Below are positions 1 to 64,000 of a stretch of DNA of 64,000 nucleotides, piece after piece. The translations under genes were made by a program, and so were the position numbers. Within the stretch, counting starts at the first letter, position 1, and every line of letters starts with the position of its first letter. Below the pieces are notes generated by a model. The model searched no databases. It saw nothing but the letters and a program-made list of their open reading frames with translations, and was not told the origin of the DNA. Source of the stretch: an uncultured bacterium (GTDB lineage Bacteria > Omnitrophota > Omnitrophia > Omnitrophales > Aquincolibacteriaceae); the NCBI GenBank assembly GCA_964410905.1, contig CAYPIR010000007.1:11773-75772 (forward strand), given 5' to 3'.

Positions 1-2600
1 GTGTTTAAGGATTTGGGCGTTGATTTGCGTGATGGAAAAGAACATAAAATCGCGGAACTTGGCACGGGGATTATGCCTTTGAGTCTTTTTGAAATGACAG
101 AGGCTTTTCAAAAAATTAATCCCAAAATTAAAACGGCAGGAGTTGATATTTTTACCGCAAGAAAAATGGTGATTGACACCAAAAATAGCTTGGCGTTTTT
201 TATTGATGATGCGGGAAATCCAATAGAAATTGTTGAATTTGCTCCGACTGATACAAACGGTGTTGAGCTTCGCACGATTTATTCAAAAGGGACTACAAAT
301 GTTTATCCGGCTTTGGCGAAAATAGATGCTGGTTTTATTAATGGGACAAAAAAAATTGCCCATGAGGCGGGAGAGGAATATCGCGTCGTTGAAAATCCTA
401 CCGAAACATTTTTGCTTGATATGTCGCGGAAATTTAACATTCCTCAAGACATAACGCGATATGAGACAGGAACATCGGACTCAGCAATATTTAAAGACGC
501 TGACATCGCAACCATGTCTCATATGAAAGGTTATTTGTCCGATTTTTCAAAAGCATTGAAAGATCTTGCGCAACAAATGAAAGAGGGAGGAATTATTGTG
601 GCTTACGACGGGTATGCCAATCTTTTTCCTCTTGAAATCTGGCAGGTAAAAAATAAACACGCGGAACCGGTATTTGTCGAAAAAGATTTTTTTGCGGCGG
701 ATTTAAACGCGCAAGAAATCTTGAATGTAAATGGTAAGGTCTATCATCTTCCTCGTAGCAGTGAAGAACCGAACGAAGTCGCTACTGCCATTAGTAATTA
801 TTTTATAGGATTAGCATCGCGCAGCGAAACCCGCCAACAAGAAGAACGCAAAATCACTGGAATGACCGGCGTTGGACGAAATTTGCTTTTGCATCAATTT
901 ATGGTTTCTAACGAATTTGAAAAATGGACCGGAATCGATATTTCTCGCGGCGATTTAAAGGTGTCGGAACTTGGGACTGGAATCCTGCCGATTAGTTTTG
1001 CGGAAATGACAAATCTCCTTTGTTCCATAAATCCTAAAATCAAAACGGTTGGCGTTGACATATACAAGACGGATTTTGTAGCAATTCCTGTGGAGCATTC
1101 CGATACTCTTTATTTTGTTGATTCAAAAGGAGCGATTGGCGAGATTATGCGGATAAATAGCGATTTTTTGGTGTCGGTTTATTTAAATGAACGGACAAAA
1201 TCAAAAGAAAATATATTTGGATTTGAAAGAGAATTAAAAAAAATAGCAGGTAAAAAGTCTTTGGAGCGAACTTATAAGTTGGGTTGGCAAGATTTTGAAG
1301 TTTATTTTGACCCCGCGGAAAAATTTCTCAATTGGGCAAGCGGTAATGGAAATTTTAATAGGCAAAACGCATCTCTTTATCAAGGAGACGCGTCTTCGGA
1401 ACAATTGAAGAACTCTGATATCGTGATTATGGCGCATGTGGAAGGACATTTGAAATCGCGAGGTTTGTGGGGAAAAACTTTGCGAGAACTTGCTAGGAAT
1501 ATAAAAAGCGGCGGCGTTATTTTGAGTTATGACGAATTTGCCGGAGTAAAGAACAATTTAAATATTTGGAAAGTGAATAGTGAACATTTATTTACTCGTG
1601 TTGATAACGGATTTAAATTAGCTTCAGAATACAATCCGCCAGGGGATGCTGGTGTGCCTTCTAAATCTGTTTTGTTAGGAGACGAATCAAAAGAAACGCT
1701 TACATTTACACCTCAAGCGGAAGATTCTCTTGCGACAACTTCTCAACTAAGGCGAAATCTTTTGGATGCGTTTTCTAGACAAAACATTTCGGAATTTTTT
1801 GAAAGAGAAAAAAAAGAGGCTCGTTCCGAGACTAGAGCGAAAATAACAGGGCGGACAGATAGCGGCGACCGCAATAAAATTTTATTTCAATTTTTAACAT
1901 CCAATACATTTCGTCAAATTACAAATATTGACTTTTCTAAAGACGCCCCCAAAATCGTGGACTTTGGATTTGGAATTATGCCGTTTCATCTTCCATTCTT
2001 GAATGCTTTTTTAAAAGATCGTAATCCTTTTGCTGAAATCATTGGCATTGATCAATTTAGGGCGGATGCGATTGTTATTGATAAAACAAAACCTAATTTA
2101 TGGGCATTTATGGAAACGGTGGGAAATATCGCGGAAGTTATGGAGGTGAGTCAGCCAAACGGCGCTGACGGGCAATTTGAAATGCATCACTTTATGAAAC
2201 GTTTTCTTTTGTCGAATTTTGATGAAGAGCGACGAGAGTTTGACGCGGCATACATTGAATCTTTTAACCGAGCGAAAAATGGCGAAACTAAACTTGGTGA
2301 TATGCAAGTTATTTTAAACCCGATTGCGCATTTTCTTGAATATTCAAAGAAACGGCAAGGTGTTGAAGGCGATTTTATTCGTGCGGAGGTTGGAAGCGAA
2401 AGCTCTGAAGAATTAAAAGATGCGGATGTTATTTTGATGTCGCATGTTACTGTTCATTACACAAGAGACGGGATGAAAGAATTGATCGGCTCTGTCTTAA
2501 AACAAATGAAGCCGGGCGGAGTTGTTGTCGAATGGACTTATGGATTTGATGACGGAGGGACGGTTTATCTCTGGAAACTCGGGAGGAATGGCGAAGCGAC
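1..2600 (+). other. Three diverged tandem protein-level repeats (~300 aa each) of a SAM-MTase-like fold, at approx nt 1-690, 900-1620 and 1900-2600.
   Basis: The block ITG.TG.GRN.L..QF..SN.F....IDxS / ELGTGI.P / D..IM.HV / GG... recurs three times in the translation. Confidence 0.6.
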
Positions 2601-5600
2601 AGAATTTTCAAAAATAGCAATATATAAAAATTCCGATTTGGGAAATGTTTCTTTTGTTTGGTTTACGCCTACCCAAGTCAATGCGCTTAAAGAGACTGTA
2701 TCAGATGCAATTCCGAGAGCGGCAATTAACGCGCAAACGATAACGAATGAATGGATAAAAAGCATTCTTGATTTTACGTCGGCCGCTGAAAAGGAGAAAG
2801 CCGGCAAAGCTGATTCGCCTAGCTCTGCTCGCGATGACAAAGTTTTTTCACAGATTGAGGATCGTGAAAAAAATATCGATATTGATTTAGCGAACAAAGC
2901 GGACGAGATGTTACCTGCGGCTAAGCCTGACGAACCCGTGTCGAAAGCGGTTGAAAAATCTTCGTATGTCGAGAAGAACGCAGAGTCTTATCAAATTTTG
3001 TTTCAGGATTATTGGGACAAAAACCCAATCGCTCAAACGGATACAAAGAAACTAATGAATCGAATGTCTGTCCTGTCAAAGACTCTATCGAAACTTCTCT
3101 CAGCGCCTGATGCTATGCAAAATGCATTGCATCTCAAAAGACTGCTTGATGCAAACTTTAAAAGTAAAAAACTTCTTCCCGAAGCGGAGAAAATGATTCG
3201 CTCATTTCTTAATGTCTATGAGCTACGCAGGAACGGTGAACCAATAAATGTTGGTTATGTGATCTCGATGTATGGCGAGGCGGATAGGTTAAACGCGGAA
3301 TCTCTTGATAATTTGCTGGGCGAAGACGCTCTGGCTGAAAAAATCGCTGAATTAGATGAGTTGTATTCGGTAAATTTAAATGTTCATTACCGGTTGCTCT
3401 TAGTTGATGATGGAGAATTTAACGGCCAACGCGATAAATCAGACGAAACTTTGAGTTTTGAAATCGTGCCTTCAAATTATAGGGAAAACTTTTTACAGAA
3501 CGTTTCGAGTTGGATTAATAAAAACTTCGCTCTGAATGCGCATAAATTTTTGCACGAATTTTTTGACGAAAATAAAAACACACAATTTCGCGTGAAGTCA
3601 AAGTATGGCGGAATATCGTCTGGTGAGACTGCACTTCAAATTTTGCAAGAGCGTTTCGCGGACAAATTAAAATCGGGACAGGTAAAAGTTTTTTTTGTTG
3701 ATAAAAAACAAAAAAAACAAATCAGCGGACGGAAAGGGAGCGGTGTGATTTTGGGGATGCGTAAGGCTATAAACGACGGCGCTGATTATGTGATTTTTAC
3801 AGGTACGGATAGAACCATTCATACGGGGCAGTCTGGACTTCTTTTGTCGGATCTTGTAGCGGGAAAAACAGATGTTGTGATTGGCAGTCGACGGCTTAGC
3901 GACAGTATTGTTTATGGGCAATCAAATGGGGAAAATCGCGCGAGTTTTCTTTATAACAAATTCGCAAGATTATTTTTGCGAGCGGGAAAAATCAAAGACA
4001 CGCAGGAAGGTTTTAAAGGATTTACGCGTGATATCCTGGAACGAATTTTACCCGTTGATAATGCTTGGTATCTCGATGAGAAATTTACATATGACTATAC
4101 GTTTGATACGCATTTGCTTATGCGTGCTCGTGATGTATCTGATAAGCCGATAAAAGAAGTTTCGACCGTGTGGATTAATAACTCTCGTGCTGGAATGAGA
4201 CGGACTAATAGCGAACAGGACATGTCGTTGATAAAAAAGCGTGAATTTAAGAGACTTAAAGATTATAAGCGAGCGATTGAATCAGGAAAATACGAAAACG
4301 GCGGATTGCAAAAAGGTTCGATGGTTGATTTGAGAGGAATTGATAAGAGAGTCATATTTGTTGGAGATATTCACGGGAGAGTCGACAACTTGAACAGCGT
4401 TTTAGAAAGGAATAATAATTTTGAAGATATAGCGGACGGCAATGCGGTTTTAATTCTTACCGGAGACATCGTTCACAGCAAAGATGAATATCTTAATCGC
4501 ACGGGAAATGAAACGGAGTTTGGAGAGAATTCGTATGAGGCGATTAAACGAGTAATGGATCTTAAAATAATGTCGCCGCAAAATGTTTACTTGCTTGGAG
4601 CTGATCATGAACAAGACGCGCGGGCTGTTGGTATTCCAATCGATAAGAGGATAGTCAATCAGAGTCAGAATTATTTTGATTATCTGGAGAAGTTTTTCGG
4701 AGATAATTTTTTAAAGCAATATCGGAGGGCCATGAGCACTGCACCTATTTTGGCGATTGGCTCCAATTTTTTAGCCGCGCACGCTGGTCCGATTAAGCGG
4801 ATTAGATATGGTGATTTGCCGAATAATTTGGAGGAGTTTCTAACTTCCAGAAATGATTTGTTTGCTTCCGTAAATAACGGAATAGTCGATGACCTCATAG
4901 GTATTCACAATCGTGTTGACGTAGGTTTTGGTGAAGAGGAAGTTATCAGATTTTTTGAGCTTTTTGGAATGGATCCGTCCAAATCTATATTTATAACGGG
5001 GCATTCTCCTGAAGACCCGAAAATTCCGATTTTTCAACCTTATGACAGTAAATTAATTGTGTCGGTGGCGCAATTTGATAAATTCGCTTGGGAAGAAATT
5101 ATGCCTGACGGTGAGCTGAAAGTATTTGACATGGATTCGTCTGATGCGGAAACGGCTAAAAGTGAGCAACGTGCTAAAGATTCTTCCGCGTCTGACGGCA
5201 GTTACGCGGATAATTTGATGCGCGAGAAACAAGAACGTAAATTTTATAGCATTCCACGAAATCGCGCGGATCGCGCGAAAGGAAAAGAAAATCCTAATGT
5301 CCGTGCGCTCAACAATATTATTCGCTCGCAACTTCGTCCTTTGGCTGATGACGCGCCGGACGCGAAAATCGCCATAACCCTATTGCTTGGCGGATTTCTT
5401 AATTTAGGCGAAATGAGCAATGATGAAATAAAAGATTTTGCGGAAGTTTTGGCTAGCTTTGTTCAAGAAAAAACTGAAGAATCCATAGAAACTATTTTTG
5501 CGCGTCATTTCCCAAACTCTATGATTTTAAGCTCGGAACCTTCGTCTGTTATGGAGTTTTTTGACGCGGTTCCTACTGAAGAAGATAAGAAACGAATATT

Positions 5601-6102
5601 AAACGATGTCAAGGCTTTGCTTCTTTTAAATAGAAATTTATCATACAAATTGGTCTTTCCATTTGAAACTAATTTGAGAAATTTTAATGAAAACCTTGAG
5701 AAGTTTGCCACGGAAAACGGTATAGAAAATTTGCGATTGCGATTTTCAGTTATAGCGAGCAGACAAACACCAAAAAATTTGATGGCTCTTGCGCGCGCGC
5801 TTTCGCTTAGATATGGAAGCTCCACGGTGATTATTGGTGACGGCAAAGCTCTTTCAATGCTTGGAGATGATTTGATGCGGCCTAAAACTAAAATAATCGA
5901 AAGGCGTTTTTCGGGTCTTTCGCCGCTTGCTACCGTATCGCGCGTGAAGGCTGTGGTCTTATCTCGCGATTTTAAAGAAGATGATTTGGCGATAACTAAA
6001 AAGGGTTCTCGCTATGAATTTAATATCAAAATTCTAAGTCAAATGATGGATTCTATTGTAACCGCGATTAACGGTTTACTGAGTCTATCCAGGTCGGCGT
6101 AG
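1..6102 (+). CDS. Giant multidomain protein, 5'-truncated by the window edge (>=2033 aa). It carries three tandem class-I SAM-methyltransferase-like modules, a GT2 glycosyltransferase domain and a calcineurin-like metallophosphoesterase domain, followed by a C-terminal region of unknown function.
   Basis: The ORF is open from base 1 to the stop at 6100-6102. Motif-I-like ELGTGIMP/ELGTGILP/DFGFGIMP and post-I DIATMSHM..EGGIIV / DIVIMAHV..KSGGVIL / DVILMSHV..KPGGVVV recur three times. GT2 motifs ISMYGEADRL, LLVDDGE, GADYVIFTGTDRT and DTQEGFKGF are present. Phosphoesterase motifs VGDIHGR, LTGDIVH, GADHE, AAHAGP and ITGHSPED are present. Confidence 0.8.
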   Translation: MFKDLGVDLRDGKEHKIAELGTGIMPLSLFEMTEAFQKINPKIKTAGVDIFTARKMVIDTKNSLAFFIDDAGNPIEIVEFAPTDTNGVELRTIYSKGTTNVYPALAKIDAGFINGTKKIAHEAGEEYRVVENPTETFLLDMSRKFNIPQDITRYETGTSDSAIFKDADIATMSHMKGYLSDFSKALKDLAQQMKEGGIIVAYDGYANLFPLEIWQVKNKHAEPVFVEKDFFAADLNAQEILNVNGKVYHLPRSSEEPNEVATAISNYFIGLASRSETRQQEERKITGMTGVGRNLLLHQFMVSNEFEKWTGIDISRGDLKVSELGTGILPISFAEMTNLLCSINPKIKTVGVDIYKTDFVAIPVEHSDTLYFVDSKGAIGEIMRINSDFLVSVYLNERTKSKENIFGFERELKKIAGKKSLERTYKLGWQDFEVYFDPAEKFLNWASGNGNFNRQNASLYQGDASSEQLKNSDIVIMAHVEGHLKSRGLWGKTLRELARNIKSGGVILSYDEFAGVKNNLNIWKVNSEHLFTRVDNGFKLASEYNPPGDAGVPSKSVLLGDESKETLTFTPQAEDSLATTSQLRRNLLDAFSRQNISEFFEREKKEARSETRAKITGRTDSGDRNKILFQFLTSNTFRQITNIDFSKDAPKIVDFGFGIMPFHLPFLNAFLKDRNPFAEIIGIDQFRADAIVIDKTKPNLWAFMETVGNIAEVMEVSQPNGADGQFEMHHFMKRFLLSNFDEERREFDAAYIESFNRAKNGETKLGDMQVILNPIAHFLEYSKKRQGVEGDFIRAEVGSESSEELKDADVILMSHVTVHYTRDGMKELIGSVLKQMKPGGVVVEWTYGFDDGGTVYLWKLGRNGEATEFSKIAIYKNSDLGNVSFVWFTPTQVNALKETVSDAIPRAAINAQTITNEWIKSILDFTSAAEKEKAGKADSPSSARDDKVFSQIEDREKNIDIDLANKADEMLPAAKPDEPVSKAVEKSSYVEKNAESYQILFQDYWDKNPIAQTDTKKLMNRMSVLSKTLSKLLSAPDAMQNALHLKRLLDANFKSKKLLPEAEKMIRSFLNVYELRRNGEPINVGYVISMYGEADRLNAESLDNLLGEDALAEKIAELDELYSVNLNVHYRLLLVDDGEFNGQRDKSDETLSFEIVPSNYRENFLQNVSSWINKNFALNAHKFLHEFFDENKNTQFRVKSKYGGISSGETALQILQERFADKLKSGQVKVFFVDKKQKKQISGRKGSGVILGMRKAINDGADYVIFTGTDRTIHTGQSGLLLSDLVAGKTDVVIGSRRLSDSIVYGQSNGENRASFLYNKFARLFLRAGKIKDTQEGFKGFTRDILERILPVDNAWYLDEKFTYDYTFDTHLLMRARDVSDKPIKEVSTVWINNSRAGMRRTNSEQDMSLIKKREFKRLKDYKRAIESGKYENGGLQKGSMVDLRGIDKRVIFVGDIHGRVDNLNSVLERNNNFEDIADGNAVLILTGDIVHSKDEYLNRTGNETEFGENSYEAIKRVMDLKIMSPQNVYLLGADHEQDARAVGIPIDKRIVNQSQNYFDYLEKFFGDNFLKQYRRAMSTAPILAIGSNFLAAHAGPIKRIRYGDLPNNLEEFLTSRNDLFASVNNGIVDDLIGIHNRVDVGFGEEEVIRFFELFGMDPSKSIFITGHSPEDPKIPIFQPYDSKLIVSVAQFDKFAWEEIMPDGELKVFDMDSSDAETAKSEQRAKDSSASDGSYADNLMREKQERKFYSIPRNRADRAKGKENPNVRALNNIIRSQLRPLADDAPDAKIAITLLLGGFLNLGEMSNDEIKDFAEVLASFVQEKTEESIETIFARHFPNSMILSSEPSSVMEFFDAVPTEEDKKRILNDVKALLLLNRNLSYKLVFPFETNLRNFNENLEKFATENGIENLRLRFSVIASRQTPKNLMALARALSLRYGSSTVIIGDGKALSMLGDDLMRPKTKIIERRFSGLSPLATVSRVKAVVLSRDFKEDDLAITKKGSRYEFNIKILSQMMDSIVTAINGLLSLSRSA
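3240..4150 (+). other. GT2 (DPM1/GtrB-like) glycosyltransferase domain inside the giant protein.
   Basis: DDG, DxD-like and DTQ(E/C)GFK motifs occur in the canonical order. Confidence 0.6.
4320..5030 (+). other. Calcineurin-like metallophosphoesterase domain inside the giant protein.
   Basis: GDIHG...GDxVH...G(A)DHE...AHAGP...GHSP metal-ligand motif series. Confidence 0.6.
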
Positions 6103-6274
6103 TTATTGAATGGCGCGGAGTATAAAAAATGCCTTCAGCGACGAACAATGTTGTTGAGGATACGCGGAGGTTGGGCGTTAATAGCATTTTTTTGTCTAAT
6201 CCTCTGTATTTGCGATAAAAACATTCGGGGATAGCGGCATGAGCAATAAAATGAATTTTCTTCATAGTTATTGA

Positions 6275-7096
6275 TTGAAAGTGTGTCTTGAGTCGGTAAA
6301 ATGTCGCGTTATGAAAGTCTTAAAAGAAAAATATTTCAATTCTCTCGAAAGTCTCATCCGCTCAAGCGTTCTCTGGGCGGAAACTGTTTTTCTCACCTTC
6401 TTTTATTCTTTCACAATCTTGATTGTGTTTTGTTTTTACTCGTTTTTCTTTGACCGTGAAAGACGCGAAATTCCGCAATGGCTTTCTTCAGATTGGTCTC
6501 GCTCAATTCTTAGATGGAGTCAGATTTGGCGAATAGTAGTAACGGGAAAAAAGAATATTCAAAAAGGAAAGCATTACATTGTTGTGGCGAATCATCAAAG
6601 TATGCTAGATATTTTGGCGGTAAACGCGGCGCTGCCTCTTAATTTTAAATTTCTCGCTAAAAAAGAACTTTTTGATATTCCTTTTATGGGCTGGGGAATG
6701 GCGGCAATCGGATATATCCCAGTAAATCGAGCCAGTAGCCGAAGCGGACTCGAAGCGATCAGGCAAATTTCAAATTGTCTTGGCAAAAACGTCAGTGTTC
6801 TCCTTTTTCCTGAAGGAACGCGAAGCCCGGACGGAGAAATTTATGATTTTAAGATGGGAGCGTTTAAAATTGCGCGCGATCATCGCGCGGAAATTTTGCC
6901 TATAGTGATAGACGGGACAGGACAAGCGCTTCCTAAAAACTCCTGGCTCATACGAAAAAAAAGCGCGTTTGTTGTCTCAATTGGCAAACCTATTCCGCTT
7001 GAAGGGATTAGCGGGGAAAAACTCGCAGATGCTAAAGAGTCGATTCGTCTTGAGATGATAGAACGCCTTCAGTTAATCAGAAAAGGGGAAAAATAA
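6275..7096 (+). CDS. plsC: 1-acyl-sn-glycerol-3-phosphate acyltransferase (LPLAT family). The true start may be the ATG at 6311.
   Basis: HxxxxD motif (ANHQSMLD) and FPEGTRS motif. An N-terminal TM helix is present. Confidence 0.75.
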   Translation: MKVCLESVKCRVMKVLKEKYFNSLESLIRSSVLWAETVFLTFFYSFTILIVFCFYSFFFDRERREIPQWLSSDWSRSILRWSQIWRIVVTGKKNIQKGKHYIVVANHQSMLDILAVNAALPLNFKFLAKKELFDIPFMGWGMAAIGYIPVNRASSRSGLEAIRQISNCLGKNVSVLLFPEGTRSPDGEIYDFKMGAFKIARDHRAEILPIVIDGTGQALPKNSWLIRKKSAFVVSIGKPIPLEGISGEKLADAKESIRLEMIERLQLIRKGEK

Positions 7097-8197
7097 ATGT
7101 CTGAGCGAGCGGAACAAGCAAAGGCTTATCAAGCGATTCGCCGCAAAATTTCAATTTTCAGTCTTTTTTTATCTCCCGCAATTCTTTTAATTTTACTCGT
7201 AAGCGGCTGGACTTTTTTGATGCGACAAAACTCTATTGCTTTATCCGGCGATAATGAATGGCTTGTTGTGGCGAATTATTTTTTTCTCTTTACGATTTTT
7301 CAACTTATTTTTGAATTGCCGCTTTCATACTATTCTTCGTTTTCACTAGAACATAAATTTAAACTTTCCAACCAAACTTTTTTGGCGTGGGCAAAAGAAA
7401 CGCTGAAAAAAATAACGCTTTCATTTTTTCTTTCTCTCGTGCTTATTGAAACACTTTATTTTTTTATCCGCCAATTCCCGAATGTTTGGTGGATTTTGGC
7501 ATGGTGCGGTTACGCTTTCGTTAGTTATGTTATGGGAAAAGTTTTTCCTGTTTTTATTGTGCCCCTTTTTTATAAATACAGTGATTTGAAAGACGATTTG
7601 TTGAAGCGGAAAATTTTTGCGCTTGCCGAGCGTTTCAAAATGCCAATAAAAAATATTTACTCAATTAATTTAAGTTTGACTACCAAAAAGGCGAACGCCG
7701 CGTTTATGGGTTTAGGCAAAACAAAGAGAATCGTTTTGAGCGATACTTTGATTGAAAATTTTACGCATGAGGAAATTGAAATGGTTTTGGCGCACGAAAT
7801 TGGACATTTTAAAAATCATGATGTCTGGCGTTTTTTGACGCTTGGGCTCATTGCCTCGTTTGTTGTTTTTTATGTAGGATTTTTGACAATGAACGCCGTA
7901 GCCGTAAAATTTTCAATACAAACCATTTCTGACATTGCGGGTTTGCCGCTTCTTTTTTTGATTTTTTGTATTATGAATTTAATGGGGACTCCAATTTTGA
8001 ATGGATACTCGAGAAGGAGAGAATACGCGGCGGATGCGTTTGCTCTTTTGGCCACAAAGAACCTTGGAGTTTTTATTTCGTGTATGAAAAAACTAGAATC
8101 TCAAAATCTTGCCGATCCGGAGCCGCCAGTTTGGTATGAATGGTTTTTTTACGATCATCCGTCAATTCCTAAACGTATCGCGAGGGCAAAAAAATGA
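7097..8197 (+). CDS. Integral-membrane M48-family zinc metallopeptidase (Ste24/HtpX-like).
   Basis: Multiple TM helices and an HEIGH (HEXXH) motif with a downstream E. The C-terminal motif is ...YDHPS. Confidence 0.7.
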   Translation: MSERAEQAKAYQAIRRKISIFSLFLSPAILLILLVSGWTFLMRQNSIALSGDNEWLVVANYFFLFTIFQLIFELPLSYYSSFSLEHKFKLSNQTFLAWAKETLKKITLSFFLSLVLIETLYFFIRQFPNVWWILAWCGYAFVSYVMGKVFPVFIVPLFYKYSDLKDDLLKRKIFALAERFKMPIKNIYSINLSLTTKKANAAFMGLGKTKRIVLSDTLIENFTHEEIEMVLAHEIGHFKNHDVWRFLTLGLIASFVVFYVGFLTMNAVAVKFSIQTISDIAGLPLLFLIFCIMNLMGTPILNGYSRRREYAADAFALLATKNLGVFISCMKKLESQNLADPEPPVWYEWFFYDHPSIPKRIARAKK

Positions 8198-9303
8198 ATT
8201 TTAGAAAAAAGTTTTTTGTTTTTTTTGTGTTCTTTACCGCGGCTCTTTGCCAAAGCGTTTTTGCTGAAGACTCTGATTATGCGAAAGAGACAATGGAACG
8301 GCGTCAGCAGACAGAAATAGACGGATTTCTTTATGGCTATACAAAAGATATACCAACGATGACTTTGTCCATACAGTTTTTCAATGACGCGGTAAAGTTT
8401 TTCGAGAAAAATGAGTTTGATCTTTCGCGTGAAGCGCTGCAACAAGCAATAGAGCTAGAGCCGCGAAATTCTCTTGCTTTCGAACTTTTGGGGGATATTG
8501 AAAATCTTCATCAAAAATTTGATTTGGCAGAGCATTATTACAAGAAAAGTTATCTGGTTAGTGCTTCATCGCGCATTAAAGACAAAATAGGAAAACTGCA
8601 AAAAGAGCGTTCGGTGGAGGATAACTTTGATACGGATGAAGACGAACTCTTTTTAATTAAATATCGCCGCGGCGAGCAAAGCTATGACAGTTCCGAACTG
8701 AAAGGTTTTTTGCGTGATGCCTACAGACAGGTGTCGCAGGATTTTTCGTTTTATTTTAATCATAAAACCACAGTGCTTTTTTATACGGGTGAGCAGTTTC
8801 ATGAGGTAACTGGAAAAGAGAAATGGGTAACAGGACTTTATGACGGTAAAATTCGCTTGCCTGCTTATAAACAAACATTTAACCGCAAAGATTTACAGGC
8901 TGTTATAGTCCATGAACTAACACACGCGTTCGTAACTGCTTTAAGCGCTGGACGTGCTCCTGTTTGGCTGCAAGAAGGGCTCGCGCAGTATGAGCAAAAT
9001 AAAGTTGTGCCGATTGATACTATAGTTTTTGATTCCGCGGTCAGAATAAACGGACTTTTATCGTTTAATAGACTTTTTTTTGATAAGTTTGATGGCGAAA
9101 AAGTTACCCCTCTTGAAATTTCGCTTTTTTATCAAGAATCGTATAGATTTGTCAGATATTTGATCGAACGTTATAAAATGTATTACATAAAAGAATTACT
9201 CGGCAAAATCAAAGACGAAAAAACCATTGATCAAGCGATAGAAGAATCGTTTTTAATTAGCGTTTCGCAATTGGAGAAAGAATGGCTGGCAGCCCTAAAA
9301 TAA
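8194..9303 (+). CDS. Secreted TPR-containing protein with a peptidase MA-like (Peptidase_MA_2) domain.
   Basis: Signal peptide. TPR-like helices. HELTHAF...WLQEGLAQYEQ. Confidence 0.55.
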   Translation: MNFRKKFFVFFVFFTAALCQSVFAEDSDYAKETMERRQQTEIDGFLYGYTKDIPTMTLSIQFFNDAVKFFEKNEFDLSREALQQAIELEPRNSLAFELLGDIENLHQKFDLAEHYYKKSYLVSASSRIKDKIGKLQKERSVEDNFDTDEDELFLIKYRRGEQSYDSSELKGFLRDAYRQVSQDFSFYFNHKTTVLFYTGEQFHEVTGKEKWVTGLYDGKIRLPAYKQTFNRKDLQAVIVHELTHAFVTALSAGRAPVWLQEGLAQYEQNKVVPIDTIVFDSAVRINGLLSFNRLFFDKFDGEKVTPLEISLFYQESYRFVRYLIERYKMYYIKELLGKIKDEKTIDQAIEESFLISVSQLEKEWLAALK

Positions 9304-9800
9304 AAAAGCGAACAGAGCTTCAATCCTTATCAACTTTACCAGTTTTGAAAAAGTTGTCTGCCTCCGACCGCCGATATTTTGAAAATGAATTTCTCAAGAA
9401 AATTCCTTTTACTCAATCTCAAATTAGACAAATTTTGGAATGGCTTTGGGATTTAGCCAAGAGGGAAGACGCGAGTTTTTGTAAGTTAACCGAAAAGTTG
9501 GAATTTTTTAAAAATCTTGATGATGTGGAAGATTTGAGATTTAAAGCCGAAACCGTTTTCAGCCGCGTACGTCTTGCTAGGTTTCCCGAAAGCGCTAGCC
9601 GAATGGAAAAATTTGAGCAATTTAAGCGTAAGCATTTCGGCGGTATGAAAAAAGTTCGTATTGAGCCTGTTTCTGGATTTGACGAACCCGGCCTTCGATT
9701 GACAATTCAAGTGAATAATTCAGAAGAAATCAAAACGCTTGCCGTTCTGCTGCGAAAAAAAATCCCGTCGTTGAAGACGCTGTTTGAAATGACTATATAA
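9282..9800 (+). CDS. Hypothetical protein.
   Basis: 172-aa ORF in the operonic + strand series that overlaps the upstream gene by 22 nt. No recognisable motif. Confidence 0.4.
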   Translation: MAGSPKIKKRTELQSLSTLPVLKKLSASDRRYFENEFLKKIPFTQSQIRQILEWLWDLAKREDASFCKLTEKLEFFKNLDDVEDLRFKAETVFSRVRLARFPESASRMEKFEQFKRKHFGGMKKVRIEPVSGFDEPGLRLTIQVNNSEEIKTLAVLLRKKIPSLKTLFEMTI

Positions 9801-9820
9801 TTCCTATACAATAGCCTCTT

Positions 9821-11722
9821 ATGACCACGACAAAAAAAACTCTCATCATTGCGCTTGCTATAGGGTTGTTTTTTTCTTATACCCTCTACGCCGAAGACGC
9901 AACGGTTACCGCGACTTTGGAACCGACCTCTGTTCAAGTAGGGCAGCAAGCAACCATGAGCATTCAAGTATCCGGGCAGACCCAAAATGTTCAGACGCCT
10001 CGTCCTCCGTCCTTGAGCGACATTGATATTTTTTATAGCGGTCGATCTTCTCGTATTTCAATGGTAAACGGAGTAACTGCTGCGAGTTTAAATTTTATTT
10101 ATGTTTTGGTTCCAAAACGAGAAGGTGATATTTCAGTCCCGCCATTCGATGTCTCAGTTGACAACAAAATCATAAAAACACCGGAATTTAATTTAAAAGT
10201 CCGCGGCGTAAAAGCGATGCCGCAGGCAGCCAATCCTAATCCTTACGCAAACACACCGGCAGCAAACACCGCGCCATCTCTTCAATCGGTATCGCTTGGC
10301 GCTGGCGAAGACAATAATGTTTTTGCTCGCGTTTGGACGGATAAAAAAACGCTTTATCAAAATGAGCAGCTGCTTTTAATTTATTCGCTTTATACGCGTT
10401 ACGATACGCGATATGAAGGCTTTGACAAAGAAGCTGAGACTAGCGGGTTTTGGATAGAAGAGTTCCCAATTGGGCCGGATGTCCCTAGAGAAACTACTAC
10501 GGTAAACGGCAAGCGGTATGTAAAAGCCGATGTTCGCAAAATGGCGCTTTTTCCAACTGCACCGGGAAATTACACGATACAACCTGGCAGTTTGAAAGTA
10601 TCGGTTTTGGAAGAAAAACGCGACAGCAAAAGTTTATTTGACGAGTTCTTTAGCGACAATTTTTTTAATGGCAATCCAATGTTTTCGCGCAGGCAAAACC
10701 GTTCGCTTAATATGCCCGCAATACAGTTGGAAGTCCTGCCTTTGCCGGAAGTTGCCCGCCCGGCGAGTTTTCAAGGCGCGGTCGGACAATTTAAGTTAAC
10801 TGCCGCTATAGACCACGCCAGAGTTAAACAAAATGAACCTGTAACATTGAAAATCACCATAGAAGGCGAAGGCAATATTGAGACGCTTTCGAGACCGAAA
10901 GTCCCAGAACTTACGGGGTTTAAAACATATGACGCCGATACCAATTCAAAACTTTTTCAAAACGCGAATGTTGTCGGCGGAAGCAAAACTTTTGAAGTGG
11001 TGTTTATCCCTAAAAATGAAGGGCAGTCATTTATTCCGCCGCTTGAGTTTAGTTATTTCGACCCGCGTCTTGCGAAGTATAAGGTTTTGCAAACTCCCAA
11101 TTTCCCCATAACAGTAGAAAAAAATGATGTAACTTTCCAATTGCCCGATTCTGTTGAAAACGTGTCGCTTTTTCAAAAGAAAGTTCGTTCTGAGACAAAA
11201 GATATACGATTTATCGATGAAAAAATAACAAGTCTCAAATGGCTTCGAGTCGTGGATTTAAGTTTTTTAATTTTGTTATGGGTAGACATTTTTCTCGTTT
11301 TAGTTTTTCTGGTGCTCTGGAATCGCTCGCGCCGAGAAAAAGTTTTTTCAAAAGATGTAGCGCTTAAAAGACGCAAAACAGCGCGTTTGACGGCGGACGC
11401 CAATATCAAAAATCTCAAAAACTTGGCGAGCAAATCGAATGCGGAATCGTTGACGAAATTTTTTGTTGAGGTGGAACGCTCTCTAACTCAATATCTTACG
11501 GATAAGTGGAATTTGTCGGTTTATGGAGTAACGCGACAGGAGTTGGAAGATATTTTGACGCGGCACTTTGACGCGGATGATGCGCACTTGAAAGAAGTTC
11601 TTGAGCTGTTTCGGCTTTGCGATGAATCAAGATTCGGGAAGTGTTCTCTTCCTCAATCTTCAAAAAAAATCGCACTCAGAATTTTTCAAGAAACGGTAAA
11701 CAAAATAGAAAGGATGCGATGA
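9821..11722 (+). CDS. batD: BatD-like protein.
   Basis: Signal peptide, a long extracytoplasmic domain, a single C-terminal TM helix and a roughly 100-aa cytoplasmic tail. Size and architecture match BatD, and a TPR+SH3 BatE-like gene follows immediately. Confidence 0.5.
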   Translation: MTTTKKTLIIALAIGLFFSYTLYAEDATVTATLEPTSVQVGQQATMSIQVSGQTQNVQTPRPPSLSDIDIFYSGRSSRISMVNGVTAASLNFIYVLVPKREGDISVPPFDVSVDNKIIKTPEFNLKVRGVKAMPQAANPNPYANTPAANTAPSLQSVSLGAGEDNNVFARVWTDKKTLYQNEQLLLIYSLYTRYDTRYEGFDKEAETSGFWIEEFPIGPDVPRETTTVNGKRYVKADVRKMALFPTAPGNYTIQPGSLKVSVLEEKRDSKSLFDEFFSDNFFNGNPMFSRRQNRSLNMPAIQLEVLPLPEVARPASFQGAVGQFKLTAAIDHARVKQNEPVTLKITIEGEGNIETLSRPKVPELTGFKTYDADTNSKLFQNANVVGGSKTFEVVFIPKNEGQSFIPPLEFSYFDPRLAKYKVLQTPNFPITVEKNDVTFQLPDSVENVSLFQKKVRSETKDIRFIDEKITSLKWLRVVDLSFLILLWVDIFLVLVFLVLWNRSRREKVFSKDVALKRRKTARLTADANIKNLKNLASKSNAESLTKFFVEVERSLTQYLTDKWNLSVYGVTRQELEDILTRHFDADDAHLKEVLELFRLCDESRFGKCSLPQSSKKIALRIFQETVNKIERMR

Positions 11723-12474
11723 TGAGAAAAATAGTTTTATTTTGCGTCTTTTCTATTCTGCTCGCTTTGCCCGCTTTGGCTCAGGATGTTCAAGAGTCGT
11801 TTCATAAAGCGAATGAATTTTATCGCGCGGGAGATTACGCGAAGGCTGAAAAAATTTATAGTAATTTGATTGAATTAAATCCCAATGTCGCGTCTTTCTA
11901 TTATGATTTAGCGAATACGCAAGTCCGGCTTGGAAAATTGAGTTCTGCGATTTTGAATTATGAGAAAACGCTTTTGCTTGCTCCGCGAAATAAAGACGCG
12001 CGGGATAATTTGAAATACGCGCGCGGACTTTTGGAATACAGTGTTGAAGACACGCGTAATTGGTATGTTAGGACAGGTGAAGCGGTTTTGAAATTTGCTA
12101 CAAAAAAAGAAATTTTGACAGCGGAGCTTTTGGCATTATTTGTTTTTTTTATTAATGGAATGCTGTTTTTTTTGACAAGACGAAATGCTTTTTGGAGTTC
12201 ATGGCAAAAAGTTTGGCTGGTTGTTCTTTTGCTTGTTTCCATAGTTGTTTTGGCAAAATATTTGCAGAGCGACAGACTTCGCGAAGCCGTTGTGGTTCAG
12301 AAGGAATGCGACGCGAGATTCGGTCCTTCAGTCCGCGATTCCGCGGCGTTTAAAATGGGCGAGGGAATAAAGGTTTTTGTGGTTGATAGAAGAGAAGATT
12401 GGAGCAGGGTTCTTTTGACTAATGGCGAAAGTGGTTGGGTTAACGATAATGATATAGCGGAGGTTGTGTTGTGA
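11719..12474 (+). CDS. batE: BatE-like TPR plus SH3-like domain membrane protein. The start is taken at the ATG overlapping the batD stop. The ORF track starts it at 11641 inside batD.
   Basis: Signal peptide and TPR repeats. A TM helix follows. The C-terminal SH3b-like segment reads [32 protein letters not shown] lies upstream of the ATG at 11719. Confidence 0.5.
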
Positions 12475-13661
12475 AAAAAATGCCTGATATAAATGGACAT
12501 TTTGGTGACTACGGCGGGCGTTACGTTCCTGAAACACTTATTCGCGCTTGTAACGAGTTGACTGACGCTTACGCGAAAATCAAAAAGGATAAAAAGTTTC
12601 AGGCGGAACTTGCTGACTATTTTCGCGATTATGTCGGACGGCCTTCTCCGGTTTATGAGGCTAAGCGTTTGGCTAAATATTTTGGACGTGGACGGATATT
12701 TTTAAAGCGTGAAGATTTAACGCATACTGGCTCACATAAATTGAACAACGCAATCGCGCAAGCGCTTTTGGCGAGACGTATGGGAAAAACACGCGTTGTG
12801 GCGGAAACAGGCGCGGGACAGCACGGCCTTGCCTCTGCTACCGCGGCAAGTGTTTTGGGATTGAAATGCGTTGTATATATGGGAGCGGTTGACATTGAAC
12901 GGCAGGCTCTTAATGTTTATAAAATGAAATTGCTTGGCTCGGAAGTCCGTCCAGTCCATTCTGGTTCAAAGACTTTGAAAGACGCGACCAACGAGGCCAT
13001 TCGTGATTGGGTCGCCAACGTTGAGGACACTCATTATTTGCTTGGCTCTGTTATGGGACCTCATCCGTATCCTATGATGGTTCGTGATTTTCAGTCGGTT
13101 ATTGGAAAGGAGACGCGGAAACAAATGCTCGAGAAAATAGGAAAACTTCCTAATTATGTTTTGGCATGTGTTGGTGGTGGAAGCAATTCTATAGGAATGT
13201 TTTATCGGTTCCTTGCCGACAAGTCTGTCAAGATGATTGCGCTTGAGGCTGCGGGAAAGGGAATTGAAACGCCATATCACGCGGCGACTATGACAAAAGG
13301 CAGACCGGGAGTTTTGCATGGAATGAAAAGTTATTTGTTGCAAGATTGTGAAGGGCAAGTCCTGCTTGCGCACTCGATTTCTGCCGGACTTGACTATCCT
13401 GGAGTTGGTCCGGAGCATTCTTATTTACGAGATGTCGGACGAGTTTTGTATCGAGCGATAACGGACGGTGAGGCGCTAAAAGGTTTTGAACTTTTAACAA
13501 AATTAGAAGGAATAATGCCCGCCTTGGAATCAGCTCACGCCATCGGCTATCTGCCCAAACTAATGCCCAAAACAAAAAAGTCCGATGTCGTAGTGGTTTG
13601 CCTTTCAGGACGAGGAGATAAAGACATACATACAATAAGTGAATATTTGAAACGGAAGTGA
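12471..13661 (+). CDS. trpB: Tryptophan synthase beta chain.
   Basis: [12 protein letters not shown] motif. PLP-lysine motif [18 protein letters not shown]-like motif. Confidence 0.9.
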
Positions 13662-13804
13662 AATAAAAATTGATTTGTAAAAACAAAGCTGAAATTAGCA
13701 CGGTTATTATTCTGAAAATATGAAATGCTATTGTGTTTTTGCGGATTTATGTTAAATAATCTCAGATTAGAATATTTAGGGATAATAATTTTGTAAAAAA
13801 TAAA

Positions 13805-14599
13805 TTGGATAATATGAAAAATAACTTTGACGATAAAATTTTGGAAAATAAAAAAAATGGCCTCAAACTTTTTTGTGTGTTTTTAACCTACGCGTATCCA
13901 AACGTAAAAGCGACAGAACGGCTGATTTTACAAGCCGAAAAAGACGGCGTTGATATTATCGAACTTGGTTTTCCTTTTTCTGATCCGCTCGCGGACGGTC
14001 CGACAATTCAGCACGCGTCCGAACAAGTCCTTAAAAAACACGTCAAAATAAAAGACGCGTTCAAACTTGTCAGCCGCGTCAGGGAAAAAGGCGCGCGAGT
14101 TCCAATAGTTTATTTTGGCTATTTCAATCCAATTTTGTCATATGGCATAAAAGACTTCGCTTGCGATGCCCGCCGCGCCGGAATAGACGGACTTATTTTG
14201 CCCGATCTTCCTCCCGAAGAGGAACGCGATTTTTTTACGTCGTGTGAAAAAGTCGATTTGAAATTTATTCAACTTGTCGCGCCGACTACAACTTTGGCGC
14301 GCGCGAAATATCTTGCTGCCAAGACGCAAGGCTTTCTCTATTATGTATCGCTTCGCGGCGTAACCGGCGCGAGAGCGAGTCTGCCTAAGGATTTGTCGGC
14401 AAATATTAAAAAGGTAAAAAAATTATCAAAAGTGCCCGTGTTGGCGGGCTTTGGCGTGTCGACTCCGGAGCAAGCGAGGTCTATTTGTAAAACGGCTGAT
14501 GGTGTTATAGTGGGAAGCGCGGTTATCTCGCGGCTTGGTAAAAGCGTCGCGGAAACCGAACGCTACATAAAACAAATGTCGCGAGCGGTTCACGCGTAA
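13805..14599 (+). CDS. trpA: Tryptophan synthase alpha chain.
   Basis: ELGFPFSDPLADGPTIQ motif and a C-terminal GFG...GVIVGSA motif. Confidence 0.88.
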   Translation: MDNMKNNFDDKILENKKNGLKLFCVFLTYAYPNVKATERLILQAEKDGVDIIELGFPFSDPLADGPTIQHASEQVLKKHVKIKDAFKLVSRVREKGARVPIVYFGYFNPILSYGIKDFACDARRAGIDGLILPDLPPEEERDFFTSCEKVDLKFIQLVAPTTTLARAKYLAAKTQGFLYYVSLRGVTGARASLPKDLSANIKKVKKLSKVPVLAGFGVSTPEQARSICKTADGVIVGSAVISRLGKSVAETERYIKQMSRAVHA

Positions 14600-15042
14600 T
14601 GAACGAAACTGTTTTAGGATTGGATTTGGGAGAAAAGCGAATCGGTGTCGCAATCGCGCATGCGGGAACCAATATAGCGCTGCCGCTTACTACGATAGAA
14701 GTCAAAGGACGCGGCAAATCCCTAGAGGAAATTAAACGACTTGTTCAGTCTTATAAGGTAAAAAAAATAGTTGTTGGGCTTCCAAAAACATTGAAGGGCG
14801 AAATAGGAATTGCGGCAGAAAAACGCGTCAAAGAAACAGAGTGGTATCGCGGGCAGATTGATATTCCAATAGATATGTGGGACGAGAGACTTTCATCAAA
14901 AGAAGCGGAACGGATTTTGTTGGATTTTGATGTGAGCAGGGAACGTCGGAAAGAAGTTATAGACAAGCTCGCGGCGCAGAGAATTTTGCAAAATTATATT
15001 GATTTTTTCATGTCAAATCCGAAAGGGAATTATGACTTATAA
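14599..15042 (+). CDS. ruvX: Putative pre-16S rRNA nuclease / Holliday junction resolvase-like protein YqgF.
   Basis: LGLDLGEKRIGVAI N-terminus typical of the YqgF/RuvX RNase H-like fold. Confidence 0.8.
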   Translation: MNETVLGLDLGEKRIGVAIAHAGTNIALPLTTIEVKGRGKSLEEIKRLVQSYKVKKIVVGLPKTLKGEIGIAAEKRVKETEWYRGQIDIPIDMWDERLSSKEAERILLDFDVSRERRKEVIDKLAAQRILQNYIDFFMSNPKGNYDL

Positions 15043-16303
15043 ACTAACTACGCTTGAAAATGGACTCAAAGTGCTGACCGTAAAAATGCTTAATAGGGCG
15101 TCTGCCGGCGTGGCTATTGCCGTTAAAGCGGGCGGGAGATACGAACCAAAAAAAATCTCCGGAGTGTCACATTTTTTGGAGCATATGCTTTTCAAAGGAA
15201 CAAAAAAACGCAATACGCGTCAGATAAAAGAGGAAATAGAAGGAGTGGGCGGAGTTTTAAACGCGTTTACGGCAGAAGAAGTTACGTGCTACTATGCCAA
15301 GCTTCGCAAAGAGCATTATCCGCGAGCACTTGAGGTTTTGTCTGATATGGTGCTGAACGCGACTGTTCCGGAAAATGAATTAAAAAAAGAACGTACGGTT
15401 ATTTTAGAAGAAATAAAAATGTATCAAGATGTTCCCTCGTATCATGTCCAAGAACTTATTAGCGAACTTTTGTGGCAAGGCCAGCCGCTTGGGCGTAATT
15501 TGGCGGGGACGCCTGAAACGGTGAGCGCGATGTCGCGCAAAGATATTCTTGATTACAAGAATGCCTTTTATAATGGCGTGAATATGTTAGTGGCCGTGTC
15601 GGGCGATATTGAGCACGAGGATGTTTTGAGACGGGTCAGGCAAATCTTTAGAACAAAAAAAGTCCAAAAAAAATCAAAATTCGTGGTGGCTGACAGTTCG
15701 CAATCAAAACCAAAAACAAGTTATCTTGAAAAGAAAACGGAGCAAACGCATTTTGTTTTGGGATTTCATTCGCTTCCGCATTCTCATCCGGACAGATATA
15801 AGCAAACGCTTTTGCACGTGATTTTGGGAGCGAATATGTCGAGCCGTCTTTTTGATGAAGTTCGCGAAAAGCGTGGACTTGCTTATGAAATAAAATCAGG
15901 CATATCGGGTTTTTACGACACGGGAGCATTTACAATATCCGTCGGAGTCGAGACAAGCAAGGTGTCAAAGACTGTAGAAGTTATTATGCAGGAACTTAAA
16001 AAAATCAGTTCGAAGGTTGTCGCACCGGAAGAATTGCGGAGAGCGAAAGAATATTATAAAAGCCAGGTGTCTTTAAGTGTAGAGGACACGCTGGACCATT
16101 TGTTTCGCGCCGTGGAAAAAACATTTCGCGATGATGGAATGCTAGACATTAAAGACACTTGTGAGAAAATTGAGAAAGTAACGGCGGAAGAAATTCTCGC
16201 GGTTGCGAAAAAAATTTTTAGAACCAACAATATTAATCTTGCTTTGATAGGCCCGGTTGATTCGGATTATCAAAAAAAGATTACAAGCAAACTAAAAATA
16301 TAA
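15032..16303 (+). CDS. M16-family (pitrilysin/insulinase-like) zinc peptidase.
   Basis: Inverzincin motif HFLEHMLFKGT with a downstream E. Size is ~420 aa. The start is taken at MTYKLTTLENG, 11 nt inside the ruvX end. Confidence 0.8.
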   Translation: MTYKLTTLENGLKVLTVKMLNRASAGVAIAVKAGGRYEPKKISGVSHFLEHMLFKGTKKRNTRQIKEEIEGVGGVLNAFTAEEVTCYYAKLRKEHYPRALEVLSDMVLNATVPENELKKERTVILEEIKMYQDVPSYHVQELISELLWQGQPLGRNLAGTPETVSAMSRKDILDYKNAFYNGVNMLVAVSGDIEHEDVLRRVRQIFRTKKVQKKSKFVVADSSQSKPKTSYLEKKTEQTHFVLGFHSLPHSHPDRYKQTLLHVILGANMSSRLFDEVREKRGLAYEIKSGISGFYDTGAFTISVGVETSKVSKTVEVIMQELKKISSKVVAPEELRRAKEYYKSQVSLSVEDTLDHLFRAVEKTFRDDGMLDIKDTCEKIEKVTAEEILAVAKKIFRTNNINLALIGPVDSDYQKKITSKLKI

Positions 16304-16305
16304 AA

Positions 16306-16959
16306 ATGAAAAAAATACTTATAGCGCCAAGCCTGTTATCAGCGGATTTTGGACGGTTGCGAGAAGAAGTCCACGACATCGAAGGCGCCGGAGCGGACGT
16401 TTTGCACGTTGATGTGATGGACGGAGTTTTTGTTCCTAATTTGACCATCGGGCCATTGGTTGTCTCGGCGGTAAAAAAAATCGCGACAATTCCTCTTGAT
16501 GTTCACCTTATGATTACGGAGCCGTCCCGCTATATCGCGGAATTTCGCAAGGCGGGAGCGGATTGGATTACTATTCACGTTGAGTCTGAGAAAAATATAA
16601 CGTCTACGCTGCGGCAAATCCGCGAACTTGGCGCGAAGGCAGGTATTTCATTAAAACCAAAAACTTCAGTTTTGGAAATAAAACCGTATTTTGAATTTCT
16701 GGATTTGATTTTGGTTATGTCCGTTGAACCCGGATTTGGCGGTCAATCTTTTATGAAAGAGCAGATGCAAAAGCTCGCGGAACTTCGCTCGGAATTTAGC
16801 GGACTTATTTCTGTCGATGGCGGAATTGATTCAGTAACCGCTGCTTCGGCGGTTTCCGCGGGGGCGGACGTTTTGGTCGCGGGCAGCGCGATTTTCGGAA
16901 AACCCGACCGCGCAAAAGCAATACAAGATATTAGAGAGACTATTCAAAAGACATTGTGA
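16306..16959 (+). CDS. rpe: Ribulose-phosphate 3-epimerase.
   Basis: [18 protein letters not shown] motif and a C-terminal VDGGI motif. Confidence 0.88.
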
Positions 16960-18743
16960 TGATCCCTTCAAAAATCCGTAACTTTTCCATTATCGCGCAT
17001 ATTGACCACGGCAAATCCACGCTTGCCGACAGACTTCTTTTGCACAGCGGCGCGATAAGCAAGAGGGAGTTTCGCGATCAAATTCTTGACGATATGGACT
17101 TGGAAAGAGAACGCGGAATCACGATCAAGGCGCGCGCCGTCAGAATCCGCTACAAAGATTATTGGCTCAATTTAATTGATACACCCGGACATATTGATTT
17201 TACTTATGAGGTTTCAAAAAGTCTCGCGGCTTGCGAAGGCGTTTTGCTTTTAGTCGATGCCGGACAAGGAATTCAGGCGCAAACGGTTACTAATCTTTAT
17301 CTCGCGCTTGAACGCAATCTCAAGATCATTCCTATCGTAACAAAAATCGATTTGTCCGCGGCGGAGCCCGAACGCGTTAAAAAAGAAATCATGGATTTTC
17401 TTGGAGTAGATGAGAGCGAAATAATTTTGGCGAGCGCTAAAACAGGCGAAGGAGCGGAGGAAATACTTCAAGCGATTATTCACAAAATCCCGCCGCCGCA
17501 AGGAGATTTAGACAAACCATTGCGGGCACTTATATTCGATTCAAAGTTCGACAGTTATCAAGGCGTTGTGGCGTATTTCCGCGTGTTTGACGGAAGGCTT
17601 AAACTTGGCGATAAAGTTTTGATGATGCAAACAAAAAACGAACACGATGTTGAGCAAATAGGTATATTCAATCCCAATCCCGAGCAGGTTAAAGAACTTG
17701 GCGCCGGCGCGGTCGGATTTGTAAACGCCAATATAAAAGACATTGCGGATGTGAAAATCGGCGATACGATGACGCTTGCCTCATCCCCTGCGACAGATCC
17801 GCTGCCCGGCTATCAAGATGTCAAGCCGATGGTTTTTTGCGGACTTTACCCAATACAAGCAAAAGACTTTACGATACTTCGTGATGCCCTCGCTAAACTT
17901 CGTTTGAACGACTCTTCTTTTGTATACGAACCCGAATCCTCGGCGTCTCTGGGCAACGGCTATCGCTGCGGATTTCTCGGGCTGCTTCACATGGATATTA
18001 TTAAAGAGCGGCTCGAACGGGAGTTTAATTTGGAGCTTATAATCACCGCTCCGAACGTCGTTTACAAAGTTCTCACTACAAAAGGCGATATTCTTGAAAT
18101 TGAGAATCCGACAAAACTTCCGCCTGTTCAGCAAATCGAGATTATTGAAGAGCCGTATATTCGCGTGCGCGTAATGATTCCCGCGTCCGCGCTTGGTCCA
18201 ATAATGCAACTATGTCAAGATAGACGCGGTGATTATATCGGAACAGATTATATTGACCCGACTCGCGCTATTCTCACTTACGAAATTCCGTTTTCTGAAA
18301 TAGTTATGGATTTTTATGACAAAATTAAATCCATGACGGCGGGATACGGCTCGCTAAATTATGAGTTTATCGGACACAAACCGTCCGACCTTGTCAAAAT
18401 GGATATTCTAATAAACAGCGAACCTGTGGACGCTCTCGCGATTATTACTTGGAAAGAAAAGGCATATCCGCGTGGAAAAGCGCTTGTCGCAAAACTTAAG
18501 GAAGTAATTCCGCGGCAAATGTTTGAAGTCGTAATTCAAGCGGCGATTGGAGCCAAAATTATCTCACGCGATTCAATCAGCGCGATGAAAAAAAATGTTA
18601 CCGCGAAGTGTTACGGCGGTGACATTACGCGCAAACGGAAACTTTGGGAAAGGCAAAAGGAAGGGAAGAAGCGAATGAAAAAAATTGGGCGCGTGGATTT
18701 GCCGCAGGAAGCGTTTATCAGCGTATTGAAGGTGGATGAATGA
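16956..18743 (+). CDS. lepA: Translation elongation factor 4. Start is GTG at 16956 or ATG at 16959.
   Basis: [23 protein letters not shown]1 motif, DTPGHIDF motif and the LepA C-terminal domain. Confidence 0.92.
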
Positions 18744-19405
18744 AGACGGAAATTGTTGAATGGCTGCAAAAAAACATTTGGCTTTTGCCGGTTATTTTTC
18801 TGGTTGCTATGCTGTATAGAAACAAAATTACTTCGGAATGGAAACTTGCCAGGTCTGAACCGACGAAGTGGGTATATGAAAAATGGAAGAATTGGGGCGA
18901 GCCGCTTTTAGTCGCCGCAATTTTGGCGATTTTAATCCGCACATTTGTTTTTGGACCATACAAAATTCCTACAGGCTCGATGAAGCCGACTTTTATGGAA
19001 CAAGATAAAATTTTTGTTGACAAGATTAGCTATCGATTCCATGAGCCGAAACGCGGCGACATCATAGTTTTTAAATATCCCGTTGATCCTAAAAAGGATT
19101 TCGTTAAGCGTTTGATCGGGCTTCCCGGCGATGCGGTTGAAATCCGCAAAGGCGTTGTTATTGTCAATGGAAAATCTTTAACCGAGCCTCCGTTTTCAAA
19201 ATATATTTACTACAATGTTGACGATTGGAACTATGGGAAAACAGGGCAGGTTATAAATGTCCCCGAAAATAACTATTTTGTGCTTGGGGATAACTCCGCG
19301 CATTCGGCGGATAGCCGCCAGTGGGGATTTGTCCCCCAAAAAGATTTGGTGGGGCGGGCGTTTATGATTTGGTGGCCGCCAAAACGAATTCGTTGGGCGG
19401 AATGA
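18740..19405 (+). CDS. lepB: Signal peptidase I.
   Basis: GSMKPTF (Ser box), [10 protein letters not shown] and [13 protein letters not shown] boxes. ATGA overlap with lepA. Confidence 0.9.
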
Positions 19406-19553
19406 CAACAACCGTAAGCTTGCGATGCTTCCTCTCCTTACGAATTGGTCACAAGTGTGGAATAAAATTTGCATACCGAATAAAGAATTAATCAAAATTT
19501 TCTTTATTTTACCCTTCGCTTTGCCGTTAATGGTTTTGCGGAGGAACTAAAAA

Positions 19554-20210
19554 ATGCAAACAGAATTATTTGAATTTCCCACACCTAAAGCAATCCTTGA
19601 AGAGCGAACTGCTCCAAAAGCCTCATTTCTTGAGAAAAAAATTTTTATACTAAGAGTTGATCATCTGCTCGCCATTTTTATGCTGCTATCTGTTTTTTAT
19701 GTACTCGTCTTTTCTTGGGGAGTGGAAAACGGAAAAAGACAACTGGCGAAAAGTCGGATTTTTCGCGTGCCTTCCGAACAAGTTGTAGAAACAAACACAG
19801 ACGTTGGCGGAGTTTTGCCGCAGACAGTTGCTGCTAGTGAAAGAGCGACGCAGGTTTTTCAACCTGCCGCAAAAATTATGTCGTCTGAAAGTGTTCAAGT
19901 TGAAATACCGCGAGAGGTCCCCATGACTGTGAGCGAATTACCTAAACCTATCGCGCAAGTCGTTCGTCCCGAAGGACAATTTACAATTCAACACGTAACT
20001 TATGTAACGCAAAAAGCAGCTGAAGCGGAAATCGCAAGATTGTCTAAACTGGGCTATCAAGCCTTCACGATACCAAGTGGAAAGCATTATCAAGTCTGCA
20101 TTGACGCGTTTCAAACAAAAGAGTCGGCGAAGGAAATGCTGAAGAATTTGCGGACAAAAAAAATAGTTTCCGGCGATGCGTATGTCCGTCCCATGATAAG
20201 AAGTAGCTAG
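19554..20210 (+). CDS. SPOR-domain membrane protein.
   Basis: N-terminal TM helix and a C-terminal SPOR-like segment (FTIQHVTYVTQKAAEAEIARLSKLGYQAFTI...YQVCIDAFQTKESA). Confidence 0.55.
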   Translation: MQTELFEFPTPKAILEERTAPKASFLEKKIFILRVDHLLAIFMLLSVFYVLVFSWGVENGKRQLAKSRIFRVPSEQVVETNTDVGGVLPQTVAASERATQVFQPAAKIMSSESVQVEIPREVPMTVSELPKPIAQVVRPEGQFTIQHVTYVTQKAAEAEIARLSKLGYQAFTIPSGKHYQVCIDAFQTKESAKEMLKNLRTKKIVSGDAYVRPMIRSS

Positions 20211-20278
20211 CGTATTCGTATGCCTTCCTTAGTGAAAAAATATTTTAAAATTTACTAATTTGCTCTAGTCAATTCAGT

Positions 20279-20284
20279 AGAGCT
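20279..20284 (+). promoter_or_regulatory. Candidate sigma70 -10 hexamer TATAAT with a weak -35 (tagtca) 17 nt upstream, ahead of the small basic-protein gene.
   Basis: Perfect TATAAT roughly 75 nt upstream of the ATG at 20360. AGGAG RBS at 20344-20348. Confidence 0.3.
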
Positions 20285-20359
20285 TCGTTATAATGCGAAA
20301 ATTCCCGGTAAAAAAAGTCGCGGATAATTTAAAAATTAAATCAAGGAGTTAAAGTTTTT

Positions 20360-20611
20360 ATGTCTCAGCATAATAGTCTTAGGTCCGATAGCGTCGGCGT
20401 AAAACATAGAAATGTTTTTAAGCGTGGCGAGCGTGTCAAAAAACTTCAAGATATTGGCAAGTGGAATCGCGAGTCTGTTTTTTATCTTCCTAAAGTTAAA
20501 TCAATGAAAATTAAAGTGAAAAAGAGTGCGGGGAAAGAAGAAAAAGAAGGTGAAGCAAAACCAGCAGCCGGTGCCGCCGCAAAAGCCGCTGCTCCTGCAG
20601 CAAAAAAATAA
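20360..20611 (+). CDS. Small basic hypothetical protein with a Lys/Ala-rich tail.
   Basis: 83-aa ORF with a strong AGGAG RBS. The C-terminal tail reads KPAAGAAAKAAAPAAKK. Confidence 0.45.
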   Translation: MSQHNSLRSDSVGVKHRNVFKRGERVKKLQDIGKWNRESVFYLPKVKSMKIKVKKSAGKEEKEGEAKPAAGAAAKAAAPAAKK

Positions 20612-20616
20612 GACAA

Positions 20617-21114
20617 ATGATAGAGATCAGACGTTGGACAAAAGGAGATTCTGAAGCGGTTTTAAAACTTATTGTTGATATTATGGACAAAGAGTTTCAA
20701 GACGCGAAGCATGCCTATCCGATGGAAGACGTTGAGGCAATTGATAAGGCCTATAGCGCAATAGGCGAAGCTTTTTTTGTTGCCGTTGATAAAAAGTCTC
20801 AACAAGTAATTGGGACTGTCGCGGTCAAAAAAGAAGATGAACGCACAGCTCTTTTAAGGCGGCTTTTCGTATCTTCTAATTATCGAAATCAAAAGGTTGG
20901 CAGGAGTTTGGTCGGGCGGGCTTTGGAATTTGCCCGCGAAGTTGGCTATCATGAAATGATTTTTAAGACAACTTCTAAAATGTCCGGTGCGATTGAGCTC
21001 TGTCGCAAAAATGGATTTGTTCAACGCGCTCATATTGTGTTAGGTCCTATTGAATTGATTAAATTGGCGTTAGCGCTTAACGGCGATGCTATCGGCACTA
21101 AGAGGAATTCCTAA
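20617..21114 (+). CDS. GNAT-family N-acetyltransferase.
   Basis: Acetyl-CoA-binding motif-A-like RRLFVSSNYRNQKVGRSLV. Confidence 0.65.
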   Translation: MIEIRRWTKGDSEAVLKLIVDIMDKEFQDAKHAYPMEDVEAIDKAYSAIGEAFFVAVDKKSQQVIGTVAVKKEDERTALLRRLFVSSNYRNQKVGRSLVGRALEFAREVGYHEMIFKTTSKMSGAIELCRKNGFVQRAHIVLGPIELIKLALALNGDAIGTKRNS

Positions 21115-22121
21115 TGGGATTGTTTAGAAATAAAAATAAATCTGTATTCGTGCAGTCGACAATGTCGGAAGCCGAAATTCAGCGGAAACTATATGGCGAG
21201 TTTGTTCCTCAAACGACACCTGCTATTTTCGACGTAACGCGCGACGTAAGAAAAAAAGAGCCCACCGTATTAAAACCACAAATCAGTTCAGCCGATCCAA
21301 AAACTGCTGTATCGGATGATTTGTTTTCCAGAACTAAAGAAGTTTCTGTTGATGAAAATGAAGAGAAAGAGCCTGTCTCGTTGAAGACGCAACTCAAAAT
21401 AGAAAATAAGAAAATTGTTGTTGGTGCGTCTTCTTCAGAATATTTAGATCCTTATGCCAGGTTTAAGCAAAAAGCTGAAGAGAGATACAAAAGAAACGGT
21501 TTTCTTGAAACTATTAAAATTATTTTTGTTGGTGTGTTAGGTTTTTTTCAAGCGTTTGGGGAATCGCAGAACGCAAAGCTTAGAAAAACAATTTACGCGA
21601 TACTGGCTGTTTTATGCGTGACTGGACTTTTTTTTGCCATTAATTCGTTGAATGCAAAGCGTGAAGCGGCTATGTCCATCAGATATGAAACGCCGTCTTC
21701 TGCGCCGCGTAAAAGCGCGGGCGTGAGTTTGTCCGTTTCTTCATCTGTAACAACGGATTATGGCGATATAGGAGAAAGTCCGATATCGTTGCCGTCTGCA
21801 ATACAAGAAAATGCTGGAACAACTTCTAAAACGTCAGCTGTCGTGGGCGCTGAATCGCCTGCGGCCGTTAAAAATACATATGTAATTCAAGTCGTAACCT
21901 ATCCTACTAAGGCAGACGCGGATAGAATAGTGTCTAATTTCAGGAAAGAAGGTCTTAAAGCATATGTGAAAGAAAATGTTCGTCCAAGCGGCAGAGTCTT
22001 TTATCTTGTTCTTTTGGGCGGATTCAAATCGGAACCAGAAGCGCAAGCGCAGCTTCTGAAATTTCGCAAAATGGAAATCGCGCGTCCTTTTCAAGATGCA
22101 TTTGTAAAATCGAGTAAATGA
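21114..22121 (+). CDS. SPOR-domain membrane protein.
   Basis: Internal TM helix and a C-terminal SPOR-like segment (YVIQVVTYPTKADADRIVSNFRKEGLKAYV...VLLGGFKSEPEAQAQ). Confidence 0.55.
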   Translation: MGLFRNKNKSVFVQSTMSEAEIQRKLYGEFVPQTTPAIFDVTRDVRKKEPTVLKPQISSADPKTAVSDDLFSRTKEVSVDENEEKEPVSLKTQLKIENKKIVVGASSSEYLDPYARFKQKAEERYKRNGFLETIKIIFVGVLGFFQAFGESQNAKLRKTIYAILAVLCVTGLFFAINSLNAKREAAMSIRYETPSSAPRKSAGVSLSVSSSVTTDYGDIGESPISLPSAIQENAGTTSKTSAVVGAESPAAVKNTYVIQVVTYPTKADADRIVSNFRKEGLKAYVKENVRPSGRVFYLVLLGGFKSEPEAQAQLLKFRKMEIARPFQDAFVKSSK

Positions 22122-22486
22122 CAATGAGTTCACTTTGGGATGGATTTAATAAAAGAAAATATCCTCGCATACCTGTAACTTGCGATGTGGTGGTTGAACC
22201 TATAGGTAAAAAACAGTCTTTTACAGTCACGACTGAAGATGTCGGGATGGGAGGGCTTTCTGTGCTGTTGCCCGAACAACTCGAGCGATTTGACCGCTGC
22301 AAAATTTCAATTGAATTAAGAGACGGCAAATCTCCCGTGGAATGCATTGGACGCAGCGTTTGGATTATACCAAGCCATGACCCGAAATCGGCGCGTAAGC
22401 ATTATGACACAGGGTTGGAATTTATTGGACTTGATGAAGCGTCAAAATTACGACTTCAAATATTTTTGACTCCTAAAGCGTTATAA
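22118..22486 (+). CDS. PilZ-domain protein (c-di-GMP receptor).
   Basis: KRKYPRIPV (RxxxR-like) and DVGMGGLSV (D/NxSxxG) motifs. Confidence 0.65.
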   Translation: MTMSSLWDGFNKRKYPRIPVTCDVVVEPIGKKQSFTVTTEDVGMGGLSVLLPEQLERFDRCKISIELRDGKSPVECIGRSVWIIPSHDPKSARKHYDTGLEFIGLDEASKLRLQIFLTPKAL

Positions 22487-22495
22487 CTTTTCAAA

Positions 22496-22999
22496 ATGGC
22501 TCAACAGTTCTCCTTCGATATTGTCTCCGAAATAAATCTCCAAGAAGTCGATAACGCCGTAAATCAAGCCAAAAAAGAACTTTTCACTCGATTTGATTTC
22601 AAAGGGAGCAAAAGTTCCATAGAGTTTTTAAAAAATGAAAAAGAAAAACGCATTCGATTGCTTGCTGACGATGAAATGAAACTTCGTAATCTACAAGACA
22701 TTTTAAAAACTCGTATGGCTAGCCGCAAAATTTCTCAAAAATCGCTTGAGTTCAAAACGCCGGAAGCGGCGTTTGACGGCTGTCTCAGACAAGAGGTAAC
22801 TATGACGATGGGGCTGCCTCAGGATAAAGCCAAAGAAATTGTGAGGATTATTAAGTCCATTCCTGCCAAAGTTCAGGCCTCTATTCAGGGTGACGAAATT
22901 CGAGTTACTTCCAAAAGCAAAGACGATTTGCAAACCGTTATGCATAATCTTCGGTCTGCTGATTTGTCCGTTCCAATACAATTTACCAATTTCCGCTAA
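22496..22999 (+). CDS. yajQ: YajQ-family (UPF0234) nucleotide / c-di-GMP-binding protein.
   Basis: The N-terminus MAQQFSFDIVSEINLQEVDNAVNQAKKE is characteristic of YajQ. Length is ~165 aa. Confidence 0.8.
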   Translation: MAQQFSFDIVSEINLQEVDNAVNQAKKELFTRFDFKGSKSSIEFLKNEKEKRIRLLADDEMKLRNLQDILKTRMASRKISQKSLEFKTPEAAFDGCLRQEVTMTMGLPQDKAKEIVRIIKSIPAKVQASIQGDEIRVTSKSKDDLQTVMHNLRSADLSVPIQFTNFR

Positions 23000-23231
23000 A
23001 ATCAAACCTGCATTTTTACATGGTTTTTAATGAATAAAATCATAAAAAAAATAATCTTGAGGACTTGCTATTTCAAACTTATATGCTATGGTTTCTGCGT
23101 AGTGGTTCTATGGCTGTTTTTTTAACTTAATAAAGATTAAACGGCGGTCGATATAAATGATGGTCGTTATAAGTTTGCTTAATTAAGTTTCAAAATTTTA
23201 AAAGTTTTAAGAAAAAATTAAGGGAGGAGAT

Positions 23232-23621
23232 ATGAGTCAGGACAAACGAAAATTCAAACGTTTTGACGCTTATATGAGTGTTAAATTCACGGGAATTGAA
23301 GCGACTTCAGTGAAAGGCGTCGGGCTTAGTCGCGACCTTTGCCGTGAAGGAATCAAAGTTAACTCTGATCAATTGATTCCCGAAGGGACGCAGCTGGATT
23401 TGGAAATAGCAATTCCTGATGATCCGAAGCCGATTTACAGTAACGGAATTGTAATGTGGTCGAAACCTTCTGATGGAATAGAACAGGGATTTGACCAAGG
23501 TTTGCGTTTGATGAATATGGATCCTGTTGATAAATTTCGCGTTCTTGATTATGCGTACAATCATTGGCTTGAAACAAAAGTAAGCGATTACGCGAATCCT
23601 GAGACAATTCAAGAATGGTGA
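23232..23621 (+). CDS. PilZ-domain protein.
   Basis: RKFKRFDAYMSVKF...VKGVGLSRDLCREGIKV (RxxxR ... D/NxSxxG). Confidence 0.6.
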   Translation: MSQDKRKFKRFDAYMSVKFTGIEATSVKGVGLSRDLCREGIKVNSDQLIPEGTQLDLEIAIPDDPKPIYSNGIVMWSKPSDGIEQGFDQGLRLMNMDPVDKFRVLDYAYNHWLETKVSDYANPETIQEW

Positions 23622-23670
23622 ATGATTTAATAACGTCGTAAGTTATCTTAAATAATTAGAAAAAGCTATA

Positions 23671-23709
23671 ACGCCTCGGTACTGAATAAGATACCGAGGC
23701 GTTTTTTTT
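23671..23709 (+). terminator. Rho-independent terminator.
   Basis: ACGCCTCGGTA / TACCGAGGCGT 11-bp inverted repeat with a 9-nt loop, followed by T8. Confidence 0.8.
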
Positions 23710-23744
23710 AAGGAAGAGGGCTGTGCGAGCCGATATTAATTATT

Positions 23745-25733
23745 ATGATGAACTTTTTTTCATTTGGTAAAAATCCTAGTAATTTTCGACGCGATAATTA
23801 TTTTTTAGACACTATGCCTCTATTTCAAGCTCTCACTTCTAATGAGCAATCGCAAATCGAACGCGCCGCGCGCCTCATTGGTTTTCATCGCGGCGATAGG
23901 GTCTATAATGAAGGCGATAAAGCGGATGCTTTTTATATTATAGTTTCAGGACGATTTCGTCTTTTTACTCACGATTATACAAACAAAAAAGAAACCAATA
24001 TTTTATATTTTTATAGAGGCGAGCACTTTGGGGAAACATCGCTTCTTACGGGAAACCCGCATAGCGCTTCGGTCGAAGCTGCCACTGACGCTACTGTTTT
24101 GAAAATAGAAGCCGCCAAGTTTCAAAAACTTTTAAAAGAAATTCCATCTCTTTCTATTTATTTAAGTCGCGCATTAGGCCGTCATCTGACACGCGAAGAA
24201 CTGGGTTACAGCAGCCACCGCAGAGAAGTTCGCATCGCTTCCGTTTTTACTTCCGGTGCGTCTGCTGAAGTTTTTGCTTTTTTAAAAGACTTCGCAAAGA
24301 CCATCGGAAACGAAACTAAACACAAAGTGCTTTTACTTAACCTGTTTTCTAACACGCAAGATTTTTCAAAACAAATAAATTCGAAATCTGGGTTTGACTT
24401 TGAAACTATGGACCCATCTCACAAAGCATTAATTCATTCACAGATAGAAAAAAACGAAGACGACGTGGAGTTTATTAATTTTCAAAATAATGACGCGCTT
24501 GAAAATGAAGACGAAAAATTCGCGGCATTTCTAACTTATCTGACCTATAAATATGACTATCTTATTTTGCTCTTGCCGGATAAAAAAACAAAAGTTGTCT
24601 CTAAAGCGTTGAGTTATTCCGACCGCGCGTATCTTTTGACAAACCACCAAATAAACGCGGTGAAGTTTATTTTGTCCAAAACAAAAATGTTAATGGACGA
24701 CTTTGGGTTTAATAAAAAAGAAATAAAAGCATTAGTGGAATCGGCGGCTGACGAGTTTCAGATATTTTGTAGCCTGCCTGACTTGAAATTCCAGCGGTAT
24801 AAATATGAAAAATCATTGGTGTTTCTTGCCAAAGATTGGGCGGAGCGGCTTGTTGGATTGGCGTTAGGGAGCGGTGCGGCGTATGGGTTGGCGCACATAG
24901 GCGTTTTGCGTGTAATCGAAGAAGAAAAAATTCCGATAGACATAATATCGGGCACAAGCATTGGCGCGCTTATCGGCGTATTTTGGTCCGCTGGCTACGA
25001 TTCATATGAAATAGAAAAAATAGCCAAATCCATAAATAAAAAAACTGCATTTTTCAAGCTTGTAGGTTTTATGGATTTTTCCAATCCTTACAAAGGTTTT
25101 TTAAAAGGGAAACAGATTATGCGGTTTTTAGAAAGCTATTTAGGTCATAAGACTTTCAAAGATCTGCAAACTCCACTGAAAATTTCGGCAACGAATCTGC
25201 TGACTGCTGAAGAAAAAATATTTGATGACGGCGACTTGCTGTCCGCCGTCCGCGCTTCAATTTCAATCCCGGGATTTTTCCGCCCGGTTAAACATGAGGG
25301 AAGCTATCTTATAGATGGCGGCATTGTAGACCCTTTGCCCGTGCGCGTGCTTTCGAATATGGGCGCAAGAAAAATTTTAGCGGTTAATGTATTGCCGTCT
25401 CCTCAGGATTTGCTGGAACGCAATAATCTTATTCGTCAGCGTTTTCACGCTGAATTTCAGAAACGAAAACATTTGCAAAAAATGCTGATGAAATGGAAAG
25501 ACGGATTTTTTAGAAATTATGAGGATAATATTTTTAATGTGTTAATGAATTCAATTATGTACACGGAATTTGAAGTCGCGAGAATGGAAGGCGAAGAGGC
25601 GGATGTTTTTATAAACGCTGCGACACTGGACGCGAATTGGGCGGAATTTTTTTCTGCGGATAAGTTTATTGACGAGGGAATAAAAAAAACTCGGGAGCGA
25701 CTACCCGAGATAAAACAGTTAATAGATGAATGA
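23745..25733 (+). CDS. Cyclic-nucleotide-binding domain fused to a patatin-like phospholipase (NTE-like). The start may instead be the ATG at 23814.
   Basis: N-terminal cNMP-binding fold (FGETSLLTGNPHSASVEA). Patatin GSGAAYG oxyanion motif, GTSIG lipase serine and DGG (LIDGGIVDP). Confidence 0.8.
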   Translation: MMNFFSFGKNPSNFRRDNYFLDTMPLFQALTSNEQSQIERAARLIGFHRGDRVYNEGDKADAFYIIVSGRFRLFTHDYTNKKETNILYFYRGEHFGETSLLTGNPHSASVEAATDATVLKIEAAKFQKLLKEIPSLSIYLSRALGRHLTREELGYSSHRREVRIASVFTSGASAEVFAFLKDFAKTIGNETKHKVLLLNLFSNTQDFSKQINSKSGFDFETMDPSHKALIHSQIEKNEDDVEFINFQNNDALENEDEKFAAFLTYLTYKYDYLILLLPDKKTKVVSKALSYSDRAYLLTNHQINAVKFILSKTKMLMDDFGFNKKEIKALVESAADEFQIFCSLPDLKFQRYKYEKSLVFLAKDWAERLVGLALGSGAAYGLAHIGVLRVIEEEKIPIDIISGTSIGALIGVFWSAGYDSYEIEKIAKSINKKTAFFKLVGFMDFSNPYKGFLKGKQIMRFLESYLGHKTFKDLQTPLKISATNLLTAEEKIFDDGDLLSAVRASISIPGFFRPVKHEGSYLIDGGIVDPLPVRVLSNMGARKILAVNVLPSPQDLLERNNLIRQRFHAEFQKRKHLQKMLMKWKDGFFRNYEDNIFNVLMNSIMYTEFEVARMEGEEADVFINAATLDANWAEFFSADKFIDEGIKKTRERLPEIKQLIDE

Positions 25734-25812
25734 TTTTTGAATTAATTTTTTATTTGAGTATAATGCGCAAAGTGTTTAAAGCCTAATATTCTCAATAAGA
25801 CAGGAGCGGTTC

Positions 25813-26415
25813 GTGCGTTCTTCGTTTCATAATTTTTTTGTGTTTCTAATAATGGCTTTTCTTCTGACGCAATTTAATTTTCTTTCCACGGCGTTTGCGA
25901 AATCCGCCGAGGCTGACTTTTCTGTCATGTTGTCTCCGCAGGCAATCGGCAGTCAAATTTCTCGGAATATTTCAAAACGCAAGACTGAAAAAGAACTGAT
26001 GTTTGAAAAAAATAAGTCTGACGTAACAAATAAAAAAAACGCAGATTCAATTCAACTCTCACCCAAAAAGGACGTGTTTGTCCCGCCACCTCCGCCAACG
26101 CCTGTTAATCAAAATATTTCTGAAATCAGCTTGCAAGTTCAACGAATTATGGATACGAATAAGCGTATTCAATCTCTTCAACTGTCTCAGGTAAATCAAT
26201 TACAAAAAATTAACGAACAACGGGGCACTCATATTGGTGCTATTGAAAAATATGAAAAAATGCCTAATCCTGAAAAAAATAATATAAAAAAAATCTCTAA
26301 GAATGTTTTATTCGCTCAAGAGTCCTTGCGTGAAGAGCAGGCAGCAAATGACAAGGATTATGAGATTGCGGCGTCTATTGGCAATGTGATAGCGCAAAAC
26401 GCCAACGATTTATGA
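25813..26415 (+). CDS. Secreted hypothetical coiled-coil protein.
   Basis: Signal peptide (FLLTQFNFLSTAFA). No enzymatic motif. Confidence 0.45.
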   Translation: MRSSFHNFFVFLIMAFLLTQFNFLSTAFAKSAEADFSVMLSPQAIGSQISRNISKRKTEKELMFEKNKSDVTNKKNADSIQLSPKKDVFVPPPPPTPVNQNISEISLQVQRIMDTNKRIQSLQLSQVNQLQKINEQRGTHIGAIEKYEKMPNPEKNNIKKISKNVLFAQESLREEQAANDKDYEIAASIGNVIAQNANDL

Positions 26416-26564
26416 TGTCTGGGCATGTTCTTAGCCAAGCTTTAAATATAAATCCGTTCTTAAATGACGGAATCCCTCAAAAGTTTCCACGAGAAAAATT
26501 TTAATATTGTACGAATGTTTTTAAACCTCCTAGAGCCATCGTGCCAATAACGAGATAGTTTAGA

Positions 26565-27419
26565 ATGACCGATTTTGTATGGCAAAAAGACGCGTTTGAA
26601 AGTTGGGACAAAACGGAGATTGCTTATCGTGTTTGTTTAAATCACAAGGCTAAGCATAGCGTTATTTTAGTCCATGGTTTTGGCGAACACGGCGGACGTT
26701 ATTATAAGTTTCTGTCTCATATGAAAGAGCCGGAAACAAAAGAACTTTTAGCGCAACTGGCGATTATGGATTTACGCGGTATGGGCGAATCGGCTGGAAA
26801 ACGCGGCGACGTAAAATGCTTTAATGATTATCTTGAGGACATTTCCGCATTTGTTAAACACTTACAAAAGGCACACTTTTTCCCATCTAAAATAATTATT
26901 TTGGGGCATAGTCTTGGCGGCTTGATCGCATTTGATTGGGCAAGGCTAAATCCTGATTTAGTAAAACTGCTCATTTTGTCTTCACCTTTTATTGGAATGA
27001 AATATGGCGGAATCATTCGGTGGATGAATAATATTGTTTGCCGAATAAAGCCTGATTTTTTATACAAAAATTTTGTTCGCGCTGGAGATTTGAGCCGAAG
27101 CCACGAAGTTAAGGCTAGTTATCGAACAGATCCGCTTATTGTTCGGAAAATGACCTCAAGACTATTGTATGAAATTTTGAATAAACAAAAACTGATAGAC
27201 AAAATGTCGATTTTATCGACTGCGTTTCCGATCCATTTGTTGATGCCGGCTGAAGACAGAACTTTGGATATAAAAAAAACCGCGAGATTTTTTGATAGGC
27301 TTGCAATGTCCTTAAAGAGGAAAACGGTATTTGAAGGTTCGTTTCATGAGATTTTTAACGATTACAATGAGCAAAAAACTTTTAATGTTTTAAAGACAAT
27401 TATTGGGGAATGTGTATAA
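26565..27419 (+). CDS. Alpha/beta-hydrolase lysophospholipase / monoacylglycerol lipase.
   Basis: HGFGEHGGRY and GHSLGG nucleophile elbow. Hydrolase_4-like layout. Confidence 0.7.
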   Translation: MTDFVWQKDAFESWDKTEIAYRVCLNHKAKHSVILVHGFGEHGGRYYKFLSHMKEPETKELLAQLAIMDLRGMGESAGKRGDVKCFNDYLEDISAFVKHLQKAHFFPSKIIILGHSLGGLIAFDWARLNPDLVKLLILSSPFIGMKYGGIIRWMNNIVCRIKPDFLYKNFVRAGDLSRSHEVKASYRTDPLIVRKMTSRLLYEILNKQKLIDKMSILSTAFPIHLLMPAEDRTLDIKKTARFFDRLAMSLKRKTVFEGSFHEIFNDYNEQKTFNVLKTIIGECV

Positions 27420-27450
27420 TACCGCCCCAGAATTTCTCACCTGAATTTAC

Positions 27451-27523
27451 GGGCCTGTAGCTCAGTTGGTAGAGCGCTGCATTCGCATTGCAGAGGTCAG
27501 GAGTTCAACTCTCCTCAGGTCCA
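27451..27523 (+). tRNA. tRNA-Ala (anticodon CGC).
   Basis: Cloverleaf GGGCCTG/CAGGTCC acceptor with G3:U70, D-arm GCTCAGTTGGTAGAGC, anticodon loop TTCGCAT, T-arm AGGAGTTCAACTCTCCT and discriminator A. No encoded CCA. Confidence 0.85.
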
Positions 27524-27564
27524 AATTTTTATGCTTTTAAAATGGCGCGCAGCAATTCTTCTAT

Positions 27565-29199
27565 ATGACTGAATCACAAAAATCTTTTCCTATAGCAGTC
27601 GCACAAATAAACTCCACCGTTGGCGATTATGAGGCTAATTATCATAAGATTATTTCCTTTATAACTGCTGCCGAAAAAAACAATTTCGTGCTTACAGTGT
27701 TTCCTGAATGCGCGCTTTGCGGCTATCCCGTTTGGGATTTAGCAAATAAATTGGATTTCGTGAAAGCTGGAATCAAATACTTAAAAAAAATTACTCACTG
27801 GACACGGAACAAAAAAGGCGCGGCGATAGTTGGATTTATTGATAGAGAGAAAAAAAAAGAAGGAACTAAATTTTATAACGCGGCGGCTTGGATTGAATCC
27901 GGCAAAATTCGTGCTGTTTATCACAAAAGACTTCTCCCGACCAACGACGTTTTTTTGGAAAAAATATTTTTTGAAAAAGGAAATAAGCCTTGCGTGGTTT
28001 CGTTTAGAGGAAAAAAGATTGGAATTAGCATTTGCGAGGATTTATGGAGCAAAAATTATTCTGAAAAACCCATAAAAGATTTGAAGAAAAAAGGCGTGGA
28101 CATAGTTATCAACATATCCGCTTCGCCATTTTATCATGGAGTGTTTAAAAAACGCCTCAATCTTGTCTCGTCTCATGCGAGGAAATACAAATTGCCGATT
28201 GTATACGTCAATCAAGTGGGCGGACAAGACGATCTGATTTTTGACGGTCGAAGTTTCGCGGTTAATAGTAATGGAAAAGTTCATTTTATCGCGCCTGCGT
28301 TTTCTGAGAACGATGTTTCTTTTTTAGAAGCAGAAAATCCTCGTTCATATTCTTTCCGCAAAAGTGATTCAATCGAAAATGTTTATGCCGCCCTTGTTAC
28401 CGGCGTTAGGGATTATTTTAAGAAAAATGGATTCGAGAGAGCATTAATAGGTCTTAGCGGCGGAATTGATTCGGCGCTTGTTGCCGCGATAGCAACGGAC
28501 GCTCTTGGCAAAGATTCAGTAAAAGGAGTAACGATGCCCGGACCATTCTCCTCGAAAGGAAGTTGGCGTGATGCCGAAACTCTCGCGAAAAACCTTGAAA
28601 TTGAATTTGAAGTCCGTCCGATTAAAAAAATGTATAAGAATTTTTTGAAATCCAAAAGCGGTTTGTCGCCAACGCTTGCTATGGAAAATTTACAAGCGCG
28701 GCTGCGCGGACTGCAGCTGATGTATCTCTCCAATGATGAAGGGCGGCTTGTTTTGACTACGGGAAACAAGTCCGAACTTGCTATGGGGTACTGCACGCTT
28801 TATGGTGATATGGCGGGCGGATTAGCGGTTATCGGCGATGTTTATAAAACAGACGTTTATGAGCTGGCGCGATTTAGAAATTCTGTATCCAAAGTTATTC
28901 CTGATGAGACTCTTACAAAGCCGCCGTCTGCCGAGCTTCGCCCGAATCAAAGAGACCAAGACACACTTCCGCCATACGAAATTCTTGATGCTGTTCTGCG
29001 TTTGTATATTGAGGAAAACAAAAGCGCGGCGGCAATTGCAAAAAAGATCAAAGGAAAGATGTCTTTAAAATTAATAAACGAAACGATTAAAAAAGTTGAT
29101 GGAAATGAATACAAACGTCGCCAGACGCCGCCGATTTTACGCGTAACCGAAAAAGCGTGGTTTGGCCGCCGTATGCCGATTACGAATAGATACAGATAA
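27565..29199 (+). CDS. nadE: Glutamine-dependent NAD+ synthetase.
   Basis: N-terminal CN-hydrolase domain and C-terminal synthetase domain with the PP-loop GLSGGIDSALVA. Confidence 0.88.
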   Translation: MTESQKSFPIAVAQINSTVGDYEANYHKIISFITAAEKNNFVLTVFPECALCGYPVWDLANKLDFVKAGIKYLKKITHWTRNKKGAAIVGFIDREKKKEGTKFYNAAAWIESGKIRAVYHKRLLPTNDVFLEKIFFEKGNKPCVVSFRGKKIGISICEDLWSKNYSEKPIKDLKKKGVDIVINISASPFYHGVFKKRLNLVSSHARKYKLPIVYVNQVGGQDDLIFDGRSFAVNSNGKVHFIAPAFSENDVSFLEAENPRSYSFRKSDSIENVYAALVTGVRDYFKKNGFERALIGLSGGIDSALVAAIATDALGKDSVKGVTMPGPFSSKGSWRDAETLAKNLEIEFEVRPIKKMYKNFLKSKSGLSPTLAMENLQARLRGLQLMYLSNDEGRLVLTTGNKSELAMGYCTLYGDMAGGLAVIGDVYKTDVYELARFRNSVSKVIPDETLTKPPSAELRPNQRDQDTLPPYEILDAVLRLYIEENKSAAAIAKKIKGKMSLKLINETIKKVDGNEYKRRQTPPILRVTEKAWFGRRMPITNRYR

Positions 29200-29251
29200 C
29201 CTATGTGTTATAATCCCGCCGCTTTAAAATCCTAAATAATGGAGAATTGCT

Positions 29252-29584
29252 TTGCAGCCTAAAAAAATTGCCGAACTATTAAAATCTTTAGCTGAAGACA
29301 AAAAAGCGGAAAATCCAATTCTGCTCGATATGAAAAAATATTCTGCTCTGGCAAGTTTCTTTTTGATTTGCCACGGAACAAGCGACCGCCATGTAAAATC
29401 TATTGCGATGCATTTGATGGACGAAATGAAAAAGAAAAAGATGCCTGCCTATCACGTGGAAGGTTTAGCGGATGGAAAATGGGTTTTGCTTGATTTTGGC
29501 TCGGTTATCGCGCATGTTTTTTATCACGAGACAAGAAATTTCTACGCACTTGAACGGCTTTGGGGCGACGCCAAACAGGTCTAA
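29252..29584 (+). CDS. rsfS: Ribosomal silencing factor RsfS (Iojap).
   Basis: ~110 aa. ILLDMKKYSALASFFLICHGTSDRHVKSIA...WVLLDFGSVIAHVF. Confidence 0.8.
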   Translation: MQPKKIAELLKSLAEDKKAENPILLDMKKYSALASFFLICHGTSDRHVKSIAMHLMDEMKKKKMPAYHVEGLADGKWVLLDFGSVIAHVFYHETRNFYALERLWGDAKQV

Positions 29585-29591
29585 TGCCGAT

Positions 29592-31247
29592 ATGAAAAAT
29601 AAACTGCAAAACATAATTAATCAAGCTGCCGCCTTTTTTTGCAAAAATAACGGAGCCGAACTTCCTGATAATTTTTCCTACGATTTACATCCGCCAAAAG
29701 ATAATCAACACGGCGATTTTGCTTCCAATGTCGCTTTTAAACTTACGAAAATTGTCCGACAAAAAACCACGGATATTGCTACCGCCATTATTACTGAAAT
29801 TAATAAAATTTCTGACGATAACCCGATAGAAAAAACAGAAATTGCCGGTGGCGGTTTCATAAATTTTTATTTAAAAAAAGAAAATTTGGCTTCAGTGCTG
29901 CTTGAAATTCATAAAAAAGATCGCGACTATGGGCGAGTAGATTTTGGAAAAGGACAAAAAGTAATTTTGGAATTTGTGAGTGCCAATCCCACGGGACCGC
30001 TTACTATCGCGCACGGACGGCAAGCGGCTGTTGGGGACTGTTTAGCTCGAATTCTAAAATTTACGGGGCATGAAGTTTACGCCGAATATTATTTGAACGA
30101 TGCCGGCCGGCAAATGAAAATGTTGGCGCAAAGCGTTTGGGTTAGATATAACGAGCTTTTGGGAAATCAAAAACCTTTTCCCGAAGACGGCTATCACGGA
30201 GCGTATATTCAAACGATTGCCCGTGAAATTATTGAAAAAGAAAAAAAAGAATTGCTCGAAAACGACGAGGCGGAATCTATAGCGTATTGCGAGACTTACG
30301 CGATAGATTATCTTATGAATTCCATACGAGAAGACTTGGCGAAAATGGAAGTTCATTTTGACAACTATTTTAGCGAGAAAACTCTTTACGCGAAAAATGC
30401 TGTCGAAACCACGCTCGGCGTATTAAAAGAAAAAGGTTATTTGTTTGAAAGCGAAAGCGCGCTGTGGTTTCGTTCTACAGATTTTGGCGACGATAAAGAC
30501 CGTGTGGTGAAAAAATCTACTGGAGAATACACTTATCTTGCGCCTGACATTGCCTATCATTTAACCAAATATGAGCGAGGATACAACACGCTCGTTAATT
30601 TTTGGGGGCCAGACCATCACGGTTATATTCCTCGTTTAAAAGCCGCGTGCAGAGTTCTGGGTTATCCTGATGAGGCGATTCATATCGGAATCGTTCAACT
30701 TACGACTCTTTTTAGAAAAGGTCAGCCTGTCAGGATGTCTACCCGCGCTGGTGAATTTGTAACTCTTCGTGAACTTTATGAAGAAGTCGGCGTGGACGCC
30801 ACCCGTTTCTTTTTTATTATGCGGCGCCAGGAGAGCCATCTTGATTTCGACTTAGATTTAGCAAAAGAAAAATCTCAGGAAAATCCCGTTTTTTATCTTC
30901 AGTATGCCCACGCGAGAATAGCCAGTCTTTTGAAATATTCCGAACAAAAAGTAACAGCGGATGTCGATTTAAAACTTTTGTCAACGCCGGAAGAAGCGAC
31001 TCTTTTAGGAAGTCTTGGGCAATTTTCTAATTATTTAATTCAAGCAAGCCGAGAAATAGAGCCTTATCGTTTGGCGGATTATCTCAGGCAAGTCGCCGCG
31101 GATTTTCATAAGTTTTATGCGCGTAATCGCGTGGTGAGTGAAGATAAAGAACTCACGAAGTCGCGGCTTTTGCTTGCCGATGCGACACGTATTGTTTTGC
31201 GAAATGGATTAGAATTACTTGGTATATCTCAACCTGAATCAATGTAG
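29592..31247 (+). CDS. argS: Arginine--tRNA ligase. The start is taken at ATG 29592, after the rsfS stop.
   Basis: HIGH-region SANPTGPLTIAHGR and the class-I ArgS layout with a DALR anticodon-binding C-terminus. Confidence 0.88.
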   Translation: MKNKLQNIINQAAAFFCKNNGAELPDNFSYDLHPPKDNQHGDFASNVAFKLTKIVRQKTTDIATAIITEINKISDDNPIEKTEIAGGGFINFYLKKENLASVLLEIHKKDRDYGRVDFGKGQKVILEFVSANPTGPLTIAHGRQAAVGDCLARILKFTGHEVYAEYYLNDAGRQMKMLAQSVWVRYNELLGNQKPFPEDGYHGAYIQTIAREIIEKEKKELLENDEAESIAYCETYAIDYLMNSIREDLAKMEVHFDNYFSEKTLYAKNAVETTLGVLKEKGYLFESESALWFRSTDFGDDKDRVVKKSTGEYTYLAPDIAYHLTKYERGYNTLVNFWGPDHHGYIPRLKAACRVLGYPDEAIHIGIVQLTTLFRKGQPVRMSTRAGEFVTLRELYEEVGVDATRFFFIMRRQESHLDFDLDLAKEKSQENPVFYLQYAHARIASLLKYSEQKVTADVDLKLLSTPEEATLLGSLGQFSNYLIQASREIEPYRLADYLRQVAADFHKFYARNRVVSEDKELTKSRLLLADATRIVLRNGLELLGISQPESM

Positions 31248-31251
31248 TTTT

Positions 31252-32349
31252 GTGAACGCGCTAACCCCCACAAAAGTTATTTTTGTTGTAGGCCCTACCG
31301 CGTCCGGCAAATCCGCTCTTGCGATTTCTCTTGCTAAAAAACTCAACGGTGCAATTGTTTCCGCCGACTCAATGCAAATTTACAAAGGTATGGATATTGG
31401 GACGGCTAAACCCGGCAAATCCGAGCTCCGTCTTGTCCCTCATCATTGTATAGATATTGTCACGGCTTCAAAAAAATTTTCAGTCTATGAGTATAGACGG
31501 CACGCGCTGCGCGCGATAAAGCAAATTGTTAAAAATGGCAAAACGCCAATAGTCGTTGGTGGAACGGGACTTTATGTCCGCGCTCTTTTACAGGGTTTGA
31601 CGGAGCAACCGGCTGTTGATAAGGAACTTCGTTTGAAAGCTGAGAAAGATCTAGAACGGTATGGAGTCGCTTATTTATATAAAAAATTAAAGGCAATTGA
31701 CAAGTCCGCAGCGCAGGCTATTGATGATAAAAATCCTCGACGAGTTTTGCGCGCCCTTGAAATAACAGCCGCAAAAAAAAAGGGAGATTTGAGAAGTCTG
31801 AGGCATTTGCCAAGCCTTGAGGAAATGGGTTATCAAACGCAAGTTTTTGCTTTAAATCCTAGCCGCGAAACATTGTATAAAAGAATTAATAAGAGAGTTG
31901 ATTTGATGTTTAGGCGTGGTCTTTTACGCGAGGTGAAAAAACTTTCTAAACATAAATTGTCAGAAACGGCAATGCAAGCTGTTGGGTATAAAGAGATTTT
32001 GATTAAAAAACCATCCCGCGCGAAACGAGGCGGAGTTGCGGGATCTAAGGACTTGGTGGATTTTGCGACGTTAAAAAGTAACGCGCGGAATGAGGTAAAG
32101 GATGGGGGAGGCGAAGCCAATACGCACTTACGCGCCAATACATTGCGGATTGCTGTAGTCAATCGCAATGATGCCGGGCAATGTCTTCAGACAATAAAAG
32201 AGCAGATAAAGCAAAATACCCGCCGCTACGCGAAGCGGCAATGGACTTGGTTTAAGAAGGAGCGGAATGTTAAGTGGATATGGATGCCGGATGGCGCGAC
32301 TATTACGAGTGTTAGAGATTTTGTTTTAAAATTAATTTGTGGACGGTGA
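31252..32349 (+). CDS. miaA: tRNA dimethylallyltransferase. The probable GTG start at 31252 lies just after the argS stop. The ORF track begins at TTG 31219.
   Basis: P-loop VIFVVGPTASGKS followed by SADSMQIYKGMDIGTAKP. Confidence 0.8.
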   Translation: MNALTPTKVIFVVGPTASGKSALAISLAKKLNGAIVSADSMQIYKGMDIGTAKPGKSELRLVPHHCIDIVTASKKFSVYEYRRHALRAIKQIVKNGKTPIVVGGTGLYVRALLQGLTEQPAVDKELRLKAEKDLERYGVAYLYKKLKAIDKSAAQAIDDKNPRRVLRALEITAAKKKGDLRSLRHLPSLEEMGYQTQVFALNPSRETLYKRINKRVDLMFRRGLLREVKKLSKHKLSETAMQAVGYKEILIKKPSRAKRGGVAGSKDLVDFATLKSNARNEVKDGGGEANTHLRANTLRIAVVNRNDAGQCLQTIKEQIKQNTRRYAKRQWTWFKKERNVKWIWMPDGATITSVRDFVLKLICGR

Positions 32350-32401
32350 TATAATCCCGCCTCTTTTTATCATTATCGTTAACAATTGAAAGGAAATAGA
32401 A

Positions 32402-34135
32402 ATGGCAGCTCAAGTAAAAACAGCAACATTTATTCCGGAAATTTTTGAAGCAAAGTCTCAAGCGGAAATATCAAAATTGTCTGGCAAAGGCGCTCACGAG
32501 CGTTGGCTCAGAAAAGACACGACTCTTTGGACTAATGATGAAAATCATAAAAAAGTAATTTTGAATCGCTTGGGTTGGGTGAATATAGCTGAAGAAATTA
32601 AAACGCGACTTTCGGAAATTGACGCGTTGAAATCCATCATTGTTGAATCGAAAGTAACGGATCTTGTGCTTCTTGGAATGGGCGGTTCAAGTCTTGCCGC
32701 TGAAGTGTTTTCTGAAATATTGAAAGCTCCAAAGTATAAGACGAAAGACGCTAAAAAAGTTCGTTTTCATTTGCTTGATACGACAGACCCTGCCGCGATT
32801 ACGAAAGTGGAGCGTGCCACAAAAGTTCAAACCGCTTTCTATCTTGTCGGTTCAAAATCGGGTTCAACAATTGAGACTCGTTCACAATATCAATATTTTT
32901 TTGACAAGGTGAAGAAGTTCTATAAAGGCGATGAGGATAAGGCCGCTGGCCGATTTATTATCGTAACTGATTTTGATTCACCTCTTGAAACGCTCGCGAA
33001 ATCAAAACCGTTCGCGGCGCTTTTTTTAAATCCAAAAGACATTGGTGGACGTTATTCGGCTTTGTCTATGTTCGGCCTTGTTCCGGCGGCGATACTTGGC
33101 ATTGACGTGCGCAAGGTATTGGCGGACGCGAATCGGTTTCTTAAAAACATGCGTGAGGAAAAAGATTTAACGCGAAATGAAGGAATAAGACTTGGCATTC
33201 AACTTGGAACATTGGCATTGGAAGGCAAAGATAAACTAACGTTTTGGACATCGCCGGAACTAGCGTCTTTTGCCGATTGGGCGGAGCAGTTGATAGCGGA
33301 AAGCACTGGAAAAGACGGCAAGGGAATTACTCCAGTCGCGACCGAGCCTATTCTTTCTCTTGATAAATATGGAAGCGATAGAGTGTTTGTGATACTTCGG
33401 TTGAAAGGTGAAAATGAAAAAATATGGAACGCACGGATTAAGGCGCTGCGCGAAAAAGGTTTCCCCGTTTTTGATTTTGTTTGGGAGGATGGAACGAATG
33501 TAGGCGGCGAGTTTTTGCGCTGGGAAGTAGCGACATCATTCGCAAGCGTTGTCTCAAGAGTAAATCCGTTTGACGAACCGAATGTTACGGAATCTAAAAA
33601 TATTACAAAGCAGCTTTTGGAAGACATTAAGAAGAAAAAGAAACTTAGCGCGCCATCTAACTTGGTTTCTATAAAAGGTTTGAAATTTAGTTCATCAGAA
33701 CTTAAGAAAGTTGACGATTTTTTTGCTTCTCTTCCCAAAAACGGATTTGTTTCGGTTTTGGCATATATCGAACGAAATCTTGCGACTAGAAAATCGCTTA
33801 AGAATTTTCAAAAATTAATTGCTTCGTCCTTAAAAGTTCCCACGCTTTCAGGATTCGGTCCAAGATATCTTCATTCTATCGGACAGCTTTATAAAGGAGG
33901 CCCGAAACAGGGCATTTATATTGAATTTTTTGTAAAAGACGTAAAGGATCTCAAAATTGCGGGTGAGGTCTACGGATTTAGTCAATTGAAGCAAGCTCAG
34001 GCGCTTGGAGATTACAAGGCGATTACTAGTAAAGGGCTGCCGGTGCTTGCGGTTGATTTGGGAAATAATCTAACAAAAGGTTTGACCGCGTTTTATAAGA
34101 AGCTAGCGACGTATTTTTCGACGAAAAAATGGTAG
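32402..34135 (+). CDS. pgi: Glucose-6-phosphate isomerase (SIS-type PGI).
   Basis: LLGMGGSSL, YLVGSKSGSTIET and IGGRYSALS PGI signature motifs. Confidence 0.75.
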   Translation: MAAQVKTATFIPEIFEAKSQAEISKLSGKGAHERWLRKDTTLWTNDENHKKVILNRLGWVNIAEEIKTRLSEIDALKSIIVESKVTDLVLLGMGGSSLAAEVFSEILKAPKYKTKDAKKVRFHLLDTTDPAAITKVERATKVQTAFYLVGSKSGSTIETRSQYQYFFDKVKKFYKGDEDKAAGRFIIVTDFDSPLETLAKSKPFAALFLNPKDIGGRYSALSMFGLVPAAILGIDVRKVLADANRFLKNMREEKDLTRNEGIRLGIQLGTLALEGKDKLTFWTSPELASFADWAEQLIAESTGKDGKGITPVATEPILSLDKYGSDRVFVILRLKGENEKIWNARIKALREKGFPVFDFVWEDGTNVGGEFLRWEVATSFASVVSRVNPFDEPNVTESKNITKQLLEDIKKKKKLSAPSNLVSIKGLKFSSSELKKVDDFFASLPKNGFVSVLAYIERNLATRKSLKNFQKLIASSLKVPTLSGFGPRYLHSIGQLYKGGPKQGIYIEFFVKDVKDLKIAGEVYGFSQLKQAQALGDYKAITSKGLPVLAVDLGNNLTKGLTAFYKKLATYFSTKKW

Positions 34136-34318
34136 TAAAATTGCCGTTGTTTGCGCGTAATTGTGTTTGAAAGTATTTGTGAATTCCCGATAAAAATATT
34201 TTTGAATGACAACGTACGGTTCCAGTTTTTAGCGCTTGACGCGGGTTATGAAAATTGCAATTATTCGCTAAAACAAAAGTCTTTTTGGGCGTAAATATAG
34301 GTTAATTACGAGGCGTTT

Positions 34319-35146
34319 ATGAATTTAAAAACTCAAAAAATCTTGTCGCTAATATTTGTTTTGGCGATGTTTTTTCTCTCAGGTTGTTCCTCAACGCCCA
34401 AGTTCGCTGACTCTAATTATTATCCCGCGTATCAGCCGTCTTATAATTCCGCGCCAATAATTCCGGCGAAGGCTCCTTCGGCTATAACTACTATGCTTCC
34501 AGCTCCGTCCGGACCGCTGCGCGATATTTACCATGAAGTCGGACCATCTGAAACTTTGTGGAGAATATCAACAATTTATAGCGTTGATCAACAAACGATT
34601 ATGAAAGCTAATAATTTGCGAGATGCAACACAAATTAAAAGCGGAATGAAGCTTTTAATTCCTAATACTCGAGGTCCGAGACCGAATATTCCTCTCTATC
34701 CAACTACCAGGTGGACGCATATTGTAATTCACCACACGGTGACAGATGAAGGAACGGCGTACACAATAGATGGTCTCCATCATCAGCGAGGCTGGGAAAA
34801 TGGCATGGGTTATCACTTTTTAATTGATAATGGAACGCGCGGGAAAGCTTTGGGACAAATCGAGGTGGGCCCAAGATGGATAAAGCAAATGCAGGGAGCT
34901 CATGTTAAGGTCGGAGAATGGAATCAAAAATCAATTGGGATAGCTGTTGTGGGAAATTACAGCGCGACGGGATTGCCAGACAAAATGTTAGAAAGTTTAG
35001 TTTTTCTAGTTACCACTTTGAAAGGGTTTTACCATATATCTGATAAAAATATTTTAGGACACCGTGATGTTCAAGGAGCAGCAACTGAGTGTCCCGGAAA
35101 GTATTTTCCATGGAGTGAATTTAAGAGGAAAATTAAGATGTATTAG
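34319..35146 (+). CDS. Lipoprotein with a LysM domain and an N-acetylmuramoyl-L-alanine amidase (Amidase_2/PGRP) domain.
   Basis: Lipobox LSGCSS. LysM (YHEVGPSETLWRISTIYSV...MKLLIP). Amidase_2 motifs HIVIHHT, HFLID and ILGHRDV...ECPG. Confidence 0.75.
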   Translation: MNLKTQKILSLIFVLAMFFLSGCSSTPKFADSNYYPAYQPSYNSAPIIPAKAPSAITTMLPAPSGPLRDIYHEVGPSETLWRISTIYSVDQQTIMKANNLRDATQIKSGMKLLIPNTRGPRPNIPLYPTTRWTHIVIHHTVTDEGTAYTIDGLHHQRGWENGMGYHFLIDNGTRGKALGQIEVGPRWIKQMQGAHVKVGEWNQKSIGIAVVGNYSATGLPDKMLESLVFLVTTLKGFYHISDKNILGHRDVQGAATECPGKYFPWSEFKRKIKMY

Positions 35147-35267
35147 TTGTGGGGAAGGATTTTTTTTAAATAAATATATGCATTATAATCATAATTATAT
35201 TGCAATTATTATAAAATAACTATATTATTCAAATGCTCCAATAAAAAAACTAAGAAGAAGTTTTGAA

Positions 35268-35522
35268 ATGAAAACAATTTCTAATGAGGAAGTGGAGAGC
35301 AAAATTATCAGGATACGCGGTCAAAGCGTGTTTTTGGGCACTGATGTGTCAAGGTTGTATGGCGTTGAGACAAAGGCGATAAATCAAGCTGTAAAGAATA
35401 ATAGCGATAAGTTTCCTTACGGATATGTTTTTGTTCTTGCAAGCAAAGAAAAAGAAGAGGTGGTAAAAAATTTTTACCATCTTAAAAAAAGAGTGCTCGG
35501 TTATGGCAGACATATTAGGTGA
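35268..35522 (+). CDS. ORF6N-domain (KilA-N-related) protein fragment. It appears truncated after the N-domain.
   Basis: IIRIRGQSVFLGTDVSRLYGVETKAINQAVKNNSDKFPYGYVFVL matches the ORF6N consensus (..IRGQ.VMLD.DLA.LYGVETK.LNQAVKRN..RFP.DFMF.L). Only 84 aa, versus the usual >150 aa. Confidence 0.55.
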   Translation: MKTISNEEVESKIIRIRGQSVFLGTDVSRLYGVETKAINQAVKNNSDKFPYGYVFVLASKEKEEVVKNFYHLKKRVLGYGRHIR

Positions 35523-35893
35523 AAGTTTAGCTCCGTCCGAGAACGAAATGAGTTTTGAAATAAGTTTTGTAGTTATGAAGTTTAAGCATTCGATAAAACG
35601 GAAAAAAGAAATTCAGCTAAAAGTCGGAGGGAAAATGCGTTCTCGCGACAGCGAAAAAAATATGTTATTCCGCTTGATGTAAAATTCGATTTCAAAATAG
35701 TTTTTAAAAGTTTTTTATTGACTATATAAATTAATTAATTTTAAAGTTTTCATAGAGAATTTTTTTTCAAAAAAATACAAAAAATCAGCGTTGTAATTGC
35801 TAGAAAAAGATAAAATATTTTATCTTTTTGTTTATAAAGTTGTAACATATTGTATTTTAATGGCTTGCAACATTAAAAAAAATTCATCATTTA

Positions 35894-35922
35894 TTGACAA
35901 CGGCCCATATAGAAGGTATCAT
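35894..35922 (+). promoter_or_regulatory. Candidate sigma70 promoter for the giant gene: TTGACA, a 17-nt spacer, then TATCAT.
   Basis: Perfect -35 hexamer at 35894-35899 and a 5/6 -10 at 35917-35922. It sits in a 512-nt AT-rich leader. GGAGG-like RBS at 36019-36027. Confidence 0.35.
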
Positions 35923-36034
35923 TTTTAATGAGCTTAATAAGAATTTAAATTAACTTTATTTAATTAGCAATTAGCAAAGAACGAAGTAGGAAAATATATT
36001 ATGAGCAAAACATTTTTAGAGGAAGGTGACATAA

Positions 36035-39000
36035 ATGATTAACGCTCAGACAGGAAAATTGAAATCTTGGATTAGAACAATCGCATTTTTTACCGTATTT
36101 ATTTTTACATTTACAAGCGTTGTTTGGGACGGCGGAATAAATAAAGCCTACGCAGCCGCGGCCCAGCCGAGACTTGATTCTCGAGTTTCTACCACAGTTC
36201 TTACTTCCATAATCGACCGCTCTGATCTTCCCGAAACATACGGAACCATAAAAAATTCATATCGCGGAGCAGGCGACCAAGTTTTCATTCACGTTCAAGA
36301 CGCACATATCAACGAAGAGGCACAGCTTAATATCGCTAATATTCTCAAATGGTTTTCTGAAAAACACCAAATGAGGCTTGTTAACATCGAAGGCGCGGAA
36401 GGCGAACTTAACGCTAAGACGCTTACTGCTATTTCTGACAAAGCGGCAAGAAAAGATGTCTCGGGATATTTTTTGCGTGAAGGCAGAATGGCTGGAGCGG
36501 ATTATTTTGCAATCGTTGATAAGCCGGAGCTGACCCTTTACGGAGCGGAAGACAATGAGCTTTATGAAGAAAACCGTAAGGCATATGTCAACGCGCTTGA
36601 ATTTAAAGATAAAGACGAAAAAGTTTTGTCTTCTTTGCGTTCTATTATGGAGAAGGTTGGGAGATTCATTTTTTCTGACGAAGCGCGTGAACTTTATCGC
36701 CGTCGTGTCGACTTTCAAGACGGCGGAGCGCAGCTAGTTGCTTATGTTCGTTACCTTGTTAGCATTGCAGAAAAAAATCAAATGGACTTGTCCGCATACA
36801 GCGGAATGAAATCTCTTCTGCAGCTTGTAGATCTCGAAAAGAAGGTTAATTTTGACAAAGCCGAAAGCGAAGTCGATAGATTAGTTGAACATCTCAAGAA
36901 AACTTTGCAAAGCGACAAACTTTCTCGATTTCTCACCAATACCGTTCATTTCCGAATGAAGAGAATGAATCGTGCTGATTACTATTCATATCTTCAAAGC
37001 GAAATTGACGGACTTATCGATGCCGAGACTGTCAAAACGCAATATTTAAATGCCATCGCCTACATTGAATATATGAAACTTTATGATTTAATCGGCATTG
37101 CAATTTTTGATGAAATTGAATTTTTGGAGAGAACCATAAAAGCAAAAATTCTCACGACTCCCGAAGCCCAAAAATTAGACCAGCTTTATCGAGTTTGGGA
37201 CATTATGCAAAAAATGTTCGACTTTTCGCTTACAAAACAAGATGCCGAATATTTTTACTCCAACCAAACCGCGTTTTCCTCTAACAATTTTGTGGAATTT
37301 CTTACCCCGTTGATGAAGGAACATCGTTTTTCTGATTCTATACCGGCAAACGCTTCGATTTTGGATACCGATTTATCAAAGGTTGAAAAGTTTTATCAAC
37401 TCGCGCTTGAGCGTGATATCGTAATTATTGAACGCGCGATTGAAAAGACAATGAGGAGCGGGCAAAAAGTCTCCGCGATTGTAACCGGTGGATTTCACAC
37501 ACCAGGGATTGAAGCCGCGCTTAAAGAAAAAGGGTTTTCATATTTAGTTGTTACGCCAAGAATTTCCAAGTCGATTGATCAGAAAAAAGAAAGCAAACTT
37601 TATGACGAAGCGCTCCGTCAAACTCCGCTTCCTATAGAAAAAGTTTTGTCTGAAACTCTTACTTTGCAATCGGGGACGGTAAACGATCCACGGTTTCAAC
37701 TTTCAGCGAAGCATTTTCTTGATGTTCCAGAAATGGTTGATCAAGCCGCGACTTTGATGGCGGCTAAATCTATTTTGAATGCTGTGGCGGAGGGTAAGTC
37801 GCCGGCGGCTCGCCTTGAGGAATTGCGTAGAACCGCAGCCGACGCGAACTCGCCCAAATTGATGAAAATTTTAAATTCTTTCGAAGTGGGGACGATTAAC
37901 GGAAAACAAGTTCCTGTGTATCCAAACATAAACGGAACATATTTGGCATTTTTCTCTGAAACAACTAAGCCTTCCGAGGTGTCTCCTAAATATCGTTCTT
38001 CAATTCAAAATCTAAAATTGTCGGACGATAGTTTTCTCTCTATGCGTGTTGTTGCTCCCGAACAAATTTCTGGGATTAGCCGTTCCGAAACGCGCCAGTT
38101 GACTGATGGGACTTCAGCTCTGAAATTGGATGCGTTTGAAGCTGAGGGCATTAAAGTTGAAGCGGGAAAAATTGAACGGGGAGTATTTCAAAAGGAGCTT
38201 ATTGCTAAATCCGGTTATGCGGGCTATGGATTTGTTGTCCCGGATTTGACGCGGGCAAGCGACAAGGCTTTAAGAGATATTTCCGCGGCATTTTCCGATT
38301 CTAAAATAAATGACAAATTGAAAGCGGTGAGTTCTGCTTTTTCAGAAGCAGGCGTAGACCCTATTGCTGTAAGTTCTCAGGCGGTGTTGAGACTTCTTAG
38401 TGAGAATACAGCCGATGAAATTGCTCAAAAGGTCAGCCTTTTGCGTTTATTAAATCGCTCAATAACTACTTCCAATGTTGGTTATTCTGTTGAAAAATTG
38501 CAGGAACTTGCGGCTGAAGCGCAAGCCCAAAAACAAGCAGCCCAAGAAACAGCGGTTGCCGAACTCGCCAAGACTAAAGTTGAAGTGCCAACAGTAGCGG
38601 GTGGCGTTTCTGCTGAAATGATTGAACAGCGCATAAATGCGTTTCTTGGTAAATACAAAACAAGAAATGTAAATGGTAAGGAAATTGAAAACAGCGAAAA
38701 AGTTTTAAATATTATGCGCCTAGCACTTCGTGGAATTTTTGCTGACCCCAAAAACAGTGAAAATAATGCGGCTGCTAATAGTGTTTTTACGCGTTTTGAA
38801 GAACAAATTAAAGTCGCGAGAGATATAACTGAGGAAAGTCTTAATCAAGTTACTATGGGTGCTGGTAAAACAACTATTTTGCAGCTGGGTTTGCAATATC
38901 TCTACGACAAGGGATTTAAACAATCTGAGGGCAAAGGGGTAGTGCTTGTAACTGCTAATGACAAGTTGTCTGAACGCGATGCCGAAAAATCGGCAGCAAT

Positions 39001-42000
39001 GTTTGGCGGACAAGGGATAATTGTCGGTTCTGTTTCAAAAGATGAAAGCGGTAAACCAATTGGCCATATTTACGACTTAAAAACGAAAACTTTTAAGACA
39101 ACAACAGCCGAAGATGTCTATAAGAATACTGACTTTATTTTTGGTTCAATGGAGACATTTCAATTCAGAGCTATAGAAGAAAGAAAAGCGCTTAATGAAA
39201 AAGATAGAATTTTTACTTCGCGCGAGTTTGCCCATCTTCTCGATGAAGCGGACGCTCAATTGGATAATAACAATCCTGCCATTATTTCTGGCGGGATAAA
39301 AGAAGATGCTGAGGAAATAAGGGCAAGAACAATTAAAGCAAATGCTTTTGTCAAAGGAATATTCTTTTCTGGCGTAAATGACGGTTTTGTTGATGTGTCT
39401 GAAGCTAAAAACCAGTCGCGTTCTGTCAAGCTAACCGAAAAAGGCGTGGCTAAGCTGCGGGCGTCCTTCCCAAATCTATCTGAAAGTGAGTTTGATCTTT
39501 TAAAGGAATCCGTCAACACTTCTTTGACCGTATATTTTGCCTATGAAGAAGGAGTGGATTATGTTGTAAAAACGACAACGGCCGCGACCGAAGATGGTAA
39601 AGCATCTAAAAAAGTGGAAATTGTTCTTTTGTCTGAAGGACAAGAACGACCCGGAACACGATTGCAAGGCGGATTGCATTCTGCTATTGAAGCAAAACAC
39701 ATGCAGAGTGAGTCTGATGTTCAATTGGAGCATGATATAGAAGGGTCCATAACTGTGCCGGAGTATCTTTCACTTCCGCATGTAAAGGGTTGGGGAGGCG
39801 TGAGCGGAACTTATGACAAGCCGCAAATGGAAGCGAAATATGGGAAAGTTGTTAAAGAATCAGCATTAAAAAGTAAACGCGGCGAAGAAGGGGCAATATT
39901 TGCTACGGAACAAGAAAAAACGGATGCGTTTTTGGCAGACGCGCTTGCGCGGCATAGAGCCGGGCATCCAATTATCATCAAGGTTGCTGAAGGTAAGACG
40001 GCAGAAACCGCAAAACAAATCAGAGATTATTTCGCTAAAAATGGTGAAAAAGTTGATGAGGAAGCAGTTGGAATATTTGACGCGACATCAAGAACTGATT
40101 TGAAAGAGTTTGAGGCAACAGCAGGAAAAAAAGGCGCTATTTCCGTTGTAACACAGATTGGCGCGCGCGGCGTTGACGTTAAGGTTGAAAATGGCAAAAC
40201 TATAGAGGAAATGCTAGATGAAGCGATTGATAAGGTTCAAGCCGAAATAACCAGGCAAAATCTTGTTTTTACTGGATACGCGCTTTATATCGATGACAAG
40301 GAAGCGTTGGATATTCAGTTCAGAGGCCGCGTTGGACGCGCTAATGACGAAGGTCTTTTTAGAGCGTTTTGGTCAGCGGATGACCCCATTTTTAATAAGT
40401 ATAAGGAATTAGCCGGCGTTCAAGCCGTTTTAGCTGATATTAAAAATGCGTTGCGAAGCGGTAAGACACTGACTTCAGAACAAGCGTTTAAACTGATTTC
40501 TACTCTCCAAACCGCCGTTTCAGATCAAGAAATTTCTTCGTGGAAATCGAATAAATTGTTTGGAGAAGAAAAAAACGCCCGGCTAAAAGAATTCACTGCT
40601 ATTAGAGAAGCTATTTTAAAAGGCGAATTTAATTCTCCAATCGTTCAAAATATTTTCCCTGGTTTGTCTGAATTCGCGGCTAGTCTTAACGACGCGAATA
40701 AAGAAAAACTTAGAATCGGACTATTGAAATTGATGGATAAGGCGTGGAGCAAGTATGAAACCAAATCAGAAGAATCTCGCGTTGCTTTGACAAGAATTTT
40801 GCAAAGCGGCTGGCAAGGCGTTGCGGCGCAAAAAGACGCTGTGGAGAGTTTTCAAAAAGTAATGCGCGGAGTTTATCAGGGAATTGTTCTTGAACTTCAA
40901 AAGCAAATCGCTGGGATATCTGCTGAAAGCAGATCCGAAGCGGAAGAAGTAATCAGACGAATTGATTTTGCTGCTAGATGGAAGTCGTTTGGGAACAAAC
41001 TTCTTGCTTATGTGTATGGCGGAGCCGTGGTTGGTGCTGTCGCTGTAGTTATTGCCAAAGTTATGGCTTTTGTGAGCGTGACAGGAAAAATTGGCGGAGG
41101 AGCGGCCGCGTTGGCAAGTTTAACTGATACGCTTGCTCCCGTAATGAACTTGCTTCCCGGATGGGCTTGGATTGGCATCGCGCTTTTTGCGGCGATGGGG
41201 ACATTTGCTATTGCTCAAACACTGCTTAAGCGGTTTCAGCAGAGTTATCGCGGCACTAAAAACATTGCTCTTTTGCTTAGCGGGCAAGCGGTTTCTGAAG
41301 AACGCGCTTCAGCCGGGCTGTCTGTGCTTGTTCAACCTCTTACAATGATTGTTTCGATAACTCCGATTGGAGTTGTCTTAACAGGCGTAGCCGCTATTGC
41401 CGCGCCCGCCTTAGCGCCCTTGCTTTGGACTATTGCGGCTATTTCCGCGGTTGCGGCACTTGTCGCGGCAGGTTTGATTGTGGCTGTGAATTATTCTAAA
41501 CACATAAAAGATGCCGCAAGACCTACAGATACAGCCATGGGAAGAATTGGTCGCGCGTCCTTTGTCGGATTAGCTTTGATGACCGGACTAGTGACAGTTT
41601 TTAAACCGATAATTTTAACCGGCGCGGCCGCAAGTTTTACAACGATTTTTGGCGCTGTCGCGATACTCGCTGTAATAGCATTTTCTGGTTATTGGGTGAT
41701 GAAAGGTTTTGACTCTGCTTACGGAAAGGAATTTGCGGGGCTTCAACATAATATAAAATTAAATCAGATAGGCGCTGCTGTAGGCGTATCTTTGGCCATC
41801 TTCGCGGGGGCGATAGCGTTTGCTGTTGGTTCTACCGCGATAGCTTTGACTGTTTTGATGTCGCTGGGCTCCATTTTGTTTGCCGCTGTGAGTATTCTTC
41901 AAATTATTGCCGCTCCCGGAATTACTAAAAAAATAGCAGAACAAAAATCTGCGGCCAAAGGCGAACGATTCGGTAAGAGAGATGCTTTCGGAGAACTTTT

Positions 42001-45000
42001 TGAATTTGTGGTGGTTAACGCGCGTTCTATTATTCTTGGATTAGGCGGCATTGTAGGTCTTGTTTTTACTGCTACTAATCTTGCTTTGCCAATAACATTG
42101 GCATACACAGGCTTAGCGGGCGCGGCGGCGACTGTTGTTACCGCTGCTGGCGTAACATTGATATTGGCAGTTGTAATTTCGCTGGTTTTTATGGGAATAG
42201 CCAAATATAGAAACGGTTTGCTTGAAAGAAAAGCAAAAGGCGAAATTTTTACGAATAAAATTGAAAAAGTTTTTTCTACGGACAGCAAAAAAATTGTTGG
42301 AGTCGTTTTAGGATTGGTTGGAATTTCAGCCGCCATGCCATCACTTGCGGCGGGCGCGCAATATGTTCAGCAGTCTGCGACGGCTGAATACACATCTGTT
42401 ACAACAACTTCTGAGTCGGCTTCAGTTACGGAACAATATCTCGAGACTGGGAAAACCTCTTTACCTCAGGGGATTACGGTTTCTGTTGCTGAAAAGACAG
42501 TTGCTCAAAAACCTGTAACGGCATCGCAATTAGAAGATACTGAAAAAAAAGCAGAAACACCGGTTGTTGCCGCTCCTGCTCATGATGTTTCAAAAGATGT
42601 TGTCGCGCCGCCTCCGCCTCGAGAAGATTTTACGATAACTATGGACAAAACTTCGTTTGGACCGGCTGGCATTGCTTGGAAGGTTAGCCGCGATGGAACG
42701 ACTGCGGCAGATAATGAAGAAAATTTGATTGAAGCCGTTCGGAATGCTGAAAAAGATGCCTCTATCGCGAGCGCTCAAGCGGATTTAAATGCATTTATTT
42801 ACAGAGTTGTTCAGGCTTTTGATACTGGAGCGCAAGGAAAATCTGAGGAAGATCAAAAAAGAATAACAAACGCAAAGGCCGAATTTTTAGAAGAAGCCAC
42901 AAATGGATTAGCCCAAGTTAGTGAAAACCCGCTTGATTTGAACGATGTGGTAGCAAATTTAGATGCGCTTTCTCATCGGCTTTTTGATTTGGCAGGATTG
43001 GATAGAGACGACGCGAGAATTCGCCAAAGTATTGCGGAAGACCAAGCTCAAACACGCGCTGAACTAATGGAAGACGCGTTAAGACTTTCTGAGTCTCAAG
43101 CGGAGAAAGACGCAGCGGTTGCTGTTGAAGAGCCTGTTGTGATGACAGAGGCGCTGGCCGCGGCATGGGAGGATTATGAAAAATTCAAAGCGGATACAAT
43201 AGAAAATCTTATTAACACTGAGGATGCCGAACGATTGAATGCATTTAACGATCGCGCTGACGAACTAGAAAAAAATGTTGTAACCGTAGAAGATCTTCAT
43301 CTTGCACAGTTGGAACTTGACCAAATAGCGACCATTTTTGAAGACGCTGGTGGAGATGTTATTGGCGAAGCTGCAAGCGGTGCTGGAGATGGCGCTGGAA
43401 CGCCGCCTCCTCCTCCAACATCTGAATACGGACCGGTCGTGCCGCTTCTTGCTGATATGCTTCCTGTTACTGTTCCACGACCTGCGGCTGAAGGCTCTGC
43501 TGCCGGAACAGCTGGCGCTGCGGCAGGCGCTGCAAGGGTTGTAGCCGATAAGCTTGTCCAAGTTGACGCTAAAAGAGTTGCCAAAGATGTGTCAGTAAGC
43601 GGACCTGTTGCGTTTTCTAAGGAAATTATTAGAAGAACTATCGCGGGCGATCAGCTGCATGAGCCTATGGGACTCTCGGTTGCGACAATCTTGTTTGCCG
43701 AAGACCATCAAGCACCACATGTAATTGCTATGGCTCAAGAGGCGGAAAATTACAAGGATTACTCAGAAGATTATAAATCTTGGGGAACATTTCTAACCGC
43801 TGGCGTTCGTTCGGTTTTGACAAAACATGAAGAAACAAAAACTTACAAAACCCAAACTATCGAAAAAGGCGAAAGGCTTGTTGATATTGATGACGAATAC
43901 GACTTCGGGCTAGGGCTTACAGAATTAGAAACATATAGTTATATGAAGACGAATGTAAGCAGCGTAACTTCTAAGGTCGAAGAACCATTTGTTGCTTCCG
44001 CGTCTGCCGGCATAAAAACAGGCAGCGCTGAGATTAAAGAAGATAAACTTAAAAAACTGCAGGTCGAACAAACGCGGTTGAGCGCGAAGCATGCTTATAT
44101 TGAACAGCAAATGGATAAACTTTTTCATATGGTTGAAATTGTTACCGCTAACCGCTCCCTTGAAACCATACAAGAAAATGAAAAACTTCTTCGTGAGCTA
44201 AAACGAAAGCAAGAAAAATTAAGCGGCATAAGCGCGGAGGTGAAGGCTCGCAGTAAATCTCTTGATGTGGCGCTTGATGGCTTAGAGGTTGCGAAGAATG
44301 ATATTGCAAAAGAGCGCGACAGGCATGCCGCTCATATAGCCTATTTATCAGGCCGCGCGGACATCAGCAATTCCGAAGATTTTATGAAATTTGTTAATGG
44401 TCTGACTTTTAAGAAAATTGAAGAAGATATTTCCGGCAGCCATTTGCCTACAGATATGGCGAGAGTTGTTGTGCAATCGGCACGCAATTATGTTTTGATG
44501 CGCGTTGCTGAACAAGACAAAATAGCAGGGTTAAGTTGGCAATTAACTACGCCGGAAATAGGCGTAAGTTACGGCTCTGAATACGGGTGGAACTTGCGTG
44601 CCAATTTGTTTACATTTGACGCGCAATGGTCATATAGAGATTTTCAAAAAAACAAAGCAAAAATTTTTAAATCCGAAGCGGCTGCGGCAGATGTTTTGAG
44701 CCGCTTGCTTGATGAGGTGGAAAAGGCGCAGCTTGATCGCAGCCGGATTGATGATGTCCGAAAATCAATAGAAGAATTGAAGGCTCAAAAGGATGCTCAG
44801 CAAGCAATAGTTGAGAGCCTTTTTTCTGATCCTACCGGAAAGTCTATTCGGGATGAAGATTCTAATGCGGCACTAGTAAAATTGTTGAAAATACAAAGAC
44901 TTTTAATAGCGGCGGAAGGCGACGCGTATCAAAGAAATGTTGCCGCACAAGAACTTGATACTGTTATCCGCAATGTATCACAAGCCATAAACGAATTGTC

Positions 45001-48000
45001 GGTTAAGTTTCCCAAAGTCGCTAAACAACTAGATGTGAAGGCTAAACTTGAACGACTTCAAGAGGCCGCAAGACAAACAGCGAAAGAACGAAACTTAGAA
45101 CTTGCTCAGACTGCGGATGCTCTTTATAGGAAATATAAGGATTTAGACAACCGTGTTCACATCGATGCGTTTGTCGATGGCTTGCTTGCGGGCAACACTC
45201 GCATTGCCGCGGGACAATTCGCATCGATTGCGCGCCGCGCGGATTATGTCAGGAGTGAATATTTTCGCGTTTTTGGCTACGCGAATGCCGGCGTAAGTGT
45301 TTCATTAAGCGATACAGGCGTAAAAACTAAGACAACAAATATTGGTTTAGGCTTTGATATTCCGATTTTAGATTGGACGCGAAGTTCGGAGGCTATCTCT
45401 AAAGAAGCGGCGCAAAGAGCTAGTGTTTTGACAAAAACAGATGTTGATATGCGTTTGCATTTTCAAACTAATGAGCTTCTCAGAAGAATTGCTAATTTGA
45501 CAGAAGAACGGCAAAGAGTTGAAGAAAAAATTGCGAATGAAGAAAGTAAATCAAAAAAAATTGAAGAAGGAATTGAAATCCGAGCAAAAGAAGTTACGGA
45601 CGGCTCAGACTTGAGCCAGCAATCCAAACTTGCAAGACAAGCCGCGCGTTTGAGCCTTCTTGAAGCGCAGAGAGAGCTTGCCGCTTTGGATGAAAACCGA
45701 AATGCCGCCGTGATGATGCTGCGGCATCTGACTGATACGCATCTTGATTCTGATAATGTCGCCGTGTTGTCTAAAGAAGCGGAATTAAAACTTGATGATT
45801 CTAACTATGTTGAGAGTCTTGGGAAATTTCAAAATCCCGCGTTTGGATTTTTATCACTTGACGGAAAAATCACTCAAGAGGCCGTCCCTACAATTAAAAA
45901 AATGCTTAGTGTTACGCATAGTTTGATGAGCGAAATGACTAAAAAACTTAATGGTTTGAAACGCGCGAATCCAAACTATGAACAAAAATTAAAAGAGCTT
46001 GAGGAGGAACGAAAATCTTTGGATGCTGAAGCGGAGCAGCTCTTAAAAGAAAAGCCTCAGCAAAAAGATTTTGAAAACAAAAAAGACTTTAATAAAGCGG
46101 AAAAAGCATGGGAAGCAAAACGTAGTAGTTATGCGGAAAAATTAGCAAAAAATAATAAAAACAAACTGCCTCTTTCAGCGATTAGAGATTTAGAAAAAAC
46201 TCTTTCTCAATTTCAATCGGCGGAACGTGATTTGAATGAACTCAGCCTATCACCCGACGGCGATCAAACGGATGCTGTCCGCGGCATGCTTATCAATATT
46301 TTAAATGCCTCTGATAGTTATGTTACTTCTGATTATTTATTGCACAAATTCTTCACGCTTGGAGCGTATGATTCTCGCGACGCGTTTTATGAAGAGATTA
46401 GAACTTTGCTTGGAATTATTGCCGATAAAACGGCGGTGCGGGGAATTGTCGGCAGAATAGCAGCCAACGAAGAAGCTTTTGTAAAAATTGAAGAAGCGTG
46501 GAATGTCCTAAAATCGCCGCTTACTATTTCGCTTGGCGCGACATTTCAGGCTACATGGGGCGGGAATAGCGGGACATCTGTTTCCGGTTCGTTCGGAGGA
46601 GTTTTAAGTCATTTATTTTATGCTCCCGCAAGTTATTTGGGGCTCACGAGTGATACTCGAAATCAAATTGCCGGCGAACTTTTGCGCGAGGGTGCCCGCA
46701 ATGTTTTGAAAACTGCGGAAGCTCATCAAAAAGAAGATGTCGCGGTTCGGAATGTCCAAAAGAGGATTGGTGTTTTATCAAGCCGAGTTAAGTTGTATGA
46801 GCGCTTGAGAGATGAATTTACGAAAATGCAAACGGAAGTTGCGCGAAAAAATAAAACTATGGGTTTTGCGAATCTGGTGCGTAAATTATTTTTGAATAAT
46901 AGAGTGAGTGAGGAAAATCTTAATCTTAAAGTTTTAGAATACCAGATTCGTATCGAAAAAGACCAGGCATCTATTGACGCACTTAAAGATGAACTAAGAG
47001 ATACGCTTAACAACACATCTGAAGTTGAGGGAAGCGCCGGTTTTCAAGAAGGCGCGGCAGAATTTGCCGTAACAGAGCAGAGTATTAAAAATCAGTTGGA
47101 AGAGTTGGGCGCTCAAAGCCCTGAACAGCGTCTTGCGACACTTGACAGTATTGTGTCCGCTAACACGGCAAATTTAAGCATTGGGGGCGGCGCGAGATTT
47201 TCTAACGCGATTAGTTCTGCGGGCTCGTCTTTCAACCGAGATTTGGGTGTTTTTTATCAAAAACTTGATGCTGACTCAGGAACGCCGGGCGCTTCCGGCA
47301 ACCGTTATTTTGCAATGAACATTGATGTGTTGTCATTTGCGGGAAATCGCAGTGAAACATTCGCGCTTTTAATGGTGCACGATGAAAGCGAACGAGGAAC
47401 TTTAAGCCGCGAAAAACAAGCGCAAATTCAGGCGCAGGCTCTTGAATTACTTAGAGCGGTTTATCACGCGCGTGTCGCAAATAATGTTTATCGTGAAATT
47501 TCTAAAAGCGCCATTGGTATACATGCGCTTGAAAGAGTTTTAAATTTAAGCCGTGCTGAAAACGCTATGAAAGCAATGGCGGCATCGGCTTTAGGCAATG
47601 TTAGAGAAATTGAGGCCCTCGAGACTGTGAGTTCGCAAATTGCTAGATTAATGGCGGAACTTGGTTTGGCGGATTCTGACAGCGCTTTGAAAAATAAGGA
47701 ATTTTTGAGCCGGCTCAATGGGCTTGTAGCTGCAGCAGGCGATGACATTACAGCGGAAAGCGAAAAACTAACAAAGTTGGCCGCGGAACTTGGCGTTAAT
47801 TTTGATTTAATAGAAGGCTTAGACCTTAGCAAAACTATTTTGGAAGAGAACAAACTTACTCCAGCAACGTATCGCGCCTTGTTGCGTGAAGAAATTGCGC
47901 GGCAATTTGTCAAAACTCTAAAAAACAGCCGTTTTCAATTCACCGCCCGCGGCGGATTTCGCCAGCCGACTCGCGTGTCAGATTTTTCTGCGGCTGAACC

Positions 48001-51000
48001 TCTTGTTGAATTTGGCGTGTCGGCAATTATTCACGATTCTAATGTTGCGGCTGCTGAAAAATTTCATACTAAATGGATAGAAATTGAAAAAATTAAAAGC
48101 GTCCAAGCAAAATTAAAAGATAATAAAACATGGAAAGATATTGCCCGCGACATTAAGTATCTCAGCCAAGAAATTGAACAACGTTTGAAAACTGTTAAGG
48201 ACGCGGAAGAGTTGTATCGCATCGAAGGCGGAATTGGCCGTCAATTCGGCTACGACGACGCGCCTAATGATGTTGTCTTTGTCTATATGAATGAACTTTT
48301 GGCGTATAAGGCCGCAGTGGATTCATATATGTCGGCGGTTCAACGCGCCAACAGTTTCTTAATTGAACAAGGCATAAAAGTTGATGATACTCAAACTTCG
48401 CCGTCTTCCGCTAAAGTTAAAGATATGATTCCAGCTTGGATTAGCGACAAAATATCTTTCTTCGATACGGGCGTCGAGGAGAAATATGAGGCAGGTAATG
48501 GCTTAAATGTTGATTTGTCTACAGCGAAGGTAAGTGCCAACACAGAGTTGATAATTGATACGCGGGTAGATGAATCTGAAAATGCTCGGGTTGAAACGCT
48601 TTATCCAGACATTTCTGGAGCTACCGCGGAGCTTTTGAAGGCTATGGGATTGGCGCCGCTTGATGGAAACGCAAATAGCGAAGAGAAGGCTGACAGAGAA
48701 GACTTGCAAATTATTGCTCAAAATATTTTAGGTCGCGTTGCGGCTAACTATGGCAAAAAAGATGCGAATGCTTGGGTCGCCGAAATCACTGAAACTTATA
48801 ACAAACTTTCTGAAAATAAGTTTTGGGATAAATCGGAATTTGCGTCTCAAAACCACCGCACTTTGGGCGAGGAAGTTTTTGGAAACCTTTTCCGCGCCGC
48901 GTTTTTTGAAACAGGGAGAGTTAATAAACTTTTGCGTAACGCGAATATCGATTTGGATAAACTTGCATTCGCGGCATTTTTGGCAAGCTTAGATGGTGCC
49001 TCTGCTACTCGTCTTTCGCCAGATGAGCGCGCGGCGTTTAGGGACGCAATCCTTCGTGATTTGCCAGCGGCGCGAAAAGCTCTTCAAGAAGACAAAAAGA
49101 ATAAAACGGGAGTTTTTCGTTGGGACGCTGTCCAATTTTCAGAAATATTGTCTTTAGCAATTTTTCACGTGAGTGATACTGAAGCTAAAAAAATGTCTTT
49201 TGAAGATATTCTTAAAAATGATGAATATAGACGCGATATTTTTGAGATTTCTCCGGAAATCAATTTTAACAATGTCTCTAACGCGATTTTGGGTTTTAAT
49301 CGCGGAGATGACTCTCGCACAACAGGTTGGGAAGAATTGGCGGCATTTTTGGCAATCGCGCAAGGGAAATACGATCCCAATACTAAAACGGTGTCTCGTA
49401 AAATACTCGATGTCGCAAATCCTGAAACTATGGCAAATGTTTTGGCGGAGGTGGGGATTGCCAAAGCGAAAGATGACACAACCGCTTATTTGATTGCGCG
49501 CATGAGACATAATTTGGAAAAATTTACAAATCTTGATCCAACTAAAGATGAGCTTGGCGAGACGACTTATAATCGGTTGGTGAAGCTTGTTGAAGATGAG
49601 GCGAATGACTTGCTTGATAAAGCGGGCGTAAGCAAAGATGATATTAAAAGACGACGTGACACGGTCGAGAAAATGCAAATTGAGGCGTTGCGTTTTGCTA
49701 AAGCGGCGGCGTATGTAAACAATATTTTATATGGAACGGGATTTGAAGCGGGGATAGACAGAAACGAATGGCTCGCGAAATCTCTTGATGAACGCGTTTC
49801 GTTGACCGAAAAAAATATGGAAGTATCAAACGGGCTAATTTCAAGAGGCATAAAGAACCATATCGGAATGGATAAATCTTTGACCCCTCGCGAACAAAAA
49901 CAGGCCGAAGCGATTGTGAACGGTCTTATATCCAGCATGGCGTTTGAAATTATGGGCGAGACTGGAAAAGATATTGGAAGAGAAGGTATCAAGAGAATAG
50001 AGGAATTAAAAAAAGAAGCCAAAGAGCTTGAAAAGAAGATCAAAGAAAAGACCCTTTCGTCTAGCGCAACTACGGCAACGTCTTCTGTGTCTACAGCAAC
50101 GGAAGATGGTTCTGTTGAGACCTCAACCTTGCCAACAACATCGGTCACTGAAAGTTCTTCTGATGTTGATGCCTTGATGGCTCGGCTTGAGCAAGTCCGG
50201 GAAAAAATTAGTGATTTTGAAAAAAATCGCGCTAAAGCAAGAGCGGATTATGAGACATTTAGGAACCTTCCTTCCGCAGACCGCGAAACGCGCTTGATAG
50301 AGTTGCAAAAAGAAATGAATGCAATTCAACCGCGTGTGGAAAAAATGCTTGGCCGAAAATTAAATCTTGGCGAAGCCGCGGACATTGCAATCCTTCGAGC
50401 TCAGGCGGAAATGATTTTGGGTGATGTCCAATCTAAATTTATGGAAGGCGGAGCATTTGGTGATGATGAAGAGGCTTGGGATGAATGGCGCGAACTAACC
50501 GTTGAAAAACGCAGACAGATTTTCACAAAAGAACTTGATTCTGCGGCGAAGCTAAAGTCTGAGCTGCAGGGGATAGGCGTTTCTTTTAACCTTTCAGATA
50601 GGGATGAAGCTGGTAATAAAATGCCAGTCGAAGAACGTGGGGAAGATTTGGGTGTTTTGCTTTCTTTAGCAAAATCGGTTTTGTCTGACAAATTATCGAA
50701 TATTGGAACCGTTTTTACAAAAGATGGAGAAATTGTTCAAGGGAAAGAAGGTTTGGCTTGGGCGATTTTGACTGCGACAAGAGATGCTGATGTTCAAAAG
50801 GCAGCTGATGAATTTTTGAATAAAACATATCCGCGGTACAACACCTTAACACCCGTTGAAAAAAGAGGCCGGATTTTCTCTGCCATCGAAGAAACATTGG
50901 CGGATCATGCTACGAGTAAGGAATTAAGCGATTTGGACAGAGAAAAGTCTGAACTTGCGGATTTGATTAAATCTAAATTGCTTGGCAGAGTCGCGTTGTA

Positions 51001-54000
51001 TGAGAAAACTGGTTCTGCAACCGTTTTTGACAGAAAAAGTTTTGATGAGTTGAAAGAGGCTACGACTGTTACCGATTTAACTGAAACAACTTGGAAAAAC
51101 TTACTTTATTCGATTTCTAACTTGCCTAAAAAATCCACAGACACTGTTATTGCTCAAGTTGAGCATTTTGGAAGAGTTGATTTAGCTAAAAACCTGTCTT
51201 TTGGAGATAAGCTAAATCAAAAACCAGATTTCTGGTTAAGCGATAGTGAAAGAACTCGCTTGATTAGAGAATTTAAAACTCTTTCTGATCGAAATAAATC
51301 AAGTGCTGATGTGCTTGCGTGGGCAACCGAACTTTTAAAAATGTCTCTTTTTAATGGTAAAACTGTTGCTGATGTCAATCGATATGCTGAAGAAATGGAA
51401 GAAGTTAGAAACTTTTTGCAAGCGGCGTATAAATTGTATTCCGGGGCAGATTTGCCTTTGGGCGATCTTTCAGCATTTGCAAATGATGTCATAACTGCGG
51501 AAATGGATGTCAGACAGGAACAAGAAAGAAACAATGCGCGTTTAGGGCGGAAATTGACTGAAGCTGAAAAATTGTCCCAGCAACTAGAAGTTTTTGCTGT
51601 TAGATACCGTTATGGACATAAGCTCAAACTTTACGGCTTGGCTGAAGCGGCTTATGAGGGGAGAGAAGTTGCGAGTAATCCATACAAAAATAAAAACGAT
51701 CGAGTTTCTCAAATAATTTATTGGCTAAATTATTTTGGAAAAATCAATCAAGGCGATAAGTGGCAGGAGGTAAATGCTGACTGGGTTCGTCAACATCATA
51801 ATGGTTGGAGCAAACAGCAAATAGTTGGGAAAATTGAGCGGATTTTAGCGGAGCAATATGAAGGAGCTCCGCTTTTTGAACTCACCCCGGAAAGTGCTGT
51901 GAACCAACTTTATCAAGATGTTCAAGATGAGGCGATAATGGATTCAGTTATTTATATAACTCAAAAACATTTTCTCTCTAATGAAAAACTCTCAGCGCTT
52001 GTTTTCGCGGAGCGTGAAGGTAAAGAATCTATACCGCATTTCAAAATCACAAACAACGTTATGACATATGCGTATGACGTTGTCCCATTTTTACATTCGC
52101 TAGAAGACGGTGCGTGGAACGTTTCTGGGGGGTACGCAAACTATTTATTGCTTAAATATGCGACTCAACAAATTTGGGATCCGGATCTCCGTGCATTAGA
52201 AAAACCGGTTCAGGTGAATGGAAAAGATTTGGTTGTGTCTGTTAATGGCATAGATACTCCCGTAAATTTATCAGACTTAAATAATGTCTGGACAAGTTAT
52301 TTGTCTGTTTTTCGATCAGTTAGCATTCTTCAGGAACCAATTAATGAGATGGATTCAAATAAAGTTCTTTCATCGCTTTGGTTTGTTCAACAAATTAAGC
52401 AGCTTGAATCGGATTTGAAAGCTAAAGAAGCGGCAGGTGAAGAAATTGCGGTTGCTGTGAACGAGTTTATGACAGGCGTGAAGCGAGCGGAATCTGTTTT
52501 TTATCAATTTTCAAAAGATGAAGATAAGAAAAAAGATTTCATCAATAATTGGGCTAAAGACTTCTTGGTTGACCGCGAACGCCGCGCGGGGCAAAAATTT
52601 GAGAGGTATGATTTGGTTAAAATTGATGCCGAAATTAAGCACGGAAGAAAAGAGAATGCTAATAAATATGCCGCCGATGCTTTGGAAAAACATAGTCAAG
52701 AAGGTATCCGCAACGCTGCTTTTATTAGGCCTATGGTTGAGATAGTAAAAAAAGAGGCGAAACGCGGCTTTGAATATGAAATTGGAAAAGAGGATGCGAA
52801 AATTATTGCTGAGAAAATGGTTGATGAGGGCTGGGCGGCTCGTGAATTGTTACTTTTAGAGAAGGTTATTGTTCCTGCCCTTACTGAAGGCAGCTCTCTG
52901 ACTATAGAAGTACGCGGAGATATTTATAATGTAGCAGAAATTCTTTTGCAAAAAACAGAATCGGAAGAGCTTTTGAAATTGAGAGGAAGTAATCCGAAGG
53001 CGACAATTGAAAATATTTCGCTTCAAACTCTTAAAGCATCAATTGAAAAGCGTATTGAATTATATAAAAAAGTTATTGATCTTAAAAAGATTATTACGGA
53101 ACAATTTGTAAAATTTCAGGTTTATAGCAATGATGAGAAAATGTTTAAAAATGAAATTGTTAGAATTTCGACTGATGCTATTGAAAGAGGATTTCAAACA
53201 GAATCTCTCAGGCGTTGGTTTGAAACTGCGGAAACGCTTAACATGCTCAATCCTAAAGTTGATATATTGCAGACATTGTTTGTGGCTGACGGGCTTTTGC
53301 AATTAGGCCTTGCGACTCAGCCTCGTGAAAAAATAATTGAAAAGCATACAGATGCTGAAATCGCTGAAAAAATAAATGAAACCTTGGGCTGGATTTTTGC
53401 TGTGAGCGACAATACGCAACCGATGTATTCGTTGGGCGGAAAAAGCAGAACCGATTACGAAAATGAACTTACGCTTGAAAAATATATAAAAAATTATGAT
53501 TCCAAAACCCGCCAACAAATCAAAGAGGATTTGTATGCGCGAGTTACCTCGATGATTAAAAACGGTTCGCTAAGTTTTGCTGATTTGGAAAATCTGAAAA
53601 AATTAACAATTGAAAGAGTGGCGTTTTTAGTGAAAGGTGATACGGAGAGAAAATCAGACACCTTTTCAGCATATGATTTGCCTCAACCGCATCAAGTTGC
53701 GCCGCTTACTATTTTGTCGGTTTTAGATAACAGTGCAGGTGAGCCTTCTAAGCGGATTGGAATTTTAAATATTATTTTTTCTTCGCACAGAGGAGAAGTA
53801 AAAGGGGCGTCTTGGCTAAGATTTAACGACTTTAGAGATCCTTCTCGTCTTTCTGAGCAAGTAGCGGGGCAAACTGGCGCGATGGTTCGTCGTGAATTTG
53901 TTAAACTTGTTGATATTTACGATCCTGTAGATGCAGGGTTTCAATCTTGGTTTGGCAAGAATTTTCAAAAAATAAGCGAAGCTAGCGGATTTAGCAAAAA

Positions 54001-57000
54001 CTCAAAAGGTGAAGAGTCTTTGGCGAAAATTGTTCGTGGCGCGCTTATTGTCGGCACTGCTTTTTCGCTGTATGGTTTATTGGCGACGCTTATTAGGGGA
54101 AGAGTTTTTGCTGCACCTAAGTTATCAGGTTATTCAAAAGCAGAGAATGATAAGTCAAAACGTGGGGGGGCTGGAACTTCTGGTGACGCTGGTGCGAGCG
54201 GTGCCGGCGGTGATGGAGAAGGGAAAAAGCCTGTTTGGAAACAGGACCAGTCTGATAAAAATATTAAATTAATCAAAACTGGCGCGATTTTAGGTGTTGT
54301 CAGAATTTATCTCTTTAAATTTTTGCAATACTCTGCTGTTGCTGGACTTCTGCTTTTGGGGTTGGCAGTTATGCCGGCGACCGTTGGAACTTTTTCAATT
54401 TTATTTCAAATTATGTATTTGCTTATTCATTGGCAATTATTTGAACAAGCGATGTATGCATTTTTGGCATATGCATTTAGTTGGACAAGAGTATTTGCCG
54501 TTGTAGGTGTTTTGGGATCCATTTTTGTTGGAATTAGTTTTGCGCTAGGTTTGCCATGGTTGTCGGCTTTTGGAGCGATTTTAATGGCAAATCCTATTAC
54601 GGTGAGTTTGATACTAGTTTGGGTTGGTTTTTTTGCACTTGTTATGTTCTTAGGCTCTTCTAGGATGCCTTCGTCTGGCGTTCATTGGGCAAGTTTCGAT
54701 AAGTATATTAAAAACGCTCAAGATATAGAGCGGCTCTTTAGACCTGAACTTAATGATGAAAGAACTAAATTGGCGGAAGAAATGAAAGCCCAGATGGATA
54801 AAGTTGGTAAAGCGACTGACGAAACGGATAAAACTGAAGCCCAAAATAAACTAAAGGAACTTATTAGCAAGTTTAAAGAGATTACTCCATCGTTAGATAT
54901 GAATGATTTTCTCGGAGAAAACGAGAGAATTGATGCCGATCAATATGTTACAGACTTCGCACAGTCAAAACCAAATTTATCAGTTGATGAATTAGACGGA
55001 TTAATGTTGGCGCAAATCTTGACTTTAGCTTACAATAATTTTAAGCAAAAAAAATCTATTATATATTTTATGGACGACCTGATTTTGCAATATGTTAAAG
55101 CGGAAAATAGCGTGTCGGCAGAAATTACAGGAGATGAACGAACGCAGGCTGTAAAAGAAAAACTTAGAGAAATAATTAGTGCGGTCGTTAAGGGGGATAA
55201 GGCGTTTAAGAATAAGTCGGAAGAAGATCAAAAAAAGGTAATAGAAGCGCGTTTTAAACAAATTACGTCTTGGGTTGAAAGGATTAAAATTTGGCAAAAA
55301 ATGGCAGATGATGTTTTGACTTATGAAAACGGTGCGGAGAAGATAAATGGCAGCGATCGTCTCATAGTGTCTTTTTCTGGCGCAGGAGGTATGAGAAAAC
55401 CGGTAGGGAATGTTTTAGGGATTAACCAATTTACGGGTTATGGCGAAGATGGAACGCCGGGAAAATATTGGGGACAAATATCTAATGGAGGTGAGTTAGA
55501 TCCTGCAATGCTTGCTTGGCAGCCTTCTCATGATGGAAAACGTTTGCATGTTTATGGCCCAATGTATATTACGGACGTGCTGTTAAAGGCCGCAAAAGGT
55601 CAAACTCTTTCTGGTGTCGAAAAAAGTTTTATTGAAGAAGTTAAACTAGCAAAAGGACTTACTGACGAAGATTTGACGAAAATTGTCCCCGTTACAACAC
55701 ATGATAATGAACCGTTCTTTACAGGGGTTATGAAGGCGGATGGTTTTGTTGCTTATGATAGCTATGTTGCGCACGAAAGACCTGAAAACGATAAGACGGG
55801 ACTTGCGGTATTGCTACCGAAGAAATCAGATTCTGGAGAAATGATACCGCGAGTTATTTATTCGACAACTCTTGACTCAGGAAACTTTGTCAATGTTGGA
55901 ATGGATCTTTTGATGTATAAAGCGATGATCGAAAGACCTGATGCTGGAATGTTTCAAATGAACACTGGATATGTAACAGATAAATCAGACGTTCATTATG
56001 AAGAAAAAATAATATCACATCAATCTGGATTTGGGACGCAAATTTCTAACGGAAAAATTGCTGGGCAAATACGTGCGTTCGGTAAATATTCAATCAGAAC
56101 GGGTTTTGGGCGCGAATTTGGTCGTCCGCGTCCGGGCGTTCCAATGGGTTCGTATTTTTCACGCGTTATGCTTTATAGCGGAATCTTGCCTGAAATTGTA
56201 GAGACTTTCAGTGAAACAGAAACGAATATGAATATGGATGACTACAGAAAAGCCGTTTATGGAAAAATGAACGGCGGAGGCGGCTGGGTTGTTATAGTTA
56301 ACGGAGAAGACGAAATTGTAACCAATACTGCATCTGATATGTATGTTATCGCAAAGGCTATTTCTGATGAAAATGTTCTAAAACGATTGAGAGAAAAGGA
56401 TAATGTCTTGGGGCGAATGTATTTTGGACTAAAAACGCCGGTTATAGATGATGCCGCTGTTGAGCTTTTGGAGCCTGATATTTGGGAAAATCTTGCTAAG
56501 GGCGGAAATCCAATGCCTATGGGCAAGCCAGTTCTTTTAATGTGTAAAGACCGTGCGGGTATTATTGATGATACGGATTTTAATATGATTGCGGAAGACG
56601 GCAAGGCTGCAAAGTGGGGAATTATAAATGATGAAATTACGGATATTTTTAGAAATCGAGGCGGATTTGCCTTGACACCTCAGACGCGATTTTTTAACGA
56701 TCTCCCTAAAATTTCCTTGACCGTTGAAAAAAAATGGATGCAATCACTTTTGTGGTGGGCTGCTATGGGGTGCGTTCCGGGTCTCGGCGGGATTACCGGA
56801 GTTCTTGGTGCGTTGCTCTTGACAGCGATTGTGTTAGGGACGTTGATGTCTGCGCCGTTTATTGGAATTTTGCAATATTATTGGGCAAAGACAGTCAATG
56901 TTGTTAAGGAGCCGGGTAAGGCATTTAAAACGTATATTTTGGAGCCGATAGTTGATATTTTGGGAATGTTTGGAGAAAAATTTGGCAATAGCGGTCCTGA

Positions 57001-59689
57001 ATATGTTTCAAGTGCGCTTAAGCAGATACCTGTAATTATCATTGAGTTGCTTCAAATAATAAGCGGATCTGTATTGTTTAATTTTATTTATAATTTAGGC
57101 TCTTTGTCCTCTTCTAAGAGCAAATGGCGTAAATTTTTTGATAAAGTTGAACCTTTAAAACATGGACTAATTGGACTTTTTATTAAAACCCCTGTTCAAA
57201 AACGTGAAATGGATTTTGAACGTGAAAGGCTTGTTGCCCCGGCTCCTCCGGCGGGTATCCCAGAACAAAAAACGAAAGCCTATAAAGACTATTTGGATAA
57301 CCAAACAACAAGACATGGTCTTGCTTTAGGTTATTCCTTTTTGATTTTGTTTTTGACTCAACTGGGAATAGCGATACCTTTTTGGAGTATTGTTCTTCCT
57401 GTTGTCTACTTTACCATGATTTTGCCGGGTTTTTATGGAAGTAAAATTCATAGTGAGTTTGCACGAACTGTTATTTCAAAAGATGGTTATGATGTAAGCA
57501 AAGAAAGATTTAAACCATCGGAGGAAAATGTGGAGCACAATTATCGATACTTTGCTGAAAAATATAGGGCTTATGCAAATCATGTTATTTTTTCATCGTT
57601 ATTGGTTGTGCTTGTTGGATTTTTTGCTTCCGACCTTGCGTTGTTTTTAAATCCTGCATTTGTCTTTTTATCAACTATTTTGGCGTTGTATGGTTTTGGC
57701 CGTCCTTTTGTGTCGCAATGGACTGGAACAATATTTAAGACTAGAGCTGTTGCGCGGACGGCTTTGGCTGTGGAAGGGACGCTTATAATAGTGCTTTTCT
57801 TGAGTGCTATTTACATACCTTTGTTTAATGTTATTTTTCAAAAAATATTTGGTATGGCTTTGGCTAAATCGGCATTTTTGGGCGGGTCGGGATATTTTAT
57901 GGAAGGTATGAAGGGTTTCTTTGGGCTTGCTTCTGCTGGTTTTAGCCATTGGTGGATGGCGATACAATCTGCTTCTTTGTTGGGAACTTTGAGTGCTATA
58001 GGCTTGGGCGTTATCTCATCTGTTGCAAGATTTTTAGGATTTGAATATTCCGAAGATGCTGGGAGAGAAACGTGGAGTAAAAGGCTAACAGGAAATTGGG
58101 AAAAACTTTTTAAAGCGATAAAAGGTCCTTGGAGTAAAAAAACCAGAGCGCAGTTTTGGAAAAATTTTAAAGATAATTTGATTATGTATTTTAAAGCATT
58201 TGGTGCTACTGTAGGCAATAGTCGGGCGAGGAGTTTTAAGAAAATAGACGGTAAAAAGATTGAAAAGAAAACTCCTCCAACACCTATAGCGCCAGCGCCC
58301 TCGGCGGGAGAGCCTATTGCTGTGCCAGCTGAGCAAACGGAAACTCCAACGTCTGCGGAAACACCTGCTGTGCCAGCAGAGCAAACGAATACTCAGGCAG
58401 AGCCTAAACGAACAACAACTATGCAACCAACTCCAACGCCTGCGCCGATGGAAGAAAAAGCCGAACCGGCTTATGCACCTGCTCCAGCTACATCCGAAGA
58501 CGCAGAGACTACATCGACTAAATTAGAAACGCCAATTTCTCTAACCCCTGCACCAGTTGCTCCAGAAGCCCCCGAGGAGACATCGTCGGATGAGGCTGTT
58601 CAGTCGCCGGATTTGATGAATCCATTAACTCTCCCAGAAGCTTCTTTCGGAACAGATCGAAGGATTTTGACTAGATTAAATAATGCTAGATATAAAGTTG
58701 AAGCGACTACGGGCAGCAATGCCGAGATATATGGAGCCGGTGGGAGTTTTGTTGGAGTTAGGTCTAAAATTATCGCTGGCGGTAATTCTACTTTGACCTT
58801 CAGTATTGGAAATCCGTTGTCAAAGCCGCAATACTCGGTTGCGTTAGAACTCGGGTATGTTTATTTGCGACAGGAATTGACTCTTTCAGTGATTTTTACT
58901 GATGAGGGTGGTGAGACTTATTCTCGCGATATTAAAACAACAGCCTCAGCGGGAGAACGCATTTATACGTTTGAGCCTACTTTGAAGAATGTCGCATCGA
59001 TTACAATTGTTAACAAAACCGAAGGTGATTCAGCTTATGCTATCAGATTCGCCGGTGGAATTGCTGGTAATGCGCGAAGTGAATTGAGAGAAACTAAATC
59101 AGCACGTGAAAAAGAGCTTGAGCGTGCGCTTAATTCGACTCGTGCTATGGATTTGGAAATCAAATATAATGAAATTTTGTCTTTGGCAAAAGCTGATGAG
59201 ATCGAACGCTCGCTGACCGGTTGGGCGACTAACGAAAAGATTCTTGTTTCGCTGGGCTTACCGTCAACTTTTATTAGAACGAACAATATAAAGATTTTCG
59301 ATGGATTTAACACGGAAAAGTTGGAAGCGTATTTATCGAGCGCTAGTAGAGATGTGCGGGTTATAGTTGCTAACGCCAGCCTTGAAGATGTGGAGATTGC
59401 TAATGCCATATTCGCAAAGTTTGGCATTCCTAAGGGCTATGGCGTGGCAACATCTGATTCTGTTGAGACAGTTATGACTAAACGCGCTTTGAATGTTGCG
59501 AACGCAATTCAAATTAGGGATACGGCTTCGCTCCCTGCGGGTGTTTACGCCAAGTTGCTGGCAGAGATACCGGGCTTGGTGGTTGTGTCAGACAATAATG
59601 TGGGAATTGCAAGCGCGAATCAAATTAGCGCCGTAGAAGTTATTGTCGCCGCGTTCGAGGCTCAACAAGCGGTTGCGATCGCTGCGTAA
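36035..59689 (+). CDS. Giant 7,884-aa multidomain envelope protein. It contains an N-terminal signal/TM segment, a SecA-like ATPase core and three multi-TM clusters. It also has a ~4,000-aa alpha-helical region with TolC/OEP-like segments, a Pro/Thr-rich linker and a beta-rich C-terminal domain.
   Basis: 23,655 nt with no in-frame stop. All overlapping antisense ORFs are short. A rho-independent terminator follows at 59726-59757. The domain evidence is given in the sub-features. Confidence 0.85.
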   Translation: MINAQTGKLKSWIRTIAFFTVFIFTFTSVVWDGGINKAYAAAAQPRLDSRVSTTVLTSIIDRSDLPETYGTIKNSYRGAGDQVFIHVQDAHINEEAQLNIANILKWFSEKHQMRLVNIEGAEGELNAKTLTAISDKAARKDVSGYFLREGRMAGADYFAIVDKPELTLYGAEDNELYEENRKAYVNALEFKDKDEKVLSSLRSIMEKVGRFIFSDEARELYRRRVDFQDGGAQLVAYVRYLVSIAEKNQMDLSAYSGMKSLLQLVDLEKKVNFDKAESEVDRLVEHLKKTLQSDKLSRFLTNTVHFRMKRMNRADYYSYLQSEIDGLIDAETVKTQYLNAIAYIEYMKLYDLIGIAIFDEIEFLERTIKAKILTTPEAQKLDQLYRVWDIMQKMFDFSLTKQDAEYFYSNQTAFSSNNFVEFLTPLMKEHRFSDSIPANASILDTDLSKVEKFYQLALERDIVIIERAIEKTMRSGQKVSAIVTGGFHTPGIEAALKEKGFSYLVVTPRISKSIDQKKESKLYDEALRQTPLPIEKVLSETLTLQSGTVNDPRFQLSAKHFLDVPEMVDQAATLMAAKSILNAVAEGKSPAARLEELRRTAADANSPKLMKILNSFEVGTINGKQVPVYPNINGTYLAFFSETTKPSEVSPKYRSSIQNLKLSDDSFLSMRVVAPEQISGISRSETRQLTDGTSALKLDAFEAEGIKVEAGKIERGVFQKELIAKSGYAGYGFVVPDLTRASDKALRDISAAFSDSKINDKLKAVSSAFSEAGVDPIAVSSQAVLRLLSENTADEIAQKVSLLRLLNRSITTSNVGYSVEKLQELAAEAQAQKQAAQETAVAELAKTKVEVPTVAGGVSAEMIEQRINAFLGKYKTRNVNGKEIENSEKVLNIMRLALRGIFADPKNSENNAAANSVFTRFEEQIKVARDITEESLNQVTMGAGKTTILQLGLQYLYDKGFKQSEGKGVVLVTANDKLSERDAEKSAAMFGGQGIIVGSVSKDESGKPIGHIYDLKTKTFKTTTAEDVYKNTDFIFGSMETFQFRAIEERKALNEKDRIFTSREFAHLLDEADAQLDNNNPAIISGGIKEDAEEIRARTIKANAFVKGIFFSGVNDGFVDVSEAKNQSRSVKLTEKGVAKLRASFPNLSESEFDLLKESVNTSLTVYFAYEEGVDYVVKTTTAATEDGKASKKVEIVLLSEGQERPGTRLQGGLHSAIEAKHMQSESDVQLEHDIEGSITVPEYLSLPHVKGWGGVSGTYDKPQMEAKYGKVVKESALKSKRGEEGAIFATEQEKTDAFLADALARHRAGHPIIIKVAEGKTAETAKQIRDYFAKNGEKVDEEAVGIFDATSRTDLKEFEATAGKKGAISVVTQIGARGVDVKVENGKTIEEMLDEAIDKVQAEITRQNLVFTGYALYIDDKEALDIQFRGRVGRANDEGLFRAFWSADDPIFNKYKELAGVQAVLADIKNALRSGKTLTSEQAFKLISTLQTAVSDQEISSWKSNKLFGEEKNARLKEFTAIREAILKGEFNSPIVQNIFPGLSEFAASLNDANKEKLRIGLLKLMDKAWSKYETKSEESRVALTRILQSGWQGVAAQKDAVESFQKVMRGVYQGIVLELQKQIAGISAESRSEAEEVIRRIDFAARWKSFGNKLLAYVYGGAVVGAVAVVIAKVMAFVSVTGKIGGGAAALASLTDTLAPVMNLLPGWAWIGIALFAAMGTFAIAQTLLKRFQQSYRGTKNIALLLSGQAVSEERASAGLSVLVQPLTMIVSITPIGVVLTGVAAIAAPALAPLLWTIAAISAVAALVAAGLIVAVNYSKHIKDAARPTDTAMGRIGRASFVGLALMTGLVTVFKPIILTGAAASFTTIFGAVAILAVIAFSGYWVMKGFDSAYGKEFAGLQHNIKLNQIGAAVGVSLAIFAGAIAFAVGSTAIALTVLMSLGSILFAAVSILQIIAAPGITKKIAEQKSAAKGERFGKRDAFGELFEFVVVNARSIILGLGGIVGLVFTATNLALPITLAYTGLAGAAATVVTAAGVTLILAVVISLVFMGIAKYRNGLLERKAKGEIFTNKIEKVFSTDSKKIVGVVLGLVGISAAMPSLAAGAQYVQQSATAEYTSVTTTSESASVTEQYLETGKTSLPQGITVSVAEKTVAQKPVTASQLEDTEKKAETPVVAAPAHDVSKDVVAPPPPREDFTITMDKTSFGPAGIAWKVSRDGTTAADNEENLIEAVRNAEKDASIASAQADLNAFIYRVVQAFDTGAQGKSEEDQKRITNAKAEFLEEATNGLAQVSENPLDLNDVVANLDALSHRLFDLAGLDRDDARIRQSIAEDQAQTRAELMEDALRLSESQAEKDAAVAVEEPVVMTEALAAAWEDYEKFKADTIENLINTEDAERLNAFNDRADELEKNVVTVEDLHLAQLELDQIATIFEDAGGDVIGEAASGAGDGAGTPPPPPTSEYGPVVPLLADMLPVTVPRPAAEGSAAGTAGAAAGAARVVADKLVQVDAKRVAKDVSVSGPVAFSKEIIRRTIAGDQLHEPMGLSVATILFAEDHQAPHVIAMAQEAENYKDYSEDYKSWGTFLTAGVRSVLTKHEETKTYKTQTIEKGERLVDIDDEYDFGLGLTELETYSYMKTNVSSVTSKVEEPFVASASAGIKTGSAEIKEDKLKKLQVEQTRLSAKHAYIEQQMDKLFHMVEIVTANRSLETIQENEKLLRELKRKQEKLSGISAEVKARSKSLDVALDGLEVAKNDIAKERDRHAAHIAYLSGRADISNSEDFMKFVNGLTFKKIEEDISGSHLPTDMARVVVQSARNYVLMRVAEQDKIAGLSWQLTTPEIGVSYGSEYGWNLRANLFTFDAQWSYRDFQKNKAKIFKSEAAAADVLSRLLDEVEKAQLDRSRIDDVRKSIEELKAQKDAQQAIVESLFSDPTGKSIRDEDSNAALVKLLKIQRLLIAAEGDAYQRNVAAQELDTVIRNVSQAINELSVKFPKVAKQLDVKAKLERLQEAARQTAKERNLELAQTADALYRKYKDLDNRVHIDAFVDGLLAGNTRIAAGQFASIARRADYVRSEYFRVFGYANAGVSVSLSDTGVKTKTTNIGLGFDIPILDWTRSSEAISKEAAQRASVLTKTDVDMRLHFQTNELLRRIANLTEERQRVEEKIANEESKSKKIEEGIEIRAKEVTDGSDLSQQSKLARQAARLSLLEAQRELAALDENRNAAVMMLRHLTDTHLDSDNVAVLSKEAELKLDDSNYVESLGKFQNPAFGFLSLDGKITQEAVPTIKKMLSVTHSLMSEMTKKLNGLKRANPNYEQKLKELEEERKSLDAEAEQLLKEKPQQKDFENKKDFNKAEKAWEAKRSSYAEKLAKNNKNKLPLSAIRDLEKTLSQFQSAERDLNELSLSPDGDQTDAVRGMLINILNASDSYVTSDYLLHKFFTLGAYDSRDAFYEEIRTLLGIIADKTAVRGIVGRIAANEEAFVKIEEAWNVLKSPLTISLGATFQATWGGNSGTSVSGSFGGVLSHLFYAPASYLGLTSDTRNQIAGELLREGARNVLKTAEAHQKEDVAVRNVQKRIGVLSSRVKLYERLRDEFTKMQTEVARKNKTMGFANLVRKLFLNNRVSEENLNLKVLEYQIRIEKDQASIDALKDELRDTLNNTSEVEGSAGFQEGAAEFAVTEQSIKNQLEELGAQSPEQRLATLDSIVSANTANLSIGGGARFSNAISSAGSSFNRDLGVFYQKLDADSGTPGASGNRYFAMNIDVLSFAGNRSETFALLMVHDESERGTLSREKQAQIQAQALELLRAVYHARVANNVYREISKSAIGIHALERVLNLSRAENAMKAMAASALGNVREIEALETVSSQIARLMAELGLADSDSALKNKEFLSRLNGLVAAAGDDITAESEKLTKLAAELGVNFDLIEGLDLSKTILEENKLTPATYRALLREEIARQFVKTLKNSRFQFTARGGFRQPTRVSDFSAAEPLVEFGVSAIIHDSNVAAAEKFHTKWIEIEKIKSVQAKLKDNKTWKDIARDIKYLSQEIEQRLKTVKDAEELYRIEGGIGRQFGYDDAPNDVVFVYMNELLAYKAAVDSYMSAVQRANSFLIEQGIKVDDTQTSPSSAKVKDMIPAWISDKISFFDTGVEEKYEAGNGLNVDLSTAKVSANTELIIDTRVDESENARVETLYPDISGATAELLKAMGLAPLDGNANSEEKADREDLQIIAQNILGRVAANYGKKDANAWVAEITETYNKLSENKFWDKSEFASQNHRTLGEEVFGNLFRAAFFETGRVNKLLRNANIDLDKLAFAAFLASLDGASATRLSPDERAAFRDAILRDLPAARKALQEDKKNKTGVFRWDAVQFSEILSLAIFHVSDTEAKKMSFEDILKNDEYRRDIFEISPEINFNNVSNAILGFNRGDDSRTTGWEELAAFLAIAQGKYDPNTKTVSRKILDVANPETMANVLAEVGIAKAKDDTTAYLIARMRHNLEKFTNLDPTKDELGETTYNRLVKLVEDEANDLLDKAGVSKDDIKRRRDTVEKMQIEALRFAKAAAYVNNILYGTGFEAGIDRNEWLAKSLDERVSLTEKNMEVSNGLISRGIKNHIGMDKSLTPREQKQAEAIVNGLISSMAFEIMGETGKDIGREGIKRIEELKKEAKELEKKIKEKTLSSSATTATSSVSTATEDGSVETSTLPTTSVTESSSDVDALMARLEQVREKISDFEKNRAKARADYETFRNLPSADRETRLIELQKEMNAIQPRVEKMLGRKLNLGEAADIAILRAQAEMILGDVQSKFMEGGAFGDDEEAWDEWRELTVEKRRQIFTKELDSAAKLKSELQGIGVSFNLSDRDEAGNKMPVEERGEDLGVLLSLAKSVLSDKLSNIGTVFTKDGEIVQGKEGLAWAILTATRDADVQKAADEFLNKTYPRYNTLTPVEKRGRIFSAIEETLADHATSKELSDLDREKSELADLIKSKLLGRVALYEKTGSATVFDRKSFDELKEATTVTDLTETTWKNLLYSISNLPKKSTDTVIAQVEHFGRVDLAKNLSFGDKLNQKPDFWLSDSERTRLIREFKTLSDRNKSSADVLAWATELLKMSLFNGKTVADVNRYAEEMEEVRNFLQAAYKLYSGADLPLGDLSAFANDVITAEMDVRQEQERNNARLGRKLTEAEKLSQQLEVFAVRYRYGHKLKLYGLAEAAYEGREVASNPYKNKNDRVSQIIYWLNYFGKINQGDKWQEVNADWVRQHHNGWSKQQIVGKIERILAEQYEGAPLFELTPESAVNQLYQDVQDEAIMDSVIYITQKHFLSNEKLSALVFAEREGKESIPHFKITNNVMTYAYDVVPFLHSLEDGAWNVSGGYANYLLLKYATQQIWDPDLRALEKPVQVNGKDLVVSVNGIDTPVNLSDLNNVWTSYLSVFRSVSILQEPINEMDSNKVLSSLWFVQQIKQLESDLKAKEAAGEEIAVAVNEFMTGVKRAESVFYQFSKDEDKKKDFINNWAKDFLVDRERRAGQKFERYDLVKIDAEIKHGRKENANKYAADALEKHSQEGIRNAAFIRPMVEIVKKEAKRGFEYEIGKEDAKIIAEKMVDEGWAARELLLLEKVIVPALTEGSSLTIEVRGDIYNVAEILLQKTESEELLKLRGSNPKATIENISLQTLKASIEKRIELYKKVIDLKKIITEQFVKFQVYSNDEKMFKNEIVRISTDAIERGFQTESLRRWFETAETLNMLNPKVDILQTLFVADGLLQLGLATQPREKIIEKHTDAEIAEKINETLGWIFAVSDNTQPMYSLGGKSRTDYENELTLEKYIKNYDSKTRQQIKEDLYARVTSMIKNGSLSFADLENLKKLTIERVAFLVKGDTERKSDTFSAYDLPQPHQVAPLTILSVLDNSAGEPSKRIGILNIIFSSHRGEVKGASWLRFNDFRDPSRLSEQVAGQTGAMVRREFVKLVDIYDPVDAGFQSWFGKNFQKISEASGFSKNSKGEESLAKIVRGALIVGTAFSLYGLLATLIRGRVFAAPKLSGYSKAENDKSKRGGAGTSGDAGASGAGGDGEGKKPVWKQDQSDKNIKLIKTGAILGVVRIYLFKFLQYSAVAGLLLLGLAVMPATVGTFSILFQIMYLLIHWQLFEQAMYAFLAYAFSWTRVFAVVGVLGSIFVGISFALGLPWLSAFGAILMANPITVSLILVWVGFFALVMFLGSSRMPSSGVHWASFDKYIKNAQDIERLFRPELNDERTKLAEEMKAQMDKVGKATDETDKTEAQNKLKELISKFKEITPSLDMNDFLGENERIDADQYVTDFAQSKPNLSVDELDGLMLAQILTLAYNNFKQKKSIIYFMDDLILQYVKAENSVSAEITGDERTQAVKEKLREIISAVVKGDKAFKNKSEEDQKKVIEARFKQITSWVERIKIWQKMADDVLTYENGAEKINGSDRLIVSFSGAGGMRKPVGNVLGINQFTGYGEDGTPGKYWGQISNGGELDPAMLAWQPSHDGKRLHVYGPMYITDVLLKAAKGQTLSGVEKSFIEEVKLAKGLTDEDLTKIVPVTTHDNEPFFTGVMKADGFVAYDSYVAHERPENDKTGLAVLLPKKSDSGEMIPRVIYSTTLDSGNFVNVGMDLLMYKAMIERPDAGMFQMNTGYVTDKSDVHYEEKIISHQSGFGTQISNGKIAGQIRAFGKYSIRTGFGREFGRPRPGVPMGSYFSRVMLYSGILPEIVETFSETETNMNMDDYRKAVYGKMNGGGGWVVIVNGEDEIVTNTASDMYVIAKAISDENVLKRLREKDNVLGRMYFGLKTPVIDDAAVELLEPDIWENLAKGGNPMPMGKPVLLMCKDRAGIIDDTDFNMIAEDGKAAKWGIINDEITDIFRNRGGFALTPQTRFFNDLPKISLTVEKKWMQSLLWWAAMGCVPGLGGITGVLGALLLTAIVLGTLMSAPFIGILQYYWAKTVNVVKEPGKAFKTYILEPIVDILGMFGEKFGNSGPEYVSSALKQIPVIIIELLQIISGSVLFNFIYNLGSLSSSKSKWRKFFDKVEPLKHGLIGLFIKTPVQKREMDFERERLVAPAPPAGIPEQKTKAYKDYLDNQTTRHGLALGYSFLILFLTQLGIAIPFWSIVLPVVYFTMILPGFYGSKIHSEFARTVISKDGYDVSKERFKPSEENVEHNYRYFAEKYRAYANHVIFSSLLVVLVGFFASDLALFLNPAFVFLSTILALYGFGRPFVSQWTGTIFKTRAVARTALAVEGTLIIVLFLSAIYIPLFNVIFQKIFGMALAKSAFLGGSGYFMEGMKGFFGLASAGFSHWWMAIQSASLLGTLSAIGLGVISSVARFLGFEYSEDAGRETWSKRLTGNWEKLFKAIKGPWSKKTRAQFWKNFKDNLIMYFKAFGATVGNSRARSFKKIDGKKIEKKTPPTPIAPAPSAGEPIAVPAEQTETPTSAETPAVPAEQTNTQAEPKRTTTMQPTPTPAPMEEKAEPAYAPAPATSEDAETTSTKLETPISLTPAPVAPEAPEETSSDEAVQSPDLMNPLTLPEASFGTDRRILTRLNNARYKVEATTGSNAEIYGAGGSFVGVRSKIIAGGNSTLTFSIGNPLSKPQYSVALELGYVYLRQELTLSVIFTDEGGETYSRDIKTTASAGERIYTFEPTLKNVASITIVNKTEGDSAYAIRFAGGIAGNARSELRETKSAREKELERALNSTRAMDLEIKYNEILSLAKADEIERSLTGWATNEKILVSLGLPSTFIRTNNIKIFDGFNTEKLEAYLSSASRDVRVIVANASLEDVEIANAIFAKFGIPKGYGVATSDSVETVMTKRALNVANAIQIRDTASLPAGVYAKLLAEIPGLVVVSDNNVGIASANQISAVEVIVAAFEAQQAVAIAA
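38600..40960 (+). other. SecA-like translocase ATPase core (NBD1, PPXD-like insert, NBD2, helical scaffold) embedded in the giant protein.
   Basis: MGAGKTT (SecA: MRTGEGKT). KGVVLVTANDKLSERDAE (SecA: KGVHVVTVNDYLAQRDAE). LLDEADAQLDNNNPAIISG (SecA: [21 protein letters not shown]). EEGVDYVVK...GQERPGTRLQGGLHSAIEAKH (SecA PPXD: [40 protein letters not shown]). TQIGARGVDVK (SecA: TNMAGRGTDI). GRVGRANDEGLFRAFWSADDPIF (SecA: [23 protein letters not shown]). GWQGVAAQKDAVESF (SecA HSD: GYAQKDPKQEY). Confidence 0.8.
41000..42370 (+). other. Polytopic membrane domain (about 10-12 predicted TM helices) immediately C-terminal to the SecA-like core.
   Basis: A continuous run of 18-25-residue hydrophobic segments rich in A/G/V/I/L, separated by short polar loops. 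Confidence 0.6.
44550..46950 (+). other. Alpha-helical region with TolC/OEP-like (outer-membrane-factor-like) repeat segments. Tentative.
   Basis: Gly/Ser/aromatic strand-like segments (GVSYGSEYGWNLRANLFTFDAQWSYRDF; GLGFDIPILDWTRS; TFQATWGGNSGTSVSGSFGGV). Each is followed by long helices with OEP-like text such as GSDLSQQSKLARQAARLSLLEAQRELAALDENRNAAV. Confidence 0.3.
54020..54670 (+). other. Second multi-TM cluster (~6 helices), preceded by a Gly-rich acidic loop.
   Basis: Hydrophobic helices LIVGTAFSLYGLLATLI, AILGVVRIYLFKFLQYSAVAGLLLLGLAV, VFAVVGVLGSIFVGISFALGL and others. Confidence 0.55.
55350..56720 (+). other. Unassigned ~450-aa globular Gly-rich, non-helical domain between TM clusters 2 and 3.
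   Basis: Composition shifts sharply from coiled-coil to a G/P/aromatic-rich sequence (FSGAGGMRKP..., GFGREFGRPRPGVPMGSYF..., NGGGGWVVIVNGEDE...). I recognise no family signature. Confidence 0.4.
56735..58050 (+). other. Third multi-TM cluster (~10 helices).
   Basis: WMQSLLWWAAMGCVPGLGGITGVLGALLLTAIVLGTLM ... through SASLLGTLSAIGLGVISSVARFLGF. Confidence 0.55.
58265..58630 (+). repeat. Low-complexity Pro/Thr/Ala/Glu-rich linker with an imperfect ~27-nt direct repeat (AVPAEQTETP / AVPAEQTNTQ).
   Basis: TGCTGTGCCAGCTGAGCAAACGGAAACTCC at 58319-58348 against TGCTGTGCCAGCAGAGCAAACGAATACTCA at 58367-58396. Translation reads PTPIAPAPSAGEPIAVPAEQTETPTSAETPAVPAEQTNTQAEP... Confidence 0.6.
58650..59689 (+). 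other. Beta-rich C-terminal domain of unknown function, ending in a hydrophobic Ala/Val-rich tail.
   Basis: Alternating polar/hydrophobic strand-like pattern (TLTFSIGNPL..VALELGYVYLRQELTLSVIFTDEGGETYSRDIKTTAS..ITIVNKTEGDSAYAIRFAGG). The terminus is ...VEVIVAAFEAQQAVAIAA. Confidence 0.4.
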
Positions 59690-59725
59690 TTTTAAAGCAG
59701 TATTTTACAACTAGAAAATGCGGAA

Positions 59726-59757
59726 GCGGAGGGCGGAAACGTCCTCCGCTTTTTTTG
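59726..59757 (+). terminator. Rho-independent terminator of the giant gene.
   Basis: GCGGAGG / CCTCCGC 7-bp stem with a 10-nt loop, followed by T7. Confidence 0.75.
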
Positions 59758-59822
59758 TTTTTTAATTCAAGATTTTGTGTATTTTTTCCGTTAATTATGC
59801 AGTCAAAAAGGGAGGAAGTTTT

Positions 59823-60035
59823 ATGATAAATCAAATGGTTGTGTCGCGAGATATTGAATGGATTGGTTATGAAAGAAAACGTAATATGCTTCAAGTTGAA
59901 TTTATTGCAGGACAAATTTATCAGTATGAAAATGTTCCGGAGCTGGTGTATGAAGATTTTTTAGTCGCGCAATCTTACGGAAAATTTTTTGAATCTAATA
60001 TTCGCAACAAATATCAAACCAAAAAAGTCCGCTGA
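59823..60035 (+). CDS. KTSC-domain protein. The start is taken at the internal ATG preceded by AAGGGAGGAAG.
   Basis: IEWIGYERKRNMLQVEFIAGQIYQYENVPELVYEDFLVAQSYGKFFESNIRNKY matches the KTSC consensus (I.A.GYD.....L.V.F..G..Y.Y..VP..VYE....A.S.G.YFN..I...Y). Confidence 0.65.
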   Translation: MINQMVVSRDIEWIGYERKRNMLQVEFIAGQIYQYENVPELVYEDFLVAQSYGKFFESNIRNKYQTKKVR

Positions 60036-60065
60036 AAGAACTGATAAGAAAAGCTGGTGGGAAAA

Positions 60066-60374
60066 CGACCCCGGGCAGATTCGAACTGCCGACCCTCTGC
60101 TTAGCATCCGACATCAAGTTGCCTTGACCGCTCAAAAAATTGAGTTTGTCGGCTGGACTTTCTCTTAGGCGTTGCAGCCTTGCCGTGTAAAGTCTCTACA
60201 CTTCCCGATGGATTGGGTAGCTCGGTGTTGTCCTCAAATCAGATTTCCGTTTTCACGGATAAATAAATCAAAGGGGATTCACCGAATTAGCGGCATTCAC
60301 TTTACGAGTTCAATTCCTCGTAAAGGCTCCATTATATAGAAGGCAGATGCTCTATCCAACTGAGCTACGGGGCC
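60066..60374 (-). tRNA. tRNA-Arg (anticodon UCU) interrupted by a 235-nt group I intron between anticodon positions 34 and 35. The mature tRNA is 74 nt.
   Basis: 5' exon (60374->60340): GGCCCCGTAGCTCAGTTGGATAGAGCATCTGCCTT. 3' exon (60104->60066): CTAAGCAGAGGGTCGGCAGTTCGAATCTGCCCGGGGTCG. The joined exons give a canonical cloverleaf: acceptor GGCCCCG/CGGGGTC, Arg-type D-loop TGGATAGAGC, anticodon stem TCTGC/GCAGA with loop CUUCUAA, T-arm GGCAGTTCGAATCTGCC. The 5' exon ends in U and the intron ends in G. Confidence 0.8.
60105..60339 (-). ncRNA. Group I self-splicing intron (IC3-like, Azoarcus/cyanobacterial tRNA-intron type).
   Basis: The P7 pairing GACUUU / AAAGUC lies inside R-like (GUGUAGAGACUUUA) and S-like (AGAGAAAGUCC) elements. 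AAUUCGGUGAAUCC resembles the Azoarcus AAUUCGGCGAAACC. GUGUAGAGACU is shared with the Azoarcus tRNA-Ile intron. 235 nt is a typical size. Confidence 0.7.
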
Positions 60375-60548
60375 ATCCATACGCGTATAATACAATAAAC
60401 CCTTTTAAATAGGTTGACTTTTATATGAAAAAATTTTAATTTACAACATATAGCAAACTATAACATCGACTCATTTGACAAAACCTTTAATACAAGTTAA
60501 GCTTCTCTTAGATATCGTTGTAGCAGGAAAAGAAAGGAAGGCGAATTT

Positions 60549-63500
60549 ATGACAGAGCATATGAGTAGTAGAAAAAGATTGGTCTTTCGCTCTATAAGCC
60601 TTTTTGTAATTGTTGCTTTTCTTGTTACGCAAAGCGATGTTCATCTTGCTTTAGCCAGCATTCAAACTCCAAGCGTTCCCGCGGTGCCTAATGTTGATGT
60701 AAAAGCGGATTCCAAAATTCAATACGCCACCGATTTTGCTGAAGCATTTAAAACTCAATCCCAAACAGAAAAAGATCCCACGCAAGGCGTCAGCCCCGAT
60801 CAAGTTCGCGAGTCGTCTTTTACGTATGATATTCCCGAAGGCGTAACTCCTGAACAATCGACCACGTTTTTAGAGAATCAAAATCCGCTTTTAAGAAAAA
60901 CCGCTGAAGGCGCGACTATTGAAAATGTAAATGGTGTTATTAAAGTTTCTTACGCGGACGGCGCTTATTTTAAATATGACGAAGAGAATAAACACATTTT
61001 AGAAATTTGTGATTTTACGCGTTCCGTTACAAACGAACAAACAGGCGAAGTTTCTTTTGAACTTGAGAGAAGACTTTTTGACAGCGGCGTTTCAAACGGA
61101 CAAAGTTATATTCGCATAACAACAGTTGACTCAGTTAGCGGAGTTGATTCTTATCAAAAATTCGCTACCGATAGTTCACGGCAGCTTGGCGATCTTTTAG
61201 AAACTGGACTTTTAGTAACGGACGACAACGGAACCGCGCGAGAAATTCCCACGGTTGTTTATTCCGGAAATCAGATAACAATTTATGACAGGACAGATGA
61301 CGCTGGTTTTTATGCCGAACGCGTTTATGAAAAAACGTCTGAGACGGCGGCTCGGCTTTTGTCTTATCAAGTTATAGAACGTTCTGAAACAGGCGAGGCG
61401 TTTGCTTCCGTTAATATAGAAGTCATTTATAATGACGAAGCGAAAACGGTTACCGTTATTGATCGTTCTCAAGAAAATGAAACTAGACCGGAAACTGTTT
61501 ATTATTGGAAATATAATCTTGTAAACGGAAACGAACGCGGCGAACTTGTCGAAGTTGGCATTATGAAAAACGACACGACGAACGCGATTGTTTCTAGTTT
61601 TCAAATCAGCGCTGACCGATACACTTTGACCGACGCTAGCAATCCAAATTATTTAGTTGAGTTTGAACGTCTTACAAACGACGGAGTCGGTCGCGTTCTT
61701 ACTTTCCGCGATCCATCCGTTAATGCCAATTTGGAATATATTTATAATGACGATGCGGACACGCCTTCTGTAACTATTTTGAACTATATAGAAAACACTT
61801 ATGTAAAAATCAGTGTTACCGACCCTGCGGCTCTTCCAGCCGCGGCTGACGCGACTATTACGGATTTCGAGAAGGTTATTGAAGCTGGGACTTTTGTCGC
61901 GGTAAACGGCCAAAAACAATTTAAAAAATATTTTGAACGAGTAGACGGAGATTGGCTTGTTTATGACCCTACAAATCCGCAAATCTTCGATATCTATGCT
62001 TCCTTTCCTAGCGATGCGTGGGGCAGTGTAATTCAAGCTCGGGGTCCTCCGGAAGATGGTTTTGAGCAGTTGATGGATTATCGTTATGAATACGATATAT
62101 CCGCCCGCACCGTTACTGTTTATGCTGTTACAAATTTCACCTACGCGACCTACCAATATTACGATTCAGGCACATCCTCATTAATAGAACAAGGCACTTT
62201 TACTTTTGACGGCTACGAAGTTACTTCAAAGACCCCTGTTCCAATTCCGACATTAGATGACCGCATCGCCGATGGCACTGCCGATGAGGAAACTTCTGAT
62301 GTCCGGACAGTTGATCCTCTTACTTCAGACCTCGCTATCGCCGCCGCAAAAGCGGATTTGGCGGAGCGTTATCCCGATATAGATTTATCTGAAGTCGGCG
62401 GGGAAGTTTTTTATTACGATCCGGATGTTGAAGGTCATCTTTATGTTGTTTTGTCTCACGGCGACACACAATATGAATACGATTATGAAATTGAGACTCA
62501 AACTGCAACTTATATAAGCTACAGCGTTGTTCAGGTTCGCAACTCAGACGGGTCAGTTGACTGGTTCCGTTATGATTTGCAGGGGCGATTGATAGCTGAA
62601 TGGCGAAGAACCTCAGACGGAGATATTTTAACGATTCGTCTTTATCGATATGACAATCCCGGAGAAATTATTATTACGGATTATGAAACGCACACGCTTC
62701 GTGTCGCTCGATTGAATGAAAGCGGCGAGATTGGCGAAACTTTGCAGTGGGGATATTTTGATGAGCAGCAGGGAATTTATTCGATACAAGGCACGGGTGA
62801 TAAGGAAGCGAAATGGTTCACGATAGGCGCTGATGGTCTTATTTTAAGCGGTGATGAAGTCGCGACAACGGAACCGCGTCGGGCTTATTATTCCAACAAA
62901 GGAAGCGGTCGCGGCGGATATCGAAATGACGAGTTGGACGCGCTCATAAAAAAGCTGCGAAACAACATCAAAAGTTATTCCGAGTGTTTGGAGGAGCGTG
63001 AAAGAACAAGTAATTGGGGAATGTCGTGCGATGAATTTAGCGGCAATATCGGCGTTCTTCAAAAACAAATTGATGATTCTATAGAACGCCGTTCGGATGC
63101 TCCGCGCGGCGGCGAAGGCAGTAATGATCTTAATTATCACAATCCCGCGGCAACGCCAAATTATGTTCCTCCGATTTCCGGAAGCGGCGGCGCGCCGATT
63201 CGCGCTCCCGGCGCGGTTGTTACCGAGAACGAAGACGGAACGGTTACGGTAAACTTAAACGGCCTTGATCAAGTTTGGCGCGCTGGAGAAAACGGAACTT
63301 ACGGCAACAGCAATGATGAGCTTATCAAGGTAACCGAGGTTGCTACGGGAACGATTTGGTATTACGAAAATTCTCGCGCGGTTCGATCAGCAAAACTTGG
63401 TGAGGATGGAGTTGAAATTACTCTTGCTACATATCAATATGACCTCGAAGCAAATACCGCAACTGTAATTGAGGCTGATGGTTCATCGTATACATTCAAG

Positions 63501-64000
63501 TTTGACAGTCTTGATAACCCGTTTGAAACCGGGAATTTAATAAGCGCTTCGTTTTCCCGAGACGGCATTCAAATTAATCAAAATTATGAAGACGGGCGGT
63601 TGCTGTCTGAATGCAACGGCACGTCTAACACATGCACAACTTATGAATATGATTTGGAAAAGAATACCGCAACGCTCACATCCGCGAACGGCACTCGTAT
63701 TGTGAATCTCGGCGCGGACGGAGCGCTTGGGACAGAAGATGACTTTCTTGTCGGCGGCGATGATGACACGGCGCTTTTGATTGAGAGAAATGGAGACGGA
63801 ACAATTCAGTCTATAACCGACTCAGTCAATGATGTTATTACCTTCTATATATATAACGGTCAGGAGGTAACCATAATACAAGAAGAAGGAATCGCGGAAA
63901 CGCCTAGAAAAGTTCTTTCTACGATTAAAATAAATCTCGGCGCGGACGGGGAATTAGGAACGGCAGATGACCGGATGCTTTCTGTTGACGGAATTTTTGA
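60549..64000 (+). CDS. Secreted YD-repeat (RHS/teneurin-like) protein, 3'-truncated by the window edge (>=1150 aa).
   Basis: GGAAGG RBS and a signal peptide (RKRLVFRSISLFVIVAFLVTQSDVHLALA). YD-repeat motifs: FRYDLQGRLIAEW, YRYDNPGEIIITDYE, ATYQYDLEANTATVIEADG, CTTYEYDLEKNTATLTSANG. Recurring NLGADG.LGT.DD units. I read the frame as open to the end, from my own translation and from the absence of other + strand ORFs here. Confidence 0.65.
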   Translation, partial: MTEHMSSRKRLVFRSISLFVIVAFLVTQSDVHLALASIQTPSVPAVPNVDVKADSKIQYATDFAEAFKTQSQTEKDPTQGVSPDQVRESSFTYDIPEGVTPEQSTTFLENQNPLLRKTAEGATIENVNGVIKVSYADGAYFKYDEENKHILEICDFTRSVTNEQTGEVSFELERRLFDSGVSNGQSYIRITTVDSVSGVDSYQKFATDSSRQLGDLLETGLLVTDDNGTAREIPTVVYSGNQITIYDRTDDAGFYAERVYEKTSETAARLLSYQVIERSETGEAFASVNIEVIYNDEAKTVTVIDRSQENETRPETVYYWKYNLVNGNERGELVEVGIMKNDTTNAIVSSFQISADRYTLTDASNPNYLVEFERLTNDGVGRVLTFRDPSVNANLEYIYNDDADTPSVTILNYIENTYVKISVTDPAALPAAADATITDFEKVIEAGTFVAVNGQKQFKKYFERVDGDWLVYDPTNPQIFDIYASFPSDAWGSVIQARGPPEDGFEQLMDYRYEYDISARTVTVYAVTNFTYATYQYYDSGTSSLIEQGTFTFDGYEVTSKTPVPIPTLDDRIADGTADEETSDVRTVDPLTSDLAIAAAKADLAERYPDIDLSEVGGEVFYYDPDVEGHLYVVLSHGDTQYEYDYEIETQTATYISYSVVQVRNSDGSVDWFRYDLQGRLIAEWRRTSDGDILTIRLYRYDNPGEIIITDYETHTLRVARLNESGEIGETLQWGYFDEQQGIYSIQGTGDKEAKWFTIGADGLILSGDEVATTEPRRAYYSNKGSGRGGYRNDELDALIKKLRNNIKSYSECLEERERTSNWGMSCDEFSGNIGVLQKQIDDSIERRSDAPRGGEGSNDLNYHNPAATPNYVPPISGSGGAPIRAPGAVVTENEDGTVTVNLNGLDQVWRAGENGTYGNSNDELIKVTEVATGTIWYYENSRAVRSAKLGEDGVEITLATYQYDLEANTATVIEADGSSYTFKFDSLDNPFETGNLISASFSRDGIQINQNYEDGRLLSECNGTSNTCTTYEYDLEKNTATLTSANGTRIVNLGADGALGTEDDFLVGGDDDTALLIERNGDGTIQSITDSVNDVITFYIYNGQEVTIIQEEGIAETPRKVLSTIKINLGADGELGTADDRMLSVDGIF

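Follow-up and report, generated by a model that had tools for sequence, protein, structure and literature searches.

Recent surveys have widened the range of hosts known for group I introns in bacterial tRNA genes, raising the number of tRNA intron classes from 4 to 21 (Williams 2020, bioRxiv 10.1101/2020.01.27.920355). The closest described systems are IC3 introns that occupy the 34/35 site of tRNA-Arg(TCT) in genomes of Bacillota (four) and Bacteroidota (two), for example GCF_000246855.1 and GCA_001586195.1, with one Bacillota entry labelled IB3 (Nakagawa et al. 2026, mSystems, PMC13011429, Table S5). The statement in a first-pass annotation of the DNA described here, that a UCU-anticodon Arg host was not established, is therefore out of date. 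Our literature search found nothing on group I introns in Omnitrophota.

The window analysed here, a 64,000-nt stretch of DNA from an uncultured Omnitrophota bacterium, very probably contains a functional tRNA-Arg(UCU) gene split at position 34/35 by an ORF-less, 235-nt IC3-type group I intron. Proteins from Candidatus Omnitrophota MAGs share 77-78% identity with the ArgRS encoded in the window. The gene and its intron comprise the following features:

60066..60374, minus strand: entire split tRNA-Arg(UCU) gene with both exons and the intron; spliced 74 nt identified as tRNA-Arg(tct) by ARAGORN.
60340..60374, minus strand: 5' exon, tRNA positions 1-34, last base U34 at 60340 (ARAGORN).
60105..60339, minus strand: group I (IC3-type) intron, 235 nt, no ORF, omega-G at 60105 (match to model R1, see below).
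60066..60104, minus strand: 3' exon, tRNA positions 35-73, starting CUAAGCAGA..., discriminator G at 60066, CCA not encoded (ARAGORN).
60327..60342, minus strand: P1, exon C-U-U plus intron C+1 (60342-60339) paired with the guide GGAG (60330-60327); U(-1).G is 60340/60329.
60300..60325, minus strand: P2 hairpin, CUUUACGAG / CUCGUAAAG with the 8-nt loop GAAUUGAA (covariation).
60291..60295, minus strand: P3 5' strand UGCCG, partner CGGCA at 60185-60181 (covariation).
60222..60285, minus strand: P4, UCGGUG 60285-60280 / CACCGA 60227-60222, around P5, P5.1 and P5a (family alignment).
60200..60221, minus strand: P6 (GCU/AGU) and P6a (CCC/GGG) (family and Arg(UCU) alignments).
60189..60194, minus strand: P7 5' strand GACUUU inside the conserved GUGUAGAGACU, pairing with AAAGUC 60161-60156 (P3/P7 pseudoknot).
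60167..60180, minus strand: P8, a short hairpin AGGC / GCCU with loop UGCAAC (every varying pair covaries).
60156..60161, minus strand: P7 3' strand AAAGUC, with the J8/7 segment AAGAG directly before it (family alignment).
60108..60152, minus strand: P9 (CCGAC/GUCGG) around P9a (CUCAA/UUGAG) and P9b (GUCAAG/CUUGAU, GCAA loop) (covariation).

Read on the minus strand, 60066..60374 spans 309 nt, and removal of 235 nt after the 35th base leaves a 74-nt sequence that ARAGORN reads as tRNA-Arg(tct) with a normal cloverleaf. Two minus-strand halves (60374..60340 and 60104..60066) and an insert (60339..60105) between U34 and C35 had been proposed from the sequence, and these boundaries proved exact to the base, as did a 5' exon ending in U (60340) and an insert ending in G (60105). 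The cloverleaf had also been called perfect, which is nearly right: the sole non-Watson-Crick pair in its stems is G2.U71. The exons would join as CCUU|CUAAG, giving the 20-mer TCTGCCTTCTAAGCAGAGGG across the junction, and the D arm of the 5' exon, AGCUCAGUUGGAUAGAGC, has A20, like E. coli tRNA-Arg(UCU). As in the bacterial tRNA IC3 introns, the insertion lies in the anticodon loop and the exons rebuild a normal tRNA; a tRNA-Arg host with anticodon UCU and the site 34/35 together match the class of Table S5 of PMC13011429. A simple scan of 59700-60800 found no sigma-70-like promoter upstream. Its minus-strand promoter and terminator matches all lie inside the gene and were set aside as chance, the P5a hairpin having been called a terminator.

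Family membership was assessed with a covariance model (R1) built from 65 other bacterial tRNA introns, with the window intron and its closest relative (L039) left out. The training introns come from Leu, Met/Ile, Arg(CCU), Thr and Ser tRNAs, together with one tRNA-Arg(UCU) intron at 36/37 (L083), and the model includes neither P7 nor the outer P9. Against the 64-kb window R1 gave a single match (60347..60097, model positions 1-239 of 239, 91.6 bits, E about 2e-27), a score that is partly circular because the training introns were retrieved with a 21-base core pattern taken from the window intron. Shuffled versions of the window are expected to contain the core pattern 0.00 times. Of the 53 columns with at least 95% conservation among 99 other introns, 50 carry the consensus base in the window intron. 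The window intron and L039 have the two lowest scores among 101 R1 matches, the window intron being lowest but one, which we attribute to a divergent periphery: a short P8 without the tetraloop receptor, an L2 that is not GAAA, a 4-bp P1 and essentially no P10.

P1, P2, P3, P4, P5/5a, P6/6a, P7, P8 and P9/9a/9b all form with standard pairs, the P3/P7 pseudoknot included, and an unconstrained minimum free energy fold of the intron (z = -3.6) recovers most of these helices. A P1-P9 fold, with an IGS in P1 and with P3, P4, P6 and P7, had been named in the first-pass annotation as decisive, and every one of its helices forms; the P7 pairing GACUUU/AAAGUC that it had described is present at 60194-60189 and 60161-60156. 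The insert has the features expected of a group I intron: a P1 with a U.G wobble, a terminal omega-G, and a core of P3, P4, P6, P7 and P8 with the pseudoknot. P1 has 4 bp, and its pairs C-G, U-A and U.G are kept in all 11 tRNA-Arg(UCU) 34/35 introns, the splice-site pair in the wider family being U.G in 68 of 101 members and C-G in 28. A P10 between the 3' exon and the guide was not found beyond a possible single G-C pair. Peripherally, L2 is not a GAAA tetraloop and P8 lacks the CCUAAG..UAUGG receptor present in most family members. GNRA-type loops are still present as GAAA in L5a, GCAA in L9b and GCAA within L8. The GAAA loop of P5a (CCGU/ACGG) lies at 60254-60251 in a P5 extension that is private to the window intron, where the other aligned sequences have gaps. 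The intron contains no ORF of a size that could encode a homing endonuclease.

Covariation across relatives provides further evidence for these helices. Among the 101 family members, 89.7% of cells pair, compared with 70% in shuffles and 31-42% with slid partners, and P7 and the outer P9 covary although they lie outside model R1. The fifth P7 pair is A-U in 54, U-A in 31 and G-C in 15 of 100 sequences, and in none is it unpaired; P3 is paired in 99.8% of cells with all five pairs covarying, and the outer P9 in 92.6% with four of five pairs covarying and two compensatory changes relative to L039. Within the 11 tRNA-Arg(UCU) 34/35 introns 93.6% of cells pair and both sides have changed in 41 of 68 pairs. 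In P2, these introns show compensatory changes at seven of nine pairs, with four double changes relative to L039 alone. These patterns indicate that the group I fold, pseudoknot included, is conserved in evolution through compensatory changes. Judged from its sequence, the insert is a true group I intron of the IC3 type, where the label IC3 follows from similarity to introns so labelled in the literature. The R1 score, the complete set of P1-P9 helices and the covariation together bear out the original call of an IC3-like group I intron of 235 nt.

The published Bacillota and Bacteroidota introns resemble the window intron in host tRNA, site, IC3 call, guide (GGAGCC), P1 (CUU|C / GGAG), a similar P2, and a short P8 with a GNRA-containing loop. 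However, the host phyla differ, the P7/P3 core reads CCGUAGAGACUA.ACGUG in the published members and AGUGUAGAGACUUUACACGG in the window, and the P5 extension with its GAAA loop is absent from them. Moreover, a PD-(D/E)XK homing endonuclease gene is present in some of the published introns (PMC13011429), whereas the window intron has no ORF. In its P7/P3 core the window intron lies nearer to introns hosted by tRNA-Thr(UGU), tRNA-Leu and tRNA-Lys, which have GUGUAGAGACUUUAYACGG, than to the published Arg(UCU) members.

Our scans found further Arg(UCU) 34/35 introns in an Omnitrophota MAG (L039, JBDRDJ010000022.1), in metagenomes and on viral contigs, the metagenomic relatives being L138, L148, L152, L155, L161, L165 and L166. 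L039 is the closest sequence, with 82% identity over 220 nt; it has the site, guide, core, P8 and P9b in common with the window intron and differs by compensatory changes in P2, P3, P8 and P9. Its acceptor stem is GCGCCUG compared with GGCCCCG in the window, and the tRNA bodies differ. In L039 and L152 the P1 loop is also enlarged by inserts of about 100-135 nt, which the window intron lacks. A GAGGC near the 5' end of L039 was considered as its guide and dropped, since the alignment places the conserved GGAG after the 135-nt P1-loop insert. The P5/P5a extension of the window intron occurs in no Arg(UCU) 34/35 relative found, and tblastn and blastn searches of the window genes against all fetched loci revealed no shared gene neighbourhood around other Arg(UCU) introns.

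Among the longer-known classes, the cyanobacterial and plastid-type tRNA-Leu(UAA) intron (Leu.3Ug; Williams 2020) shares the U34|N35 site and the IC3 architecture. Introns of this class, the commonest host class among our genome-scan matches, are mostly ORF-less and about 200-250 nt long, resembling the window intron. They differ in the tRNA and in the guide (GAGU paired with ACUU), and most combine a GAAA L2 with a CCUAAG/UAUGG receptor in P8, both of which the window intron lacks. The Azoarcus-type tRNA-Ile(CAU) (Ile2.5Ug) and Agrobacterium-type tRNA-Arg(CCU) (Arg.5Ug) introns share with it GUGUAGAGACU, AAUUCGGYGAA, ...AGUCCAG and a P9 hairpin with a GNRA cap. However, they are inserted at 36/37, after the anticodon, rather than at 34/35, and the Ile-type intron has the 3' end ACACAAACCGG and no outer P9, which the window intron has. 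Two motifs had been reported as shared with the Azoarcus tRNA-Ile intron. GUGUAGAGACU is indeed common to the window intron and the Azoarcus-type tRNA-Ile(CAU) introns of our sample, although the motif was part of the search pattern. The 14-mer AAUUCGGUGAAUCC is not shared exactly: these tRNA-Ile(CAU) introns have AAUUCGG[C/U]GAAACC, at best a 13/14 match, and of 302 fetched loci only 3 contain it without a mismatch.

By analogy with known group I introns, we infer that splicing would proceed by two transesterifications and independently of proteins. The gene would give a precursor transcript of about 309 nt, in which the intron would fold into the P1-P9 architecture with its P3/P7 pseudoknot, and the guide GGAG would pair with exon C-U-U and the first intron base to set a U34.G wobble at the 5' splice site. 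An exogenous guanosine held in P7 would attack after U34; the terminal G (60105) would then take its place, and the free 3'-OH of U34 would attack after G60105, joining ...CCUU to CUAAG... in a mature tRNA predicted to read AGA (and AGG) codons. Self-splicing of the window intron should be expected by homology. The in vitro tests in the literature, as far as its text was available to us, concern other tRNA sites, with introns at one such site self-splicing in vitro (PMC13011429), and no splicing assay of the Arg(UCU) 34/35 class is known to us from it. Since the intron contains no homing endonuclease gene, it was most likely inherited vertically or through rare movement (e.g. reverse splicing or recombination) rather than by active homing.

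The intron could be functional and yet inefficient alone in the cell, needing the tRNA body or a chaperone (protein or RNA) in order to fold. Poor splicing in vitro is known for some bacterial tRNA introns, and the peripheral contacts that stabilise Azoarcus-type introns are altered here, with neither the GAAA L2 nor the CCUAAG/UAUGG motif in P8. However, the GNRA-type loops in L5a, L9b and L8 could form alternative contacts, the intron encodes no protein, and the self-splicing reported for another tRNA site also weighs against such a dependence, which we consider rather unlikely.

Clearly less probable still, though worth weighing, is that an intron of group I descent is now catalytically dead or impaired, the locus being a tRNA pseudogene and AGA being decoded by another gene. 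Such decay would be consistent with an R1 score that is the lowest but one of 101, a 4-bp P1 with no obvious P10, a P8 without the family-typical receptor motif, and the lack of a detected promoter. Against it, all helices are intact, the near-invariant core positions are kept at 50 of 53 columns, and both exons still give a flawless tRNA. The short P8 is common to eight further Arg(UCU) introns found here, with the two published ones also lacking the receptor, and the GGAG guide is present in all 10 relatives, whose differences from the window intron are mostly compensatory. This pattern among Arg(UCU) introns argues for purifying selection on the fold.

Annotation tools have difficulty with this locus. 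Default ARAGORN and Rfam at gathering thresholds reported only a tRNA-Ala at 27451-27523 in the window, in line with the forecast of the first-pass annotation that automated annotation would miss the gene. The intron mode of ARAGORN found both halves, placed the intron one base off and called tRNA-Ser(gct), as it likewise did for L039. An intron one base upstream (33/34) in a tRNA-Ser(GCU) gene is nevertheless highly improbable. The intron would then end in U rather than G, and the 5-nt variable loop of the spliced tRNA contrasts with the long arm of Ser tRNAs and therefore indicates that it is not of the Ser type. Within five bases either side of the ARAGORN call, U34|C35 is the sole register that combines U(-1), omega-G and a tRNA product, and P1 puts the U.G wobble after U34 in all 11 Arg(UCU) introns. 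The product of this register has as its best E. coli match an annotated tRNA-Arg of the argU type (anticodon loop CUUCUAA), to which it is 83% identical across the junction, and ARAGORN and tFind boundary errors of the same type have been documented (PMC13011429).

In a permissive Rfam scan of 59900-60550, RF00028 (Intron_gpI) scored 15.1 bits (E = 0.3), below its gathering score of 50, and GIR1 scored 18 bits (E = 0.079), far below threshold; the other matches were miRNA families and obviously due to chance. The RF00028 seeds contain no bacterial intron (Williams 2020, bioRxiv 10.1101/2020.01.27.920355). In our calibration the model gave 47.4 bits for an Azoarcus-type tRNA-Ile intron and 38.2 bits for a tRNA-Leu intron, and it found nothing at E<=0.01 in the tRNA-Thr intron L106 or in L039; tRNA-Ile(CAU) and tRNA-Arg(CCU) introns score 47-61 bits, compared with 15 for the window. 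Since undisputed family members are also missed or under-scored, the low score is not counted against the group I call, and the lack of an RF00028 hit, which had been put forward as grounds for refutation, makes a poor test. Chance resemblance, or another RNA or mobile insertion in the tRNA gene such as a GIR1-like ribozyme, has a negligible probability: none of the Rfam families attains its gathering score here and GIR1 is slightly above RF00028, but the gathering score of GIR1 is 100 bits and GIR1 is itself group I-derived, the R1 match is full-length, and the covariation backs the group I helices including the pseudoknot, so that this origin is refuted as far as computation goes. With the gene overlooked, the genome would seem to have no tRNA for AGA and, judged by its tRNA set, would be rated less complete than it is; the same would apply to relatives in Omnitrophota MAGs.

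The preferred reading, a functional tRNA-Arg(UCU) gene carrying a group I intron, opens no new category, as computational surveys of 2020 and 2026 had already listed the class. The new elements are modest: an Omnitrophota host, by which this phylum joins those with Arg(UCU) 34/35 introns, and a sub-lineage that is divergent and has a short P8. The window intron is a divergent, compact (235 nt), ORF-less predicted ribozyme with altered peripheral contacts, and together with its 10 same-site relatives it makes a good comparative set for the adaptation of IC3 introns to new tRNA hosts. A broader joint reading, which we offer tentatively and regard as doubtful, would recognise a distinct IC3 sub-lineage with the core GUGUAGAGACUUUACACGG, whose Arg(UCU) members swap the L2/P8-receptor contact for a short GNRA-loop P8 and an enlarged L2. 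This sub-lineage would have moved among at least five tRNA species (Arg-UCU, Leu-UAA, Lys-UUU, Thr-UGU and Asn-GUU) and three anticodon-loop positions, and may here reside in the only AGA-reading tRNA of the genome. If the latter is true, ribozyme activity would be needed to decode a common arginine codon in a 39%-GC genome, and could regulate that decoding.

The tRNA-Arg(UCU) gene on the minus strand of the window very probably carries a functional, predicted self-splicing group I intron of the IC3 type, known from bacterial tRNA genes. Positions 60374..60066 read GGCCCCGUAGCUCAGUUGGAUAGAGCAUCUGCCUU, 235 nt of insert and CUAAGCAGAGGGUCGGCAGUUCGAAUCUGCCCGGGGUCG, and deletion of the insert (60339..60105) leaves a 74-nt product that ARAGORN folds as tRNA-Arg(tct), with G2.U71 as the single non-Watson-Crick pair in its stems. 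U60340 is the last base of the 5′ exon, and G60105 the last of the insert. The first-pass annotation had described this split gene, and its exact coordinates, cloverleaf, U and G ends and all quoted sequence features were found in the window. Its expectation that automated tools would fail was borne out for ARAGORN and for Rfam gathering thresholds: default scans of the whole window with both missed the split gene, returning tRNA-Ala(CGC) (27451-27523) as the sole RNA gene, and ARAGORN in intron mode detected both halves, shifted the intron by one base and labelled the gene tRNA-Ser(gct). The serine identity is untenable since the variable loop of the spliced product is 5 nt, and only the register between U34 and C35 satisfies U(-1) together with a terminal intron guanosine (omega-G). 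A blastn comparison of the spliced sequence with 5,426 E. coli genomes matched an annotated tRNA-Arg in 5,423, at 83% identity across the junction; the matched gene, which adjoins intD, reads ...ACGACCUUCUAAGUCGU..., corresponding to anticodon UCU.

The search with the Rfam Intron_gpI model (RF00028) that had been proposed as a check gave only a weak answer, 15.1 bits (E = 0.3) against a gathering score of 50, and the GIR1 Rfam model gave 18 bits. We calibrated RF00028 on five undisputed relatives, among them L039 (JBDRDJ010000022.1, an Omnitrophota MAG), and several of them proved to be under-scored or missed too.

RF00028 scores of related introns
L002, Arg(CCU) intron: 60.9 bits
L115, Azoarcus-type tRNA-Ile intron: 47.4 bits
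L086, tRNA-Leu intron: 38.2 bits
L106, tRNA-Thr intron: no match at E<=0.01
L039, closest relative of the window intron: no match at E<=0.01

Williams 2020 (bioRxiv 10.1101/2020.01.27.920355), who worked at 18-20 bits, points out that RF00028 was seeded without bacterial sequences. Because several relatives also score poorly and the seeds lack bacterial members, the low score is not evidence against the intron.

We scanned 185,579 species-representative genomes with the core pattern GTGTAGAGACT-N2-4-ACGG-N15-45-AGTCCA and obtained at least 120 matches. This pattern is present in the window and, we take it, also in the Azoarcus intron. Nearly all of the matches listed are located in the anticodon loop of a tRNA gene, and the phyla represented are very diverse, with Leu(UAA) hosts in the majority, Met/Ile(CAU) hosts at 33/34 or 36/37, and further hosts comprising Arg(CCU), Thr(UGU), Thr(GGU), Ser(UGA), Leu(CAA) and Arg(UCU). 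Sixty-five of these, with the window and L039 left out, were aligned (A1); RNAalifold recovered P2, P3, P4, P5, P6, P8 and P9, with compensatory changes in 34 of 42 pairs. The resulting covariance model (R1) has a single significant match in the 64-kb window, at 60347..60097 (minus strand), spanning model positions 1-239 of 239 with 91.6 bits (E about 2e-27), a score that is partly circular because the training set was retrieved with a 21-base pattern taken from the window. That pattern does not cover the paired regions or most of the conserved single-stranded positions. Of 53 columns with at least 95% conservation across 99 other introns, 50 show the consensus base in the window, and the window intron has the lowest score but one against this general family model. 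Besides the tRNA-Leu intron of one MAG contig, the intron model also matched a shorter stretch (L020:6071-6258, minus strand; 111.5 bits) about 300 bases away on the opposite strand.

All helices P1-P9 are formed in the window intron, with P3 and P7 in a pseudoknot.

Anatomy of the intron (all minus strand; the colon marks the 5′ splice site)
60342-60339 / 60330-60327: P1, CUU:C / GGAG, wobble U60340.G60329
60325-60317 / 60308-60300: P2, CUUUACGAG / CUCGUAAAG
60295-60291 / 60185-60181: P3, UGCCG / CGGCA
60285-60280 / 60227-60222: P4, UCGGUG / CACCGA
within 60274-60232: P5, P5.1 and P5a, the last with a GAAA loop
60221-60200: P6 and P6a, GCU/AGU and CCC/GGG
60194-60189 / 60161-60156: P7, GACUUU / AAAGUC
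60180-60167: P8, AGGC / GCCU, loop UGCAAC
60152-60148 / 60112-60108: P9, CCGAC / GUCGG
inside P9: P9a and P9b, the latter with a GCAA loop
60105: omega-G

Of these helices, P2, P3, P4, P5, P5a, P6a, P8, P9, P9a and P9b also appear in the unconstrained MFE fold (-71.7 kcal/mol; z = -3.6 relative to shuffles). P1 is short (4 bp), no P10 was found, and no ORF of homing-endonuclease size lies within the intron. The group I architecture is complete, and the wobble pair and omega-G flank precisely the bases to be joined for anticodon UCU. In the known group I reaction, P7 binds an exogenous G, which here would attack after U34; omega-G would next take over the binding site, and the 3′-OH of U34 would attack after G60105, joining CCUU to CUAAG. 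We infer the chemistry, rate and protein independence of this splicing, and speculate that the tRNA body may help to align the exons, as in other tRNA introns.

When the window structure was mapped to alignment A2 (101 family members, aligned with R1), 89.7% of cells were standard pairs; shuffles gave 70.0%, and sliding the 3′ partners by 1-3 columns gave 31-42%. The alignment is unbiased toward P7 and outer P9, since both are absent from R1; the variable P7 pair is A-U in 54 introns, U-A in 31, G-C in 15 and unpaired in none, and four of the five outer P9 pairs covary. A metagenome scan with the window's core variant, GTGTAGAGACTTTACACGG...AGTCCAG, returned 59 loci (L121-L179). Introns with the GTGTAGAGACTTTACACGG core interrupt at least five tRNA species (Leu-UAA, Lys-UUU, Thr-UGU, Asn-GUU at 35/36 and Arg-UCU), each with a guide sequence fitted to its host exon, and the comparison suggests that such introns moved between anticodon loops in the past.

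A dedicated search identified nine tRNA-Arg(UCU) genes with such an intron at 34/35 (the window, L039, L138, L148, L152, L155, L161, L165 and L166), which we aligned with two published ones (A3, n=11). Paired cells amount to 93.6%, and both-side changes affect 41 of 68 pairs, where shuffles give 20.9 +/- 2.6. C-G, U-A and U.G of P1 are unchanged across all 11 introns; 10 of them start with C or U, which therefore pairs with the guide's first G. L039 alone, 82% identical to the window intron, shows compensatory double changes relative to it in P2 (four), P3, P8 and P9 (two). As judged from these alignments, such a compensatory pattern is what selection on a working fold leaves behind, and a decaying insertion would not show it.

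In the Arg(UCU)-hosted introns of A3, the P8 CCUAAG...UAUGG tetraloop receptor and the L2 GAAA tetraloop are missing, both of which most of the 65 A1 introns have. Their P8 has 3-4 bp and a hexaloop that contains a GNRA sequence (UGCAAC, UGAAAU or UGAGAU; window P8, 60167..60180), and their L2 is 8-10 nt (GAAnnnAA; window L2, 60309..60316), features that may represent a rewired tertiary contact. The introns of L039 and L152 (370 and 310 nt) contain P1-loop inserts of about 100-135 nt (L039:5745-5885; 5′ part of the L152 intron) that have inverted repeats and CCTGAGCG...GTCGAAGG-like motifs in common; these inserts may represent a small repeat or mobile element inside the intron.

Downstream, an 86-aa ORF (59775..60035, plus strand) with a KTSC domain (E = 3.6e-19) is convergent with the tRNA gene and ends 31 bases from its 3′ end; we infer no functional link. 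A single 7,884-aa ORF (36035..59689, plus strand) ends 377 bases past the 3′ end of the tRNA gene, on the opposite strand; its sole Pfam matches form a SecA-like ATPase region (SecA_DEAD, SecA_PP_bind, P-loop_SecA) at about aa 819-1457. A second giant ORF (>2,033 aa; 1..6102, plus strand) is interrupted by the window start, and these giant genes fit an Omnitrophota host. The ArgRS gene (29472..31247), whose best named homologues are 77-78% identical and all from Candidatus Omnitrophota MAGs, lies about 29 kb from the split tRNA-Arg, a proximity to which we attach no functional meaning. By homology, these matches point to an Omnitrophota bacterium as the host.

The four classical hosts listed by the first-pass annotation are the earlier classes; the list is incomplete, as bacterial tRNA intron classes were raised from four to 21 (Williams 2020). 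The novelty that it suggested for a UCU host is not supported. Nakagawa et al. 2026 (PMC13011429) reported 333 tRNA group I introns from 18 phyla in a survey of 4,934 complete genomes, and the entries listed in their Table S5 include tRNA-Arg(TCT) introns at 34/35 from four genomes of Bacillota (three labelled IC3 and one IB3) and two of Bacteroidota, with one more at 36/37. According to their Figure 6 legend, some introns in tRNA-Arg(UCU) genes of Bacteroidota and Campylobacterota contain genes for PD-(D/E)XK endonucleases, and the sole Omnitrophota intron among the entries listed is in tRNA-fMet at 33/34. At least 120 predicted viral contigs in IMG/VR (L183-L302) also matched the IC3 core pattern; among the 120 matches listed, 47 are in tRNA-Leu(UAA) and eight are tRNA-Arg(UCU) genes with IC3 introns, at 34/35 (L238, L246, L249, L261, L297, L301) or at the different site 33/34 (L273, L289); these tRNAs may be encoded by phages or belong to hosts, next to proviruses. 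The Table S5 introns, the Williams classes and the IMG/VR loci therefore make the Arg(UCU) host class known and widespread. The published Arg(UCU) introns resemble the window intron in their GGAGCC guide, P2 and short P8, whereas the latter differs in its P7/P3 core and a private P5 extension. What is new here, from sequence comparison, is an Omnitrophota member from a sub-lineage with these two features, and it is useful mainly for annotation and for comparing how IC3 introns adapt to different tRNA hosts.
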